This document shows positions 1 through 64,000 of a DNA stretch of 64,000 bases, one piece after another. Every line of letters starts with the position of its first letter. The first letter of the stretch is position 1. Source of the DNA: Takakia lepidozioides (lineage: Eukaryota > Plantae > Bryophyta). The notes below the pieces were generated by a model. That model saw only the letters and a program-made list of their open reading frames with translations, made no database searches and was not told the origin of the DNA. The stretch spans positions 56,048,001 to 56,112,000 of the forward strand of contig CM060731.1 of NCBI GenBank assembly GCA_030704615.1, read 5' to 3'. Both the position numbers and the translations under genes were made by a program.

Positions 1-79
1 TTCCTTGACGCTGATAGAGTAGTTTCTTTTGTGTTTGTCTAGGCGCCGAGAGGCATAAGCCGTGCTGCATGCTCCTGTC

Positions 80-300
80 CACAGTGCCAAACTTGGCTGT
101 GATAGCAGCTTGAAAGTCAAGCCAATTATCTGGTCGTGGGTTCAGTTTATGAAACCACTCATCAACTTTAGACTTGAGATTCAACCTAGCCACCTTGAAC
201 ATCTTATCAGGTGTTAAGTCTTGAACATCACCAAGCATTTTTGGATCCTATCTACCCAATCATTCATATCCTCATTTTCCTTACCAAAGAAAGGAGCATC
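80..300 (-). pseudogene. Degenerate retrotransposon gag fragment
   Basis: Manual minus-strand translation gives ..GKENEDMNDWVDRI../DLTPDKMFKVARLNLKSKVDEWFHKLNPRPDNWLDFQAAITAKFG. This resembles the Ty3/gypsy capsid LxGxAxxW...W..L/F...F pattern and is frameshifted. Confidence 0.45.
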
Positions 301-722
301 AACACTAGCAAGATTAGTCATGATTGTTTCTTTAATGACATAATTCCTTGATCATTGCCAGACCCAAAATTGCACTATCATCAACATGCAGCAAACAAAA
401 ACAACCCTAATTTTGTTCTCTCTACCACTCCCACTGTCCGTTTTTCAGCATCTCAACGTTTCCACCCCAAGTTACCTCTGTAGCCATTGTATTCACCTTA
501 ACCCACCTGACATTCTCCCTAATCCACAGTGCCATGGTGCTTCGTCCTCTCGGATGAAAGACTTTAAAGTAATGGTCCCTATCATACAAACGTCAGGTTG
601 GATTGAAGAAATACAATCTAGGATCGGGATGAATAGCTGTCGTGCGCATACGTATCGCTACACAACTACATCGCTGTCCAAACCACACCACACATATATG
701 CACAATAAAGTAGTCTGCCACA

Positions 723-734
723 ATCGCCCCCCTA
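723..734 (-). promoter_or_regulatory. Probable polypurine tract of the DNMT-carrying element
   Basis: The minus strand reads AGGGGGGCGAT immediately before TGTGGCAG, downstream of the integrase-PHD stop. Confidence 0.5.
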
Positions 735-982
735 GCTGGTGGATAGGTCCCTCTAACTCCAGATAGCTACAAGATGTAATAGCCACAGCCGTACTAAGTC
801 CTCTATCACTGTCCCTATTGTACTCAAATTCTATATACCAAAAGGCCAGGTACAAGAGTAGCCCCATCGTTAGTCGCCGTCTTGCAATCTGTGAACTTGA
901 GCCAAGATCTCGTGTGTTCAAGGTCTCCTAATAGCTTGGCCTTGCATTTCTTGTTAGCCTTCCATGGTTGTATCCACTCCCA

Positions 983-1312
983 CTATCCAATGCAATGCGG
1001 ACATAACCAATCCCCATCAGGAACCATCTCAAGAGGTGGAGTCAAACATCCCATATGCCAACCTCTAGAGCATCGATCACACACCAGCATGGTGGCTGCC
1101 CCTCTAGCAGACCCACACAACATGCACCTCAAACTTGCAGGTACCACTGCCAGGTTTGGGTCAACCCTTCCATCAACATTTGGAAGGTGACATGGTGCGC
1201 AATTACGCACATGGTCCTTCCAAATCATGCCATCCCGACCCTCTAAGATCAGGACTCCTGAGGGCAACACCTCTCGAACCCTCAAAATAGTACGTTCTGC
1301 AGTCACATCCAA
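983..1312 (-). CDS. Integrase C-terminal region with PHD finger (C4HC3)
   Basis: CMLC...VCDRC..GWHMGC...VPDGDWLCPHC is a canonical PHD finger. It is in the same frame as the integrase ORF, separated by one TAG at 1328-1330. Confidence 0.9.
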   Translation of the reverse strand: MDVTAERTILRVREVLPSGVLILEGRDGMIWKDHVRNCAPCHLPNVDGRVDPNLAVVPASLRCMLCGSARGAATMLVCDRCSRGWHMGCLTPPLEMVPDGDWLCPHCIG

Positions 1313-1327
1313 GGTCGTAGGAGCAGT

Positions 1328-2269
1328 CTACTGCAGATAAACATAGTCACCAGGGTTAAATCTCCGAACCCCAGGACGATAGCTCCCACCACGTATGGTA
1401 GCATACCTCAACGTATCACGATGTTGTGCAATGGCAAGGTTCTCGAAAGCCATGGGCATGACTTTCTTGAACAACTCTGCACGTTGATCACATGCACGTG
1501 CCCACATGTCCGGATCATCAAGGTTGAGAACTGTAGCAGCTTCTCTATGAATGGATGCAGGCAAATCCGGCTCTCGGCCAAAGAGAAGAAAGTATGGTGA
1601 GAAGGAGACAAGTGATGCTTGCTTGTTGAACCTGCAGCCCATGGCTAACCAAGGTAACTGAAGGTCCCAATCTCCTAGGTGTCCCTTCTGCAAGCCATAC
1701 TTGTGCAAACCCCTCTTCACTGTCTGAACAACCCTCTCTGCCAAGCCATCGGCCTCAGGATGATCCCGAGAAGTGGTGCGGTGGTCTACCAAGGCTTTGT
1801 CACACAACGCCTGAAACTCCCCCAAGAACTCTCTCCCTTGGTCCGTGAGTACCTCAGCTGGAGCACCGAATCGGCTAAGTACACAATCCAAGAATGCATA
1901 CACAGCTCCCTCACTAGCCTTATCAGGCAATGGAACCAACTCGATCCACTTGGAAAAGTGCTCCACCATCACCAACACGTACTTGTTGTGGCGCATGGTC
2001 AATGGCAACGGCCCTGCGAAGTCAAGGCTCCACCTGTAGCCCAATCCCATGATCGGAAGATGATGCAATTGTGGAGTAGGGGCGTTGAATGAAGCACGCA
2101 CCCTGTCACACACCATGCACCTAGCCACAAATTGTTGCACCTCTGTGTGCATACCACGCCACCAATACTGCCCCTGCAGTAGACTATGAGTGCGTCGCAC
2201 CCCAAAATGCCCCAACTCCTCATGGGCATGCCGCACTAAACCGTGCCCGCTAGGTTGGGTGAGGCACAA
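1328..2269 (-). CDS. Retrotransposon integrase (HHCC + DDE core)
   Basis: HEELGHFG...CMVC zinc motif, plus SLDFAGPLP, VLTDQGREF and DGLAERVV catalytic D-D-E motifs. Confidence 0.95.
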   Translation of the reverse strand: MCLTQPSGHGLVRHAHEELGHFGVRRTHSLLQGQYWWRGMHTEVQQFVARCMVCDRVRASFNAPTPQLHHLPIMGLGYRWSLDFAGPLPLTMRHNKYVLVMVEHFSKWIELVPLPDKASEGAVYAFLDCVLSRFGAPAEVLTDQGREFLGEFQALCDKALVDHRTTSRDHPEADGLAERVVQTVKRGLHKYGLQKGHLGDWDLQLPWLAMGCRFNKQASLVSFSPYFLLFGREPDLPASIHREAATVLNLDDPDMWARACDQRAELFKKVMPMAFENLAIAQHRDTLRYATIRGGSYRPGVRRFNPGDYVYLQ

Positions 2270-3992
2270 TCCTCACTCGACCATCTTCCCACACTCGGAG
2301 CAGGTGTGTCCCCTCCCACTTGAACCTCTTGGCTCGTTGTAGGATCCGATCCCTCTCCTTGGCAGTCACAGTGGCTGCCGTGTCTCCAGTGCGGAGGTAG
2401 TCCAACACAGCTGAATCCTCATGTATATCTTTGGCGCCACCTTGCTCATTGCTGGCCTCAGGGTCCTCAGACACTTGATCTATAGTCATCCTTGTTGCAG
2501 GTCCAACCTGGCCTTCCGCTGCCAAGATACATAGAAATGCAGATGCATGCCATCCGGGCACCATCTCCTCGTCCGTCTCACCATGCCACCAAGCTCCAGT
2601 GTCATCTTGCTGGCTCGTGCATGGATTGCGACTCAACCCATCTGCATCCCGATTGACCAAACCCGGTCGATGCACAACCTGAAAGTCATACTCTTGAAGT
2701 ATGAGTGCCCACCGTGCAAGCTTCCCCGTAAGCTTGTCTGACTCCATCAACCACTTCAGTGGCTGGTGATCCATGACAAGGGTGAAGAGATTGCCATATA
2801 GATAGCACCTGAAGTGTGCCACGGCCCACACTGCAACTAAGCACTCTCCCTCATATGAGCTATACTTAGCCTCTGCAGCGTTGTTCGAGCGACTAACATA
2901 AGCCACTACGAACTCTCTTCCCTCATCATCCACCTGTGTGAGCACCGCTCCAAGCCCCAGCATGCTCCAATCTGTATGCAGCTGAAAAGGACGCCCCCTG
3001 TTAGGTCGTCTCAAGATGGGCGCCGAGGTCAACCTCGCCTTGAGCTCTTGGAAAGCTCGTTCTTGCTCATCTTCCCACTGCCACTCCTGGTCCACCTTGG
3101 TAAGCTTGGTTAGAGCCTTTGCAATGGCACTAAATCCCTTGACAAACCGTCTATAATAGTTTGCCAACCCCATGAAAGCTCGAACTTGGCTCACATCCGT
3201 GGGGCGTGGAATCTGTGCAATGGCCTCTACCTTAATCTGCTGTACCCCCAATCCTCCAGGATATATCATGTGACCCAGATACTCAATCTGGTTGTGGAAA
3301 AACTTGCACTTCCCCGGATGTAACTTCAATCCGTGCGCCCTCAAGCGCTCCAATACCACCTGAAGGTGTCTCTCATGCTCCTCCACCGTAGCACTAAAGA
3401 TGATGATGTCATTTATGTAGCACCGGTCAAACTCCACCCCTGCTAGAATCCTGTCCATGACTCTCTGAAACTCTGCAGGAGCGTTCTTAAGCCCAAATGG
3501 TAAGAACCGCCACTGATATAGGCAATCCTTCCCGTGCTCATTGATCCCCCAGAATGCCGTCTTCTGCTTATCCGCCGCTTTGATCGGCAACTGGTGATAT
3601 CCGGATCGTAAATCCAAAGTGCTAAAGACCTTGGCATGCCCAATGGCATCAAAGATCTCCTCAGGTGTTGGCATGGCATATCTATCGGACTTAGTCTGAC
3701 GATTTACAGGCCGGTAATCACCGCACATACGTCTCTCTGTCCAATTGCCATAGACATCCTTCTTGGCTGGCATCACTATGGCTGAAGCATACTCTCCACC
3801 AGATAGCTCCACCAAACCAGCCTCCCAGAGGACCTGAGTCCTCATCTGAATCAAGGACCTCTCCATGTCACTGTATCTATAGGGTCTCCAAAAGATTGGC
3901 GTGTCAATGGCCAATTCAATACGAATCTCTTGACCCTTCAGTGCTCCCAAGTCCTTCAAACTGAAGGCAAAGCAGTTCCTGTAAGCCCTCAA
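2250..3992 (-). CDS. Ty3/gypsy reverse transcriptase + RNase H
   Basis: RT motifs RMCGDYRPVN, LDLRSGYHQ, LPFGLKNAP and YINDII (YxDD mutated to YIND). RNase H motifs LHTDWS..GLGAVL, EGECL and DHQPL. Confidence 0.95.
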   Translation of the reverse strand: MRAYRNCFAFSLKDLGALKGQEIRIELAIDTPIFWRPYRYSDMERSLIQMRTQVLWEAGLVELSGGEYASAIVMPAKKDVYGNWTERRMCGDYRPVNRQTKSDRYAMPTPEEIFDAIGHAKVFSTLDLRSGYHQLPIKAADKQKTAFWGINEHGKDCLYQWRFLPFGLKNAPAEFQRVMDRILAGVEFDRCYINDIIIFSATVEEHERHLQVVLERLRAHGLKLHPGKCKFFHNQIEYLGHMIYPGGLGVQQIKVEAIAQIPRPTDVSQVRAFMGLANYYRRFVKGFSAIAKALTKLTKVDQEWQWEDEQERAFQELKARLTSAPILRRPNRGRPFQLHTDWSMLGLGAVLTQVDDEGREFVVAYVSRSNNAAEAKYSSYEGECLVAVWAVAHFRCYLYGNLFTLVMDHQPLKWLMESDKLTGKLARWALILQEYDFQVVHRPGLVNRDADGLSRNPCTSQQDDTGAWWHGETDEEMVPGWHASAFLCILAAEGQVGPATRMTIDQVSEDPEASNEQGGAKDIHEDSAVLDYLRTGDTAATVTAKERDRILQRAKRFKWEGTHLLRVWEDGRVRIVPHPT

Positions 3993-4349
3993 GAACCGCC
4001 GTATACGTCGTCTCTCTCCTCCGGTGACTATGGGTCCAACATCAGGCTCCCAGTTGTTCTCCGTGACTGCAACCTTGAGTCCAGCAGGCTTAGAGGTAGA
4101 AGACGCGTCCCGTGGTTGCTATGCTGCAACCTCTTGAGTAGTGACCACTGCCTCCTCTCTCAGTGATAATGTCCCATCCTGCCCCATCATCCCATCCTTG
4201 AGGACCTCCTCAACCCGAGAAAAATCCCCAACCTCATCCATCACCGCCGCCTTGGCTGCCAACTCCTTCTAAACCTCGAGCACCTCCCACGTGTGCCACG
4301 GATGCAGCCTGCACCTCGTGGTCCTCACCTGCTCGCCCCCACTCGCTGC

Positions 4350-5741
4350 CTATACCGTCTCGGTAGGCAGGGAGACCATGAAGGGAAGTGTACTAAGTAC
4401 TCTGTGCTGCTCAGCCATAGCCAAGCTGATAATCCAGGTCAAGCAATTGAGATCCATTGCTTGCCCCAACACCTGATGACGTGATGCCTCAGAAAGATGT
4501 GGCACCGCCGTGGTACCAGTGGTAAAACCCATCGCCCGCTCGCGCTCGTCAGCATTGGGCTCCACTAATTGTTGCAACTGGCTATCCCACAAGAGACTAG
4601 GTCCCCCATCCCGAAAAGCATGGGATCCTGGGAAGCTGAGCAGTGTAGATAATGCTGCTCGTGGTTGACCCACCCCGTTGACCACTGCCAAAGACGAACG
4701 GTCATCGTGTCTCACACGTTGAGACTGCCTCCCTGTGTCCAAAATGCTATCCACTGTGAGGTGTGCTGGCCGCTGCACCCCATCAAATGCACGTTTGAGC
4801 AGTGCGGGTGGCATCAAGTTAGTCCACCATAGCCGTGGACGATGAGTCCGTGACCCCACTGCAGCTGCATCCAGCAACACTGCTGACCCAAGCCACGACC
4901 GGACTTGATGCACACTGGCCATCACCCTGGCCCGAGAATCGCCCATCAGTGGCACATTCTCCAAGATGTATGCTGGAGATACAGCTTGATGAAGCTGCAA
5001 GTGGCGCAAAACCCGCACCATCTCCCAAAACAGACCCATCCTCGTGTCTCGCATTCCATTGCCATGCCGGGCTGATGAATGCCCTTGGCAGGGCCAACCT
5101 GCCACTACCAGATCAATGGAGCCAACCTGCTCCAAATCATGCGCCCCCAACAACGAAATGTTTGCTGGCAAGGCTTGTTGGTATCCACGAACTGTAGACA
5201 CTGGCAACAAATTAAGGTACTGCTGTACCAACTGAACAACATGGCGCAGTGAGACGCGTCGTGCAGTCTCATCCCTCTCCACATACAAGTAACGTCGAAC
5301 TCGTACACCTGCCTGCAGCACTGCAGCCAATCCAGTGCTGATCCCGCCAAACAAGTCCAGAAGGCATATGCCTTCATCCGGGCACTGCCACACAAGAGGT
5401 GTGGTGTCCAATGGCGACAACTGAGGTGGTCCTGGTGCAATCCCCGCACTCTCCTCTTCTCCTGACGGTACGAAGGCCTCTACCCAGGCTTGTTGCACCC
5501 GTTCATCAGCAGCTTGCTGCAAATCCTTGCTCGTACCCCACAATGGAGTGTGAGCAACCATGGCAGACAACTCCGCCGTACCATGCATGTCATCCTGCTC
5601 TGCTGGAGGTGGCACATCCTTTGCATGGGCATTGCCTTCCAGCAACTCTCCAGGCCAACTAACTGCAGCTATAAAGGCGGCTAGTGTTGGCATTTTGCCC
5701 CGCTGGGCAGCCGCAATACCCCCAATGAATGTCACCATCAA
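4350..5741 (-). CDS. DNMT3-like C5 cytosine DNA methyltransferase domain within the retrotransposon polyprotein
   Basis: Motif I LLDLFGGISTG (~5340-5365), II YLYVE, IV DLVVAGWPCQ (catalytic Cys 5088-5090), VI ILENV, VIII RPRLWWTN, IX ERERAMGF and X RHQVLGQAM. Order and wording parallel DNMT3 (LSLFDGIATG / GGSPC / FENV / RARYFWGN / EMERVFGF / RQRLLGRSW). Confidence 0.92.
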   Translation of the reverse strand: MMVTFIGGIAAAQRGKMPTLAAFIAAVSWPGELLEGNAHAKDVPPPAEQDDMHGTAELSAMVAHTPLWGTSKDLQQAADERVQQAWVEAFVPSGEEESAGIAPGPPQLSPLDTTPLVWQCPDEGICLLDLFGGISTGLAAVLQAGVRVRRYLYVERDETARRVSLRHVVQLVQQYLNLLPVSTVRGYQQALPANISLLGAHDLEQVGSIDLVVAGWPCQGHSSARHGNGMRDTRMGLFWEMVRVLRHLQLHQAVSPAYILENVPLMGDSRARVMASVHQVRSWLGSAVLLDAAAVGSRTHRPRLWWTNLMPPALLKRAFDGVQRPAHLTVDSILDTGRQSQRVRHDDRSSLAVVNGVGQPRAALSTLLSFPGSHAFRDGGPSLLWDSQLQQLVEPNADERERAMGFTTGTTAVPHLSEASRHQVLGQAMDLNCLTWIISLAMAEQHRVLSTLPFMVSLPTETV

Positions 5742-6837
5742 GGCCTGTAGCTGTGCACGACGACCATCCCCTGACTGCCATCAAGGCCTGTAGGATGCTG
5801 ACTCCTCCCGAAAGTCCAGGGTGAAGCCCATGGGATATAACACTGCCCCCCACGAGGACATCGTAAGAGACCGCGTCTGTCACAATGGCCTTGGCTCGCA
5901 TCACTGAGCCATCTATAGGATGATCCGGCTGCAGCCTAATGACCAACTCACGCCGTGTCATGCCCCGAGCCTGCTCTGATTCTCCCAGAGATGTCTGTAT
6001 CTGGAAAGGACAATGCTCCATATCCGCCTCCATGAGGCCCAAACCTGCAATAGCAGCTCTGCCCAACATCAGTGGCTGAGCTTCCTCCGAGTCCAACAAG
6101 ACCCGCAGTGGCCGGTACTTCTTACCTGCCGGTCCACTCAAAGAGAAAATGCCATCCTGGTTGTCTAACAAAACAACTCCAAGAGTCACCATGGCGCGCT
6201 CAAAGGCTGGCCTAGCAGGCAGCTCCGTCAACCTGGCAACTGCAGCTTTCCATGGCGCAGCCGTGGCAGTCTTGACCCTCAAATTCGAGGATCCCTCTGC
6301 CACTACACCTTCCAGTAACTCCGCAGAAGATGAAGTGACCTCCCCACTCTCACAGAGTGTTGCTGCTAGTCTGAACACTGCAGCTGGTCTTACCCCCGGC
6401 GTCGCAATCATGGTTGCCGAGACCAGTGGGGCTTGACACACAGAGGTGGCTGCCCCCAATAACACACCGGCTGCACTAGCCTTGGTAGCAGGTGTCAGTG
6501 ATGCACGTGTAGCTCTCCCCAATGGCATAGTAACCTCCACCTCGGTAACAGTCGAGCGAGAGCTAGATGCCATGGATGGCGTCGACACTGTCTCCGCCAA
6601 TGTGAATGACTGAGGGAGCCTCGCCTGACGGCTTGCCTCCCCACGCTGTGGATCCAATTCCACCTCTGCACCTCGTGGCTCAGGAACCGTGCTGCTTCCT
6701 CGAGTCACGGCTGCAGCGATCCACCCTGCTCTATTGTGCTGCTCCGCACCTGAATCCCATGCTCCCATATCTCCTCCCTCAGGAGCAGGAGGTGGACCAT
6801 CCCGCCTGGGAGCCGGTACCACCTGAGCTGTAGCCAT
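5659..6837 (-). CDS. Gag-Pol linker and retropepsin aspartic protease
   Basis: RVLLDS..AQPLMLG active-site-like motif and YDVLVGG flap/C-terminal motif. A frameshift near 5845 leads into the DNMT frame. Confidence 0.7.
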   Translation of the reverse strand: MATAQVVPAPRRDGPPPAPEGGDMGAWDSGAEQHNRAGWIAAAVTRGSSTVPEPRGAEVELDPQRGEASRQARLPQSFTLAETVSTPSMASSSRSTVTEVEVTMPLGRATRASLTPATKASAAGVLLGAATSVCQAPLVSATMIATPGVRPAAVFRLAATLCESGEVTSSSAELLEGVVAEGSSNLRVKTATAAPWKAAVARLTELPARPAFERAMVTLGVVLLDNQDGIFSLSGPAGKKYRPLRVLLDSEEAQPLMLGRAAIAGLGLMEADMEHCPFQIQTSLGESEQARGMTRRELVIRLQPDHPIDGSVMRAKAIVTDAVSYDVLVGGSVISHGLHPGLSGGVSILQALMAVRGWSSCTATGLDGDIHWGYCGCPAGQNANTSRLYSCS

Positions 6838-6849
6838 GGCAGGGAGCCT

Positions 6850-7200
6850 CTACTCTAGCTGCTGAAGCTGGTTGGCCATGCCTTGGTCAACACCCCGACC
6901 TTTGCGTCCTTGGCCATGTTGAGCTTGCCCTTGGCCTGCACCTCGTGCCCGGCCACCTCGTCCTCTCTGGGCTGGTCCACCTCGCCCCCGGCCACCATTG
7001 TTCCCTTGGAACTGGCCTGGGCGCAACTCAGGATGCAAGTCATAACACTGGGCATCTCCATGCCCATACTTGCCACAATGCCCACACTGCAACTGTGCAG
7101 GCTGTGCTTGTGCCGACCTTTTGCCACTCTCTAGGCAATCTCTCTTGACATGGGGTCATCCACATGTCCAACATATCACCCCTGGTTGTTGTTGGCTTGC
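6850..7200 (-). CDS. Gag nucleocapsid: two CCHC zinc knuckles and an RGG-rich tract (interrupted by stops)
   Basis: CWTCG*PHVKRDC and CGHCGKYGHGDAQC, followed by GGRGRGG repeats. Confidence 0.8.
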
Positions 7201-7276
7201 AAACTGGCCTCTGCACCTGAGGTCCCCTGTAAGCTCCATGAAATTTGGGTTGGGAAACCTTGCCCCCCTGACCACG

Positions 7277-8305
7277 CTATTGGGCAGTCCCTTGTGCCTG
7301 TGGGCTGGCAGCTGCGCCTCGTGCAGGCATGTCTTTGCCAAATCCAATGGTAACAACTCGTTCCTCCACCATGTTGAGCTCAATCCGCTCAGCCAGCAGA
7401 AACACATCTACTAATGTGGGTTGGGATGCTTGTAACAGGGTTGCATCCTGCACCCTTCTCCTGAGCTCCTTGTCCAAAATTCCATACCAGAACTGGATTG
7501 CCTGAGCTTCAGTAACCCCTTGGGTCACACTTATCAAGCGCCTCATACGAGTGTACGCCTCTCGCAGGCTCTCACTGGGTTTGCACTGGAAGTCTTGCAA
7601 ACTTCGTAGCTTCTCTGTCCGTACACCTTGATAGTTCCTCCGCAACTCCTGGAAGAACTCCACCACCAGGCTGAATGTAGGCACATGTGTTGTAGTTGTG
7701 GGATGATGAGTAGTAGGACCGTCTGCAGAAGTACCGGCACTACTTGTTCCACTACTAGTGCTAGCCGTGGGAGGTATTGGTGCTGATGCCGGTACTGGCC
7801 GTGTTGTTCCTCGAGTAATGGAGACGTAGTCAGGTGACCAATATATCCTCCACTCTTCAATTTTTGCTTCATGTCCTCGCCTGAACTCGTGGTAATCGTC
7901 CATAGGCGGGCCTTCCAAATGCTGGAACAATCCCTTCCACGCCATGAATGGGGTGAACAGCTGTGGATTGCGCATTTGCTGCAAATCACACCAGCTGTCG
8001 AACTCCTGGATAAAATCATCCAGCTCGATTGTGCCCACAGCTCCAGAGTACCTACGAGGCCCCTTGGTAGCTCTATACATCTCCTCCATGTCGTCCCACA
8101 ACAATGGCGAAGAAAACTGCACACTTGTTGATGAAGCCTCCAAGTCTGTGTCAGACTCTGCAGTAGTTGAGGGTGGAGGTGAAGGTGGTCTGAACCGAAT
8201 ACCTCGTCTTGTGAACCCACTCTCACTGTTACTGCCTGTAGGCGTACTCCCCTCAAAACCCTTGGGTAACTCCGTGATGACACTCACAATGTGCACCTCC
8301 CCCAC
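7277..8305 (-). CDS. Retrotransposon Gag (capsid)
   Basis: YSGAVGTIELDDFIQEFDSW... and FQCKPSESLREAYTRMR (major-homology-region-like Q...ES...Y..R). Confidence 0.8.
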   Translation of the reverse strand: MGEVHIVSVITELPKGFEGSTPTGSNSESGFTRRGIRFRPPSPPPSTTAESDTDLEASSTSVQFSSPLLWDDMEEMYRATKGPRRYSGAVGTIELDDFIQEFDSWCDLQQMRNPQLFTPFMAWKGLFQHLEGPPMDDYHEFRRGHEAKIEEWRIYWSPDYVSITRGTTRPVPASAPIPPTASTSSGTSSAGTSADGPTTHHPTTTTHVPTFSLVVEFFQELRRNYQGVRTEKLRSLQDFQCKPSESLREAYTRMRRLISVTQGVTEAQAIQFWYGILDKELRRRVQDATLLQASQPTLVDVFLLAERIELNMVEERVVTIGFGKDMPARGAAASPQAQGTAQ

Positions 8306-10089
8306 GTGACACTATAAGTACTAGTACTAATTCTAATAGTAACACGGGTGGGCACCTGTTGCAGTTTAAGGGTCATATCCCAGTGGCTCAGGGCACCTGC
8401 ACTTGCATCCACCGCAAGAACTCCTATGGTTGGCTGGTCATCAACCCAGTCTCACCATAGAAGAAACACTGGTGGTCTTGCTGGTCATCACTCCAGCCTC
8501 ACCACCGACAACATACTCTAGGATTGACCGGTGATTAAATCCGGCCTAATCCCTATGAAACCAAGCGCCCACAAAAAACCAACATGGCGCACAGTCAAGC
8601 ATGCAGGTGTTGGGGGGATCCAAACACAAGAAATCAAAACATCAACACCCCCACACCAAAATCCATCTGCAATGCTGATCCTGCAGAATATCCCAGCCCA
8701 AAACCCCGGACTGACTGGCCTCCACCAAGAGAGGCTTTGGCAACTACAAGTACAAAGTAATGAAAATAGTAAAGAGAGGGAGAGGAAGAATAGAAGCCCG
8801 ACCAAGCAAGATCTAATCCTGATCTATGCTATCAACTGCCAGACTTCTCTCAAAGTGCCTCGCTCTGCATGATGGTAAGGTGTAGGAGGTATATCTATGT
8901 CCAGAAACCTGCCACTAACCTTGTCCCAAGCTACAGTAGCTCGCTCTAACCAACCCTCCTCCTCTTTCTGCCAGGTAGAGACAAAGCAATACTCCCCTAT
9001 CTTCCGCTCACTGAACACTAAAGAAAATAAAGGTAGGGTTTGACAGTCTCTCAACTTGAAAGCTTTGAGACGGTTGCGGGTGTCCTCATTGCGAATGACT
9101 ACATCTCCTTCAAGCAGAACAAACTTGTCATTGCTAATGAACCCCCGCTCGTGGTTGCCTTGTGCAGAGCGTGTCCGGCTGCAACCATGTCTGATTGCAC
9201 AAACTTGTGTAGCTCCTGCTCCTCTGCTCCAGTACACCACGGCCTTGTGGCTGAACACCTTGGTCCCCGGGGCTGTCTTTGGCTGTGTTCCAAGCCTAGC
9301 TTTCACCCACTTTGGTATTTCACCTACAGCTGCAGAACTGCTGGCTCCAACAAAGTTCTGACTGTCCAAAGCAATATTGAGGCCCTCAACGCCAACTACA
9401 TCAGTTTGTTGTCTACTGCTAATGCCTGACTCCCAGTATGCAATCAACTCGTCAACTGTTCTCCACTCAAATCAGTCTGAGTTCCTTGGGAAACATAAAT
9501 CTTGTCCCTTTGTATGCACAGGCTAAGAGAAGAGACCTGCCCTTCAATTACGTCCTCATTTCCCCCAGCCATACAAGGAGGACATCCACAGATTTGTCTC
9601 TCATGTAGACCACAACAGGTTCTAGAAACAGAATTGTGGATCTTTCATAGCACACTCACACTCACACTCAAAAAATTCCATAGATTTTTAGCAGAGTCCA
9701 AAAAACTAAAACCATAGGTAGATTTCCCCATTCTGTAAGTCCCTGCGCAAGTTTTGGGTCAAACGGCCTTGGTAGGCCAAAGTTATGGCCAAACATGCTC
9801 TATCTAATTTAAATTAGATCAAAGAACGATTTTCTTTTAATTTTTCACACCCAAAACGTTCTCGCCATTAAAAACTGTTCCCACGTTTTTGCGATTCACT
9901 GCAGGTTCCCATCACGTTCAAAATACCGTGCCCTGTGAGTGCCCGAAATGGTGGAATTGAAGTCTACCAACAGAGGTTGCTGTGCAGGGATCCTCCTTCG
10001 CAGGCACACGCTTGGCAGCTGCTGCACGTCCTGCATCCCGGGTCTGCCATGCCTCTGGCGTCGGGGCTGCTCTTTCACTCTCCAGCGGC

Positions 10090-10204
10090 TCGCTCCAGAA
10101 AAGGGATGGACCCTAAGTTCTTGAGGAATCAGAGATATGCCAAGAAACATAATCGTGTGGGCGGCGACAACAGTGAAGTTGATGCTGCTGAAGAAATGGA
10201 ATGA
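10090..10204 (+). pseudogene. RPL29: C-terminal fragment of 60S ribosomal protein L29 (eL29)
   Basis: RSRKGMDPKFLRNQRYAKKHN matches the conserved eL29 motif KGMDPKFLRNQRYA. The N-terminal MAKSKNHT half was not seen. Confidence 0.75.
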
Positions 10205-10342
10205 GAGATGTGTAGATGGAGCAATCGATGAGTGCCCAGGTTGCAGCGGGAGTCTCCTGCTTGTCTTTATGCAAGGTGGGGCACTGATGAAGGTCTATAG
10301 CTACGCTTTAAAACATTTTCGATCTGCACTCCATCAGGCTCC

Positions 10343-11168
10343 TTGTTGGCAATCGAGGTATTGGTTGCGGCCTATGTAGGTCAGATGCTGTCAAGAGGGC
10401 CTTTGAGTTGTTGCAAGTGTCCACTTGTGAAGGATCCTCAATGCGCTCAACTCATTCCTGATTGCGTTCTTCACCTCTTTCATGGGGATCCTACCATGTT
10501 CGAGTCCTACTGGCTGGCCCAGCCCCAGGCAACCACTGTAATCCTAGCGTGGCAAGGCATGAGCTATTTTGCTCACAAGCACAACGCCTTCCTGTTTGTG
10601 GACCACCATTTGGACCAGACAATCCGTGCCTTTCACAGCTTTGTTGAGAATGTTGTCGCCGAGAGCCGCTACATTGTACTTGGAACTGGCTCGACACACT
10701 TGTTCCAAGCTTCAATTTACGCCCTATCCTCGCCCCAGTCGTCCACTCCAACGAGCATCATCTCGGCTACCCCTTATTATTCGCCGTATCCAGACTTGAC
10801 AGACTTCCTCAAATCCGGGGTATTCAAATGGGCAGGAGATGCACACCAGTTTCAACAGAACTCTTCACAAGATGCTTACATTGAGATAGTGACATCACCC
10901 AATAATCCAGATGGAACCATCCGGCATGCTGTGGTCAATGGCAGTGGATCAACAGCTCATGATCTCGCCTACTACTGGCCACACTACACTCCAATCACCT
11001 CCGCTGCTGACTTTCCCGTGATGCTCTTCACTTTCTCCAAAATCACAGGCCATGCTAGCACTCAACTCGGTTGGGCGGTTGTGGAAGACGAGCGCGTTGC
11101 CATCAAATGGCGGAGTTTGTTCGATTGAACACACTTGGTGTATCCCAGGATGCACAAGCCCGGGCAAC
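10343..11168 (+). pseudogene. TAR: TAA1/TAR-type (alliinase-family) PLP aminotransferase, 5' part, intronless
   Basis: Motifs HGDPTMFESYW, GTGSTHLF, PYYS, EIVTSPNNPDG, HDLAYYWPHYTPI and FTFSKITGHA (PLP Lys). After a frameshift near 11105 it reads MAEFVRLNTLGVSQDAQARA up to the LTR insertion. Confidence 0.9.
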
Positions 11169-12237
11169 TGTTAGAGGACGGTAGGGGACTTAGACACTTA
11201 TACGGGATCTGTAGGGTACCCTTAATTTTTGCACAGACTGAGACAAACAGGAACCTTAGGGGTGACAGCAGCGCACTGTAGAGGGGGGTTACATAGCCCA
11301 CACAGCCGACACAGCAGTCACAGCCCACACAGTCGTCACAGCCCACACAGCCACACAGCCGGCACAGTCGTCACAGCCGACACAGCAGTCACAGCCCACA
11401 CAGCCGTCACAGCCCACACAGCCCACACAGCCGTCACAGTCGACACAGCCCACACAGCGTCACAGTCGTCACAGCCCACACAGCCCACACAGCCCGTCAC
11501 AGTCGTCACAGCAGACACAGCCCACACAGCCAGTCACAGCCCGGCACAGCCACACAGCCAGTCACAGCCCGACACAGCCAAACACAGCCAGTCACCGCTT
11601 GACACAGCTGTCACGATAATAGGGAACGAAGAGTAGGACAGGGAACGACTGTGGGGAACAACACCAGTGAAGGGAACATGTTAGTTCACATACGACGGTT
11701 AGAGAGGGAAACGGTTAGAACCGCGGATAGGAGGATAAAGGGAAGAACGGGGAATGATGAAGGATGATTATGATCATTATTCGGGAAGGACTTCGGAGAC
11801 AGGCGGGAGCGGAGATCGGAGAGCACGATGAAGGAGAAAAGAGGATTAGTAGATGCTTGTTATATGCAAAGCTATAGTGATATAGGAAAGAAGAATAGAG
11901 ACATAATGGCTTCGGCCTGATACCTGATAAATCATAATCTGATACTTATACGATACAATCACACTGTGTAGAGAGATCTGAGTGAAGCTGTGGATTGAAT
12001 GGATGAGTGAAGGAAACCGATAGATTGATGAAGCAAACTGATACTTAATTATCAATGGTAAGGTAGCTAAGATGAATGCGGAAAGGGAAACAAATAGGAA
12101 ACACCCCCATGATACACTGGCTGTAGGTCATGACTGATTGTTCTGCGCGGGCTGAGTACTTAGAGATTTCCAACTCTTCTATCTTGGAGTTTCCGCCTCG
12201 GATAGCGAAGGGATGGGTGAGTAAAAGCCGCGCGACA
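11169..12237 (+). repeat. 5' LTR (1069 bp) containing a CACAGCC/CACAGTC tandem array
   Basis: Starts TGTTAGAGG and ends CGCGACA; near-identical to 22468-23458. Confidence 0.96.
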
Positions 12238-12239
12238 TT

Positions 12240-12259
12240 TGGCGACCATACTGGGGACC
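12240..12259 (+). promoter_or_regulatory. Primer binding site (tRNA-Arg-like)
   Basis: TGGCGACCATACTGGGGACC lies 2 nt after the LTR end and resembles the TGGCGACT..CTGGGGA PBS of plant non-chromoviruses. Confidence 0.7.
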
Positions 12260-12264
12260 TGGGA

Positions 12265-12825
12265 CATGAACAACCAGATGTGACAGGCATCTGGTGGGAT
12301 CATGGTGGTTGGACCATTAAAGAATTTGAAGTGAATCAAATTCCCTGTGGAACGAAGGAAGAAAGATTGTCCAAACAATTCTTTCAAAGGTTCTTGGAAT
12401 TGCCAGACGGATGTAAAGAAAATATTCTTAAACGAGTGCATGATGCTGATCCAGAATGGGGTCTGGAGAAAGGAGTGATAAAGATTTATCAGGTAGCCTG
12501 TAGAGGAAGAGCACGTTGGTTACCAACATTAGTTTATGTGATAGCGTTGCTATCCATTAAACGAGTAGAGTTTGAAGGCTGGGAAGAAAGAAAGGTGAAT
12601 GTTTATACTCATATGCATGAAGAGCTTGTACTGGTAAAGAATTGGATTCCAAAGGATATTTTGTGGATCAAACTCACACCAAGAACAGCTTTTCAGACTT
12701 GTTTGCCATATGGTTATATGGTAACGGAGACTTCAAGTATAGCCAAGGGTGCATTGAAGCTTGAAAGAAATCCAGGCATATACGAGAGATATTACAGAAG
12801 AGAGTTTTGGTTATTGCCACATTAA
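12265..12825 (+). CDS. Extra ORF upstream of gag, unknown function
   Basis: Stop-free frame (track ORF 12130-12825) between the PBS and gag; no recognisable motif. Confidence 0.5.
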   Translation, partial: HEQPDVTGIWWDHGGWTIKEFEVNQIPCGTKEERLSKQFFQRFLELPDGCKENILKRVHDADPEWGLEKGVIKIYQVACRGRARWLPTLVYVIALLSIKRVEFEGWEERKVNVYTHMHEELVLVKNWIPKDILWIKLTPRTAFQTCLPYGYMVTETSSIAKGALKLERNPGIYERYYRREFWLLPH

Positions 12826-13213
12826 AAGAAATGAAAGACATGGGACATGAGTGATGAAAGAGAAGCTAGACGACAAAGATATTCATCAAAAAGAGAAAGC
12901 TATCTGAAAGCTAATTATCCATATCTTTGGGAGAGAGGAATAGACATAGGGGAATCATCTGGACCTCTCACACCATCAAGATCAAAAGTGCATCACCTAT
13001 ACCGGAAGAACTAGAGTTGGATGCCACTCCTTCTGTTTCTTTGCAAGAAAGATTAAGGGAATTGGTACAGGAAGAAGATCAATCACGAGGTGAAAGATCT
13101 GAGGTACATCCTTGGATAAAAGACTTGACAGAAATCTTTGATAAGAGTTGGCATGGAACACCAAAAGCAGGAACTCCAGTTTCTGAGCAGAAGATGAAGA
13201 AGGAGATGAGGAT

Positions 13214-14790
13214 GTGGCAGAGCCAACGGAGAGTTCAGACTCTCCAACACCATTACAGTTGAGTTACATGAGTGAAGAAGAAACCCAAGGGCAGAACTTG
13301 GAGGATGAAAACAGAGAGAAGAAATTAGAAGAGGAAGAATATGAAGAAGTAGACCCAACAGCTGAGGTTGAGACTACAACCAGGACATCCCAACCCGTTG
13401 GACCTGGATCAAGTGGAGCACTTGGATCACAGGCCAACGAAGGTGTCGGCTCAGGGGGATCAGGCGGGCTGCCTGGATCTGGCTCTGGGGGGACAGGGAG
13501 TGTGGGAAGTAGTGCAACTGAAGCTGGGAATACTGTGAATATCGTGGGGCCAGAAGCAGGGAGTGCTCAAGGGCCACCACTTGGTGGAAGATCCACCACA
13601 AAAACAACAGGTCCAGAAGGACCAGCACCAGCAAGGGTGCCAGCACCTGTCAGTGGGCAGAAGGTAGGGCCACAGATGGCGTTACAACCAACACGGGCAA
13701 AACCACCCTTTCCAATATATTCAGGAAAAGGGGATCCCGATGTACACATTAGCCAATTTGAGCACATGTGTATAGTGAACAATGAGAATGGCGATGATGC
13801 CAAGATGAGACTGTTTCCTTGTTCACTTATCAAGAAAGCAAGTGAATGGTATGCAAGATTCCCTGATAATCATTTCCTAACCTGGAATGGCTTGAATACA
13901 GCATTTCGAAATAGGTTCAGGACAAGTAAAACTGAGGATGAAGTGTATGGAAGTTTACAACAGCTGAAGCAGAAGAAGCATGAAACTGTTGAAGAGTATA
14001 TGGAGAAGATGGAATTGATGATGAAAAAGCTGGCTGCAGTACCAGCACCCGGTTTACAGAAGACTTGGTTTGTGAGTGGACTAAGACCAGAGTTGCAGAA
14101 GAAAGTGGATATGTTACCCCATAATACAGTGGAGGAGGCATTTGAAACTGCAAACAAAATTGAGCAATTGGGAATGCTCAGGAGAGAGAAAAAGGAAGAT
14201 GAGGACTCTGAAGATGAGTCAGATGAAGAAGAAGAGCAAGAACTAAAAAGAAAGAGTAAGAGAAAGGAAAAGTTGAAGAGGGATAACTATGAGAAAAGAT
14301 TGGAAGAAATCTTGAAGAAGTATGCCACAGAGGCTGCAACACATTGGAGGAAGGGTGTATGGTGTGCAAAGTGCCAGAATGAAGGCCATACCACTGCAGA
14401 ATGCCACATGAAGGAGAAACACTGTACTATCTGTAAAATGGATAACCATTCTACTGAGAATTGTTACTACAACAGAAGGACAGCTGCAAGAGAACCTAGG
14501 CAAGTAAGGGTGCATCAAGTGCAGCCCCAGCCAAGAAGAATAATGATCAGGACCACTATGGTAGGTCTGGTGGTTATAACAATGGCATGGAAGGGAGAGG
14601 TAATTCAAGAGGGAATTACCAAGGAAATTCCAGAGGCAACTATCAGGGTAATCCAAGGGGAATTACCAGCCCGGGAATCAGGATTATAGAAATAATCCAA
14701 GAACAGACCAAGGGCGAGGACCCAATGGTGAAGAGCTATGTTACTATTGTAATCAGCCAGGACATCGCAAGGCAGCCTGTTCATTCTGGA
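13214..14790 (+). CDS. Gag with capsid domain and three CCHC knuckles (frameshift near 14540)
   Basis: YSGKGDPDVHISQFE, LFPCSLIKKASEWY and LKQKKHETVEEY. Knuckles CAKCQNEGHTTAEC, CTICKMDNHSTENC and out-of-frame CYYCNQPGHRKAAC (~14740). Confidence 0.9.
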
Positions 14791-15291
14791 TAAGACACCA
14801 GAATGAGATGAGAGCTCCTGTGAATGAGGGCCCAGTGGTGGCAGCTCACATGGTTAGGCCATGTGTTGTACCAGAAGTAAGTACAATGATAGTAACAAGA
14901 AGTAAAGCCAAACTAATACCTCCAGTAGAAGAGGAAGAAGATGAGACTGGAAGTGGCAATGATATGCCTGAAGATGAAGAGACTTGGAAAGATGAGAAGG
15001 AACTGCACAAGGAAGTGGCAGATACTATAAGGGAAATGCAAAAGAGTACGGATATTCCTGTGGCAGATTCCTCTGATTCGGATGGAGAAAAAGAGGGAGT
15101 GAGGAAGAAAGGAAAAAAGAAGATGCAGACATGCAAAGTAATGAAGAGACTTTGGCTGAAGTAATATGTCAGACCAAAGCAGAAATTACCATTGGACAGC
15201 TATTAGCTGTGGCACCTTATTGTAGGCACAGGCTGTATCAGGCAATCAATCGAATTGCCCAAGAGACAGGAACACAGACCTGAACAGCAAG

Positions 15292-18200
15292 GTGACCAGT
15301 TATAATGTGAAGCCGGAAGGGCGAGAACCAGTCATGGACTTTGATGATTCTATGCCAGTAATCCAATTGAGAATTGGAAGCACAGAACTAACTGATGTAC
15401 TGATAGATGGTGGTTCTGGAGTAAATATCATGACAGACCAATTAAGGAAGAAGCTTGGTCTAAGTAACATGAAACCAGCCCCATTTACAGTAACAATGGC
15501 AGATCAAAGAAGTGTACAGCCATTGGGATTAATAAGAGGAGTTAAGATACAGATACAGAAAATGATCTTTATGATCACAGTAACTGTATTAAAAATGGAT
15601 GAAGTCATGGAGGCTTACTCCTTATTATTGGGACGTCCGTGGCTGAAACAGGCCAGGGTATTCCATGACTGGAATTCTCAGTTACTAACTGTGCATAATG
15701 GGATGCACGAGATACAAATTACCACAAAGAAATCTAGTAGATTACCTGCTACAAGAAGACCTCGAGGAGTCAGAGAGTATGACTGGAGGGAGGACTGGAT
15801 GAGGAGCAGGAAGCTACCCTATTTGCTGCACACCCAGAATGGGAGCAGGTTGCAGAGATGCGGCTGGAAAGCCTAAGTTGTTTGAGAGGTATCTGCTGTG
15901 GTGTAGTGACAGCAACACCAATTGAAGAGGAAACCAACTGTTACCCACCACATTTCTATGAAGAAAAGGAGGGAGAGATAGAAATCCTAGAAGAACCAGC
16001 CACTGTGAGCTTAAAGGATGAAGTGGTGACTGGTTGGACAATCACAGCTGATGAGCAGGTGAGAGAAGTAAATGTGGGAACTCAGGAGGAACCGAGAATG
16101 GTGAAAGTAGGAGCTGATTTGGAGCCAGAGTTCTTCGAAGAAGCTAAAAGCTTGTTCATCAAATACGAGATGTATTTGCTTGGAGCTATGAGGATCTAAA
16201 AGGGATACCACCTGAAGTCTGTCAGCATAAAATTGAACTGGAACTAGGGTCAGTACCAATCAAGCAGGCAAGGTATAGAATGAATCCCAACTACGCACAG
16301 AAGGTTGGAGAAGAGATAAAGAAGTTGGCTGAGGCTAAGTTTATATACCCAATAGAGTATACAACTTGGTTGTCACCCATTGTTATAGTTCCCAAGAAGA
16401 ATGGCAAACTAAGAGTATGTGTGAACTATAAGAAGCTGAATGCTTGTACGAAGAAAGATCCTTTCCCTTTGCCATTCACAGAAGCAGTATTAGACACTGT
16501 GGCAGGCCATGAGATGTACTCATTCATGGATGGCTTCAGTGGTTATAATCAAGTGCAAGTGGCAGAAGAAGACCAAGGGAAAACAGCTTTCATCACAGAC
16601 TGGGGGCTTATGCATACAAAGTCATGCCCTTTGGACTTTGTAATGCACCAGCGACCTTTCAGAGAGTGATAAGTGAATCTTTTCATGAGTATCTGGATGA
16701 TTTTCATGCAGGTATTCTTGGATGATTTCAGTGTGTACAGCTCTAAGAGTGAGCACTTGCATAAATTGGAGTTATGCCTGGCCAGATGCAGGATGAGAGG
16801 TCTGGGCTTGAACCCAGAGAAGTGTACTTTCTGTGTGAACTCAGGGGTGCTTCTGGGACACATTGTGTGTAAGAAGGGACTCCTTGTGGATCCCAGGAAG
16901 ACAGAGTCCATTAAAGTCTCTCCACCACCAGTGAATGTTAAGAGTTTAAGGAGATTCCTTGGGCAAACCATTATTACAGAAGATTTGTCAAAAATGATGC
17001 ACAAATAGCAGCACCATTGAGCAAGCTTCTGAAGAAAGATGCAGTGTTTGCATGGACAGCTGAATGTCAACAGGCGTTTGAGGAACTTACACTGTCAGTA
17101 ACAACTACACCTGTGCTGATTAACCCTCACTGGCATGTAGTATTTCATGTTCACTGCGATGCATCAGGAGAAGCGTTGGGAGCGGTGTTAGCCCAGAATG
17201 TTACAGGGAATATAGATTCACCTGTGTACTATGCTAGCCGGTTGATGAACAGTGCTGAGAGGAACTATAGCACAACGGAAAGAGAAGCATTGGCATGATC
17301 TATGCAGTGAAGAAATTCAGGCATTACCTATTGGGAAGAAAGTTTATGTTTTATGTGGATCACCAGGCTCTGATATATCTGGTGAACAAACCTTTGATAA
17401 GTGGAAGGATAGCGAGGTGGTTAATAATCTTGCATGAGTTTGAGTTCGAGGTTATTTACAAGCCTGGCCGTTTGCATCTTGTGGCAAAGGCATCATTTGT
17501 CACACTACAACAGGAGAGGCCGCCACAGGAGGGACGATCAGTTACCTGATGCGAGTTTATTTGTAATGGAGGTGCAAGGAAGGTGCAGAGAATGGTTAGA
17601 TTGGCAGTGGCCAATCAGATACTACCTTGCTCATGGTCAGTGCCCACCTAGTTATGGTAAGGAGCAGAGGAAGAGAATCGCTATCAAAGCTTTACCTTAT
17701 ACTATGGTAGGAAGCAGAATGTATAAGTTAGGACCAGATGGGGTACTAAAACGATGCTTGTACCACCATGAAGTAAATAAAGTCCTTGGAGGAAGTTCAT
17801 AAAGGAGTGGCTGGAGGTCATTTTGGAGAAGAGACTACCAGTAGAAAGATACTACTCGCAGGATACTGGTGGCCCTACTTTGTTCAAAGATGTACATGAG
17901 TATTGTCAGAAGTGTGATGAATGTCAGAGGCTAGGACCTTTGCAGAGATCTGGAAGAATGGCCTTGCCTCCTACAATGCCTACGGAACCATTTCAGAAAT
18001 GGGGACTAGACTTTGTTGGACCAATTAATCCACCATCCGAAGCACGAAACAGGTACATAATTACAGCCACTGATTATACTACAAAGTGGGTGGAGCTAAA
18101 GCTTTGAGGGACAACACAGCCAAGTCCACAGCAAGGTTCCTGTACGAGAACATACTTACACGATTTGGATGTCCTTAGAATTATCAGTGATCAAGGAAGT

Positions 18201-18780
18201 CACTTCATGAATGAGACCATTGAGTTTATTGGACTAAAGAGTTTATGATTGTGCATAGAAAGAGTACAACATATTACCCACCAGGGTAATGGACAGGCAG
18301 AGGCTTCCCAACAAAATACTATGTACTATCTTGGCTAAGATAGTCAATGCAAACAGAACCGATTGGTGACTTCGTATAAAGTCACCACAAAGTATACACC
18401 ATTCCAATTAGTTTATGGTATGGAAGCCTTACTTCCAGTGGAATTCCTGTTACCTACCATGAGAACGGAGTGGGAAAAAGAATGGAATTGCAAGACTCCA
18501 TCAAAGTCAGGAAACATGAATTATACCATGTGGAAGAAATACGTGCTGATGCAGCGGAGACCAGAATTCAGATTTGATGAAGGCAAGTTAAGACTTTTAA
18601 GACGGGGATTTGGTTCTATGGTTGCAGAAGAAAGGAAAGATTCAAGCTTCTAAGCTTAAATCACCATGGAAAGGACCTTATGTCATACAAAAGATGTATG
18701 ATAACAACCAGCCATGTTACAAACCATTAACAAAGAAATGCTGGGAAGAGTCAATGCAAATAAGTTGAAGGGGTACAGTG
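15292..18780 (+). pseudogene. Pol (protease, RT, RNase H, integrase) broken by many single-base frameshifts
   Basis: VLIDGGSGVNIM / LLLGRPWL (PR); VPKKNGKLRVC, DGFSGYNQ, VFLDDF (RT); HCDASGEALGAVL, TTEREALA (RH); [12 protein letters not shown] (INT). The motifs are spread over successive frames. Confidence 0.92.
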
Positions 18781-18919
18781 GTATCCATGACAAACCCCTG
18801 CAGCATGATTTGCATGTTGAACCGCAAGAGCAGTCACGGGCTGCACCAGTGTTACGAACGGAGTATGGAACACTTGTCGCTAGGCCCAGTATATATGACC
18901 GGGGTGGGCAAAAACAAAC

Positions 18920-19155
18920 GTGACACACCAAGCTATCACAGCCCATCACGGCGTGACCACAGCCACACAGCCACACAGCCCAGCACGGCGTGACACAGCC
19001 TATCACAGCCCGTCACGACGTGACACAGCCTATCACAACCTACCGCAGCGTGTCACACACCTATCACACACCACGCTAAGCTAACCACAGTGCAACACAG
19101 CCTATCACAGCGTAACACAGTATGACACAGCCTGTCACAGCTCAACACAGCCTAC
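18920..19155 (+). repeat. Internal CACAGCC/TATCACAGCC tandem array
   Basis: Repeated cacagcc / gcctatcaca units downstream of the integrase; same core motif as the LTR array. Confidence 0.75.
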
Positions 19156-19676
19156 TAAAGTTACACGATCCTAGAATCAGTGACAAGTGGACACATAAAA
19201 ACTTCAGGAAAATGGCTGAAGGAAGAAGAAACGGAAATTAATTTAAAAATAGAAAATAGCACGTGGAGGTCAGGGTGCGACACACAGCAGAGAATGAAGT
19301 GCAAGGACAGGTGTCAAAAGGAAAGAGGACAAGAACGGCCGTCAAAAGGGATGAAAGGCGGGCCCATTAATGAATACGGAAAAAGGGAAACAGAACGAAC
19401 GGCAAGTAAAGAAAAACGGAATTCATGTCGCATGTGTGATCCTAGTGGACTATCCAACAGGAAAAGTCCACTAAAGAAGATAAAAGTTAAAATCCAGTCA
19501 CAGCGGATACAGCCAATAGAAAACCAGAGAAATGATCAAGAAAATGGAGGGAAATTGAGCGCAAGAGGCGGCGTCGTTCTGAGTAACGGGCGTCTCGACA
19601 GGACAGGCCATAAATGCTATAACTTGGAAACTATGGAGGAACTAACAGACTATACGCTCGCAATATTACTTACGCA

Positions 19677-22428
19677 ATGGCAGAGACACGAAACGAAAGA
19701 GCGCACAGCAGCACAAAAGAATGTTATTACTGGAAGCAGGACCTTCAGAGAGGGAGGAAGAAGTTACTTCTGCATCACAACCAACACAGCCACTTGAACG
19801 ACTTGTCACAAGGTCACAAGTTATCCATGCAGCTCAACCCGAAATAATTGATTTGGAAAGTGAAGGGATAGATATTCCAACTACAGAACAGATAGTGGCG
19901 GAAATAGAGAAAGGGGACCTTCTCTATGAATATTCTGGTCTGGTCAAGCAGACAGAAATCACTGAGGTGCAACAGTTGCCCAAGAGAAATCCTGAGGTAC
20001 ATATAATGCACACACACTGTGTCGGAGGTACCACAGGCGGAAGGCCATGACACTGTAGCACCGGTCATAAATGAAGTAGTTCAGGAAGAAAATCCGGTGG
20101 GACAATGGTCTGAATGGTTAGTGAGACATCATACTGTTGAAGATCGGAGAAACAGCAACAACCTCACCATGATGACCCTCAACAGGCAATGCTGATGAGT
20201 TCCATAGGCAGGACACTTAATTTGTTGGGGACTTATGTCAAAACCCATGTTCCAATTACCCAATTGACAGCCTTGAAAGAAGAACTCAGGAAGGAGTTTG
20301 AGGCTCGACTTGCCACTGAGTGTGCAAACAAGGTCGATGAAGAGGTCACTCTCAAGATGAAGCAGGACTTGGCCAATACAGAAATGGCTTTGCAATTGGC
20401 CAAGCAACAATTGATTGAGGCAGGCCTCGCGCAAGACCAGTTGCACGAAGCACATAAGCAACAGCTATACCAAATGCAGGTGCAGCATGAAAGCAAGTTG
20501 CAAGAACTGAATGCACTACATACGGAGTTGCAGACAGTGCATAACAGATGGCGATACAATGCGCTACATTTACAACTATGCTTGACCAATCAACAAAAGA
20601 AATAAACAGTCAAGCGGAAAAATGTACGAAGGCAGAAGAAGAGAATGTGGAGCACATGAAGCTCATTGTCGATATGAAGAATACAATCTGTCGCAATGAA
20701 GATACTTTCAAGCAATACAGGCAGATGGAAGCTGAGCAAGAGAAATACATCGTGGAGTTGCAACAAACCATCGTGGCCAATAGAAATGAAATCGCGGTCA
20801 GTAACAAGGCTTCGAAAGAAGCCAATAATCTACTTGCTGCCTATGCGCAATTGGTTGAGCCACAGGCGAAGCGCATGAAGGCTTTACAACAGCAGTTGGA
20901 ATTGTATAAGCTAAGAGAGGAGCAAACTCTCAGGGGAACCACAAGCAGCTTGGTGGATAAGAGCCTTATGCAGGTCTGGTTAGCACAAGGGCCAGTAGAA
21001 GGCAAAGCCCCACGGAAGCTCACCCAAAGCGAGATGAATGAGCTTAGACTGCAGGTGCAGAACATTGCCACAACTACTATAGACAATGTCTATAGTAGGA
21101 TAGCAGAGTTACAAGAGGATGTAGACGGACTCCAGACTCAAGTGGAAGACCTCACTTCAAACATCGACCAAAGAGTCTATATCCCTCAGGAACAGCTAAT
21201 GGCTTCTTATTTGCAATCCAGAACTCTGGCTTTTCAGTCTTCACAGGAGGTGCAGGAGATGCCAATGGTACAGGAACCAGTACCACCACCACCACAACAG
21301 GTCAGTGTACCAGTAGCTGAACCTGTGGTTACTACAACCACACCACAGCCACCACAGCCGGAGGTATGGGGCAATGCAGCTTTTAACCCACCTAAAACTC
21401 CAGCTGCCAGGGAGTACAGTAGGGCTATGATTATGCCCTTCAACCAAATTCCCATCATGTTGGATTTGGCTTGGAAAGAATTTAGTCCTCCGCAGTCATT
21501 CGCACATTACTACCAAATCATGCGTATTTGGCTGCCAGTGGCAACCAGGACTAAAGTTCTTCCAAACAATCGACATATTGAAGATCATCACTTTGCACAA
21601 TACTGGCATGAGGCAGGTACCATATTGAGGGAATTGGTTGCTTTCCAGGTTGTACATGGACTCATTTATACCAAGACCAAGGAAATAGCAAGTATTGTCA
21701 TGGGGTGCGGGCTATACTACGCTGCTTGTTTTCTGATACGTTACCACATTGAGCAACAAAAGATGCAAGCACGCTTTCAAAGTTACTCCAGTGGAGATCA
21801 TTGGGTATTACCTTTGGTGCCACCTCATATGTACCTATATGACCCAAAAGTTATGATACAGAAGGATTCTCAAATTCGTTCATGGTTTCAAGCAGCCTGC
21901 AACAATTTGTCAACACAGAAATTCGGACTTGATGACATTTTCTATAAGGGACATATCGCATGGAAATACTTGCACGCTGCACCAGTAATTGGTACCCCAC
22001 TCATTTGGACAGACAAGGAGCTCAGTGTCTACACCAATTTTGCTGTTCAACGGTTACACCAGGTCGTAAAATGTAAACTTCCAGACATGGTAGGACAGCA
22101 TTGTATGCCCAAGATGATTCCACAAAAAGTTCGAAAATTAAAACACCTGAGAGGCGATGAGGATTCTGATACAACTGTTTCTTCACAGAATTCTTTTGAC
22201 ATGGGAGAAGACTATGCAATTCAGATGGAAGAGAAGAAACAAAGGGGATCTCCTATGCCGGAAAGATTACCTCGATATCAGCCTCCAGAAGGCCTCACTT
22301 ATCCAGGTAGTGATCAACCATCTCCGTCAACCAGAGACAGACCTCGGGCTCGTACACACAGCCCGCCACGAAACTCTCAACGTCAACAAGGTGCTCACTC
22401 ACAAAGGGTTGCTACTCAGAAACAGTAA
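19677..22428 (+). CDS. Large extra 3' ORF (coiled-coil, Q/E/P-rich) of the retrotransposon, frameshifted
   Basis: Overlapping ORFs 19721-20050, 20189-20605 and 20548-22428 (626 aa) read as one protein starting MAETRNE at 19677. It ends ~20 nt before the PPT. Confidence 0.7.
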
Positions 22429-22449
22429 ACCGTGAGGACACGGCTTTTT

Positions 22450-22463
22450 GAGGGAGGAAGGGG
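22450..22463 (+). promoter_or_regulatory. Polypurine tract
   Basis: GAGGGAGGAAGGGG immediately upstream of the 3' LTR. Confidence 0.85.
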
Positions 22464-22467
22464 TAAA

Positions 22468-23458
22468 TGTTAGAGGACGGTAGGGGACTTAGACACTTAT
22501 ACGGGATCTGTAGGGTACCCTTAATTTTTGCACAGACTGAGACAAACAGGAACCTTAGGGGTGACAGCAGCGCACTGTAGAGGGGGGTTACATAGCCCAC
22601 ACAGCCGACACAGCAGTCACAGCCCACACAGTCGTCACAGTCCACACAGCCGTCACAGTCGACACAGCCCACACAGCCGTCACAGTCGTCACAGCCCACA
22701 CAGCCCACACAGCCCGTCACAGTCGTCACAGCAGACACAGCCCACACAGCCAGTCACAGCCCGGCACAGCCACACAGCCAGTCACAGCCCGACACAGCCA
22801 AACACAGCCAGTCACCGCTTGACACAGCTGTCACGATAATAGGGAACGAAGAGTAGGACAGGGAACGACTGTGGGGAACAACACCAGTGAAGGGAACATG
22901 TTAGTTCACATACGACGGTTAGAGAGGGAAACGGTTAGAACCGCGGATAGGAGGATAAAGGGAAGAACGGGGAATGATGAAGGGATGATTATGATCATTA
23001 TTCGGGAAGGACTTCGGAGACAGGCGGGAGCGGAGATCGGAGAGCACGATGAAGGAGAAAAGAGGATTAGTAGATGCTTGTTATATGCAAAGCTATAGTG
23101 ATATAGGAAAGAAGAATAGAGACATAATGGCTTCGGCCTGATACCTGATAAATCATAATCTGATACTTATACGATACAATCACACTGTGTAGAGAGATCT
23201 GAGTGAAGCTGTGGATTGAATGGATGAGTGAAGGAAACCGATAGATTGATGAAGCAAAATGATACTTAATTATCAATGGTAAGGTAGCTAAGATGAATGC
23301 GGAAAGGGAAACAAATAGGAAACACCCCCATGATACACTGGCTGTAGGTCATGACTGATTGTTCTGCGCGGGCTGAGTACTTAGAGATTTCCAACTCTTC
23401 TATCTTGGAGTTTCCGCCTCGGATAGCGAAGGGATGGGTGAGTAAAAGCCGCGCGACA
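22468..23458 (+). repeat. 3' LTR (991 bp)
   Basis: Direct repeat of 11169-12237; shorter mainly in the CACAGCC array. Confidence 0.96.
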
Positions 23459-23765
23459 GCAACCACCTTACTCCGGACAATCATGCTGGCTACGCGCAAC
23501 CGGCTGTCAAATACGGGGGACTGATGGACGCGGCGAAGCAGCCCTTCTTCCATTATGGCCAAGCGGTGATGGAGGAGAGATGAAAGAAGCTGCAGCAGAA
23601 GTTGGAGGGCAGCACGCGCTTCGCTTTGCCTGATTATGACCCCTTACACTGTTCCTTCTTGGGAAAGATGTTTCGGCCCAACCCAGCTTTTGTATGGCTG
23701 CGTTGTAAGGAGGAAGAAGACTGTCAGGAATTGCTTCGCCAACACCGCATTGTATCCCGTGCAAA
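23459..23765 (+). pseudogene. TAR: TAA1/TAR aminotransferase, 3' part after the LTR insertion (truncated)
   Basis: FFHYGQAVMEER*KKL...CSFLGKMFRPNPAFVWLRCKEEEDCQELLRQHRI matches the TAR C-terminal region; TGA at 23581. Confidence 0.85.
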
Positions 23766-24535
23766 CCCAGATTCCAGTGAGCTCAAGTCACCCTTCATTT
23801 CTTGATGGCATTGCTCCCCTCTGGCAGGCGCATAGATTACAAAACTGCTACACCTGCTTACTCATCCCCTGCCTTCATTGCTTGCTGCATCAGTATTGAT
23901 CCCATGCACATCTTTCTAACTAATGATTACCTGAACACAGATAATCGTTTCTCTCACTTTCAAAACAAAAACCACAAGTGCTAAAACTAAACTCACCTCT
24001 GGCACTCACAGATGCAAGCTCATCTCTCTCGAGTGATAAGAAAGAACTAAACTCAAATAATAAGAGAAACACAAAACACAACACCATCACTCTTTAAAAT
24101 AATAGTCGAGCCAGGGGCACCCCAAGCTATGGGGACTCCACCCCACAACAACCTATCCTCCCTTCATAAGCACACTCAGGTTTTGAACAGTGAAGGAGCT
24201 CGGTCGTGCAGGCTCAACTCGAGAGAGATGAGCCGCACGACTGACGCTCTCGTGAAGATAAGACGGTTCAGGTGTCAAACTAAACTTGACACCTGATTTA
24301 ACACTAAATCCAAGTGTTAAATACAAATAACTAGATTTATTCTAGTTAGTTTCACACTGTGTTTATTTAACTTGACATAGCACTTCTTCTTCGACTAAAT
24401 AGATCAGAACATCTCCAATGTTAGGCTCATCAGGAATCAGTGTGTGGTCATGCCCTGCCCTGGACCTCACTCAAAGCAAATGAGCCAATTCAACAATCCC
24501 AATGGCACCAAGCAAAAGCACACCAGAACGAACAG

Positions 24536-24547
24536 GCTCTGATACCA
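24536..24547 (-). promoter_or_regulatory. Orphan tRNA-iMet primer binding site (LTR-retroelement relic)
   Basis: The minus strand reads TGGTATCAGAGC; no adjacent LTR end was recognised. Confidence 0.5.
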
Positions 24548-26299
24548 AAAGAGGGCCTCCATGTAAAATCTAGAAGCACTACACATTCAGAATTTCCAAC
24601 CAATGGTTCATACACAACTGTTGCAACGGAAAGGAATACAGTCATGACATATTTCTCTATTGCTCTTGCAGAAAGTTGTGATTGCATATGCCCAAGTGTT
24701 CCTCCTTTCTTCGTAGCTAATATCCACAGTTTATGCATTGCCCGTGAGTGTCAGCAAATACAATTTCCCTTATGGCTATAATTCCCTTTTTGTCATGTGA
24801 TCACACTGTGCAGCATCCTACCCGGCCTCTCTCTCTCTAATTTTATCTCTGTCATCTTACGTTCATTATCGGACATTCACAAGGTGTATATATTCTATGA
24901 TCAGCCTTGCAGCATTGAGGGCATGAGCCATCATAAGAGTCCGCCTTTTACTTTCATGAGAATCAGCTTAGCACTCACCAGACAGGACGACAATGAAAGT
25001 ACCCGCTCTCAGTCTACATACCATTCACCCACCAGGAGAGACATCCTGAAATATCAGCTTGACAAACATTCATGAGCCTTCATATTTTCTCACTGACCAT
25101 ACCAAAGGAGAAGTCCTAGGACGTACCCTACCCCTTTACTGCTGACCCTCATGCACACTGACTCTATCTCTCTCTTTTTCTCAAAACAGATAAGAATGTA
25201 ATTACAACACGACCCAAGAGGCAATGCAACTCTGCTTCACATTCATACTTTTGAAATCAAGGCCTAGGCATTGATCTAGTTCAACATTCTCAAAGTCCCC
25301 CCCCCTCTACACATCATTGTCTTGCCAATCTCATTCTCCAAACTTCTTCTCCATCATGCCTAAGTCCACACTCAGTCTCTCCTCCAGTCTCTCCTCCAAA
25401 GCCTCATCTCTCAAAAACCAAGAAGCCCCTCCCTCTGCCTCACTTAAAATATTCCTCTCCTGTCATCATCATCCCGCTTCTTCTTGTTGGTCACCCAATC
25501 TGTCCCCATAAAACCATTTCTACCCTACTTCCCACAGCTGAGCCTTCTACAGTTGACCCTGGATAAATGTTACCTGTTTTTTTTGTTATATCATCACAAT
25601 GTTATGATTTTCTGACTCTATAAAAATATACACTAAGAATGACAAAAAGAGTGTTATTTGTTATTGAATACCTACTCTCCTCTTTTTTAAAACACCTCTG
25701 TAATTGTTACATTCAATATACACCTCTAAACTAGTTGGATCAAATAAGGAGTAATCCATTCTGGCCACTAACAAATCACCTCCATGAATAACAGCCCCTA
25801 AAGTTGGTAACACACTCACTTAACATTCAGTTAAGTAAGGTTAACACCAATGTTGGTTTGGTATCTTGAATTGGAAATACCAGAAGGGTCCTGGTATGCA
25901 GTGCTAATTTTTCTTAAGGCAGGTAGGTTTTCCAATATTGAAGGACCCGTTTTAATGTTAAATTTCTAATTGTTACATTATGAAATTTTAACCTGTTTAA
26001 TTGTTATTTAATATAAGTGCCTAATTGTTATAGAGTCTATACTCTTGGAGCATAACAATTATCCATGTAAATTGAAGAGATCACGCTTGGCCCTAAATTA
26101 TGATCACCGTCAAGCATAAAGACTCACCGCATTTCCCTACATAATCCTCCTACCGTCACTTCCTATAGCTGATTTCCAGATTTGAAAACACGAAGGACTG
26201 CCCTAAGTGATCACCGCCACGCATAAAGGCTCGCCGCAACACCGATACACTCCCTCTGAGCAAGAGGCTGAGGCATTCAAAACACTGTTGGCTTCGCAG

Positions 26300-26582
26300 C
26301 AATGTTTTTTTCTGGAATTTGAAAAAAAGCGCGAGTGGCTACAGAGATTGGCAAAAAATAGCCGTACATTCTGTTCATCCATTGAAATTAGGACAGAATC
26401 ATCCATTTCCGTACATAAATCCATTTATCTCATCCATATTTGGCAAATTCATCCATAATTTATTTTTCATTTGGAGAAATTTGGCGATTTCATCCATGAA
26501 AAAACAGGGAATTTGCGACAGAATATTCCCTTTTTTTTTGAGGTCGAAATTTGGCGAAAATTCGCCAGCAAAAAAAACGCTG
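26300..26582. mobile_element. hAT-type MITE (283 bp)
   Basis: Imperfect TIRs CAATGTTTTTTT.CTGG / CCAGCAAAAAAAACGCTG, flanked by an 8-bp TSD CTTCGCAG (26292-26299 and 26583-26590). Confidence 0.75.
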
Positions 26583-28775
26583 CTTCGCAGCAGAGCTTCT
26601 TCATCACGAGACAATGCATGGCTCAAGAGCTCATACGATACCAGCCAGGTCGTGCTAGATAGGCGTGAATGGATGACAAGAGTCACATCATTAGTGCTGC
26701 ACAAAAAATCATCCATCACTTATAACAAAATGTCACAAAATAATTGGAAAATGCAAGTCCACATCCTTGCCTAGGTACCCCAATTCGTTTGGGAAGGTCA
26801 GGCAACCCGACACTGTGGGAAGTGCGAATCAGTGGGGCCGCAGGAGGCGCTAGCGTAGAAGTAGGAAGGTCGATGGGAGGTAGACATCTCACCCTCCTTC
26901 TACTTCTAGAGCTTTCCAGATGCAGCAAGATGAGGCGGTGGGTACGTCCATTTTGGCATACCAGACTGGCTGGTAGGTCCAACTGGGTCCAACTGATAGG
27001 GCCCAGTGTAGATTAGGACTGGCCAAGGTAACTTAGATCATATGATGGGTATCCGTATTTCCAATTTTGAGATACCTGCTCCTAATGGGGATGTCAAGAA
27101 CTCAAATGATATACTAGGGCATCATGTACAATGGTATGGTATACCCCAACATTCATCATACTCCATTCAAAGCTGAAAAAAAAACCAGATATACAAAAGG
27201 TAAAAGAAAATTGCAATCACAAAGCCGATATGCTCAATCTTTTGTGCTTCCCCACATCGAAGATCCAACCGCAAAAATGAAACCCCTCCCATAGCAAACA
27301 GAACACGGTGCACCCTAACGCCATAACTGCTACCCCTCCCATCTAGAATCCCCCCCTAAGTACTGTTTGCAATGACAATATTGCTCTGCAAGCTACTATG
27401 ACTGGTATGGGGTATGTTTGGAACCCTATAAGTTCTACATACACCCAGGGTATAGGCTACATGACACACCAACGGGGTTGGTTCTGGCATACCCTTACAT
27501 ACACCCTGGCACATACCCCACCCGACTGGCACATACCATTACAACACCGGTTAGTACCTATTTTAGCGGGCTCTGCACACGCAGGGCCCAAAGACATGCT
27601 GGCTGAAAAACATGCAAATATGAACCATGAACCATAGTTAATTAATAGAACAGCTGGCTGAGATGAAGCAAGCCCCCTAGGGATAAAACCGCAAGTTCGT
27701 GTTCAAAATAGTTGATGGTTCTTATGCGCTAAAGGAGTGAGCGGCACTGTAGATGATGAGAAAGAAGGGTAGTTAGAGACCAACCGAGGTGGTGCCGCGG
27801 AGACTGTTTTAGACCAAAAGAACGCAACGTGGAGATGTCGAGCAGTAAATACCCTGGATTGTGTGAGAGATTTACTAACGGGATTGGTCACTTGGCCACC
27901 CAGTGAATCCGAGCATGGGTTGTATGAACATCATGGATTATGATGCGATGAGAGAAGTGGAAACAATAGATTTGTACACGATGTGTCACCTGTCTTTGCG
28001 TAGTCATTGCATAGCGTGAACGCTGTAAGTTGTGAGCAAGGTTCAGACAGATCTCAGAGTACTGAATATGTAGAAATACTCAGAAATGCCGGCCTTGAGA
28101 GTGCATGACAGACTAGTTTAGAATATGATTGAAATCAACCACTAAGGTGTAATGAGCGCGAGCATCTAGACAGCAACGGCGAACTGTGAATTGTCACTGT
28201 GGGCAGAGATTGGTAGAATACAGAGTCGTGAGGACTGCCTGCAGTGAAATCTAGGGAAGCGTTGATCAGATTAACACCGTTGAACATGGTGTAGCTCAGT
28301 GAGGGATGGCAAAGTGCAGGTGCTTGGACGCGTGGCCTACACGGGATAGTATCTCGCACAATCATGCACAAATGAACAGGGAGTCCCTTAGGGGATGAAG
28401 CATGTGTTAAGTGAAAGTCGGGTGTGGCCGCCCATGTCGTTTTCTCTTCCGCTGCAGCGACATGATGCGGTCGCATTGGACTGACAGGGTGAATAGTTCT
28501 CATGGTGGGAAGAAGTAGTGCCCCCAAATTTTACCTTATAAGATCAACGTCAAAACTCTGGGGATTCTAAATTCATCACTAGCCTTCCATCCAAAACACT
28601 AGGGTAAGTTGGCCTATGACCGGCGTCTATGACCAATCCTTGATGACTCAACAGTACAGAAATGCGCTCATCAGTACGTCAAGGTCAAACTCTGAGGAAT
28701 TGGTGGATGATCTGAGTAGCTACACAGATCAATGAATGAAGCAAGACACTCGCATCTTTCCAAGAAAACATCCTT

Positions 28776-31700
28776 TCACCAGTAATCCCCACAAGAACAA
28801 ATCCCATCTTCAAAGTGGTGAAAGCGGTTAGCATCCCGTAAAACAATTGCTCGGCCAACAATCTTTGAGATGAATTTGGTGGAGGTGTGGCAGTCACCAC
28901 ACACTCGAAGATTCTTGATGAGACGGAGAGGCGTCCTAGGGGTCGTGCTGATCAGCCCAAAACCAATGGCCAGCTTCTCACTGTGGTGGCAAAGAGAAAA
29001 TTCCTTTTCCTCCTCCCCCACATCATGCAATACAAAGCGCGTGTCAGGCACATACCCCACCTCCTTCATCTGCCCAGACAATCTTCTCAGCTCAGCATGG
29101 ATTTCCTTAATTCTGGGATGCATCTTGTCATCTACAACGAAGGTGTGCACCCTGTTGCCAACCTCAATACAGCAGCGACCTGGCTCCTTTCTAACCCCTC
29201 TGACCTTCATCATTCTTCTCACCTTTGCAGTATCATCCCACCTGCCAGCTGCAGCATAGATGTTTGAGAGCAACACGTAAGTCGCGGCATCCTGTTCATC
29301 CCACGTGAGGATAGATGTTGCCGCACGTTCAGCCATCTCCACATTGCCATGGATTCTGCAGGCACCAAGCAAGGCCTTCCACACCACAGCATCTGGATTG
29401 ATTGGCATTTTATTAATCAGGTCCACTGCCTCATCCAGTTGTCCCGCACGTCCAAGAAGGTCCACCATGCAGCCAAAGTGCTTTACTGTCGGAGTGACAC
29501 CATGATCTTGACTCAGGGAATCAAAGTAGCGTCTTCCTTCATTCAGTAGGCCAGCGTGGCTGCATGCAGAGAGAACAGATATAAAGGTGATACTGTCTGG
29601 CTTCAAGCCGTTCTTTGGCATTCCTTCAAATAGTTGCACGACCTCCCTATGATAACCATGCCGTGCATATCCTGCGATCATCGCGTTCCACGACACCACA
29701 TTTCGTTCAGCCATGTTGTCGAACACTCCCTTTGCATCCTCGATGCACCCACATTTCGCATACATGTCCACGAGGGTATTGTTCAGAATCACATCTGGTA
29801 CAATTCCAGCTTTGACGATGCAACCATGCACCTCTTTGCCCTTTTCCAGGGCTGCCAGGCTTGCACACGCACTGCAAACGCACACAAACGTGATGTGGTC
29901 GGGCTTCACCCCTTCCCCCATCATTTGCTCATACGTCTCCAAAGCCTCCATCCCGCGCCCCTGCTGTGCATATCCTGCGACCATCGCGTTCCACGACACC
30001 ACATTTCGTTCAGCCATATTGTCGAACACTCCCTTTGCATCCTCGATGCACCCACATTTCGCATACATGTCCACGAGGGTATTGTTTAGAATCACATCTG
30101 GTACAATTCCAGCTTTGGCGATGCAACCATGCACCTCTTTGCCCTTTTCCAGGGCTGCCAGGCTTGCACACGCACTGCAAATGCACACAAACGTGATGTG
30201 GTCGGGCTTCACCCCTTTCCCCATCATTTGCTCATATGTCTCCAAAGCCTCCATCCCGCGCCCCTGCTGTGCATATCCTGCGATCATTGCGTTCCACGAC
30301 ACCACATTTCGTTCAGCCATATTGTCGAACACTCCCTTTGCATCCTCGATGCACCCACATTTCGCATACATGTCCACGAGGGTATTGTTCAGAATCACAT
30401 CTGGTACAATTCCAGCTTTGGCGATGCAACCATGCACCTCTTTGCCCTTTTCCAGGGCTGCCAGGCTTGCACATGCACTGCAAACGCACACAAACGTGAT
30501 GTGGTCGGGCTTCACCCCTTCCCCCATCATTTGCTCATATGTCTCCAAAGCCTCCATCCCGCGCCCCTGCTGTGCATATCCTGCGATCATTGCGTTCCAC
30601 GACACCACATTTCGTTCAGCCATATTGTCGAACACTCCCTTTGCATCCTCGATGCACCCACATTTCGCATACATGTCCACCAGGGCATTGTTCAGAATGA
30701 CATTTGGTACAGTTCCAGCTTTGGCAATGTCGCCATGGACCTCTTTGCCCTTTTCCAGGGCTGCCAGGCTTGCACATGCACTGCAAACGCACACAAACGT
30801 GATGTGGTCGGGCTTCACCCCTTCCCCCATCATTTGCTCATACGTCTCCAAAGCCTTCATCCCACGCCCCTGCTGACCATACCCAGCGATCATCGTGTTC
30901 CACGACACCACATTTCGTTCAGCCATATTGTCGAAAACTCGCTTTGCATCCTCCATGCACCCACATTTCGCATACATGTCCACGAGGGCATTGTTCAGGA
31001 TGACATTTGGTACAGTTCCAGCTTTGGCAATGTCGCCATGGACCTCTTTGCCCTTTTCCAGGGCTGCCAGGCTTGCACACGCACTGCAAACGCACACATA
31101 CGTGATGTGGTCGGGCTTCACCCCTTCCCCCATCATTTGCTCATACGTCTCCAAAGCTTCCATCCTGCGCCCCTGCTGTGCATACCCTGCGATCATTGCG
31201 TTCCACGACACCACATTTCGTTCAGCCATATTGTCGAACACTCGCTTTGCATCCTCGATGCACCCACATTTGGCATACATGTCCACCAGGGCAGTGTTGA
31301 GGATGACATCTGGTGCAATTCCAGCTTTGGTGATGCAACCATGCACCTCTTTGCCCTTTTCCAGGGCTGCCAGGCTTGCACAAGCATTGCAAACGCACAC
31401 AAATGTGATGTGGTCGGGCTTCACCCCTTCCCCCATCATTTGCTCATACGTCTCCAAAGCCTCCATCCCGCGCCCCTGCTGTGCATATCCTGCGATCATC
31501 GCGTTCCATGACACCACATTTCGTTCAGCCATATTGTCGAACACTCCCTTTGCATCCTCGATGCACCCACATTTGCAATACATGTCCACCAGGGCAGTGT
31601 TCAGGATGACATTTGGTACAATTGCAGCTTTGGCGATGTCGCCATGGATCTCTTTGCCCTTTTCCAGGGCTCCCAGGCTTGCACACGCATTGCAAACACA

Positions 31701-32186
31701 AACAAATGTGATGTGGTTTGGCTTCACCCATTCGCAAATCATTTGCTCATAGGTCTCCAAAGCATTCCTACCACACCCATGCTTGGTAAATCCTGCCAAC
31801 ATTATATTCCACGTGATCAAAGATCGTTGAGGCATTCTGTTGAACACTTGGTGAGCATCCATGATGCTCCCGCACTTAACATACATGTTGACCAGGGTGT
31901 TGAGTAGAAAAACATTTGGCATGAATCCACTTTGGATAATGTGAGTGTGCACCTGCTTTCCAGCTTCCAGGCCTTTCATCTTGATGCACTTATGCAAGAG
32001 AAAGACATACGTATCTGAATCTGCTGAAATGCCTCCTTGGTTTAAAGTCTGTAGAGCCTCTTTCATTCTGCCTGCCTCACAAAGCATCTTCACATGCCCA
32101 GAAGTGCCAGAAGAAGCATTGTGGACTCCCGCTCTTGATCCTCTTCCAGAAGCCGTGGTCATGGTTGAGGTGCCTGATTTTATCAA
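28776..32186 (-). CDS. Intact PLS-class PPR protein with E1-E2-DYW cytidine deaminase domain (organellar C-to-U editing factor type)
   Basis: About 26 PPR motifs (L-S, 7x P-L-S, P2-L2-S2), E1/E2, PG box PGRCCIEV, HSEKLA, CGDCH and a terminal DYW. The track start is TTG; the first ATG is ~32163. Confidence 0.96.
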   Translation of the reverse strand: MIKSGTSTMTTASGRGSRAGVHNASSGTSGHVKMLCEAGRMKEALQTLNQGGISADSDTYVFLLHKCIKMKGLEAGKQVHTHIIQSGFMPNVFLLNTLVNMYVKCGSIMDAHQVFNRMPQRSLITWNIMLAGFTKHGCGRNALETYEQMICEWVKPNHITFVCVCNACASLGALEKGKEIHGDIAKAAIVPNVILNTALVDMYCKCGCIEDAKGVFDNMAERNVVSWNAMIAGYAQQGRGMEALETYEQMMGEGVKPDHITFVCVCNACASLAALEKGKEVHGCITKAGIAPDVILNTALVDMYAKCGCIEDAKRVFDNMAERNVVSWNAMIAGYAQQGRRMEALETYEQMMGEGVKPDHITYVCVCSACASLAALEKGKEVHGDIAKAGTVPNVILNNALVDMYAKCGCMEDAKRVFDNMAERNVVSWNTMIAGYGQQGRGMKALETYEQMMGEGVKPDHITFVCVCSACASLAALEKGKEVHGDIAKAGTVPNVILNNALVDMYAKCGCIEDAKGVFDNMAERNVVSWNAMIAGYAQQGRGMEALETYEQMMGEGVKPDHITFVCVCSACASLAALEKGKEVHGCIAKAGIVPDVILNNTLVDMYAKCGCIEDAKGVFDNMAERNVVSWNAMIAGYAQQGRGMEALETYEQMMGKGVKPDHITFVCICSACASLAALEKGKEVHGCIAKAGIVPDVILNNTLVDMYAKCGCIEDAKGVFDNMAERNVVSWNAMVAGYAQQGRGMEALETYEQMMGEGVKPDHITFVCVCSACASLAALEKGKEVHGCIVKAGIVPDVILNNTLVDMYAKCGCIEDAKGVFDNMAERNVVSWNAMIAGYARHGYHREVVQLFEGMPKNGLKPDSITFISVLSACSHAGLLNEGRRYFDSLSQDHGVTPTVKHFGCMVDLLGRAGQLDEAVDLINKMPINPDAVVWKALLGACRIHGNVEMAERAATSILTWDEQDAATYVLLSNIYAAAGRWDDTAKVRRMMKVRGVRKEPGRCCIEVGNRVHTFVVDDKMHPRIKEIHAELRRLSGQMKEVGYVPDTRFVLHDVGEEEKEFSLCHHSEKLAIGFGLISTTPRTPLRLIKNLRVCGDCHTSTKFISKIVGRAIVLRDANRFHHFEDGICSCGDYW
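29670..31760 (-). repeat. Intragenic tandem array of 303-bp (101-aa P-L-S) units
   Basis: Near-identical units recur every 303 nt. Confidence 0.92.
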
Positions 32187-34430
32187 CTGTGCCGCTGCAG
32201 CTGTTGCCTTTGGTTGACCATCTACCCATGCAGGTTTCTTGTAGCTATCCTTCCACAGGGAATCATAGGTAATCTTGTGCTTGAAATCTGGCCCTCTTGA
32301 ATGAATCTGGACTCACACTCCATCCCTGCTCCTTCAGCTATCCATGCCCCTGCACAAATCATGCATACATTCTTGCCTTGCTGCTAGCAGCTGACAATGA
32401 CAGCCTAGATTTGTTCTAGGAAACACCCAACTCAGCTTATCACACTAGTTCCTATGCTGAATTGCGGCTACTCTCTGTAATCTAACAGGCATTCACCTTT
32501 TGGCCTCGGTTGTCCCACCATTGACTGGGGTCAGAAAAGCATTCATTCCACAGCTTCTCCTCATCTCTGTTACCTGTTTCTCGATACTTTCCTGTTGTCA
32601 CATTGGCAGTATCATGTCAAAGTCACTCCAAACTAGATTCACTCAACCAGCTAACTTGCAGAATTCAACATGGAATTTAGGGCCAGTTCTGATAAGAGGG
32701 AAAAACAGGGTGAAATGTGTTGAAGAAGGTGCCTTCATTAGCAGTGCCTGATTTTATCAATTGTGCCGCTGCTGCTGCGGCTTCCAGTTGACCATCTACC
32801 CATGCAGGTTTCTTGTAGCTCTCCTTCCCCAGGGAAGCATAGGTAATCTTGTGCTTGAAATCTGGCCCTCCTGGATGAATCTGGACCCACACTCCATCCC
32901 TGCTCCTTCAGCTATCCATGCCCCTGCACAAATCATGCATACATCCTTGCCTTGCTGCTAGCGGCTGACAATGACAGCCTAGATTTGTTCTAGGAAACAC
33001 CCAACTCAGCTTATCACACTAGTTCCTATGCTGAATTGCGTCTGCTACTCTCTGTAATCTAACAGGCATTAACCTTTTTGCCTCGGTTGTCCCACCATTG
33101 ACTGGGGTCGGAAAAGTATTCATTCCACAGCTTCTCCTCATCTCTGTTACCTGTTTTTCGATACTTTCCTGTTGTCACATTGGCAGTATCATGTCGAAGT
33201 CACTCCAAACTAGATTCACTCAACCAGCTAACTTACAGAATTCAACATGGAAATTTAGGGCCGGTTCTGATAAGAGGGGAAAACAGGGTGAAATGTGTTG
33301 AAGAAGGTGCCTTCATTAGCAGTGCCTGATTTTATCAATTGTGCCGCTGCCGCTGCAGCTTCCAGTTGACCATCTACCCATGCAGGTTTCTTGTAGCTAT
33401 CCTTCCACAGGGAATCATAGGTAATCTTGTGCTTGAAATCTGGGCCTCTTGGATGAATCTGGACCCACACTCTATCCCTGCTCCTTCAGCTATCCATGCG
33501 TCTGCACAAATCATGCATACATCCTTGCCTTGCTGCTATTCTAGGAAACACCCAACTCACTTATCACACCAGTTCCTATGCTCAATTGCATCTGCTACTC
33601 TCTATAATCCAGGCATTCACCTTTTTGCCTCGATTGTCCCACCATTGACTGGGGTCAGAAAAGTATTCATTCCACAGCTTCTCCTCATCTCTGTTATCTG
33701 TTTCTGGATACTTTCCTGTTGTCACATTCGGAGTATCATGTAAAAGTCACTCCAAACTATCAAAGGTTCACTCAACCAGCTAACTTGCAGAATTAAACAT
33801 GAGAATTTAGGGCCGAATCTGAAAAACAGGGTGAAATGTGTTGGAGAAGGTGCCTCCATTAGCAGTGCCTGATTTTGTCAATTGTGCCGCCGCTGCTGCG
33901 GCTTCCAGTTGATCATCTACCCATGCAGGTTTCTTGTAGCTATCCTTCCACAGGGAATCGTAGGTAATCTTGTGCTTGAAATCTGGCCCTCTTGGATGAA
34001 TCTGGACCCACACTCTATCCCTGCTCCTTCAGCTATCCATGCGTCTGCACAAATCATGCATACATCCTTGCCTTGCTGCTAGCAGCTGATGACAGCCTAG
34101 ATTTGTTCTAGGAAACACCCAACTCAGCTTATCACACTAGTTCCTATGCTGAATTGCGTCTGCTACTCTCTGTAATCTAACAGGCATTCACCTTTTTGCC
34201 TCGGTTGTCCCACCACTGACTGGGGTCAGAAAAGTATTCATTCCACAGCTTCTCCTCATCTCTGTTATCTGTTTTTGGATCCTTTCCTGCTGCCACATCG
34301 GCAGTAACTTGTCAAAGTCACTCCAAACCACCACAGATCCACCCAACGAGCTAACTTACAGAATTCAATATGCAAATTCAGGGCCGAGTCTGATGAGAGG
34401 GCAAAACAGGCTGAAATAGGTGGAAGAAGA
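32170..34430 (-). repeat. About four tandem copies (~540-580 bp) of the PPR gene 5' leader/N-terminus
   Basis: GTGCCTGATTTT(A/G)TCAA.TGTGCCGC recurs at ~32170, 32744, 33322 and 33865. Each copy encodes ..PAWVDGQ..AAAAQLIKSGT. Confidence 0.88.
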
Positions 34431-35163
34431 AGGTGCCCTCACCACATTGTCCTTGACCTTGTGTCATGACCCATGGAGGATTTGACCGACCATCAACCCA
34501 AAAGGACCTCTTGGTGCTGCTAGTGTCTGTAGTCAGGTAATGTCGGATTGGTCTGTGAGAACGACGACGGTGCAGCTGAGCAGGCAGAGATTGAAACACG
34601 GCCTGCTAAGACCAAGCTGACTCTCCCTAGAACCTTGTAAACATCAGGAAGAATACCAAATCATGGTACTAATAACAGGAGCCAAGAGCCCACATTTGCA
34701 GGATGGAAAACTTCTTCACGTACATTAAGAAAAAGCCACACCTTGCGATTGCGGTTGTCCCACCATCGTGAAGGATCTTTAAAAAACTCATGCCAGCTCT
34801 GCTCCGTGCTCCAAGGTAGAGGTTTCTGCTCGAAAATCCGACAGCATCAACATATTGACAAGGTCCTTTACTGAGGGGTGCTAGTGAGCTTTCAACAACA
34901 TTCATGCAAGTTGTTTTGGGCTCCATTGGGCTCTACACAATGAGGAACAACGAACGCGCCTAGAGCAACGAAGGGAGCTGAGGCGCTACAAACGAAGAGA
35001 GCGCAACGAAGGATGGGCTGCTGCAAGGACGGGGTACTTTCTTGGTAAAGGACCCCGCGCACGCAGGAAGTTCGCAAGGGGGAATCTCCGGACAATCGTG
35101 AGGAAATGAGGGCGGAGGACGCGAAGATGGGGGATAAGGGATAAGCAACAGCAGCGGAAGAAG

Positions 35164-35457
35164 ATCCAAGAAATCGGGAGGGTAGCACACAGAGGAGAGC
35201 GAGAGAAAGAGAGAGAGAGAGAGCGTGTGTGCAAAGGGAGTTGCTGCGATTTTGGGAGGAGGAGAATCACTGTGTAGACGAGAACGGAGGACGCAGCAGA
35301 CTAAGGAGGAGGGGATTATCCAAGAAATCGGGGAGCGTAGCATACAGAGGAGAGCGAGAGAGAGAGCGTGTGTGCAAAGGGCATTGCTGCGATTTTGGGA
35401 GGAGGAGAATCACTTTATAGACGAGAACGGAGGACGCAGCAGACTAAGGAGGAGGAT
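35164..35457. repeat. Two-copy ~154-bp GA-rich tandem repeat
   Basis: ATCCAAGAAATCGGGAG...GCAGACTAAGGAGGAGG starts at 35164 and 35318. Confidence 0.75.
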
Positions 35458-37030
35458 TGGGAGTTAGTGGGAAAAGCAAGAGGGGGATAGGCGGCCAGCT
35501 CTAGGGAAGACTTAGGAAGACTTAGGAAGGAGTCAGGCTGGAGTAGCACTCAGCGACACCATTCTAGAGCCCCGGGCTGAGTCCCGTTGTAATGATAGGA
35601 CAAGATATTCAGGCACTCGTTTTGCACACACAACTCCTCTATTTGATATTAGTGGAGTTCAGGCATTGGATTGCCAGAAATTCTTGCACACAGCATGCTC
35701 TTCAACATTCAGTTACTGAACTGTTTCTTTCTTACTTGTTAGCTACGGCAAACAATGTCTCGTAAGTGCTTTCCTTTGTAGAACCCCGTGTGCAGAGGGG
35801 CTTACTGCATGAGACATTCTGCCTTTATGCAATGGTTAAGAATTTTGGTCTCTGTGGTTCTAGACCTTTTCTATCTTAACTACTTCCTTGTCTACTTGTG
35901 TTCCTTGGGCACTTTCGGCGTCCCTTGGACAATTGAGGGTGGCCTCACTTAGCCTGCGATCAAGACTGGCAGATGGGACAAGCTGCATCATGCCCAACAC
36001 CTTCGTCCTACTTGTGCCCAACATGATAAATTGAACATTGGGACTGAAGAGCAATCCAAAACCTCCATGCTTTTTCAATCCTCCTTGCGTGAAAGAGAAG
36101 CTGATTGCCAGGACACAAGGTTGAGAACAGCCTACTGATGGTGGAAGGATATCAGAGTGAAGTTCTGGATCTGCTGTGAAGCTCCTCGATGAAAGTGAGT
36201 AGGACTCGCAGTGAGCCGGATTAGATGGGTAGCCTTGTCATGCACTAGCTAGTTTAGCATCGGTATGTTCGACTTGTGTCTCCGTCATTGTGCTACATGC
36301 AGTAGATACATGCGATCAAGCCCAGAGTGACTTGCATGATAAGCGGAACCTGACAAAGTGTTTGGTATTCTTCGACTCTCTGGCATGAAGGTCAACCATG
36401 GAGCATGGAACAGAGCTGGCGGGAGTTCTTTATAGAACCTTTACAATGGGTGGACAACCATGATGACGAGTGTGGCTTTTTTTGTATGATGTTAACAAAA
36501 ATTTCTGTTCTGCAAAAGCGGCTGTTTCTGCCTGTATCATAGGCTGTTGTTGCTAACAGGCCATGAAAATGCATTTTTCCTGGTTTGTCTTATCAGGCTG
36601 GTGCTCCGCCACACCGTAGTGGTTTTCACAGACCAATCCAAGATCACAGGACTACAGACATGAGCAGCACACACAAGAGGTCCTTTGGATCGAGGGGTGG
36701 TTGAATCCTCCTTGGGTGAGAGAAAAGCTAGCTGCTTTCATAAGACAAGGCCAAGGACAATGTGGTGAGAGGCACCTCCTTCTTCAACACATTTAGGCTT
36801 GTTTTTTCTGCATATTAGATTCGTCCCTAGTTTTTCATGTCAAGTTGTAAGTTATCTCAGCCGGTGGTTCCATGTTTTCACATGTTACTGCCAGTGGGGT
36901 AAAAGGCAAATATTTGAAAACCAACAGCAGGTTTGATCACATAAAGATTAAAACTCCGGTCGTCGGACTGGCGTAACTAAGAGCCACTTCGCCTTGCGGC
37001 TACTGCCCCCTTCCGGGGGTGGGCCCTACT

Positions 37031-38624
37031 GTTTGATCACATATAATATATTGATGACAGTATCAAGCACGGGTGTGGTAAGACTGCCTTGGACATATAA
37101 TGATCCGGGAGGGGTTGACTCCCAACCAGGTCACATTTGTTTGCATTTGCAAGGCGTGTGCAACCCTGGCAGCCCTGGAAAAGGGCAAAGAGATCCATGC
37201 CGACATCATGAAGACCGGAATTGTACCAAACATGATTCTGAAGAGTACTCTCATGGACATGTATGCCAAATGCGGGAGCATGGAGGATGCAAAGGAATTG
37301 TTTGACAATATGACTGAACGAGATGTGGTCCTGGAATGCAATGATCGCAGGATATGCTCAACATGGGTGTGGGATGGAGGCTTTGGAGACCTATGAGCAA
37401 ATGATGCAGGAAGGGGGGACAGCCAACCAGGTCACATTTGTTTGCGTTTGCAATGCGTGTGCCAGCCTGGCAGTCCTGAACAAGGGCAAAGAGGTCTCAT
37501 GATGTGCAATTGAATCAAATATGATTCTCAATACTGCTCTTGTGGACATGTATGCCAAATGTGGTAGCATAAAAGATGCAAAGGGAGTGTTTGACAATAT
37601 GGCTGAACGAGATGTGGTCTCATGGAGTGCAATGATTGCAGGATATGCCCAGCATGGCTGTAAGAGGCATGCCTTGGAAACCTAAGAGCAAATGATGCTG
37701 AAAGGGGTGAAGCCCAACCGGGTCACATTTGTTAGTAGTTGCCATGCCTGTGCGGGCTTGGCAGCCTGCAACTATTCCAAGGAATGCAAAAGGAAGGCTT
37801 GAAGCCAGACAATATCACCTTTATATGTGTTCTCTCTGCATGTAGCCATGCTGGCTTAGTGGATGAAGGCAAACACTTATCCAAATCCCTGACTATCATG
37901 GCCTCACTCCGATCATGGAGCACTTTGGCTGCATGGTGGACCTTCTTGGTCGTGCAGGGCGAATGGATGAGGCAGAGGACATCATCAACAAAATCCCAAT
38001 CAAAGCGGATGTTCTGGTTTGGAGAGCCTTGCTTGGTGCATGCAGAATTCATGGCAATGTGGAGGTGGCAGAGCGGGCTGCAAAATCTATACTAAAGTAG
38101 GATCAACAGGATGCTGCAACTTATGTGTTGCTATCAAACATCTATGCCGCAGCTGGCAGGTGGGATGACAGTGCAAAGGTGAGAAAAATGATGAAGGTCA
38201 GGGGGGTTAGAAAGGAGCCGGGTCGCTGCTGCATTGAGGTCAGCAACAGGGTGCACACTTTGGTTGTGAATGACAAATTGCATCCAAAAATTGAGGAAAT
38301 CCATGCTGAGCTGAGAATGTTGTCTGGGCAGATGAAGGAGGCAGGGTATGTGCCTGACACGCACATTGTATTACATGATATGGAGAAGGAGAAAAAGGAA
38401 GTCTCTCTTTGCCACCACAGTGAGAAGCTGGCCATTGCTTTTGGGCTGATCAGCACGGCCCCTGGGACGCCTCCCGAATCTTCAAGAATCTTCGGGTGTG
38501 TGCTGACTGCCACACTGCCACCAAGTTCATCTCAAAGATTGTTGGCCGAGCAATTGTTGTTCGGGATGCTAACCGCTTTCACCACTTTGAAGATGGGGTT
38601 TGTTCTTGTGGGGAGTACTGGTGA
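37031..38624 (+). pseudogene. Degenerate PLS-E-DYW PPR paralogue
   Basis: PPR motifs, EHFGCMVDLLGRAG and [12 protein letters not shown]; ends EYW*; several stops and frameshifts. Confidence 0.9.
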
Positions 38625-39029
38625 AGCAATGTTTTTTTTGGAAGGTGTGTGTGTCTTGCTTCATTCACTAAAATGCTGCTGCTTGAGTCATTCACTGTGC
38701 TGCGAGAAAGTTGTCTTTGATGTACCATCAAGGGCCTCTGAGGCACTTTTCACCATCCAATAGCCAATTGTGGGGCTTACCCAGCAGGAGGTGGAAACTA
38801 AACCAGAAATTGGTCCTGCATAACCAATGGCAATCTGATTGCAGGCTTAAAGTGTGTGACAGGTGTCTGGCATTGGACTGCATAGTAGTGCCTCAAAGAG
38901 AATGTACTCATAAGATGTTGTTTGCTGTAGCTTTGTGCCATTGAACCCACGCCCAGTTTGAGCAGAACACGAAGGGACAGAAACTACCTTTGTCAGGGGG
39001 ACGCCGGTAGTCTGACTTACCTTGAAACA

Positions 39030-40746
39030 AGCAATTGATCCGAGTTTTCCAGATATCCCTGTGGATCCAGATAGGTATGGGTAGATGGTCAACTGGAAGC
39101 AACAGTGGCAGTGGCACAGTTGATAAAATCAGGCACCTCGACCATGACCACAGCTTCTGTTCAAGAGGACCCAGAGAGGGAGTCCACAAGGCCTCTTCTG
39201 GGACTTCTGGGCACGTGAGATGCTTTGTGAGGCAGGCAGACTAACAGAGGCTCTACAGACTTAAACCCTAGGAGGGAGCATTTCAGCAGATTCAGTTACG
39301 TATGTCTCTCTCTTGCATGACTGCATCAAGATGGAAGGCCTGGAAGCTGGAAAGCAGGTGCACGCTCACATTATCCAAAGTGGATTCAAGCCAAACGTTT
39401 TTCTACAGAATACCCTTGTGAACATGTATGTTAAGTGTGGGAGCATCATGGATGCTCACCAGGTGTTCAACAGAATGCCTCGACGATCGTTGATCATGTG
39501 GAACACAATGTTGGCAGGATTTACCAGCATGGTTGTGGTACGAATGCTTTGGAAACCTATGACCAAATGATGCGGGAAGGGATGAAGCCTGACCAGGACA
39601 CATTTGTTTGCGTTTGCAATGCGTGTGAGCCTGGCAGCTCTGGACAAGGGCAAAGAGGTCCATGGTGACATCGTCAAAGCTGGAATTGTACCAGAGGTCA
39701 TTATGAACTGTATCGTCGTGGACATGAATGCCATTGTGGGTGCATGGAGGATGCAAAGGCAGGGTTTGACAATATGGCTGAATGAAATGTGGTATAGGGA
39801 GTGTGACGATTGCAGGATATGCACAGCAGGGGCACGGGATGGAGGCTTTGGAGACCTATGAGCAAATGATCCGGGAAGGTGTGAAACCCAACCACATCAC
39901 ATTTGTTTGCGTTTGCAATGCGTATGCAATGTCTGGCAGCCCTGGAAGAGGGCAAAGAGGTCCATGGTGGCATGGTCAAAGGTGAAACTGTACCAGATGT
40001 CTTACTGAGACTGCCCTGGTGCACTTTTATGCCACGTGTGGGAGCCTCGAGAATGCAAAGGTAGTATTTGCGAATATAGCTGAACGAAATGTGGTGCCGT
40101 GGAACACGATGGTCGGATGATATGCACAGCAGGGGCGCGGGATGGAGGCTTTGGAGACCTATGACCAAATGATGCGGGAAGGGGTGAAGTCCGACCAGAT
40201 CACGTTTGTTTGCATTTGCAATGCGTGTGTGAGCCTGGCAGCCCCAGAAAAGGGGTGAAGAGGTCCATGGTGACATTGTCAAAGCTGGAATTGTACCAGA
40301 AGTCATTTCAACACTGCCTTACTGGATAGGTATGCCAAATGTGGGAATATTGATGATGCGAAGGAAGTGTTCGACAATATGACTGAACAAAATGTGGTGT
40401 CGGGGACGCGATGATCGTAGGATATGCACATCAGGGGTGCGTCATGGAGGCTTTGGAGACCTATGAGCAAAAGATGTGGCAAGGGGTGAAGCCCAACCAC
40501 ATCGCGTTTGTTTGCATTTGCAATGCATGTTAAGCCTGGCAGCCCTGGGCAAGGGCAAAGAGGTCCATGATGACATCATCAGAGCTGGAATTGTACCAGA
40601 TGTCATTCTGAACACTGCCCTGGTGGACATGTATGCCAAATGTGGGAGCATTGAAGATGTGGTGGACAAAATGGCTGAATGAGATGTGGTGTCATGGAAC
40701 ACGATGACCGCAGGATACGCACAGCAAGGGCGCGGGATGAAGGCTT
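39030..40746 (+). pseudogene. Degenerate N-terminal PLS PPR paralogue (no E/DYW)
   Basis: Same leader (LIKSGT) and CIKMEGLEAGKQVH.. motifs as the intact gene; heavily frameshifted; breaks off at ~40746. Confidence 0.88.
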
Positions 40747-42338
40747 CGGGGACCAATGAGCGATCTCTCAAATTTGGACTCAAAAGCTTTTTGGAGAAGC
40801 TCATGTCGGTCCAATTAGTATTGATAATATTACATCAAAGTAAGGCATATGTGAATAACAAGAAGGAAGATATACTTTTTGACTGCTCCTCCTTTGGCTG
40901 TGAGGGCTGCATGTAGCGACAAAATGCTCTCACATCACAATTACTGTCCATGCTGCAGCGGAAGGGAACACACGGACATCAGCAATATGGATCCCCAAGA
41001 CTTAGTTTAGGTTAATGTTGGTGGAACTTGTCATTGCATACACCTGCATTGATCTGTCTGTGAACCAAGCAGCAACACAGAATCAGTGCTGCCGATGGTG
41101 GTAAATCAAATAATGCATTTCGCGTGACAACATGATTCCGGAGCACGGATGAGATGCTTCTCCTCTACAGTTTGTGCTGTTTGGCGGTGCTGTCACACCA
41201 ACATGGGGTCTTGCTGGGAGGACACAACGAGACTTCACTTTCATCAATGTGTACAGTAGTCATAAATTGACAGTAGCTTCTCTCATCATCACTCATCATC
41301 AGTCCGGCAGTTGGGTTGACAGGTTCTTATCATTGGATCATTCAGTGCCCAATCATACGCAATCTCGTCCTCCCTTAACATGCTGTCTTCTGTTATATAG
41401 ACTCAAGGATAGAGGGAGCCAGAGCAGGGCCGGTAAGTGCCATGGGTGATGTGTAGGCAGCTTGGGAGGGAGAATCTGTGGCATCACGTGGCGCGTAGAG
41501 GGGAAAAGTGACGGGTGTGGGTGGGGAGCTAACTAGGGCTGCCCTATAAACCATGCCGCGAACCCTGCACAACGGCCACCATATTTAGCGTGCAGGGCTT
41601 TTACTGTGTAAATGGTGGAGATGCTCTTAGCATGGGCCAGCCTTCACTTTAAAGCCTTGGCCGTCACAGCATTGATGCAGACAAACCGAAACAGCTTGTC
41701 GCACACACAGTGCCATCTATGCACTCACAACCTACTCACTATCAAAATCTGGAGACACAGTCTCCACCCTGGCCTCTCTGTAAGCAGGAGCAGCTTGCTG
41801 AGTTGTGCCACACCTATGCCCATGCCTAAGCAGCAGAGATTACTAAGTATCTGACATTCCCAAACACGCTTTAACCAGTTGCATGCACAGGGTGGCACCA
41901 ATCTAACAGTGGATACTGTCAACTAAAGCAAAGCGGCAGTGAGGAGACCTGTCAATACTCATTTTGCTGATCATGACAGCACCTTCATGGACACTCTCAC
42001 TGATTGTTTCTGAAGCAGCACTGCGAGAAACATACAACATGTCCAGATTGAAGATGCTGAACAAACTTGAGCACAGGGCTGCCCCTCTAATCAAGCTCAT
42101 TACAAATGGTATGCACTTCCATCGTCAAGCTTTGGAGAAGCTCCACCACCCACACCAGAATTGGGACAGCACTCGGATTTCCTTCCGCTATCACCAGAGT
42201 CAGTCAGAACCCCTCCCTTCCTTCAGTCCAAGTGCAATTATAGTCAATGTTCTCGGAAAATGGTGCATGAACTGAGTAGCTACACAAATCAATGAATGAA
42301 GCAAGACATTCCCACCTTTCCAGAGAAATATCTTTTCA

Positions 42339-44580
42339 TCAGTAATCCCCACAAGAACAAACCCCATCTTCAAAGTGGTGAAAGCGGTTAATATCCTGTA
42401 CAACAATTGCTCGGCCAACAATCTTTGAGATGAATTTGGTGGAGGTGTGGCAGTCACCACACACCCGAAGATTCTTGATGCGACGGAGAGGCGTCCTAGG
42501 GGGTGTGCTGATCAGCCCAAAACCAATGGCCAGCTTCTCACTGTGGTGGCAAAGAGAAAATTCCTTTTGCTCCTCCCCCACATCATGCAATACAAAGCGT
42601 GTGTCAGGCACATACCCCGCCTCCTTCATCTGCCCAGACAATCTTCTCAGCTCAGCATGGATTTCCTTAATGTTGGGATGCAATTTGTCATCTACGACAA
42701 AGGTGTGCACTCTGTTGTCAACCTGGCCACAAGGCTACGGCAAACACGTCTTATGAGTACATTCTGTTGTCAACCTCAATGCAGCAGCGACCTGGCTCCT
42801 TTCTGACTCCTCTGACCTTCATCATTTTTCTCACCTTCGCACTATCATCCCACCTGCCAGCTGCGGCATAGATGTTTGATAGCAACACATAAGTTGCGGC
42901 ATCCTGTTCATCCCACTTGAGAATAGATGTGGCCGCGTCTTCAGCCATCTCCACATTGCCATGGATTCTGCAGGCACCAAGCAAGGCCTTCCAAACCACA
43001 GCATTTGGCTTCATTGGCATTTTATCAATAATATCCTTTGCCTCGTCCAATCGCCCGGCACGTCCAAGAAGGTCCACCATGCAGCCAAAGTGTTTTATTG
43101 TTGGAGTGACACCATGAGCTTGACTCAGGGAACCGAAGTAGCATCTTCCTTCATCCAGTAGGCCAACGTGGCTACACGCGGAGAGAACACAAATAAAGGT
43201 GATACCGTCTGGCTTCAAGCCTTCCATTTGCATTCCTTCAAACAATTGCAGGGCTTCCCTATGAAAACCATGCTGGGCATATCCTACGATCATACCGTTC
43301 CAGGACACCACACCTCGTTCGGCCATATTGTTGAACACTCCCTTTGCATCCTCGATGCACCCACATTTCGCATACATGTCCACGAGGGTATTGTTCAGAA
43401 TCACATCTGGTACAATTCCAGCTTTGGCGATGCAACCATGCACCTCTTTGCCCTTTTCCAGGGCTGCCAGGCTTGCACATGCACTGCAAACGCACACAAA
43501 CGTGATGTGGTCGGGCTTCACCCCTTCCCCCATCATTTGCTCATATGTCTCCAAAGCCTCCATCCCGCGCCCCTGCTGTGCATATCCCGTGATCATCGCG
43601 CTCCACGATACCATATCACGTTCAGCCATATTGTCAAACACTGCCTTTGCATCCTCGATGCACCCACATTTGGCATACATGTCCACGAGGGTACTATTCA
43701 GAATAACGTCTGGTACAATTCCAGCTTTGACGATGTCACCATGGACCTCTTTGCCCTTCTCCAGGGCTGCCAGGCTCGCACACACATTGCAAACGCAAAC
43801 AAACGTGATCTGGTTGGGCTTCACCCCTTCCCGCAACATTTGCTCATAGGTCTCCAAAGCATCTATCCCGCACCCCTGCTGTGCATATCCTGCAATCATC
43901 GCACTCCACGATACCACATTTCGTTCAGCCATATCGTCGAATACTCCCTTTGCATCCTCAATGCACCCACATTTGGAATACATGTCCACGAGGGTATTGT
44001 TCAGAATGACATTTGGTACAATTCCAGCTTTGACGATGTCACCATGGACCTCTTTGCCCTTGTCCAGATCTGCCAGGCTCGCACACGCATTGCAAACGCA
44101 AACAAACGTGATGTGGTCGGGCTTCACCCCTTCCCGCATCATTTGGTCATAGGTCTCCAAAGCATTTGCACCACACCCATGCTTTGTAAATCCTGCCAAC
44201 ATTATATTCCACGTGAACAGAGATCGTTGAGGCATCCTGTTGAACACTTGGTGAGCATCCATGACGCTCCCGCACTTAACATACATGTTGACAAGGGTGT
44301 TATGTAGGAAAACGTTTGGCTTGAATCCACTTTGGATAATGTGAGCGTGCACCTGTTTTCCAGCTTCCAGGCCTGTCATCTTGATGCACTTATGCAAGAG
44401 ACAGACATACATATCTGATTCTGCTGAAAGGCCTCCTCCTTGGTTTAAAGTTTGTAGAGCCTTTGTCAGTCAGTCTGCCACACAAAGCATCTTCACATGT
44501 CCAGAAGTCCCAGAAGAGGAATTGTGGACTCCCTCTCTTGGCCCTCTCTTGGCCCTCTTTCAGAAGCTGTGGTCATGGTC
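42339..44580 (-). pseudogene. PLS-E-DYW PPR paralogue with a 52-bp insertion in the DYW domain and terminal DY*
   Basis: ORF 42751-44412 (L-S, 3x PLS, P2L2S2, E1E2, PG box) plus an out-of-frame DYW remainder 42339-42710 ending GDY-TGA. Confidence 0.85.
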
Positions 44581-46180
44581 GAGGTGCCTGATTTTATCAA
44601 CTGTGTTGCTGCCGCTGCTACTTCTAGTTGACCATCTACCCATACAGGTTTCTTATAGCTATTGATCCACAGGGAATCATAGGTACTCTTGTGCTTGAAA
44701 TCCGGCCCTCTTGGATGAGTCTGGACCCACACTCTATCCTTGCTCCTTCAGCTATCCCTGCCTCTGCACAAATCATGCATACATCCCTCGCCTTGCTGCT
44801 AGCAGCTGACAATGACAGCCTATATTTGTTCTAACAAACATCCCACCCTACTTACCACACTAGTGCCTATGCTGAATTGCATCTGCTTCTCTCTGTAATC
44901 TAACAGGCATTCACCTTTTTGCCTCGATTGTCCCACCATTGACTAGGGTCGGAGAAGAATTCATTCCAAAGCTTCTCCTCATCTCTGGTATCTGTTTTTG
45001 GATACTTTACTGTTGCCACATTCACAGTAACATGTCAAAACATTCCATAGGTCCACCCAACGAGCTAACTTACAGGATTCAACATGGAAAATTAGGGACA
45101 ACTCTAACAAGAGGGAAATCAGGCCGACATGTGTTGAAGAAGGTGCTTTCATTAACAGTGCTTGATTTCATCAACTGTGCTGCTGCCGCTGCTGCTTCCA
45201 GTTGACCATGTACCCATGCAGGTTTCTTGTAGCTATTGATCCACAGGGAATCGCAAGTAATCTTGTGTTTGAAATCCGGCCCTCTTGGATGAATCTGGAC
45301 CCACACTCAATCCCTGCTCCTTCAGCTATCCCTGCCTCTGCACAAATGATGCATGCCTCGTGACAGCATAAAGTTCTTCCAACAAACACTCCAACCCTAC
45401 TTATCACACTAGTCCCAATTTTCAATTGCGTCTGCTTCTCTGTGTAATCCAACATGCATTCACCTTTTCGCCTCGATTGTCCCACCATTGACTGGGTCAG
45501 AAAAGTATTCATTCCAAAGCTTTTCATCTGTGATATCTATTTTGGGGTACTTTCCCGTTGCCACATTGGCAGCAACAGGTCAAAATCACTCCAAACCACC
45601 ATAGATCCACCCAATGAGCTACTTTACAGAATTCAACATGCAAAATCAGGGACGGGTCTGAAGAGAGGGAAAACCAAGCTGAAATAGGTTGAGGAAGAAG
45701 GTGCCCCCACCACATTGTGTCATGACCCATGGAGCATTCAATCGACCATCAACTGTGTGCTGCTTGTGTCAGTAGTCAGGTGATGTCGGATTGGTCTGTG
45801 GGAGCCACCACGGTGCAGCCGAGCAGCCATAGATTGAAACCCAACCTCCTAAGACCAAGCTGACTCTCCCAAGTACCTTGAACACCAATGAGAAATACCA
45901 AATTATGACACTAACAGGAAGAGCCAAGAGCCCACATTTGCAGGATGGACACATCGTACATTAAGAAAAAGCCACACCTTGCGATTGGAGTTGTCCCACC
46001 ATCGTGAAGGATCGTCAAAAAAACTCGTGCCAGCTCTGCTCCGTGCTCCATAGAAGACTTTTGTGCCCGCAAATCCGACAACATCAATATTTTGACAAGT
46101 TCGTTTACGGAGGGGTGCTAGTGAGCTTTCACAACATTTATGCAAGTCGCTTTGGGCTCCATTGTCTCTACGGTGAGGAA
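44580..46180 (-). repeat. Paralogous PPR 5' flank (two leader repeats plus upstream block), homologous to 32170-34950
   Basis: Same leader repeat at 44583 and 45158; 45640-46180 matches 34380-34950. Confidence 0.82.
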
Positions 46181-46750
46181 CATACGCATGTCCAAACATT
46201 CACAGATGCTAAACCACCTTTTTATGTCTCAGTCTGGAGTGGTCTATGAAAACCGTTCAATGGGCCAACGGATGGTAGCCCATCCAAATGATTTTCGTTC
46301 GCTTCGAGACTTGGCCAGTGTGTTCAATGTACCCTATGATACGTCCCAGTGTAATATGAGATCAATCGAAATTCGTTCGATGGGCCAACGAGGCGTTTAC
46401 TTATCATCTGGTTTTTGTTCAATGCGAAAAAGAAATCATGCAATGCGTGCACGGCTATTGCACCCATTGAACGGATGTGGTTGAAGCCCCTCTTTTGCCC
46501 CCATGTGCGGAGACACAACAGACGAATAAATCATTTGCATCCCCATCGACACGCTCACCCCTCAAGCCATTCCAGAATTTAATTGAATTTAAATTAATTT
46601 TAAGCCACAACAATGTGTGTATGTGAAGTGAACCATTTTTCGCGGTTTCGTAACAACCGTAATATGCGTTTATGTTTCCAAATACTACCGTATTTGTTAT
46701 GGTAGTTTTAGCAGTCTCTCAGACACGGAGTAGGTATTTAAAAATTGCAT

Positions 46751-47597
46751 TCACAATGATATGTACAAATTCAGCTTGAGATCTCGGATTCGTAGTGGCA
46801 ATTGCACGCCTTTCATTGTGGTCCGGGAGGTTATCATCGAAAAAAAATCAAGATTGATGTCGTTCCCACGTAATAGGGACAGTAGATGATAATGTATGAA
46901 TGTTGGATTCAAAATGAAGAATAAACTTGGTATTCCCAACTGTTGCATCATGCTGAATATTTCATTTCTCTGTGTTGTGTTGCGCGACTGCTTCCAGATG
47001 CCATCACGTGTTTACTTATACTTTCAAGTGTCGCAATAACTTTTGTATTTCCGGTTTGTTGTTTATTGTTTTCACGTCATCTATTATGTCATTGAAGTCT
47101 TCTGAACGGATATTGTTAAGGAGTTGTGCTTCACTTTGAAATGCCGATCTCGACAGTGTCAATTTTGCGCCCAAGCATATTTGTCTACATTGCATCAAAT
47201 TGAACATGAAGAATGGAAACAAGTGGTATTTCGAAAAGTCGTGATGGATATCAGTTAGACTCATCAAATATTCAACATGGGCCTCCAAAATTACTTTAAT
47301 TGGACGGTTTTTCATTTCGGTTTTGCCGATTTCAAACGGAAATAACGTTGGAAACATGCACGCGATCAGATTTGGGTTTGCGTATTCGTTCACCATTTTG
47401 GTTTCATGCGTGTATGACAGATACATGTTTTGTTGTAGTTGCAATCCATTTAAAGCGTTGGAGATTAGGTCGTCGTGCTTTATGTCGATTCCGTCAAAAT
47501 TGATGAGTCCGGACGTGTCTATGACGGGCTGGATCGTATCGTCATCTTTGTTTATTGGTGTTTTTTTGTTCTGAAAAATAGCAAAATGGGCATTCAT
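46751..47597 (-). mobile_element. Helitron RepHel fragment (Helitron-like N-terminal/Rep region)
   Basis: NEYANPNLIACMFPTLFPF.IG, HLFPFFMFNLMQ.RQ and GIPSLFFILNP are typical Helitron Rep motifs; frameshifted and truncated. Confidence 0.75.
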
Positions 47598-48458
47598 GGG
47601 ACAATGGTTGGAGCCTCGACAGGAGAGATATCAAGGGAAAGGTCTCCGGCTCAAATCTGGTTGCTATGTGGAAAAAAATGCATTTGGACCTAGATGACAT
47701 TGGACACTTGGGCCAATGGCACAGGCTACCCTAGAGATGAGAGATATATCAATAATGATTGGATATTACCACTCAATAAATTCATGAAAAAAAAAAATGG
47801 GGCCTTGACATAGGAGACGAACTTGGATACATAGAAGATATGAGATGCACATGGAAACGTCCTTGGATACATAGGAGATTGCACTTGGGCTTAGATGACA
47901 CTGGACACTTGGGCCTCTACATGGGAGATGCACTTGGATACATAGAAGATTGCGCTTGGGCTTGGATGGGCCTCGACATAGGAGGTGCACATGGGAGACG
48001 CTTTTGGATACATAGAAAATTGCACTTGGTCTTATTACATATCAGTTCTTCACACATAGGCCAACGGCATAGGCTACACTAGAGGTTGCACTTGAGCCTC
48101 GACATAGGGGACGCATTGGGTCTTAGATTTCAATTCTTCACACATGGGTCAACGACACATGCCACCCTAGAGGTCACACTTGGGCCTCGACATAGGAGAC
48201 ACACTGGGATACATAGATACACAACAGATCTTACACTTGGGCTTAGATGACATTGGACATGGGCCAACGGCACACGCTACCCTAGAGGTCGCACTTGGGC
48301 CTCGACATAGGAGACACACTTAGATATATAAGAGATTGCACTTGGGCTTAGATAACACGGGACACTTGGGCCTCGACATAGGAGATTGCACTTGGACTTA
48401 GATAGCATCGGAAACTTGGGCCAACGACACAGGCTACCCTAGTCAATATATGAATTAA

Positions 48459-48490
<32 letters not shown>

Positions 48491-48850
48491 GTTTTGTCAC
48501 GTTGAGATGTCCCAAACCGCAAGGCCCCAGCCGTGGTGCTTAGTACCGTTGGAAAGCCCTCGACGAGGAGGGGTGCACGGGCTTGGTCTCACGATTTTTG
48601 GACCTGCGGTGTGGGAGATGTGGAATTCCAAGTACTTTTGGTCGCTGGAAAATCACAAAAATTAGCAAAAATGGCAAAGTGGGCATTCCTGGGACAACGG
48701 TTGGAGCCCCGACGGGAGAGATATCAAGTGAAAGGTCTCCGGTTCAAATCTGATTGTAGGCTCTCTGGAAAAAAACTTATTTAGATGACATTGGACATTT
48801 GGGCCAACGGCAAAGGCTACCCTAGGGCCTAGAGGTTGCACTTGGGCTTC
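47596..48850. repeat. Degenerate short-unit tandem repeat region with a duplicated block and a (GTTTT)n microsatellite
   Basis: Recurrent CACTTGGGCCTCGACATAGGAG / GATGACA.TGGACA units. Block 47580-47735 recurs at 48670-48825; (GTTTT)n at ~48465-48496. Confidence 0.7.
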
Positions 48851-48863
48851 CATCCAAGCAAAC

Positions 48864-49070
48864 ACAGAATTACTGTTGGTGGACACTGCTGGCAAACATT
48901 GGCCTGTGATGTGGTATGTAAAGCATTTGCATACGCGTCTAAATGTGGCGTGGAGGCAGTTTTCTCAAGCACAAAACCTTAAAGAAGGCGACGTTTGAGT
49001 TTTTGAGCTGAAAAATCCAATTAGGATCACAAATGTGGTTCACATCTTCAGAGTGGTTCAAACCTATCTG
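48864..49070 (+). pseudogene. B3 DNA-binding domain fragment (REM-like)
   Basis: Manual translation LLVDTAGKHWPVMW...LNVAWRQFSQAQNLKEGDV*VFEL..VHIFRV matches the B3 consensus W..F....L..GD.C.FEL. Confidence 0.7.
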
Positions 49071-49557
49071 TATGGGGAATGAAGCCCATAGTAGTTTTGG
49101 TTCGTCGTCAATTATTTTTTATCAAAACAATAAAACTAAATGATGAGAGACTAAATGATGAGTGACGGAAAAGATACAAACAACTGACTTCCGATCTACG
49201 AAGAGGAAAATACAGAAAAGGCGGTTCAACTCCCCCTCACTTCTTGTCGCAACTTACACGTGAGAGAAGATGAGAGGAGCTTTCCCGTTAAAACGTAACA
49301 AATACATGTCAATATCATATACGAAACAAAGTAAGAGCTTTAAAACCACAATGGGTCATGACTCAAAAGTATTGGTAGAAACATTGAAATAATATTTTTG
49401 AATTATTGAAACTTAAGGGATAGAAAAATCTTTGTCACATTGAGGACATGAAATAACAAACGAAATGCATTGAACCGACAAATACAAGGTCAGATACCAT
49501 GTCAAATACAATTTCAAGTACAATGTCAGCTTGTTGCAGGTGCTTTGAGACCTCCCC

Positions 49558-50765
49558 CCACCAGGGGAGATCTCCAGTGCTCAATATGAGAAGCGTCGAG
49601 CCGTCAAATTAAAAGAAAATAAGATCTAGAAACATTCACATGAACTGGTCATCTAGAAATTAAAACTATCCGGTAAGACAACAGTTATTTGTCACCCTCC
49701 GAATACCAAATAAGAATCCAGGAAATGCCGAATAGACGTCGAGACATAGCAGGGGAGACCTCCCGTGCTACAACTGAAATCAATAGCACAATCGCGAAAA
49801 TACAATTTAGAACGTCGGCATCATAAGCTGCCACCGTTAAAATCGGAGTAGTGAACGACATTCCGCAAGGGAAGATATGAAGGTTTTGGACCAGACAAAA
49901 TCCTCATCATCTTCAGAAAACGAAAACATTTGCGAATCCTTACTATATTCTACAATAAGCTCTAAGAAAAATATAATAATCATGATCGGAAATAGTCAAG
50001 TCACTGTAGCACGGGACATCTCCCGAGCACTATGTGTAAGGGAGAAAACCATCAACCACCATGGGAAATCGGCGGTCCGACATACGAAATGCGTGGAACC
50101 GTTAGACGGAAACAAATAAAAATGTACAACCGTTCATATCCATTTGCCATTCAAAATTCAAAATTTTGGAGATCAGTACAAAAACTATTTGTCTGTAGAT
50201 CAAAAAAAAATCCCAGTAAGTAATATTAAAAAAACAACCTTGACATACCACGGGAGACCTCCTGTGTTACACCTGAAAATCAATAACAACATCTCGAGGA
50301 TATAGTTTAAAATGTCAGATTAAGAAGGGGCCATCGTTGAAATAGATATATAAAAGGACATTCCGCTAGGGAAGAAAATACGATATTCGGACCCCGACAT
50401 ATCCTTATCAGATAACAAACCAAATTGGGACTCATAACTATATTATTCAATGAGCGCTATGGTGAATGAGAATATTAATCATGTCAGTCTGCAATAATCA
50501 AGTATCTGTAGCACGGGAGATCTCCCGTGCTATATGCGTAAAATACAATCAACTAGAACTAAACTTTCAATGAGATGCAGGCAGTCAGGGTTTTAATCGA
50601 TAGAGATATAGATGTTCAGAAATTGAAAGGTTCAAATGGTCGACACAGAGAATTCAAGGTCAACTTCTGATTGTCAAAGGAGCTCCCACAAAATCCTAGC
50701 AATCACCAGTAAGATCAACATTAACACATATTGTTGTCAAATTAGCACGAGAGATCTCCCGTGCA
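49558..50765. repeat. Six spaced copies of the 24-bp palindrome TAGCACGGGAGATCTCCCGTGCTA
   Basis: Copies at ~49558, 49747, 50007, 50246, 50509 (perfect) and 50743. Confidence 0.85.
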
Positions 50766-50781
50766 CCTCTCTACATTGTGC

Positions 50782-51400
50782 TTAATCAGACTCACTTTGA
50801 TCGTTCGCAACATATAGATTTGTTTTCACTTTAACGTCTAGAGTTCCACTTGGAGGTATTCTTCTGAGGTGGCATTGTCCACACCACACTGTTCGTATAT
50901 ATCCATTTTGGTGGATCAGATTCATTGAACTCCCAAGCTTTGTCCCAACAGTTTCTATACCTGTCCACGTCCTCCGTTGCAGCACCTTTAGGTCTCTACC
51001 ACTCCAGAAGGACTTGCCGACATCTCTCATCTGAACGGTCACGAACAACATCAGAATGCCACACCCATCCAAACTGGATATGTCTCTGTATCTGGTGGTC
51101 GAAAAAATATGAAGTTTCCAATTTCAATAACTTTGAATGGGTTCATCAGCTCTTTAGGTCTCTGATTCTTTGGCCCACAATAGAGATCTAGCTGGTTGCA
51201 ATCTTCCTCCTCTAACTCCTCCTGACTCTCACATTCAACCCTAATCCCATCTCTTTTATGATTATCTTTCCACAGAGTCGAAGGCCAAAACCCCTCCTCC
51301 AGCTTGTCCTTTGGCTCAGGCAATGGCTTATCAAGTTCAATAAGAACATCCTTCCAATACTCAACTTGGCATGTGTGCAGCTGCCATACAGAGGGAGGGG
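50782..51400 (-). pseudogene. Probable transposon-associated protein C-terminal fragment
   Basis: Protein-like segment EYWKDVLIEL..LEEGFWPS..GNFIFFRPPDTETYPVWMG next to the palindrome array; family not identified. Confidence 0.3.
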
Positions 51401-53609
51401 GTGCCGTCATGGACGTTATGTTGGTCACTTGGCAATTAACTGGAAGATAAGCACGAGAAGGGAAGCAACTCGACCACATGTGCTGCAAGGAGTCACTGCA
51501 GTTAGGCTTAAGCGGTGGGTAAGGATATAAGCTATGGGTGAAGAGTTGAGCAGAACAGAAGGCTCTGGGGTGTTGCTGCATTTTGTTATCAACCTGTGGT
51601 TTATATCTTCAGATGGGTTTGATTAGCAGCAATGAAGGTAGGGGATGAGCAAGCATGTGAAGCAGCTTTGTAACTTCTGCACCTGCCAGAGGAGGGAGCA
51701 TGGCCATCAAGAATTGAAGGGATGATGTGCGCTGACTAGAAGCTAGGGTTCGCAAGAGATCAAGTTGTTGCTGCGAACGATGGACAGAGCAGAACTGTGA
51801 ATAGTAGGTGATTGCATTCGTTGTACCATCTCGTAACTTTACTTTAAAGGATGATTTGATTAGCAGTAGGGCAGTAAGATGAAGTGTAGATAGTGGAGCA
51901 GCTTGTCTGTCTGGGCTGCTGCCACAGAAGTAAGCGGTGCCATTACTGTTTATGAATTAACTAGGGCTCACTGGCGGATGGTTTGCTGAGGGAAGCGCCA
52001 TGACTTAATGATTCTGGCTACTGGAGAAGCACCGGAAGTAGCAGCAAGCGATAGATATCTAGGCAGCTGCTGACGAGGATGTGAGAGCCAACGTGGGCAA
52101 GGAGCTCCGCCTACTTCTAAGTATAAATCAGCCATGTGAGAAAAAATTGCTTCTTCTTCTTCTTTCACTGAGGAATAGTTGTTGTTCCTAGGACTTGGGA
52201 ACTCTCAAGCAAGACTGATGTAGGAGATAAGACTTTAGAAAATGGAATGGAGTTGGCTTGATTTCAAACCAGGGAGGATGTAGAGAGAATGGGAGATGAT
52301 ACATGGGTCTACTGGAGTGCTGATAGAGGGCAGATGCATCCCTCCCACTGTCACTGAGTGTGTGATGCTTCTTTGCTCTTAATATACTGGTTCCAATATC
52401 ATGAATTTGGTCCCACTGCTGCATTGGGCTTCTCATGTCAATTGCACATGCAATTTCGAGCATAGTAGAGTACAAACCAACAAGGTCTGCTGTCTTTTAT
52501 CATAGTGTATAAATTAGGGATGCTCTTGTGATTCTGTCAGAGTTAAGGGGGTGTTACATATGCCACATACACATAGTTGAGTGATGATAGGGTAATTTCC
52601 TACAATCTGTTTAGTACACTTGCATTATTAGAGAAAGATGGTTCAGCTTGGGGCAACCTATGCATTGGAAGCTGAATACAAAAGTGGAGCTTAGTGGAAT
52701 GCCTGTATGGTCAATGAGGGTTGTTTGGGATGAGAGAAGGATTCATTTAAGAAGTGGTGATGCTTGTGTGTTCCAGGTTAAATTTCCAAGATGATTTACA
52801 TTGCATGTAGATTTAGGCTGATTGTTAGATAATTGGAGCCGAGTACTTGTATCTGAAAGGGGAGAGAAAAGTTTTGGGAAGGGAGAGAGCTGCATAGTAA
52901 AAGGGGTAATGATGGGATGGTCAAGTGAGAGACAAAGAGGGAAAACCATGAGCTGTGTTTGCTTTTCACGTTCAGAATCTGTTGTTGACCTCTTTATGCC
53001 TGGTGGTGTGATGCAAGCGGTTGTGTATAATGACTGTTTGACCTAGAGGCACAAACTTGGCACAAGCACATACCCAGGCTCTGCCACCTAACCATCTATC
53101 TGCCAATCTGCCATAAACCTCTGCCAGTAACTCTAGTTAGAGCCGCAAAACCCTCATCAGTACATCTCAAACCATGAGTTCACCTATAAAACATCGTTGT
53201 CTAGCAGTGGTGTATCTCTATTCCTGCTTGAAAGGAGTAGCAACGACCTGTGGCCAAGGCAGCTCCAATCCATCCCAAGACGATATTGAACAAAGACAAT
53301 AATGACTTGCTATAGGACTTGACAGTCTGACCAAGCCACCCAACACCAGAACTCAAGCTATTGTGTTTAGTTTCAAAAAACTGGTGTCTTGTAACCTAGT
53401 TCCATCTGTTGCTATGGCATGTCACTCAGTCCCCCAAATTCCAATCCAATCACCTCTATTGCAACTTGCAAACACCTCTCAAACAAGTTGTAAAAGCACC
53501 TTCTTCTCCAATATACAGCATGACAAGGGCCAAAAGTTCATCAGGTGAAGGCTTTCAAAGACTAGTGACCAACACTTGAAAACTTGCCCTTGCAGCATCT
53601 GTGCATGTC

Positions 53610-54232
53610 AATAGGTCGAGGGTGTTATACCCCCGATGCCTCTAATCATTCGCTTTACCTGATAAAACTTCACGAGCTCCAGCTATCCTGAGGGAAACTT
53701 TGGAGGGAACCAGCTACTAGATGGTTCGATTAGTCTTTCGCCCCTATACCCAAGTCTGACGAACGATTTGCACGTCAGTATTGCTACGAGCCTCCACCAG
53801 AGTTTCCTCTGGCTTCGCCCTGCTCAGGCATAGTTCACCATCTTTCGGGTCCCAGCAGGTATGCTCACACTCAAACCTTTCACAGAAGATCACGGTCGGT
53901 CGATGGTGCTCCCCGGAGGGATCCCACCTGTCAGGTTCCTTGCGCCTCAATGGGTTTCCCACCCACCGGCTCGCATACATGTTAGACTCCTTGGTCCGTG
54001 TTTCAAGATGGGTCGGATGGAGAGCTCTATTACGCCAGCGTCCCAAGCGCGCAGGTGCCCTGAGGCCCGCCACGAGTGGCGCGCGCTTCGCCCCTTGGCC
54101 ACCGCAACGGCATAGGCCGACAACATAAGCCGGCTCTTGTCCCGTCGCGATGGCCCACGCTGACCAGCGCCCCGCGTTGAGTGGCGGACCAGCTCTCGCC
54201 GTTCCGCATCCAACCGAGGCGCACCCGCAGCT
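53610..54232 (-). rRNA. Isolated fragment of the nuclear large-subunit (26S) rRNA gene (non-functional)
   Basis: Contains the LSU conserved blocks TTGAAACACGGACCAAGGAGTCTAACATG and GGGCGAAAGACTAATCGAACCATCTAGTAGCTGGTTCCCTC; only ~620 bp. Confidence 0.92.
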
Positions 54233-54239
54233 TCCATTC

Positions 54240-54938
54240 GCTGGGAGCCTCAAGGATGCAAAGGGGCTATTTGACAATATGGCAGAACAAAATGTGGTGT
54301 CATGGAATGCGATGATCACAGGTTATGCCCAGCATGGATGCGAAATGGATGCTTTGGAGACCTATGAGCAAATGATCCGAGAAGGGGTGAAGCCAGACTA
54401 GGTCACTTTCCTTTGCGTTTGCAATGCGTGTGCAGGGAGGGCAGCCCTTAAAAAGGGCAGAGAGGTCCATGGTTGCATCAGCAAATCTGGAATTTGTACC
54501 AATTGTCCTTCTGGACGCTACCCTGGTGGACATGTATGTGAAATGTGGGTGCATCGAGGATGCAAAGGGAGTATTTGACTATATGGCTGAACGAAATGTG
54601 GTGTCGTGGAATGCGACGATTGCAGGATACGCCCAGCATGGTTGTCATAGGAGGTCCTGCAACTATTTGAATGAATACAAAAGAACGGCCTGAAGCCGGA
54701 CAGTATCACCTTTATATGTGTTCTCTTTGCATGCAGCCACACTGGCCTCCTGAATGAAGGAAGACGCTACTTTGATTCCCTAAGTCAAGATGAGTCGTGC
54801 TGTCACTCTGACAGTAAAGCACTTTGGCTACATGGTGGACCTTTTTGGACGTGCGGGACAACTGGATGAGGTGGTGGACCCGATTAATAAAATGCCATCA
54901 ATCCAGATGCTGTGGTGTGGAAGGCCTTGCTTGGTGCT
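54240..54938 (+). pseudogene. PLS PPR fragment (S-P-L-S-P2-L2-S2-E1 start)
   Basis: GSLKDAKGLFDNMAEQNVVSWNAMI..., KHFGYMVDLFGRAG and VWKALLGA, with stops and frameshifts. Confidence 0.85.
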
Positions 54939-55151
54939 CATAGAACAAACTACGTTCAATTTCGAAGAGAAATATCCATATCTGCATCAGTATTTTCTAT
55001 CAAGACAGATTTTGTTCAAAACAATAACCCCTATAGAGTTCAGGAACACTTACTGCGGAATGCTGTCATTTCACCTTCTGCAAATTTTGAAAGATGCTTG
55101 AATTTGCATGTTGTATAATTTCCATTTTGCAATGTATGTATCTGATTGCAG

Positions 55152-55690
55152 GACCCGCAAACTGAAAACAATACCTACCTAGGTTTTGTTTACACTGCCT
55201 TCCAGGAGCGAGCAACCTTTATCCCACCACGGTAATACTGTGCGACATGCTAAGTTCCATGGTGACTCCAAACTGGCCACTGTATGTCAACTCATTACCG
55301 CAGATGTGAGACGTCACGAGAATGCATACACCAAGATTGTGGAGAAGCTTTTTGAGCTGGACCCCGACGGGGCCATGCTGGCGTTTGCTGATATGATGAG
55401 GAAGATTATTGGTATGCCAGCACACCTGATATATGATGGACAAAATGAGCACCATTTTGATGATTTTTCTGTGGTGGCCCATAGGACTGGGGTGTATACT
55501 GCTCGGGACTACGCTGACATCATGGAGCACCTGGTAAACAGGTGGAATGTCGCAAGTATCCAAGGGCTCTCCAGCGGGGTCAGAGAGCACAAGATTATGT
55601 TTGTTCGTTGCCACCTCGTATCCGGAAGCTTGAGGAGCGGCCACAGTCTAAGGTGAAGACAGGTCCGAAGACTTGAAGTTTTAGCTGAAT
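55152..55690 (+). pseudogene. SAD: Orphan last exon of stearoyl-ACP desaturase (SAD/FAB2-like)
   Basis: After the acceptor TTGCAG it reads [23 protein letters not shown]../[39 protein letters not shown]. It is frameshifted and the DEKRHE ligand motif is altered. Confidence 0.85.
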
Positions 55691-56694
55691 TTTTAACAGG
55701 GAAGTGGCTCTTTTGTGAATCAAAGGCAATCCTCAATCCCCATGCAACTGTGTTCTGCTGGTGCTAACTGAATTGTGTCCTAGTGTACATTGGGCTCATC
55801 TAGTTTGACAGGAGCTGTAAAACACAGTAGGTTAGTTCACCTTTCTTGGTCCTGGTATGCAACATTGAAGCTAGACCTGACCACAGATAAGACCACACAG
55901 TTGGTTGGTGGCTTGATCTTTATGGGTCTGTCCACCCTTTCTTATAGATCTACCTAGCGTGAATGTGTGCTTTGTGTATTAGGGACTTTGTGGCAGGCAC
56001 AGAAGGGAGTTTTTCCGCTCTCTAGCTTTTCAGGCAAACAACAAGAGTTTTTGAAAGGTGGAATCTACCTCGCTCCAATATTTCTAGGATATTTGCGTTT
56101 CAGGAATTGGGAATTGTACAGAAAAGTTCCAGTAGCAGGTAGTGTTGTTTATGTAAGGCGGACTGAGTTTGGCAGGCAGCAGGTAAGAAAATTATAAACT
56201 AGGGTCAAAATGGATCAATGTACTGCCATTTTTACCCTCCAGATATCGAGTTGCTTCCATATTCTCCACCCTCCTGACTATTGTTGAAACACAAGGTCAA
56301 AGTACACCCACAAAACAATTTCTCCTTCTCTTTAGTGCACTGTGTTTGTTTGTGCTCTATTCATTTGTTTTGGATTCTTGTCCTAAAGATGTCATACATT
56401 TTTTTCCTTTTCTTTGTCTCTTTCCTATGGCTGCTAGACCTAGCAAATCGACAGTTCTGTGCAACATGTGAATTGCTCAAGTATGAGCTTTTCAGGAAAT
56501 CCTGGAGCCAGGAAGTCCCGACTCTTGGTGGCACCGACCAAAAAAATGTTGATTTCTATATGTAAACATTTAACACCCTTCGGATGACCACGTCTTTTTT
56601 GTGCAAATTGAACGTAGTTCTCAGAATTCGTCGCTAGTAGTGGAGCAACGCGAAGCCCTAGTGTTGAAACATATTGCGACATCAGGACAACCAG

Positions 56695-56765
56695 CATGTA
56701 GCCCAGTGGTAATGGGCACATACCACGTTGGATGTGGTTGTGGGTTCAAACCACGGTCTGGTGTG
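56695..56765 (+). other. tRNA-derived (SINE-head-like) Pol III box A/box B relic
   Basis: TAGCCCAGTGG (56699) and GGTTCAAACC (56743) with tRNA-like spacing. Confidence 0.35.
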
Positions 56766-57112
56766 TCATGAAGGTGTCCACTTTTCAACTGAAGGCAGTA
56801 GCCCTTGTGGTGAAGTGACACCATAAGTTATGCTCCCTTCGGGAGACGTCATTTTTTATTTATTTTTGCGACATCTGTGTGAGCAAAGCCTTGAAACGTT
56901 TGTCTTATTAGAGGAGTTGTTCATTGGTTTAAATGTACCCCATAGCCTATAAGGGACTGTGTCAACATTCCATCTATGGCAGTGATTCTTATGCCATCAT
57001 GGGAAGATGTGATGAGCTCCTTGTGACCATGCCCTTATGGCACTTCATGTTCTCCCATCCCCCATCCATGCCATTTCACCACTCCCTCCACTACACTAAT
57101 GCCAACTATGTA

Positions 57113-57169
57113 CTAGGTAGCGCACTGGAGCGCGGCTGCTACGGCCCGTAGCGGCCGCACTCCAGTGCG
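57113..57169 (-). mobile_element. Probable Helitron 3' terminus (hairpin + CTAG|T)
   Basis: GC-rich palindrome 57121-57169 (2 mismatches), followed on the minus strand by CTACCTAG and T. Confidence 0.5.
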
Positions 57170-59002
57170 TCACAGGACGTAATGTCACTATCGCTAAGGA
57201 TGGAGCAGGTCATAAAGTGACCTGCTGAGTAGGTCTTTCAACCCTGTCACATCATAAAGGACACATGAAGGACACAAAATACGAGATGAAAAAAAGGACA
57301 CATGCTACAGGAAATAGCAGGCCTCCTCGTACGCAATCAAAACCTGCCACGTCAGCGTGATGCGCACGGCTGTACATTATGAAACTATTAAGTTCAACAT
57401 GTATTGTTTATGTGCAGGTGCTGTGAAAGATACACACATAAAGCTTAAAAAGGAAGAGGACACAACAAGTGTAGCTTGGTGGGTCAAAGATTAGAGCCAT
57501 ACCCGCGATATTGCTTCAACGGATCTGGCAGTTGCAAAAAGAATCACAGAGACATCCAAAAATTGAAAGAAGACTGAATATGTAGAGCAGTTTCATTCGG
57601 GCCCTGATTCTAGAGTGGTCCAGGAATTACTGTGGCCCAGGAATTAGAGTGGGGCGCCTATGTAGGGAGGCCACCTCTATTAAGGAATGAGATGAGGGGG
57701 TCCAAAAAAAGAAAGGAGGAATTGGCTAAATTTAGAATAGGGAGTCTTGTAGGGTTGACATGTGTCCAGACGGCGGGCTTCTAGAAGGGTCCACCGCCCT
57801 GAGAGGCTATATAAGGGACCCCCCTCTTACTACCTACTAACTTACTACCTACTAAATTAGCAAATTGTGTGCTCTGCAAAGGCAGGGCCCCCCAAATAAA
57901 AACAGCAAACAGCAAAGACTGAATGAGGCTTCATGCCGGACCTTTGCTCCTAAACGTCTTTGGACGATATTAAATCTCCGCCAAAATGCTTTAGAGACAT
58001 GTTAAGAACTAAACGGCTAGGCAATGAGGGCTCCACAGTAGAGGGCCATCGAGCTCTTTTAAACCCACCCAACATGAGCAACTGATAAAATGTCAATTTA
58101 GAAAAACTAGGAATTAGCAGCCACCTTTTTTTTTTTTTTAAAAGTATTAGGGAAGGGTCGTTCCCAAGGCCCTTCCTGAATTTGAGAGCACCGGCAACGA
58201 GGGCGGAGCCCGAGTTCCGGGTGCTCGAAAGGAAGGGCCGTGGGAACGACCCTTCCCCAACGTGAAAAAGGGAAATTTTTCTTTCCAGCTCCTTGCCCCA
58301 CAAATCGGGGGACCCTTCCACGCGCGGATGGTACTTCCCGCAAATTGGGGGACCCTTCCAAAAGCGGAAGGTACTTCCCGTAAATCAGGGGAACCTTGCG
58401 GCCAGGGAGGCTCCTTGAATTACAAAGAAAAAAAATTGCCACTGTTTTACGGAACAGGGGACAGAGGCCAGGCTGGTAGAACTTTATTAAGTTTATTAGG
58501 GGGAACAAATTAAAACCCCGTTGGACACCATGGAGGCACACACCCTGCGGACAGTGAAGAGAGAACTAGCCTCCTGAAAAGGAGAAGACAGTAACCCTGT
58601 CTAAGAACCCTGTCTCAAACGGACCCGGGAGGGGGTGAGTGCGCAGGCAAACCTCTGCAAGAGTGATTCAAACAAATCCTTCTACCGAGGAAGCAGGTAA
58701 AGGAGGCCCTACTGAAGGCGTGAGCCCGCTAGGGGGTCGAGTCAAGCAGGACTAGAGCGCGCCAGTTGAGAGCATGAGAAGACTTGAAAATTTTGCGATT
58801 CTAGACCTGCAACTTGTAGAGAAAAGTGAGAGGAGAATTGTCTAACGCAACTGGTTTTTTTGTTTTTTTCGCTCCTGCAGTGTGGATTTCCGTTTACTGT
58901 TTCTTCAAATCCATTAAAAAATGCCGACACCGAAAAAACAATCCAACCATCATCAGCAGAGTGACCGCATCTGTGTCGGCAGGTGCGATTCTAGTTTCAA
59001 AG

Positions 59003-59463
59003 ATCAAGAAGCTCTATGTACAGCAAAAATGCTCCTCAAGTACTTTCTGACAATGGGATGTACATGTGCTATGGAGGGGGAAGAAAATCAGTAGGTGGAG
59101 AAAAAACAGGAAAACCTATGCAAAAATGCATTTTAATCAACATTACAAATACGACCCCTATCCCACACGGACAGCTAAAGCAGTTTGCCCTTGTATTCTA
59201 CTCTTTCATCTATACTGCTTTTCTTTTGTCTCATATTAATCTCTTGTTCTGAAATCAAGAAGCTCTATGTACAGCAAAAATGCTCCTCAAGTACTTTCTG
59301 ACAATGGGATGTACATGTGCTATGGAGGGGGAAGAAAATCAGTAGTACGTGGAGAAAAAAAAGAAAAACCTATGCAAACCACCACTCGATGCATTTTAAT
59401 CAACATTCCAAATATGACCCCTATCCCACTCGGACAGCTAAAGCAGTTTGCCTTTGTGTTCTC
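59003..59463. repeat. Two-copy ~250-bp tandem duplication
   Basis: ATCAAGAAGCTCTATGTACAGC... starts at 59003 and 59254. Confidence 0.85.
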
Positions 59464-60346
59464 TGACACTCTTTAATCTCTTTGAACTTCTGGACCTTAT
59501 ACATTTCTCTGTCTTCCTTTCATCCACAGAAAGTCCATGGCATGGTTGTATTCCATAGAAGACACTGATTGCAATGTACATGACTGAATGAGAATTGTTT
59601 ATTGAGATCTCGATCGGAACTGGATCTTATTTTCTACAGAAGAGAGATACCACTGAACACAAAAATTGGCACTAGATGAATGTCTACGCCTCTAGATGAG
59701 GCATAAGTCCAAAAATCCGCACAACCAACTACTTCATATCTAGTTACTAGTGAGAGGTGAGTGAGAGGTAGGGCGCTGAAGCTGCGGTCAGTGCGTATCC
59801 ACACCGTGATCCGAAATGCGATGTATACATATATCCGTACCCATCTCCAAATTATTCTCCATCTCACCCACTCCCCCCCTCCACCGACTGTGCTAGTTTG
59901 TAAACGTGGACATCCCCACCTTCAGGGAAGTTCAAAACGTCACTTTTCATGGACAAACGTATGATCTCCAATATTGGAAAACCAAATAGCAGTTGACAAG
60001 TTCCATCTCCAACTGTCTCGAAAGAAATTAGAAGCACTTGAACGACCTGAACAATGTAGTCAGTGCAGGGCACTTATAAGTCCTGAGCAGGCTTGCACAA
60101 TTAGTCAGGATACTCCTTTCATAAACCCTGTAGTTATTCACCCATCCACCGAATACAAAATTTTGGCTGCCAATACATTCACACTCATCTTTACCTCACC
60201 TCTGCACTCGCGCAATGCACTGCGACGCTGAGTTACACAACGGGTTGACATCTGCCTATCACAGTCTACGAGTCCAAATTTTGTCAAGCTGGTGGATAGA
60301 ATACCTGCTCAATTCGTGGATGCCAGTTCAAACCCGAAGAAATCTC

Positions 60347-60757
60347 TTAGTACGTTGGAGAACTCTGATATGGAGATGGGGAGTATGGAGGAGAGTAAGT
60401 GGGAGAAGGAGAGTATGGGGGAGAGTACGTGGGGGATGGGGAGTAAGGGGGAGAGTACGTGGGGGAAGGAGAGTATGGAGGCGAGTAAGTGGGGGAAGGA
60501 GAGTAAGTGGGTGACGAGTATGGGGGAGAGTAGGTGGGAGAAGGAGAGTATGGGGGCGAGTAGGTGGGGGAGGGAGAGTATGGGGGAGAGTATGCGGGAG
60601 ACTCATATGGTGGGGATTCCACAGGTGGGGGAGGACACCAAAGGAATTCCAAAGACTTCTGAGAGCCCTTCAGAAATGGCCTCTTGTCTGCCTCCACCAA
60701 CACGCTGCCCACGAGAGCAACCAACAAGACTAGCACAATTCCATATCCACCCTTCAT
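60347..60757 (-). CDS. Small secreted extensin-like hydroxyproline-rich glycoprotein
   Basis: Hydrophobic signal peptide (MKGGYGIVLVLLVALVGSVLVEA) followed by YSPPYSPSPT repeats. Confidence 0.8.
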   Translation of the reverse strand: MKGGYGIVLVLLVALVGSVLVEADKRPFLKGSQKSLEFLWCPPPPVESPPYESPAYSPPYSPSPTYSPPYSPSPTYSPPYSSPTYSPSPTYSPPYSPSPTYSPPYSPSPTYSPPYSPSPTYSPPYSPSPYQSSPTY

Positions 60758-60898
60758 CTCTCTCCTCTGCCTGCTTCCTCTCCAAGTCGGTGTATATGCT
60801 CACACAGAAGATTGACACAAGCTGGGAGGAAGCTCCCGGTGAGGTCAACTCAGCTCAGCTGCTGAGCTCCAGTGTACAATAGCGGGCGGCGGAGGCGG

Positions 60899-60908
60899 TA
60901 TATATAGT
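60899..60908 (-). promoter_or_regulatory. Putative TATA box of the extensin-like gene
   Basis: CTATATATA on the minus strand ~145 nt upstream of the ATG. Confidence 0.5.
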
Positions 60909-63900
60909 GCAGTCAGTGTGCGTGCAAGCATACACTGAGGCGAAGTAACTCGATTGCAGGCCTAACTTACATCCGGGCCCCACACAGTGTGGCTGTAACG
61001 GTCCAAGGTCACTCGACAGGTTGGTGGGTGTACTGCTTGCCACAGGCTGTCTCTCCTTCAGTGTTGACTCTAACGCTACAACTGGCAGTCATCCTCTCGG
61101 AAACCTTGTAATCTTTCTACTACACACAGATTTTTGGTTAAGTTGGGTTTCAGGGTTTCGGGATCAGCTTCCTGCAGTCAGATCAGGGTGAAAGAATCGC
61201 CAACCAGAACTACAACAACAGGCACAGAATCTGGTATTTGAAATTCTCTTGCACCGGCAAGTTGGTTGCATTTGGCCATGTCATCGGCCGTCAAAGCCCA
61301 GTGGAGATGTTTTGTTTTACATTCCACAGGATGGCCCTTTGTGATGAGGGTGGTACATATCAGGACTATCATGTTCAGGGTGAACTGATTTCACATCCAT
61401 CTGAAACCCATCCTGGAATCCTCGCCATCTATATTTTCTACAACAGAGGGTATCATCCCCACCATCCAGTATGAACCGACAGCTGCTAATACAATATTTG
61501 ACTCCAAGATCGCAAACATTGGCGAACAATAGAACAGACTAAAAAAACTAAGGAACAATAAATGGTTTAGGAATTGATGGAAGCAAACTAAATTGTGGTA
61601 GAATGATTGACAAGTAAGTTAGTTGAATTTGATGACCTTCTTTTGGTGATTGACTGAGAGAGACACATCGTCAGCTCAATTATTATCCATGGGAACCCAA
61701 CACGCAGAGGGGAGAAACTTGGGTGACCATTAACTGCCCTGGACAACCTGCTCTGGTCCTGACTCACTCAGGCTCAATAATTTCCAACTTTTCCAAAGCC
61801 CAATTACGACACTTTGAAAATTTTAAAAACTTGAATACAAAATGGGTGTCTGTGCTACAACTGCTGGCAGCGTGTCGCTGCCAAATTCCCACGGTTTTTT
61901 TCTCTTGGCGAGTTTTGGTGGCGGGGGGGCTCCTACCTCACTAACGGAAAACGAAGGTGGTATGTTTCGCCGAAACAGGAGGATGAACGAGAGGTGGTCG
62001 CCAGAAAATCAGTCCGACTGCCATCGTGGATCTGTTACAACGTGCCCCCTGTCATGTGTTTACCTTTCTAGAGGTGCCAGCTCGGTAATTTTGCCACCTG
62101 GCGCGGGGTAGAATACAAAGGTGGCCCGGTCGCGCTAGTGCTTTTGGAAAATGGAGAAAAAACGCTGCTTGCAATGATCCTTTGGTTTGAAAGGCGTCTC
62201 GTGGGTTGGTGAAAGTGCATGTGGAGCTTTGATTAAGGCAGCAGTATCCCCGGCGAGAGGAAGATCCAATGGATGATGTCAAGAAGTGAACAGCGGGTGA
62301 GGTTGCAGAAAGCCATGTTCAGAGTCGCTGGCAATAAATGTAACGTTGGCTCACACGTTCAAGTTTGTAGTTGGGGCCATGTTCTCATTAAGGAGCCAGG
62401 ATCCTGCCAAGCTCAGGAGTCTTACACGGACTGGGGTGGCAGTTAATTCTTTGTGGTACTGCATGGAGGAAACTTATGAAACTTGGAATAAATCGAATGG
62501 ATGTAGGTGTTCACTGTTGAATTAACCCATCGTGTACACATTTTTGCAGTAGTGGGTGCCGAGATTGCAACTGCTGACAGTTGCAATTTCTTCTTTCCTA
62601 AAATCGGCAACTCGTATGTAATATGTACATGTTGCAGAGCACGTACAATGCCCTGTACCGTTCTTAATCCTCCTTCACCTTTAGGCCAATCATTTAGATT
62701 GCATGCGGACCGCTCCTGCTTTAGCTGTGACAGTGGTAAATATTGCTCCCCAATTCCATGGCTATACCCCCATGTCACGTAAGTACCCATCTGGTACTTG
62801 CGTTTCCACCTACTGCAGTCGTAGCGATGGCCGCGCAAGAGTCACAAAAACAAAGGGTTGGGTATTGTAATGCTTGCAGTCCAGAGGTGCAGAGCTATAT
62901 GAAATGTAGCACTTTGTGCCCTACGCCAGGATCGAAAGTATTCCATAATAGTCCTGACAGCTCTCCGTTGTAGATTTTCTCCTCACTTATTTAAGTCATT
63001 AGCTTGGCAACTCTTACAGTACTTACATGTGATGATGGAATGCGGTAACGTTGTTACATTGTTGCGCGCTCGAGCATGATTATTAGTAGCTAGCTGGGCA
63101 CGATGACCTGGGGCATGTCTACAGGTGGTTGGTAAATAGGACTGATGAAGACTGTAAATCAGTGCTCATGTCATCTCCGTTTAAATTTCAGTTCAATTTC
63201 TTACTTGAAAAGTGGAACGATTCCTGTAGGCTGATAAAAGTTAAGACTCTCTGGCACGAGTGCATACTTAGTTGCCCGGAGCCCTGCGCAGTTAGAAGTT
63301 AGAACCCTGGTGCCATCTTGATTTCGTAAAGTTCAAGTATAGATATGAACTTTTCCGCAAATTATAATTCTGAATATTCTGTCCCCAGACGGTGTTCCAG
63401 GTCTGCCCTGGTCAAAATGAGCTGCCGGATCAAGCATGGCCGAGCGGAGTAGCTCCTGAGGGGCCGGAAATGATGTAACCAAGCTCTGGGAAAAGCATCG
63501 CTAAGACCCAAGAGATACAATCGTCTAATACCTCGACACAGCTACTTGCAACTAAACAAACTTGTCTTCAGGAAGGTACAGGCAAACAGTTATCAGGCAT
63601 AATAGCCTGCAGGTTGGTACTGAACTTTATGTACAACCGTGTGATCAAACGCCAGGTGTACCCTCTCTTAATCAGTACATGAAAGCTGGGTGCGATTATC
63701 GAAGTTGCTCACGGTGCTCCAATTACCTACATTGCATACATTAGCTTCATTCAACTGACCAACTCCACGTCTAGATTCAATCTCGATGAGACTGCTGTCA
63801 ACTCAGACTCTCTTGTCTCTTTCTCTTCAGCTACTTGTGAGCTAAAGATAACCTATGGCACCAGGACCCTATCACTCACGTCCAGCTGTTTTTTTTTTCA

Positions 63901-64000
63901 CTTTTCCAAAATGGTTGGCGGGGCCACATGTGAATTCTATCCAGTGCGGATGTGGTGAGAATAACGAGGTGGCAGGACTAGTCCCTACATTTCCAGGATG

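What the first reader, a model, noticed from the sequence alone, without database searches (positions are those of the whole stretch)
983..8305. Land-plant Ty3/gypsy retrotransposon encoding its own DNMT3-like cytosine methyltransferase inside Pol
Seen: a C5-MTase domain with motifs I, II, IV (PC), VI (ENV), VIII, IX and X, and no stop inside the domain, sits between protease and RT. It is in the same frame as RT (both ORF starts are 2 mod 3) and is separated from it only by three TAG codons (4350, 4269, 4119). It joins the protease through one frameshift and one TGA. So it is an integral polyprotein module, not a nested gene. Established: DNMT-carrying retrotransposons have been described in dinoflagellates and in the charophyte alga Klebsormidium; ordinary embryophyte gypsy elements lack this domain. 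Inference: the enzyme would be cut out by the protease, packaged with RT and integrase, and could methylate the new cDNA or the insertion site (self-silencing, camouflage or anti-defence). The neighbouring PLS-DYW, TAR and extensin genes suggest an embryophyte host.
Basis: partly seen in the sequence, partly recalled or inferred. Interest (0 to 1): 0.93.

Follow-up and report, generated by a model that had tools for sequence, protein, structure and literature searches.

The report
Bryophyte retrotransposon carrying capsid-linked DNMT3
This is a broken copy of an abundant jumping-gene family of liverworts and mosses that carries its own DNMT3-type DNA-methylating enzyme, a kind so far described in print from algae; a conserved, likely leaky stop codon would make the enzyme as plentiful as the capsid protein, likely to mark each new DNA copy, which likely inserts from a circle.

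Summary
Observation confirmed, interpretation corrected. The minus strand holds a decayed Ty3/gypsy element: Gag, zinc knuckle, protease, DNMT, RT, RNase H, integrase, PHD. The DNMT is unbroken, hits PF00145 and is closest to DNMT3A/B by sequence and fold (Z 28). It is no one-off capture: relatives occur in Marchantia, Riccia, Calypogeia and Sphagnum, and dN/dS between families is 0.08-0.17. The three TAGs are not equal. Two are private damage. The third (4119-4121, followed by CAA CCA) is conserved: 55 of 57 loci have a stop just before RT, and 53 have CAR-YY after it (7 of 706 control stops do). So the DNMT ends the Gag-protease frame, and RT-integrase likely comes by readthrough: the enzyme is Gag-linked, not inside Pol. 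Relatives have split repeats (A-internal-B-A-B), 4-bp target duplications and a self-priming site, which suggests integration of a circle cut at an internal palindrome. A sister group in green algae carries the DNMT between RNase H and integrase. Closest known: KnitGypsy-Dnmt3 of Klebsormidium. Enzyme activity, readthrough and circles are untested. The scan noted this family before on other DNA, including this genome. Verdict: new variant of a known kind.

The parts
638..723 (-). Repeat B (distal U3), ending in CACGACA at the 3' end of this copy. No second A-B follows, whereas other host copies continue into repeat A here.
   Evidence: Sequence; matches B of L066 and L014; loose ends at 635 in 47 contigs of X1
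724..735 (-). Polypurine-tract-like stretch directly before B
   Evidence: Same motif before B in L007, L011, L014, L020, L048, L055, L066 and others
992..1126 (-). PHD finger at the C-terminus of integrase, cut off by a stop at 1328-1330 in this copy
   Evidence: PF00628 E 2.3e-11; in frame with INT in L048 and L055
1331..2242 (-). DDE integrase with H2C2 zinc-binding domain; frameshifted from RNase H near 2243 in this copy
   Evidence: PF17921, PF00665
2250..4118 (-). Reverse transcriptase (about 3264-3734) and RNase H (about 2688-3077); the RT catalytic motif reads YIND here
   Evidence: PF00078, PF17917, PF17919
4113..4121 (-). Conserved stop with readthrough context, TAG CAA CCA (UAG-CAR-YYA), ending ORF1 (Gag-PR-DNMT)
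   Evidence: 55 of 57 loci have a stop 10-30 codons before RT, 53 with CAR-YY; no variant listed at 4120-4121 in four runs
4269..4352 (-). Two private stops (4269-4271, 4350-4352) in the ORF1 tail: damage of this copy
   Evidence: 4271 differs in over 99% of laid depth; the 92%-identical P0075 has sense residues at both
4392..5420 (-). Unbroken DNMT3-type C5 cytosine methyltransferase domain
   Evidence: PF00145; best PDB hits DNMT3A/B; model pLDDT 89.4; Foldseek and VIA-align top hits DNMT3
5781..6200 (-). Aspartic protease, damaged (stop at 5781-5783, frameshift near 5850, small indels at 6083-6086)
   Evidence: same ORF as the DNMT in Marchantia P0002 and P0312
6850..7200 (-). Zinc-knuckle / RGG nucleocapsid region, broken by stops
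7277..8311 (-). Gag capsid region
   Evidence: 55% identical to the N-terminus of Marchantia P0312; weak PF03732
8312..9803 (-). 5' region shared with other host copies, holding a 215-codon frame (8824-9471) with no hit. No 5' repeat A, TATA/self-priming pair or target duplication is recognisable, so the copy looks 5'-truncated at about 9803.
   Evidence: Depth profile; no match to the A start with 3 mismatches; no self-complement; no Pfam or Atlas hit

Best explanation
This is a decayed copy of an abundant bryophyte Ty3/gypsy family whose first reading frame is Gag-protease-DNMT3 and ends at a conserved stop that is likely read through to make RT-RNase H-integrase-PHD, so the methyltransferase would be made at capsid-protein level and likely methylates the element's own new DNA. 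Shown: domain order, unbroken DNMT3-type domain, purifying selection, the conserved stop and its context, and in relatives the split repeats, 4-bp target duplications and self-complementary primer site. Inferred step 1: a minority of ribosomes read through UAG-CAR-YY (about 10% in TMV). Inferred step 2: the protease releases the DNMT inside the particle. Inferred step 3: self-primed reverse transcription gives a linear DNA with two B+A LTRs whose ends are joined into a circle. Inferred step 4: integrase cuts the internal GACA-nn-TGTC palindrome, giving A-internal-B-A-B (two-LTR circle) or A-internal-B (one-LTR circle, or later B1 x B2 recombination). Inferred step 5: the DNMT methylates cytosines, likely CG, on that DNA so that the new copy arrives already marked; the PHD finger likely reads chromatin at the target.
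For: DNMT3 identity: profile E 5e-22 for DNMT3A against 4e-10 to 3e-7 for DRM and 2e-6 for M.HhaI; fold Z 28.4 DNMT3B and 27.0 DNMT3A against 24.0 for the next family. Spread: named relatives at 58-73% in Marchantia polymorpha, M. paleacea, Riccia sorocarpa, Calypogeia fissa and Sphagnum; 75 of 80 metagenome loci show further element domains in the same order, 5 show DNMT alone. Selection: DNMT dN/dS 0.08-0.17 in 7 between-family pairs with estimable dS; catalytic C kept in 71 of 73 loci and the motif VI E in 73 of 79. Stop: 55 of 57 loci, CAR-YY in 53; after merging at 80% identity, 6 of 6 have the stop and 5 have CAR-YY; control decay stops have CAR-YY in 7 of 706. TMV UAG-CAR-YYA is a proven plant readthrough signal (PMC2754532). 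Elements with the stop form one branch in the RT-RH tree (100/99). Ends: L066 is A-int-B-gc-A-B; 4 of 5 loci with both termini have a perfect 4-bp duplication; A2|B2 junctions carry one extra base, or 9 bases of the primer site (L033, L035). Primer: 9-16 nt complementarity between A and the bases after A in 11 of 17 5' A repeats, about 30 nt after a TATA-like box, and 16 nt in the distant L048.
Against: No activity is shown. The Klebsormidium DNMT did not methylate yeast DNA, which its authors call inconclusive. CpG observed/expected is 0.50 in the element and 0.49 in the rest of the window, so there is no signature of self-methylation. The full CAR-YYA is present in only 7 of 57 loci; the Sphagnum-like majority has CAA-CCC followed by an in-frame ATG, which allows re-initiation instead, and 16 of 55 stops are TAA. 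A symmetric two-LTR circle should also give A-B-A-internal-B, but 0 of 16 distinct 5' ends show it against 4 3' ends with B-A-B. Related algal elements lack the DNMT (Gonium, Pleodorina, Tetrabaena), so it is not essential to the lineage. Most dS values between families are near saturation. This copy lacks its 5' A and its target duplication, so the end structure rests on relatives.
Confidence: 0.6

Rival explanations
1. One reading: one continuous Gag-PR-DNMT-RT-RH-INT-PHD polyprotein, with all three TAGs being decay.
For: DNMT and RT are in frame in 42 of 58 junctions including the window. Unnamed relatives P0288, P0296 and P0329 do have one unbroken ORF.
Against: The third stop is kept in 55 of 57 loci, including the unbroken L048 and L055 and the host's own copies. 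Marchantia ORF1 proteins end after the DNMT. The one-ORF forms lie outside the branch that holds the window.
Confidence: 0.04
2. The stop is real and RT-integrase is made by splicing, re-initiation at the next ATG, or a separate RNA. The DNMT is still Gag-linked.
For: Sphagnum-like copies have ATG two codons after the stop; some relatives use TAA.
Against: The window, L003, L048, L049 and L055 have no ATG there but keep CAR-YYA. The frame is conserved across the stop.
Confidence: 0.1
3. The DNMT acts mainly in trans or without catalysis: it silences existing copies or host loci, or binds nucleic acid in the particle, rather than marking new cDNA.
For: Gag-level expression gives far more enzyme than one cDNA needs. 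No compositional mark of self-methylation. No activity for the Klebsormidium enzyme in yeast.
Against: Catalytic residues are conserved. In chlorophyte relatives the same domain sits between RNase H and integrase, where it would travel with the cDNA.
Confidence: 0.2
4. A nested or captured host DNMT3 gene decaying neutrally, or algal or contaminant DNA.
For: Pairs of decayed Sphagnum-like copies give DNMT dN/dS 0.42-0.48. No whole genome was available.
Against: RT gives similar values (0.31-0.37) in those same pairs. RT and DNMT trees agree on the main split. An intact PLS-E-DYW gene lies in the window. One contig of run X1 spans the 3' junction (179-662) with no difference.
Confidence: 0.02

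Closest known systems
KnitGypsy-Dnmt3 of Klebsormidium nitens (de Mendoza et al. 2018, PMC5890265; 'Gypsy-DNMT3' of streptophytes in bioRxiv 10.64898/2026.05.21.726589)
   Same: Gypsy domains, an unpermuted DNMT3-type domain, purifying selection (Ka/Ks under 0.2), and DIRS-like split repeats.
   Different: Described in an alga with the DNMT in the Pol ORF. Here the hosts are liverworts and mosses and a conserved stop separates the DNMT from RT. Readthrough, self-priming, PHD and chlorophyte relatives are not in the text I read. No K. nitens sequence was returned, so kinship is untested, and Fig. 4c could not be seen.
PHD-bearing Gypsy elements of Chlamydomonas (Gypsy-7a_cRei, PMC9940879; REM1, Perez-Alegre 2005, seen only as cited)
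   Same: Gypsy with a PHD finger in the green lineage; my searches found many chlorophyte RT-RH-INT-PHD proteins related to the window.
   Different: No DNMT is mentioned for them in the passages read; their sequences were not compared.
SymbioDIRS-Dnmt3 and DIRS/PAT/Ngaro elements with split direct repeats
   Same: A-coding-B-A-B repeats and a methyltransferase; the SymbioDIRS DNMT3 methylates CG de novo in yeast. Circular intermediates of DIRS are recalled.
   Different: DIRS use a tyrosine recombinase; this element has a DDE integrase, a protease, TG...CA ends and 4-bp target duplications.
TMV-type stop-codon readthrough (UAG-CAR-YYA; PMC2754532)
   Same: Identical context in the window, L003, L048, L049 and L055.
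   Different: Here it lies between Gag-PR-DNMT and RT, downstream of the protease; it is untested experimentally.
Self-priming Tf1/Tcn1-type elements (Neumann et al. 2019, PMC6317226)
   Same: No tRNA primer site; the bases after the 5' repeat are complementary to a site about 30 nt after a TATA-like box.
   Different: PHD instead of a chromodomain, and permuted ends; placement among REXdb clades was not tested.

Membership tests
Ty3/gypsy (Metaviridae) | Order Gag-PR-RT-RH-INT with a DDE integrase | tested here: met
Ty3/gypsy (Metaviridae) | TG...CA ends and 4-6 bp target duplication | tested here: met
   In relatives: TGTC...GACA, 4-bp duplication in 4 of 5 loci with both ends; the window lacks its 5' end
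Ty3/gypsy (Metaviridae) | Two colinear full LTRs | tested here: not met
   Split A-int-B(-A-B) repeats instead; the underlying B+A unit looks like an ordinary LTR that is permuted
DNMT3 family | Unpermuted C5-MTase motifs, closest to DNMT3 by sequence and fold | tested here: met
   The single-sequence best phage hit is about as weak as DNMT3A (25% identity, E 2e-11); the profile and fold separate DNMT3
DNMT3 family | Groups with host DNMT3 in a tree against DRM, CMT, MET1 and bacterial enzymes | not tested
   No host or reference DNMT sequences were returned as usable proteins
DNMT3 family | De novo cytosine methylation activity | not testable with these tools
   Catalytic residues are conserved; an assay is needed
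KnitGypsy-Dnmt3 | DNMT3 inside a Gypsy coding region under purifying selection | tested here: met
KnitGypsy-Dnmt3 | DIRS-like split repeat structure | tested here: met
   Complete in L066; 3' half in L014, L020, L034, L048, L055; only B in the window
KnitGypsy-Dnmt3 | DNMT in the Pol polyprotein ORF | tested here: not met
   Conserved stop before RT in this branch; met only by unnamed one-ORF relatives
KnitGypsy-Dnmt3 | Same RT/DNMT clade as the K. nitens copies | not testable with these tools
   No K. nitens name among the listed hits or the 20 proteins looked up
DIRS | Tyrosine recombinase, no DDE integrase | tested here: not met
   rve and H2C2 found; no recombinase hit in the 8 element frames scanned
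Phygy | NCGN target preference | tested here: not met
   Duplications AAGG, TACA, CACA, TGTG
Troyka | CG...CG ends, 3-bp duplication, animals only | tested here: not met
TMV-type readthrough | UAG followed by CAR-YYA, in frame with the downstream ORF | tested here: met
   Window; 4 of 6 families at the 80% threshold have the full hexamer; function untested

The most novel reading that the evidence does not exclude
A green-plant-wide gypsy lineage, from chlorophytes to mosses and liverworts, integrates as a circle that its DDE integrase cuts at an internal palindrome. It has kept a DNMT3 for hundreds of millions of years and moved it from Pol level to Gag level behind a leaky stop. The enzyme methylates the new DNA, including the CG conserved in the att site (CACGACA in the window, Sphagnum-like loci, L048 and L055), and so protects the att copy left inside integrated elements from being cut again, in the manner of a restriction-modification pair.
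Probability: 0.2. Interest if true: 0.9.

Novelty: new variant of a known kind. Interest (0 to 1): 0.62.

Why it matters
It extends DNMT-carrying retrotransposons from a few algae to land plants, including the model Marchantia polymorpha, where unbroken Gag-PR-DNMT ORFs are annotated as hypothetical host genes (for example Mp_4g09160). The open question of why a transposon carries the enzyme that silences it becomes testable in a genetic model. Element-made DNMT3 could also confound counts of bryophyte DNMT genes and add to de novo methylation when elements are derepressed. The end structure points to a DDE integrase acting on circles, which departs from the textbook linear-end model, and it explains why tools that look for paired LTRs would miss these elements.

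Tried and rejected
No whole genome is held, so intact host copies and copy number could not be read. Summed contig depth in X1 is about a thousandfold higher over the element than over the flanks, but the tool says this is no copy number. No RNA holder was listed: no evidence either way. Viral contigs gave no match. No LTR pair or 5' A repeat was found in the window; a 6-base match to the A start at 9803 is treated as possibly chance. could not judge the 4350-4352 stop because it lay too near the end of the stretch; P0075 and other relatives were used instead. YN00 failed on most saturated pairs, so NG86 is quoted. CpG depletion was uninformative. The 215-codon frame at 8824-9471 has no Pfam or Atlas hit. 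The search for K. nitens copies failed; one search listed only 120 of 561 hits and 150 of 2914. Troyka and Phygy were considered and rejected. Trees have no true outgroup and are midpoint-drawn; rows were thinned (RT 113 of 146, DNMT 127 of 222) or hand-picked (46 rows; P0008 was labelled as stop-type by inference from other Marchantia proteins), so the direction of the DNMT's move is not established. A look-up of earlier findings by sequence and by place returned nothing.
Full report
OBSERVATION. The minus strand from 8311 to 983 encodes Gag, a zinc knuckle, protease, a C5 methyltransferase, RT, RNase H, integrase and a PHD finger. The copy is dead: alignment to a Marchantia ORF1 and to the ORF2 of L048 shows eight stops besides the one at 4119 and at least three frame changes, and the RT active site reads YIND.

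WHAT THE DOMAIN IS. It hits PF00145 at E 4.6e-12. Against solved structures the best hits are DNMT3A, then DNMT3B/C, then DRM and bacterial enzymes, both for the single sequence and for a 39-sequence profile (5e-22, against 4e-10 to 3e-7 for DRM and 2e-6 for M.HhaI). The AlphaFold model (pLDDT 89.4, pTM 0.90) matches DNMT3A/B first by Foldseek and by VIA-align: Z 28.4 over 279 residues at 2.6 A, then DNMT3A 27.0, M.MpeI 24.0, M.HhaI 21.8, DNMT1 18.5. Phage methyltransferases are only about 25% identical. No tree with host DNMTs was built, so 'DNMT3-type' rests on these rankings.

IT IS A FAMILY TRAIT. Named relatives come from Marchantia polymorpha, M. paleacea, Riccia sorocarpa, Calypogeia fissa and four Sphagnum species. 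One 90% cluster holds 18 members, 15 listed and all from Marchantia, five of them 1278-1281 residues long. The metagenome scan confirmed 178 stretches and kept 80; 75 show further element domains in the window's order and 5 show the DNMT alone. These loci were found through the DNMT, so they cannot reveal DNMT-less copies. As a partial check, contig depth in run X1 is similar over DNMT and RT, and one X7 contig bridges 718-5680. Between families the DNMT has dN/dS 0.08-0.17 (NG86, 7 pairs with estimable dS, most near saturation; 0.14 at dS 0.25 for L048/L049). Pairs of decayed copies give 0.42-0.48, close to RT in the same pairs. The catalytic Cys is kept in 71 of 73 loci and the motif VI Glu in 73 of 79; the motif VIII arginines are lost more often (48 of 79 and 62 of 79 kept), by changes typical of CpG decay.

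THE THREE STOPS DIFFER. Of 80 loci, 57 had a complete DNMT-RT junction within 600 bases. Of these, 55 have an in-frame stop 10-30 codons before RT (38 TAG, 16 TAA, 1 TGA), 53 followed by CAR-YY and 7 by the full CAR-YYA. After merging at 97% the counts are 44 and 42 of 46; at 80%, 6 and 5 of 6. Of 706 decay stops inside the domains only 7 have CAR-YY. The window has TAG CAA CCA. In four runs laid on 4090-4370 no variant is listed at 4120-4121, while 4271 differs in over 99% of X1's depth. The 92%-identical P0075 has sense residues at both upstream stops. L048 has unbroken frames of 1369 and 1047 codons on either side of the stop, and Marchantia P0002 and P0312 end about 75 residues after the DNMT. 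UAG-CAR-YYA gives about 10% readthrough in TMV (PMC2754532). So the DNMT is the tail of Gag-PR and would outnumber RT and integrase roughly tenfold (inferred). Against this: the Sphagnum-like majority has CAA-CCC-ATG, which allows re-initiation.

ENDS. The window has no LTR pair. L066 shows A (1679-2017), internal region, polypurine tract, B, two bases, A, one base, B, with an AAGG duplication. Four of five loci with both termini have a perfect 4-bp duplication (L019, L033, L060, L066; L027 has one mismatch). Four distinct loci have B-nn-A at the 3' end, as do the distant L048 and L055, and nine end after B1. B starts after the purine tract and ends GACA; A starts TGTC and ends TTCA, followed by bases complementary to a site in A about 30 nt after a TATA-like box (9-16 nt in 11 of 17 5' A repeats; 16 nt in L048). 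Thus B+A reads as an ordinary self-priming LTR, yet the genomic ends lie in its middle. The simplest account (inferred) is that the linear cDNA is closed into a circle and integrase cuts the internal GACA-nn-TGTC palindrome. The A|B junctions fit end-joining: one extra base, or nine bases of the primer site in L033/L035. Unexplained: the mirror product A-B-A-internal-B is absent (0 of 16 distinct 5' ends). In the window B is 638-723; other host copies continue into A at this point, and the 5' A is missing, similarity ending near 9803.

WIDER LINEAGE. An RT query from an algal-type relative returned 561 proteins, 120 listed. Of 177 held proteins of 600 residues or more, 90 read RT-RH-DNMT-INT-PHD; named ones are from Scenedesmus, Enallax, Tetradesmus, Haematococcus and Pleodorina, and some Gonium, Pleodorina and Tetrabaena proteins lack the DNMT. 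RT-RH and DNMT trees both split DNMT-before-RT from DNMT-after-RH elements (99 and 100 SH-aLRT). In the careful tree of 46 chosen rows, the 9 stop-bearing elements form one branch (100/99) inside a 16-row DNMT-before-RT branch (100/100) whose other members, all unnamed, have one continuous ORF. There is no outgroup, so the order of events is open.

HOST. An intact PLS-E-DYW gene, a TAR-like frame and bryophyte nearest relatives point to a bryophyte, likely a liverwort or moss with RNA editing (recalled: Marchantia lacks it). A contig of run X1 spans the 3' junction without a difference.

FUNCTION. Nothing here shows activity. CpG observed/expected is the same inside and outside the element, and the Klebsormidium enzyme was inactive in yeast while two dinoflagellate DIRS DNMT3s methylated CG. 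I commit to methylation of the element's own new DNA as the most likely role (0.6 for the whole mechanism), with action in trans or binding alone as the main rival.

LITERATURE. PMC5890265: parts 1-4 of 7, passages, and a word search of 3 supplements. Its main supplementary PDF was too large and figures are not held, so the K. nitens domain order is unseen; this bears on how far my variant differs. Marchantia and Sphagnum do not occur in the files searched. PMC12440569: parts 1-4 of 5. Passages only: PMC6317226, bioRxiv 10.64898/2026.05.21.726589 (supplements not seen), PMC11982613, PMC8557442, PMC10538959, PMC9940879, PMC2774666, PMC3441728, PMC2754532. REM1 was seen only as cited. Ten searches listed no paper describing DNMT-bearing gypsy elements in bryophytes, their readthrough or their circle-type ends; the library lacks most subscription journals, theses and Repbase reports. 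Five unreviewed notes of this scan, two from this genome, describe the same family with the leaky stop or permuted ends. My readings were noted before that look-up, and those notes are not independent support.

VERDICT. Real; a new variant of a known kind; interest 0.62.

Noticed in passing
window 9802-9819: A perfect 18-base palindrome exactly where similarity to the family ends; it may be a repair or excision footprint at the 5' truncation.
   Followed up: partly
window 8299-8352: Hairpin-like inverted repeat at the start of the gag frame.
   Followed up: no
window 8824-9471 (-): 215-codon frame inside the family's 5' region with no Pfam or Atlas hit; it may be an extra ORF or captured DNA.
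   Followed up: partly
window 28776-32312 (-), with relatives at 37000-44500 and 54200-54700: Intact 1178-codon PLS-E-E+-DYW PPR gene with near-identical 303-base repeats, plus several decayed paralogues on both strands.
   Followed up: partly
window 10301-11128 (+): Intronless alliinase/TAR-like frame (PF04864 E 5e-81), possibly a truncated or retroposed copy.
   Followed up: no
window about 12100-18200 (+): A second, distantly related decayed Ty3/gypsy element (Gag, protease, RT 29% identical, RH, INT), flanked by a repeated CACAGC-rich stretch at about 11300-11600 and 22550-22830; no DNMT hit.
   Followed up: partly
window 53546-53985 (-): Fragments of eukaryotic LSU rRNA inserted among PPR fragments.
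   Followed up: partly
L080 14652-16511 and L051 1-2061: A different RH-INT(-PHD) gypsy family (52-57% identical integrase) beside the DNMT element; whether it has a DNMT is unknown.
   Followed up: no
P0190, P0205: Unbroken RT-RH-DNMT-INT-PHD proteins named from Enallax costatus and Tetradesmus deserticola records that look like transcript assemblies, suggesting expressed algal members.
   Followed up: partly
P0088, P0053: Element proteins annotated as bacterial MAG genes (Obscuribacterales, Minisyncoccia); likely eukaryotic contigs mis-binned.
   Followed up: no
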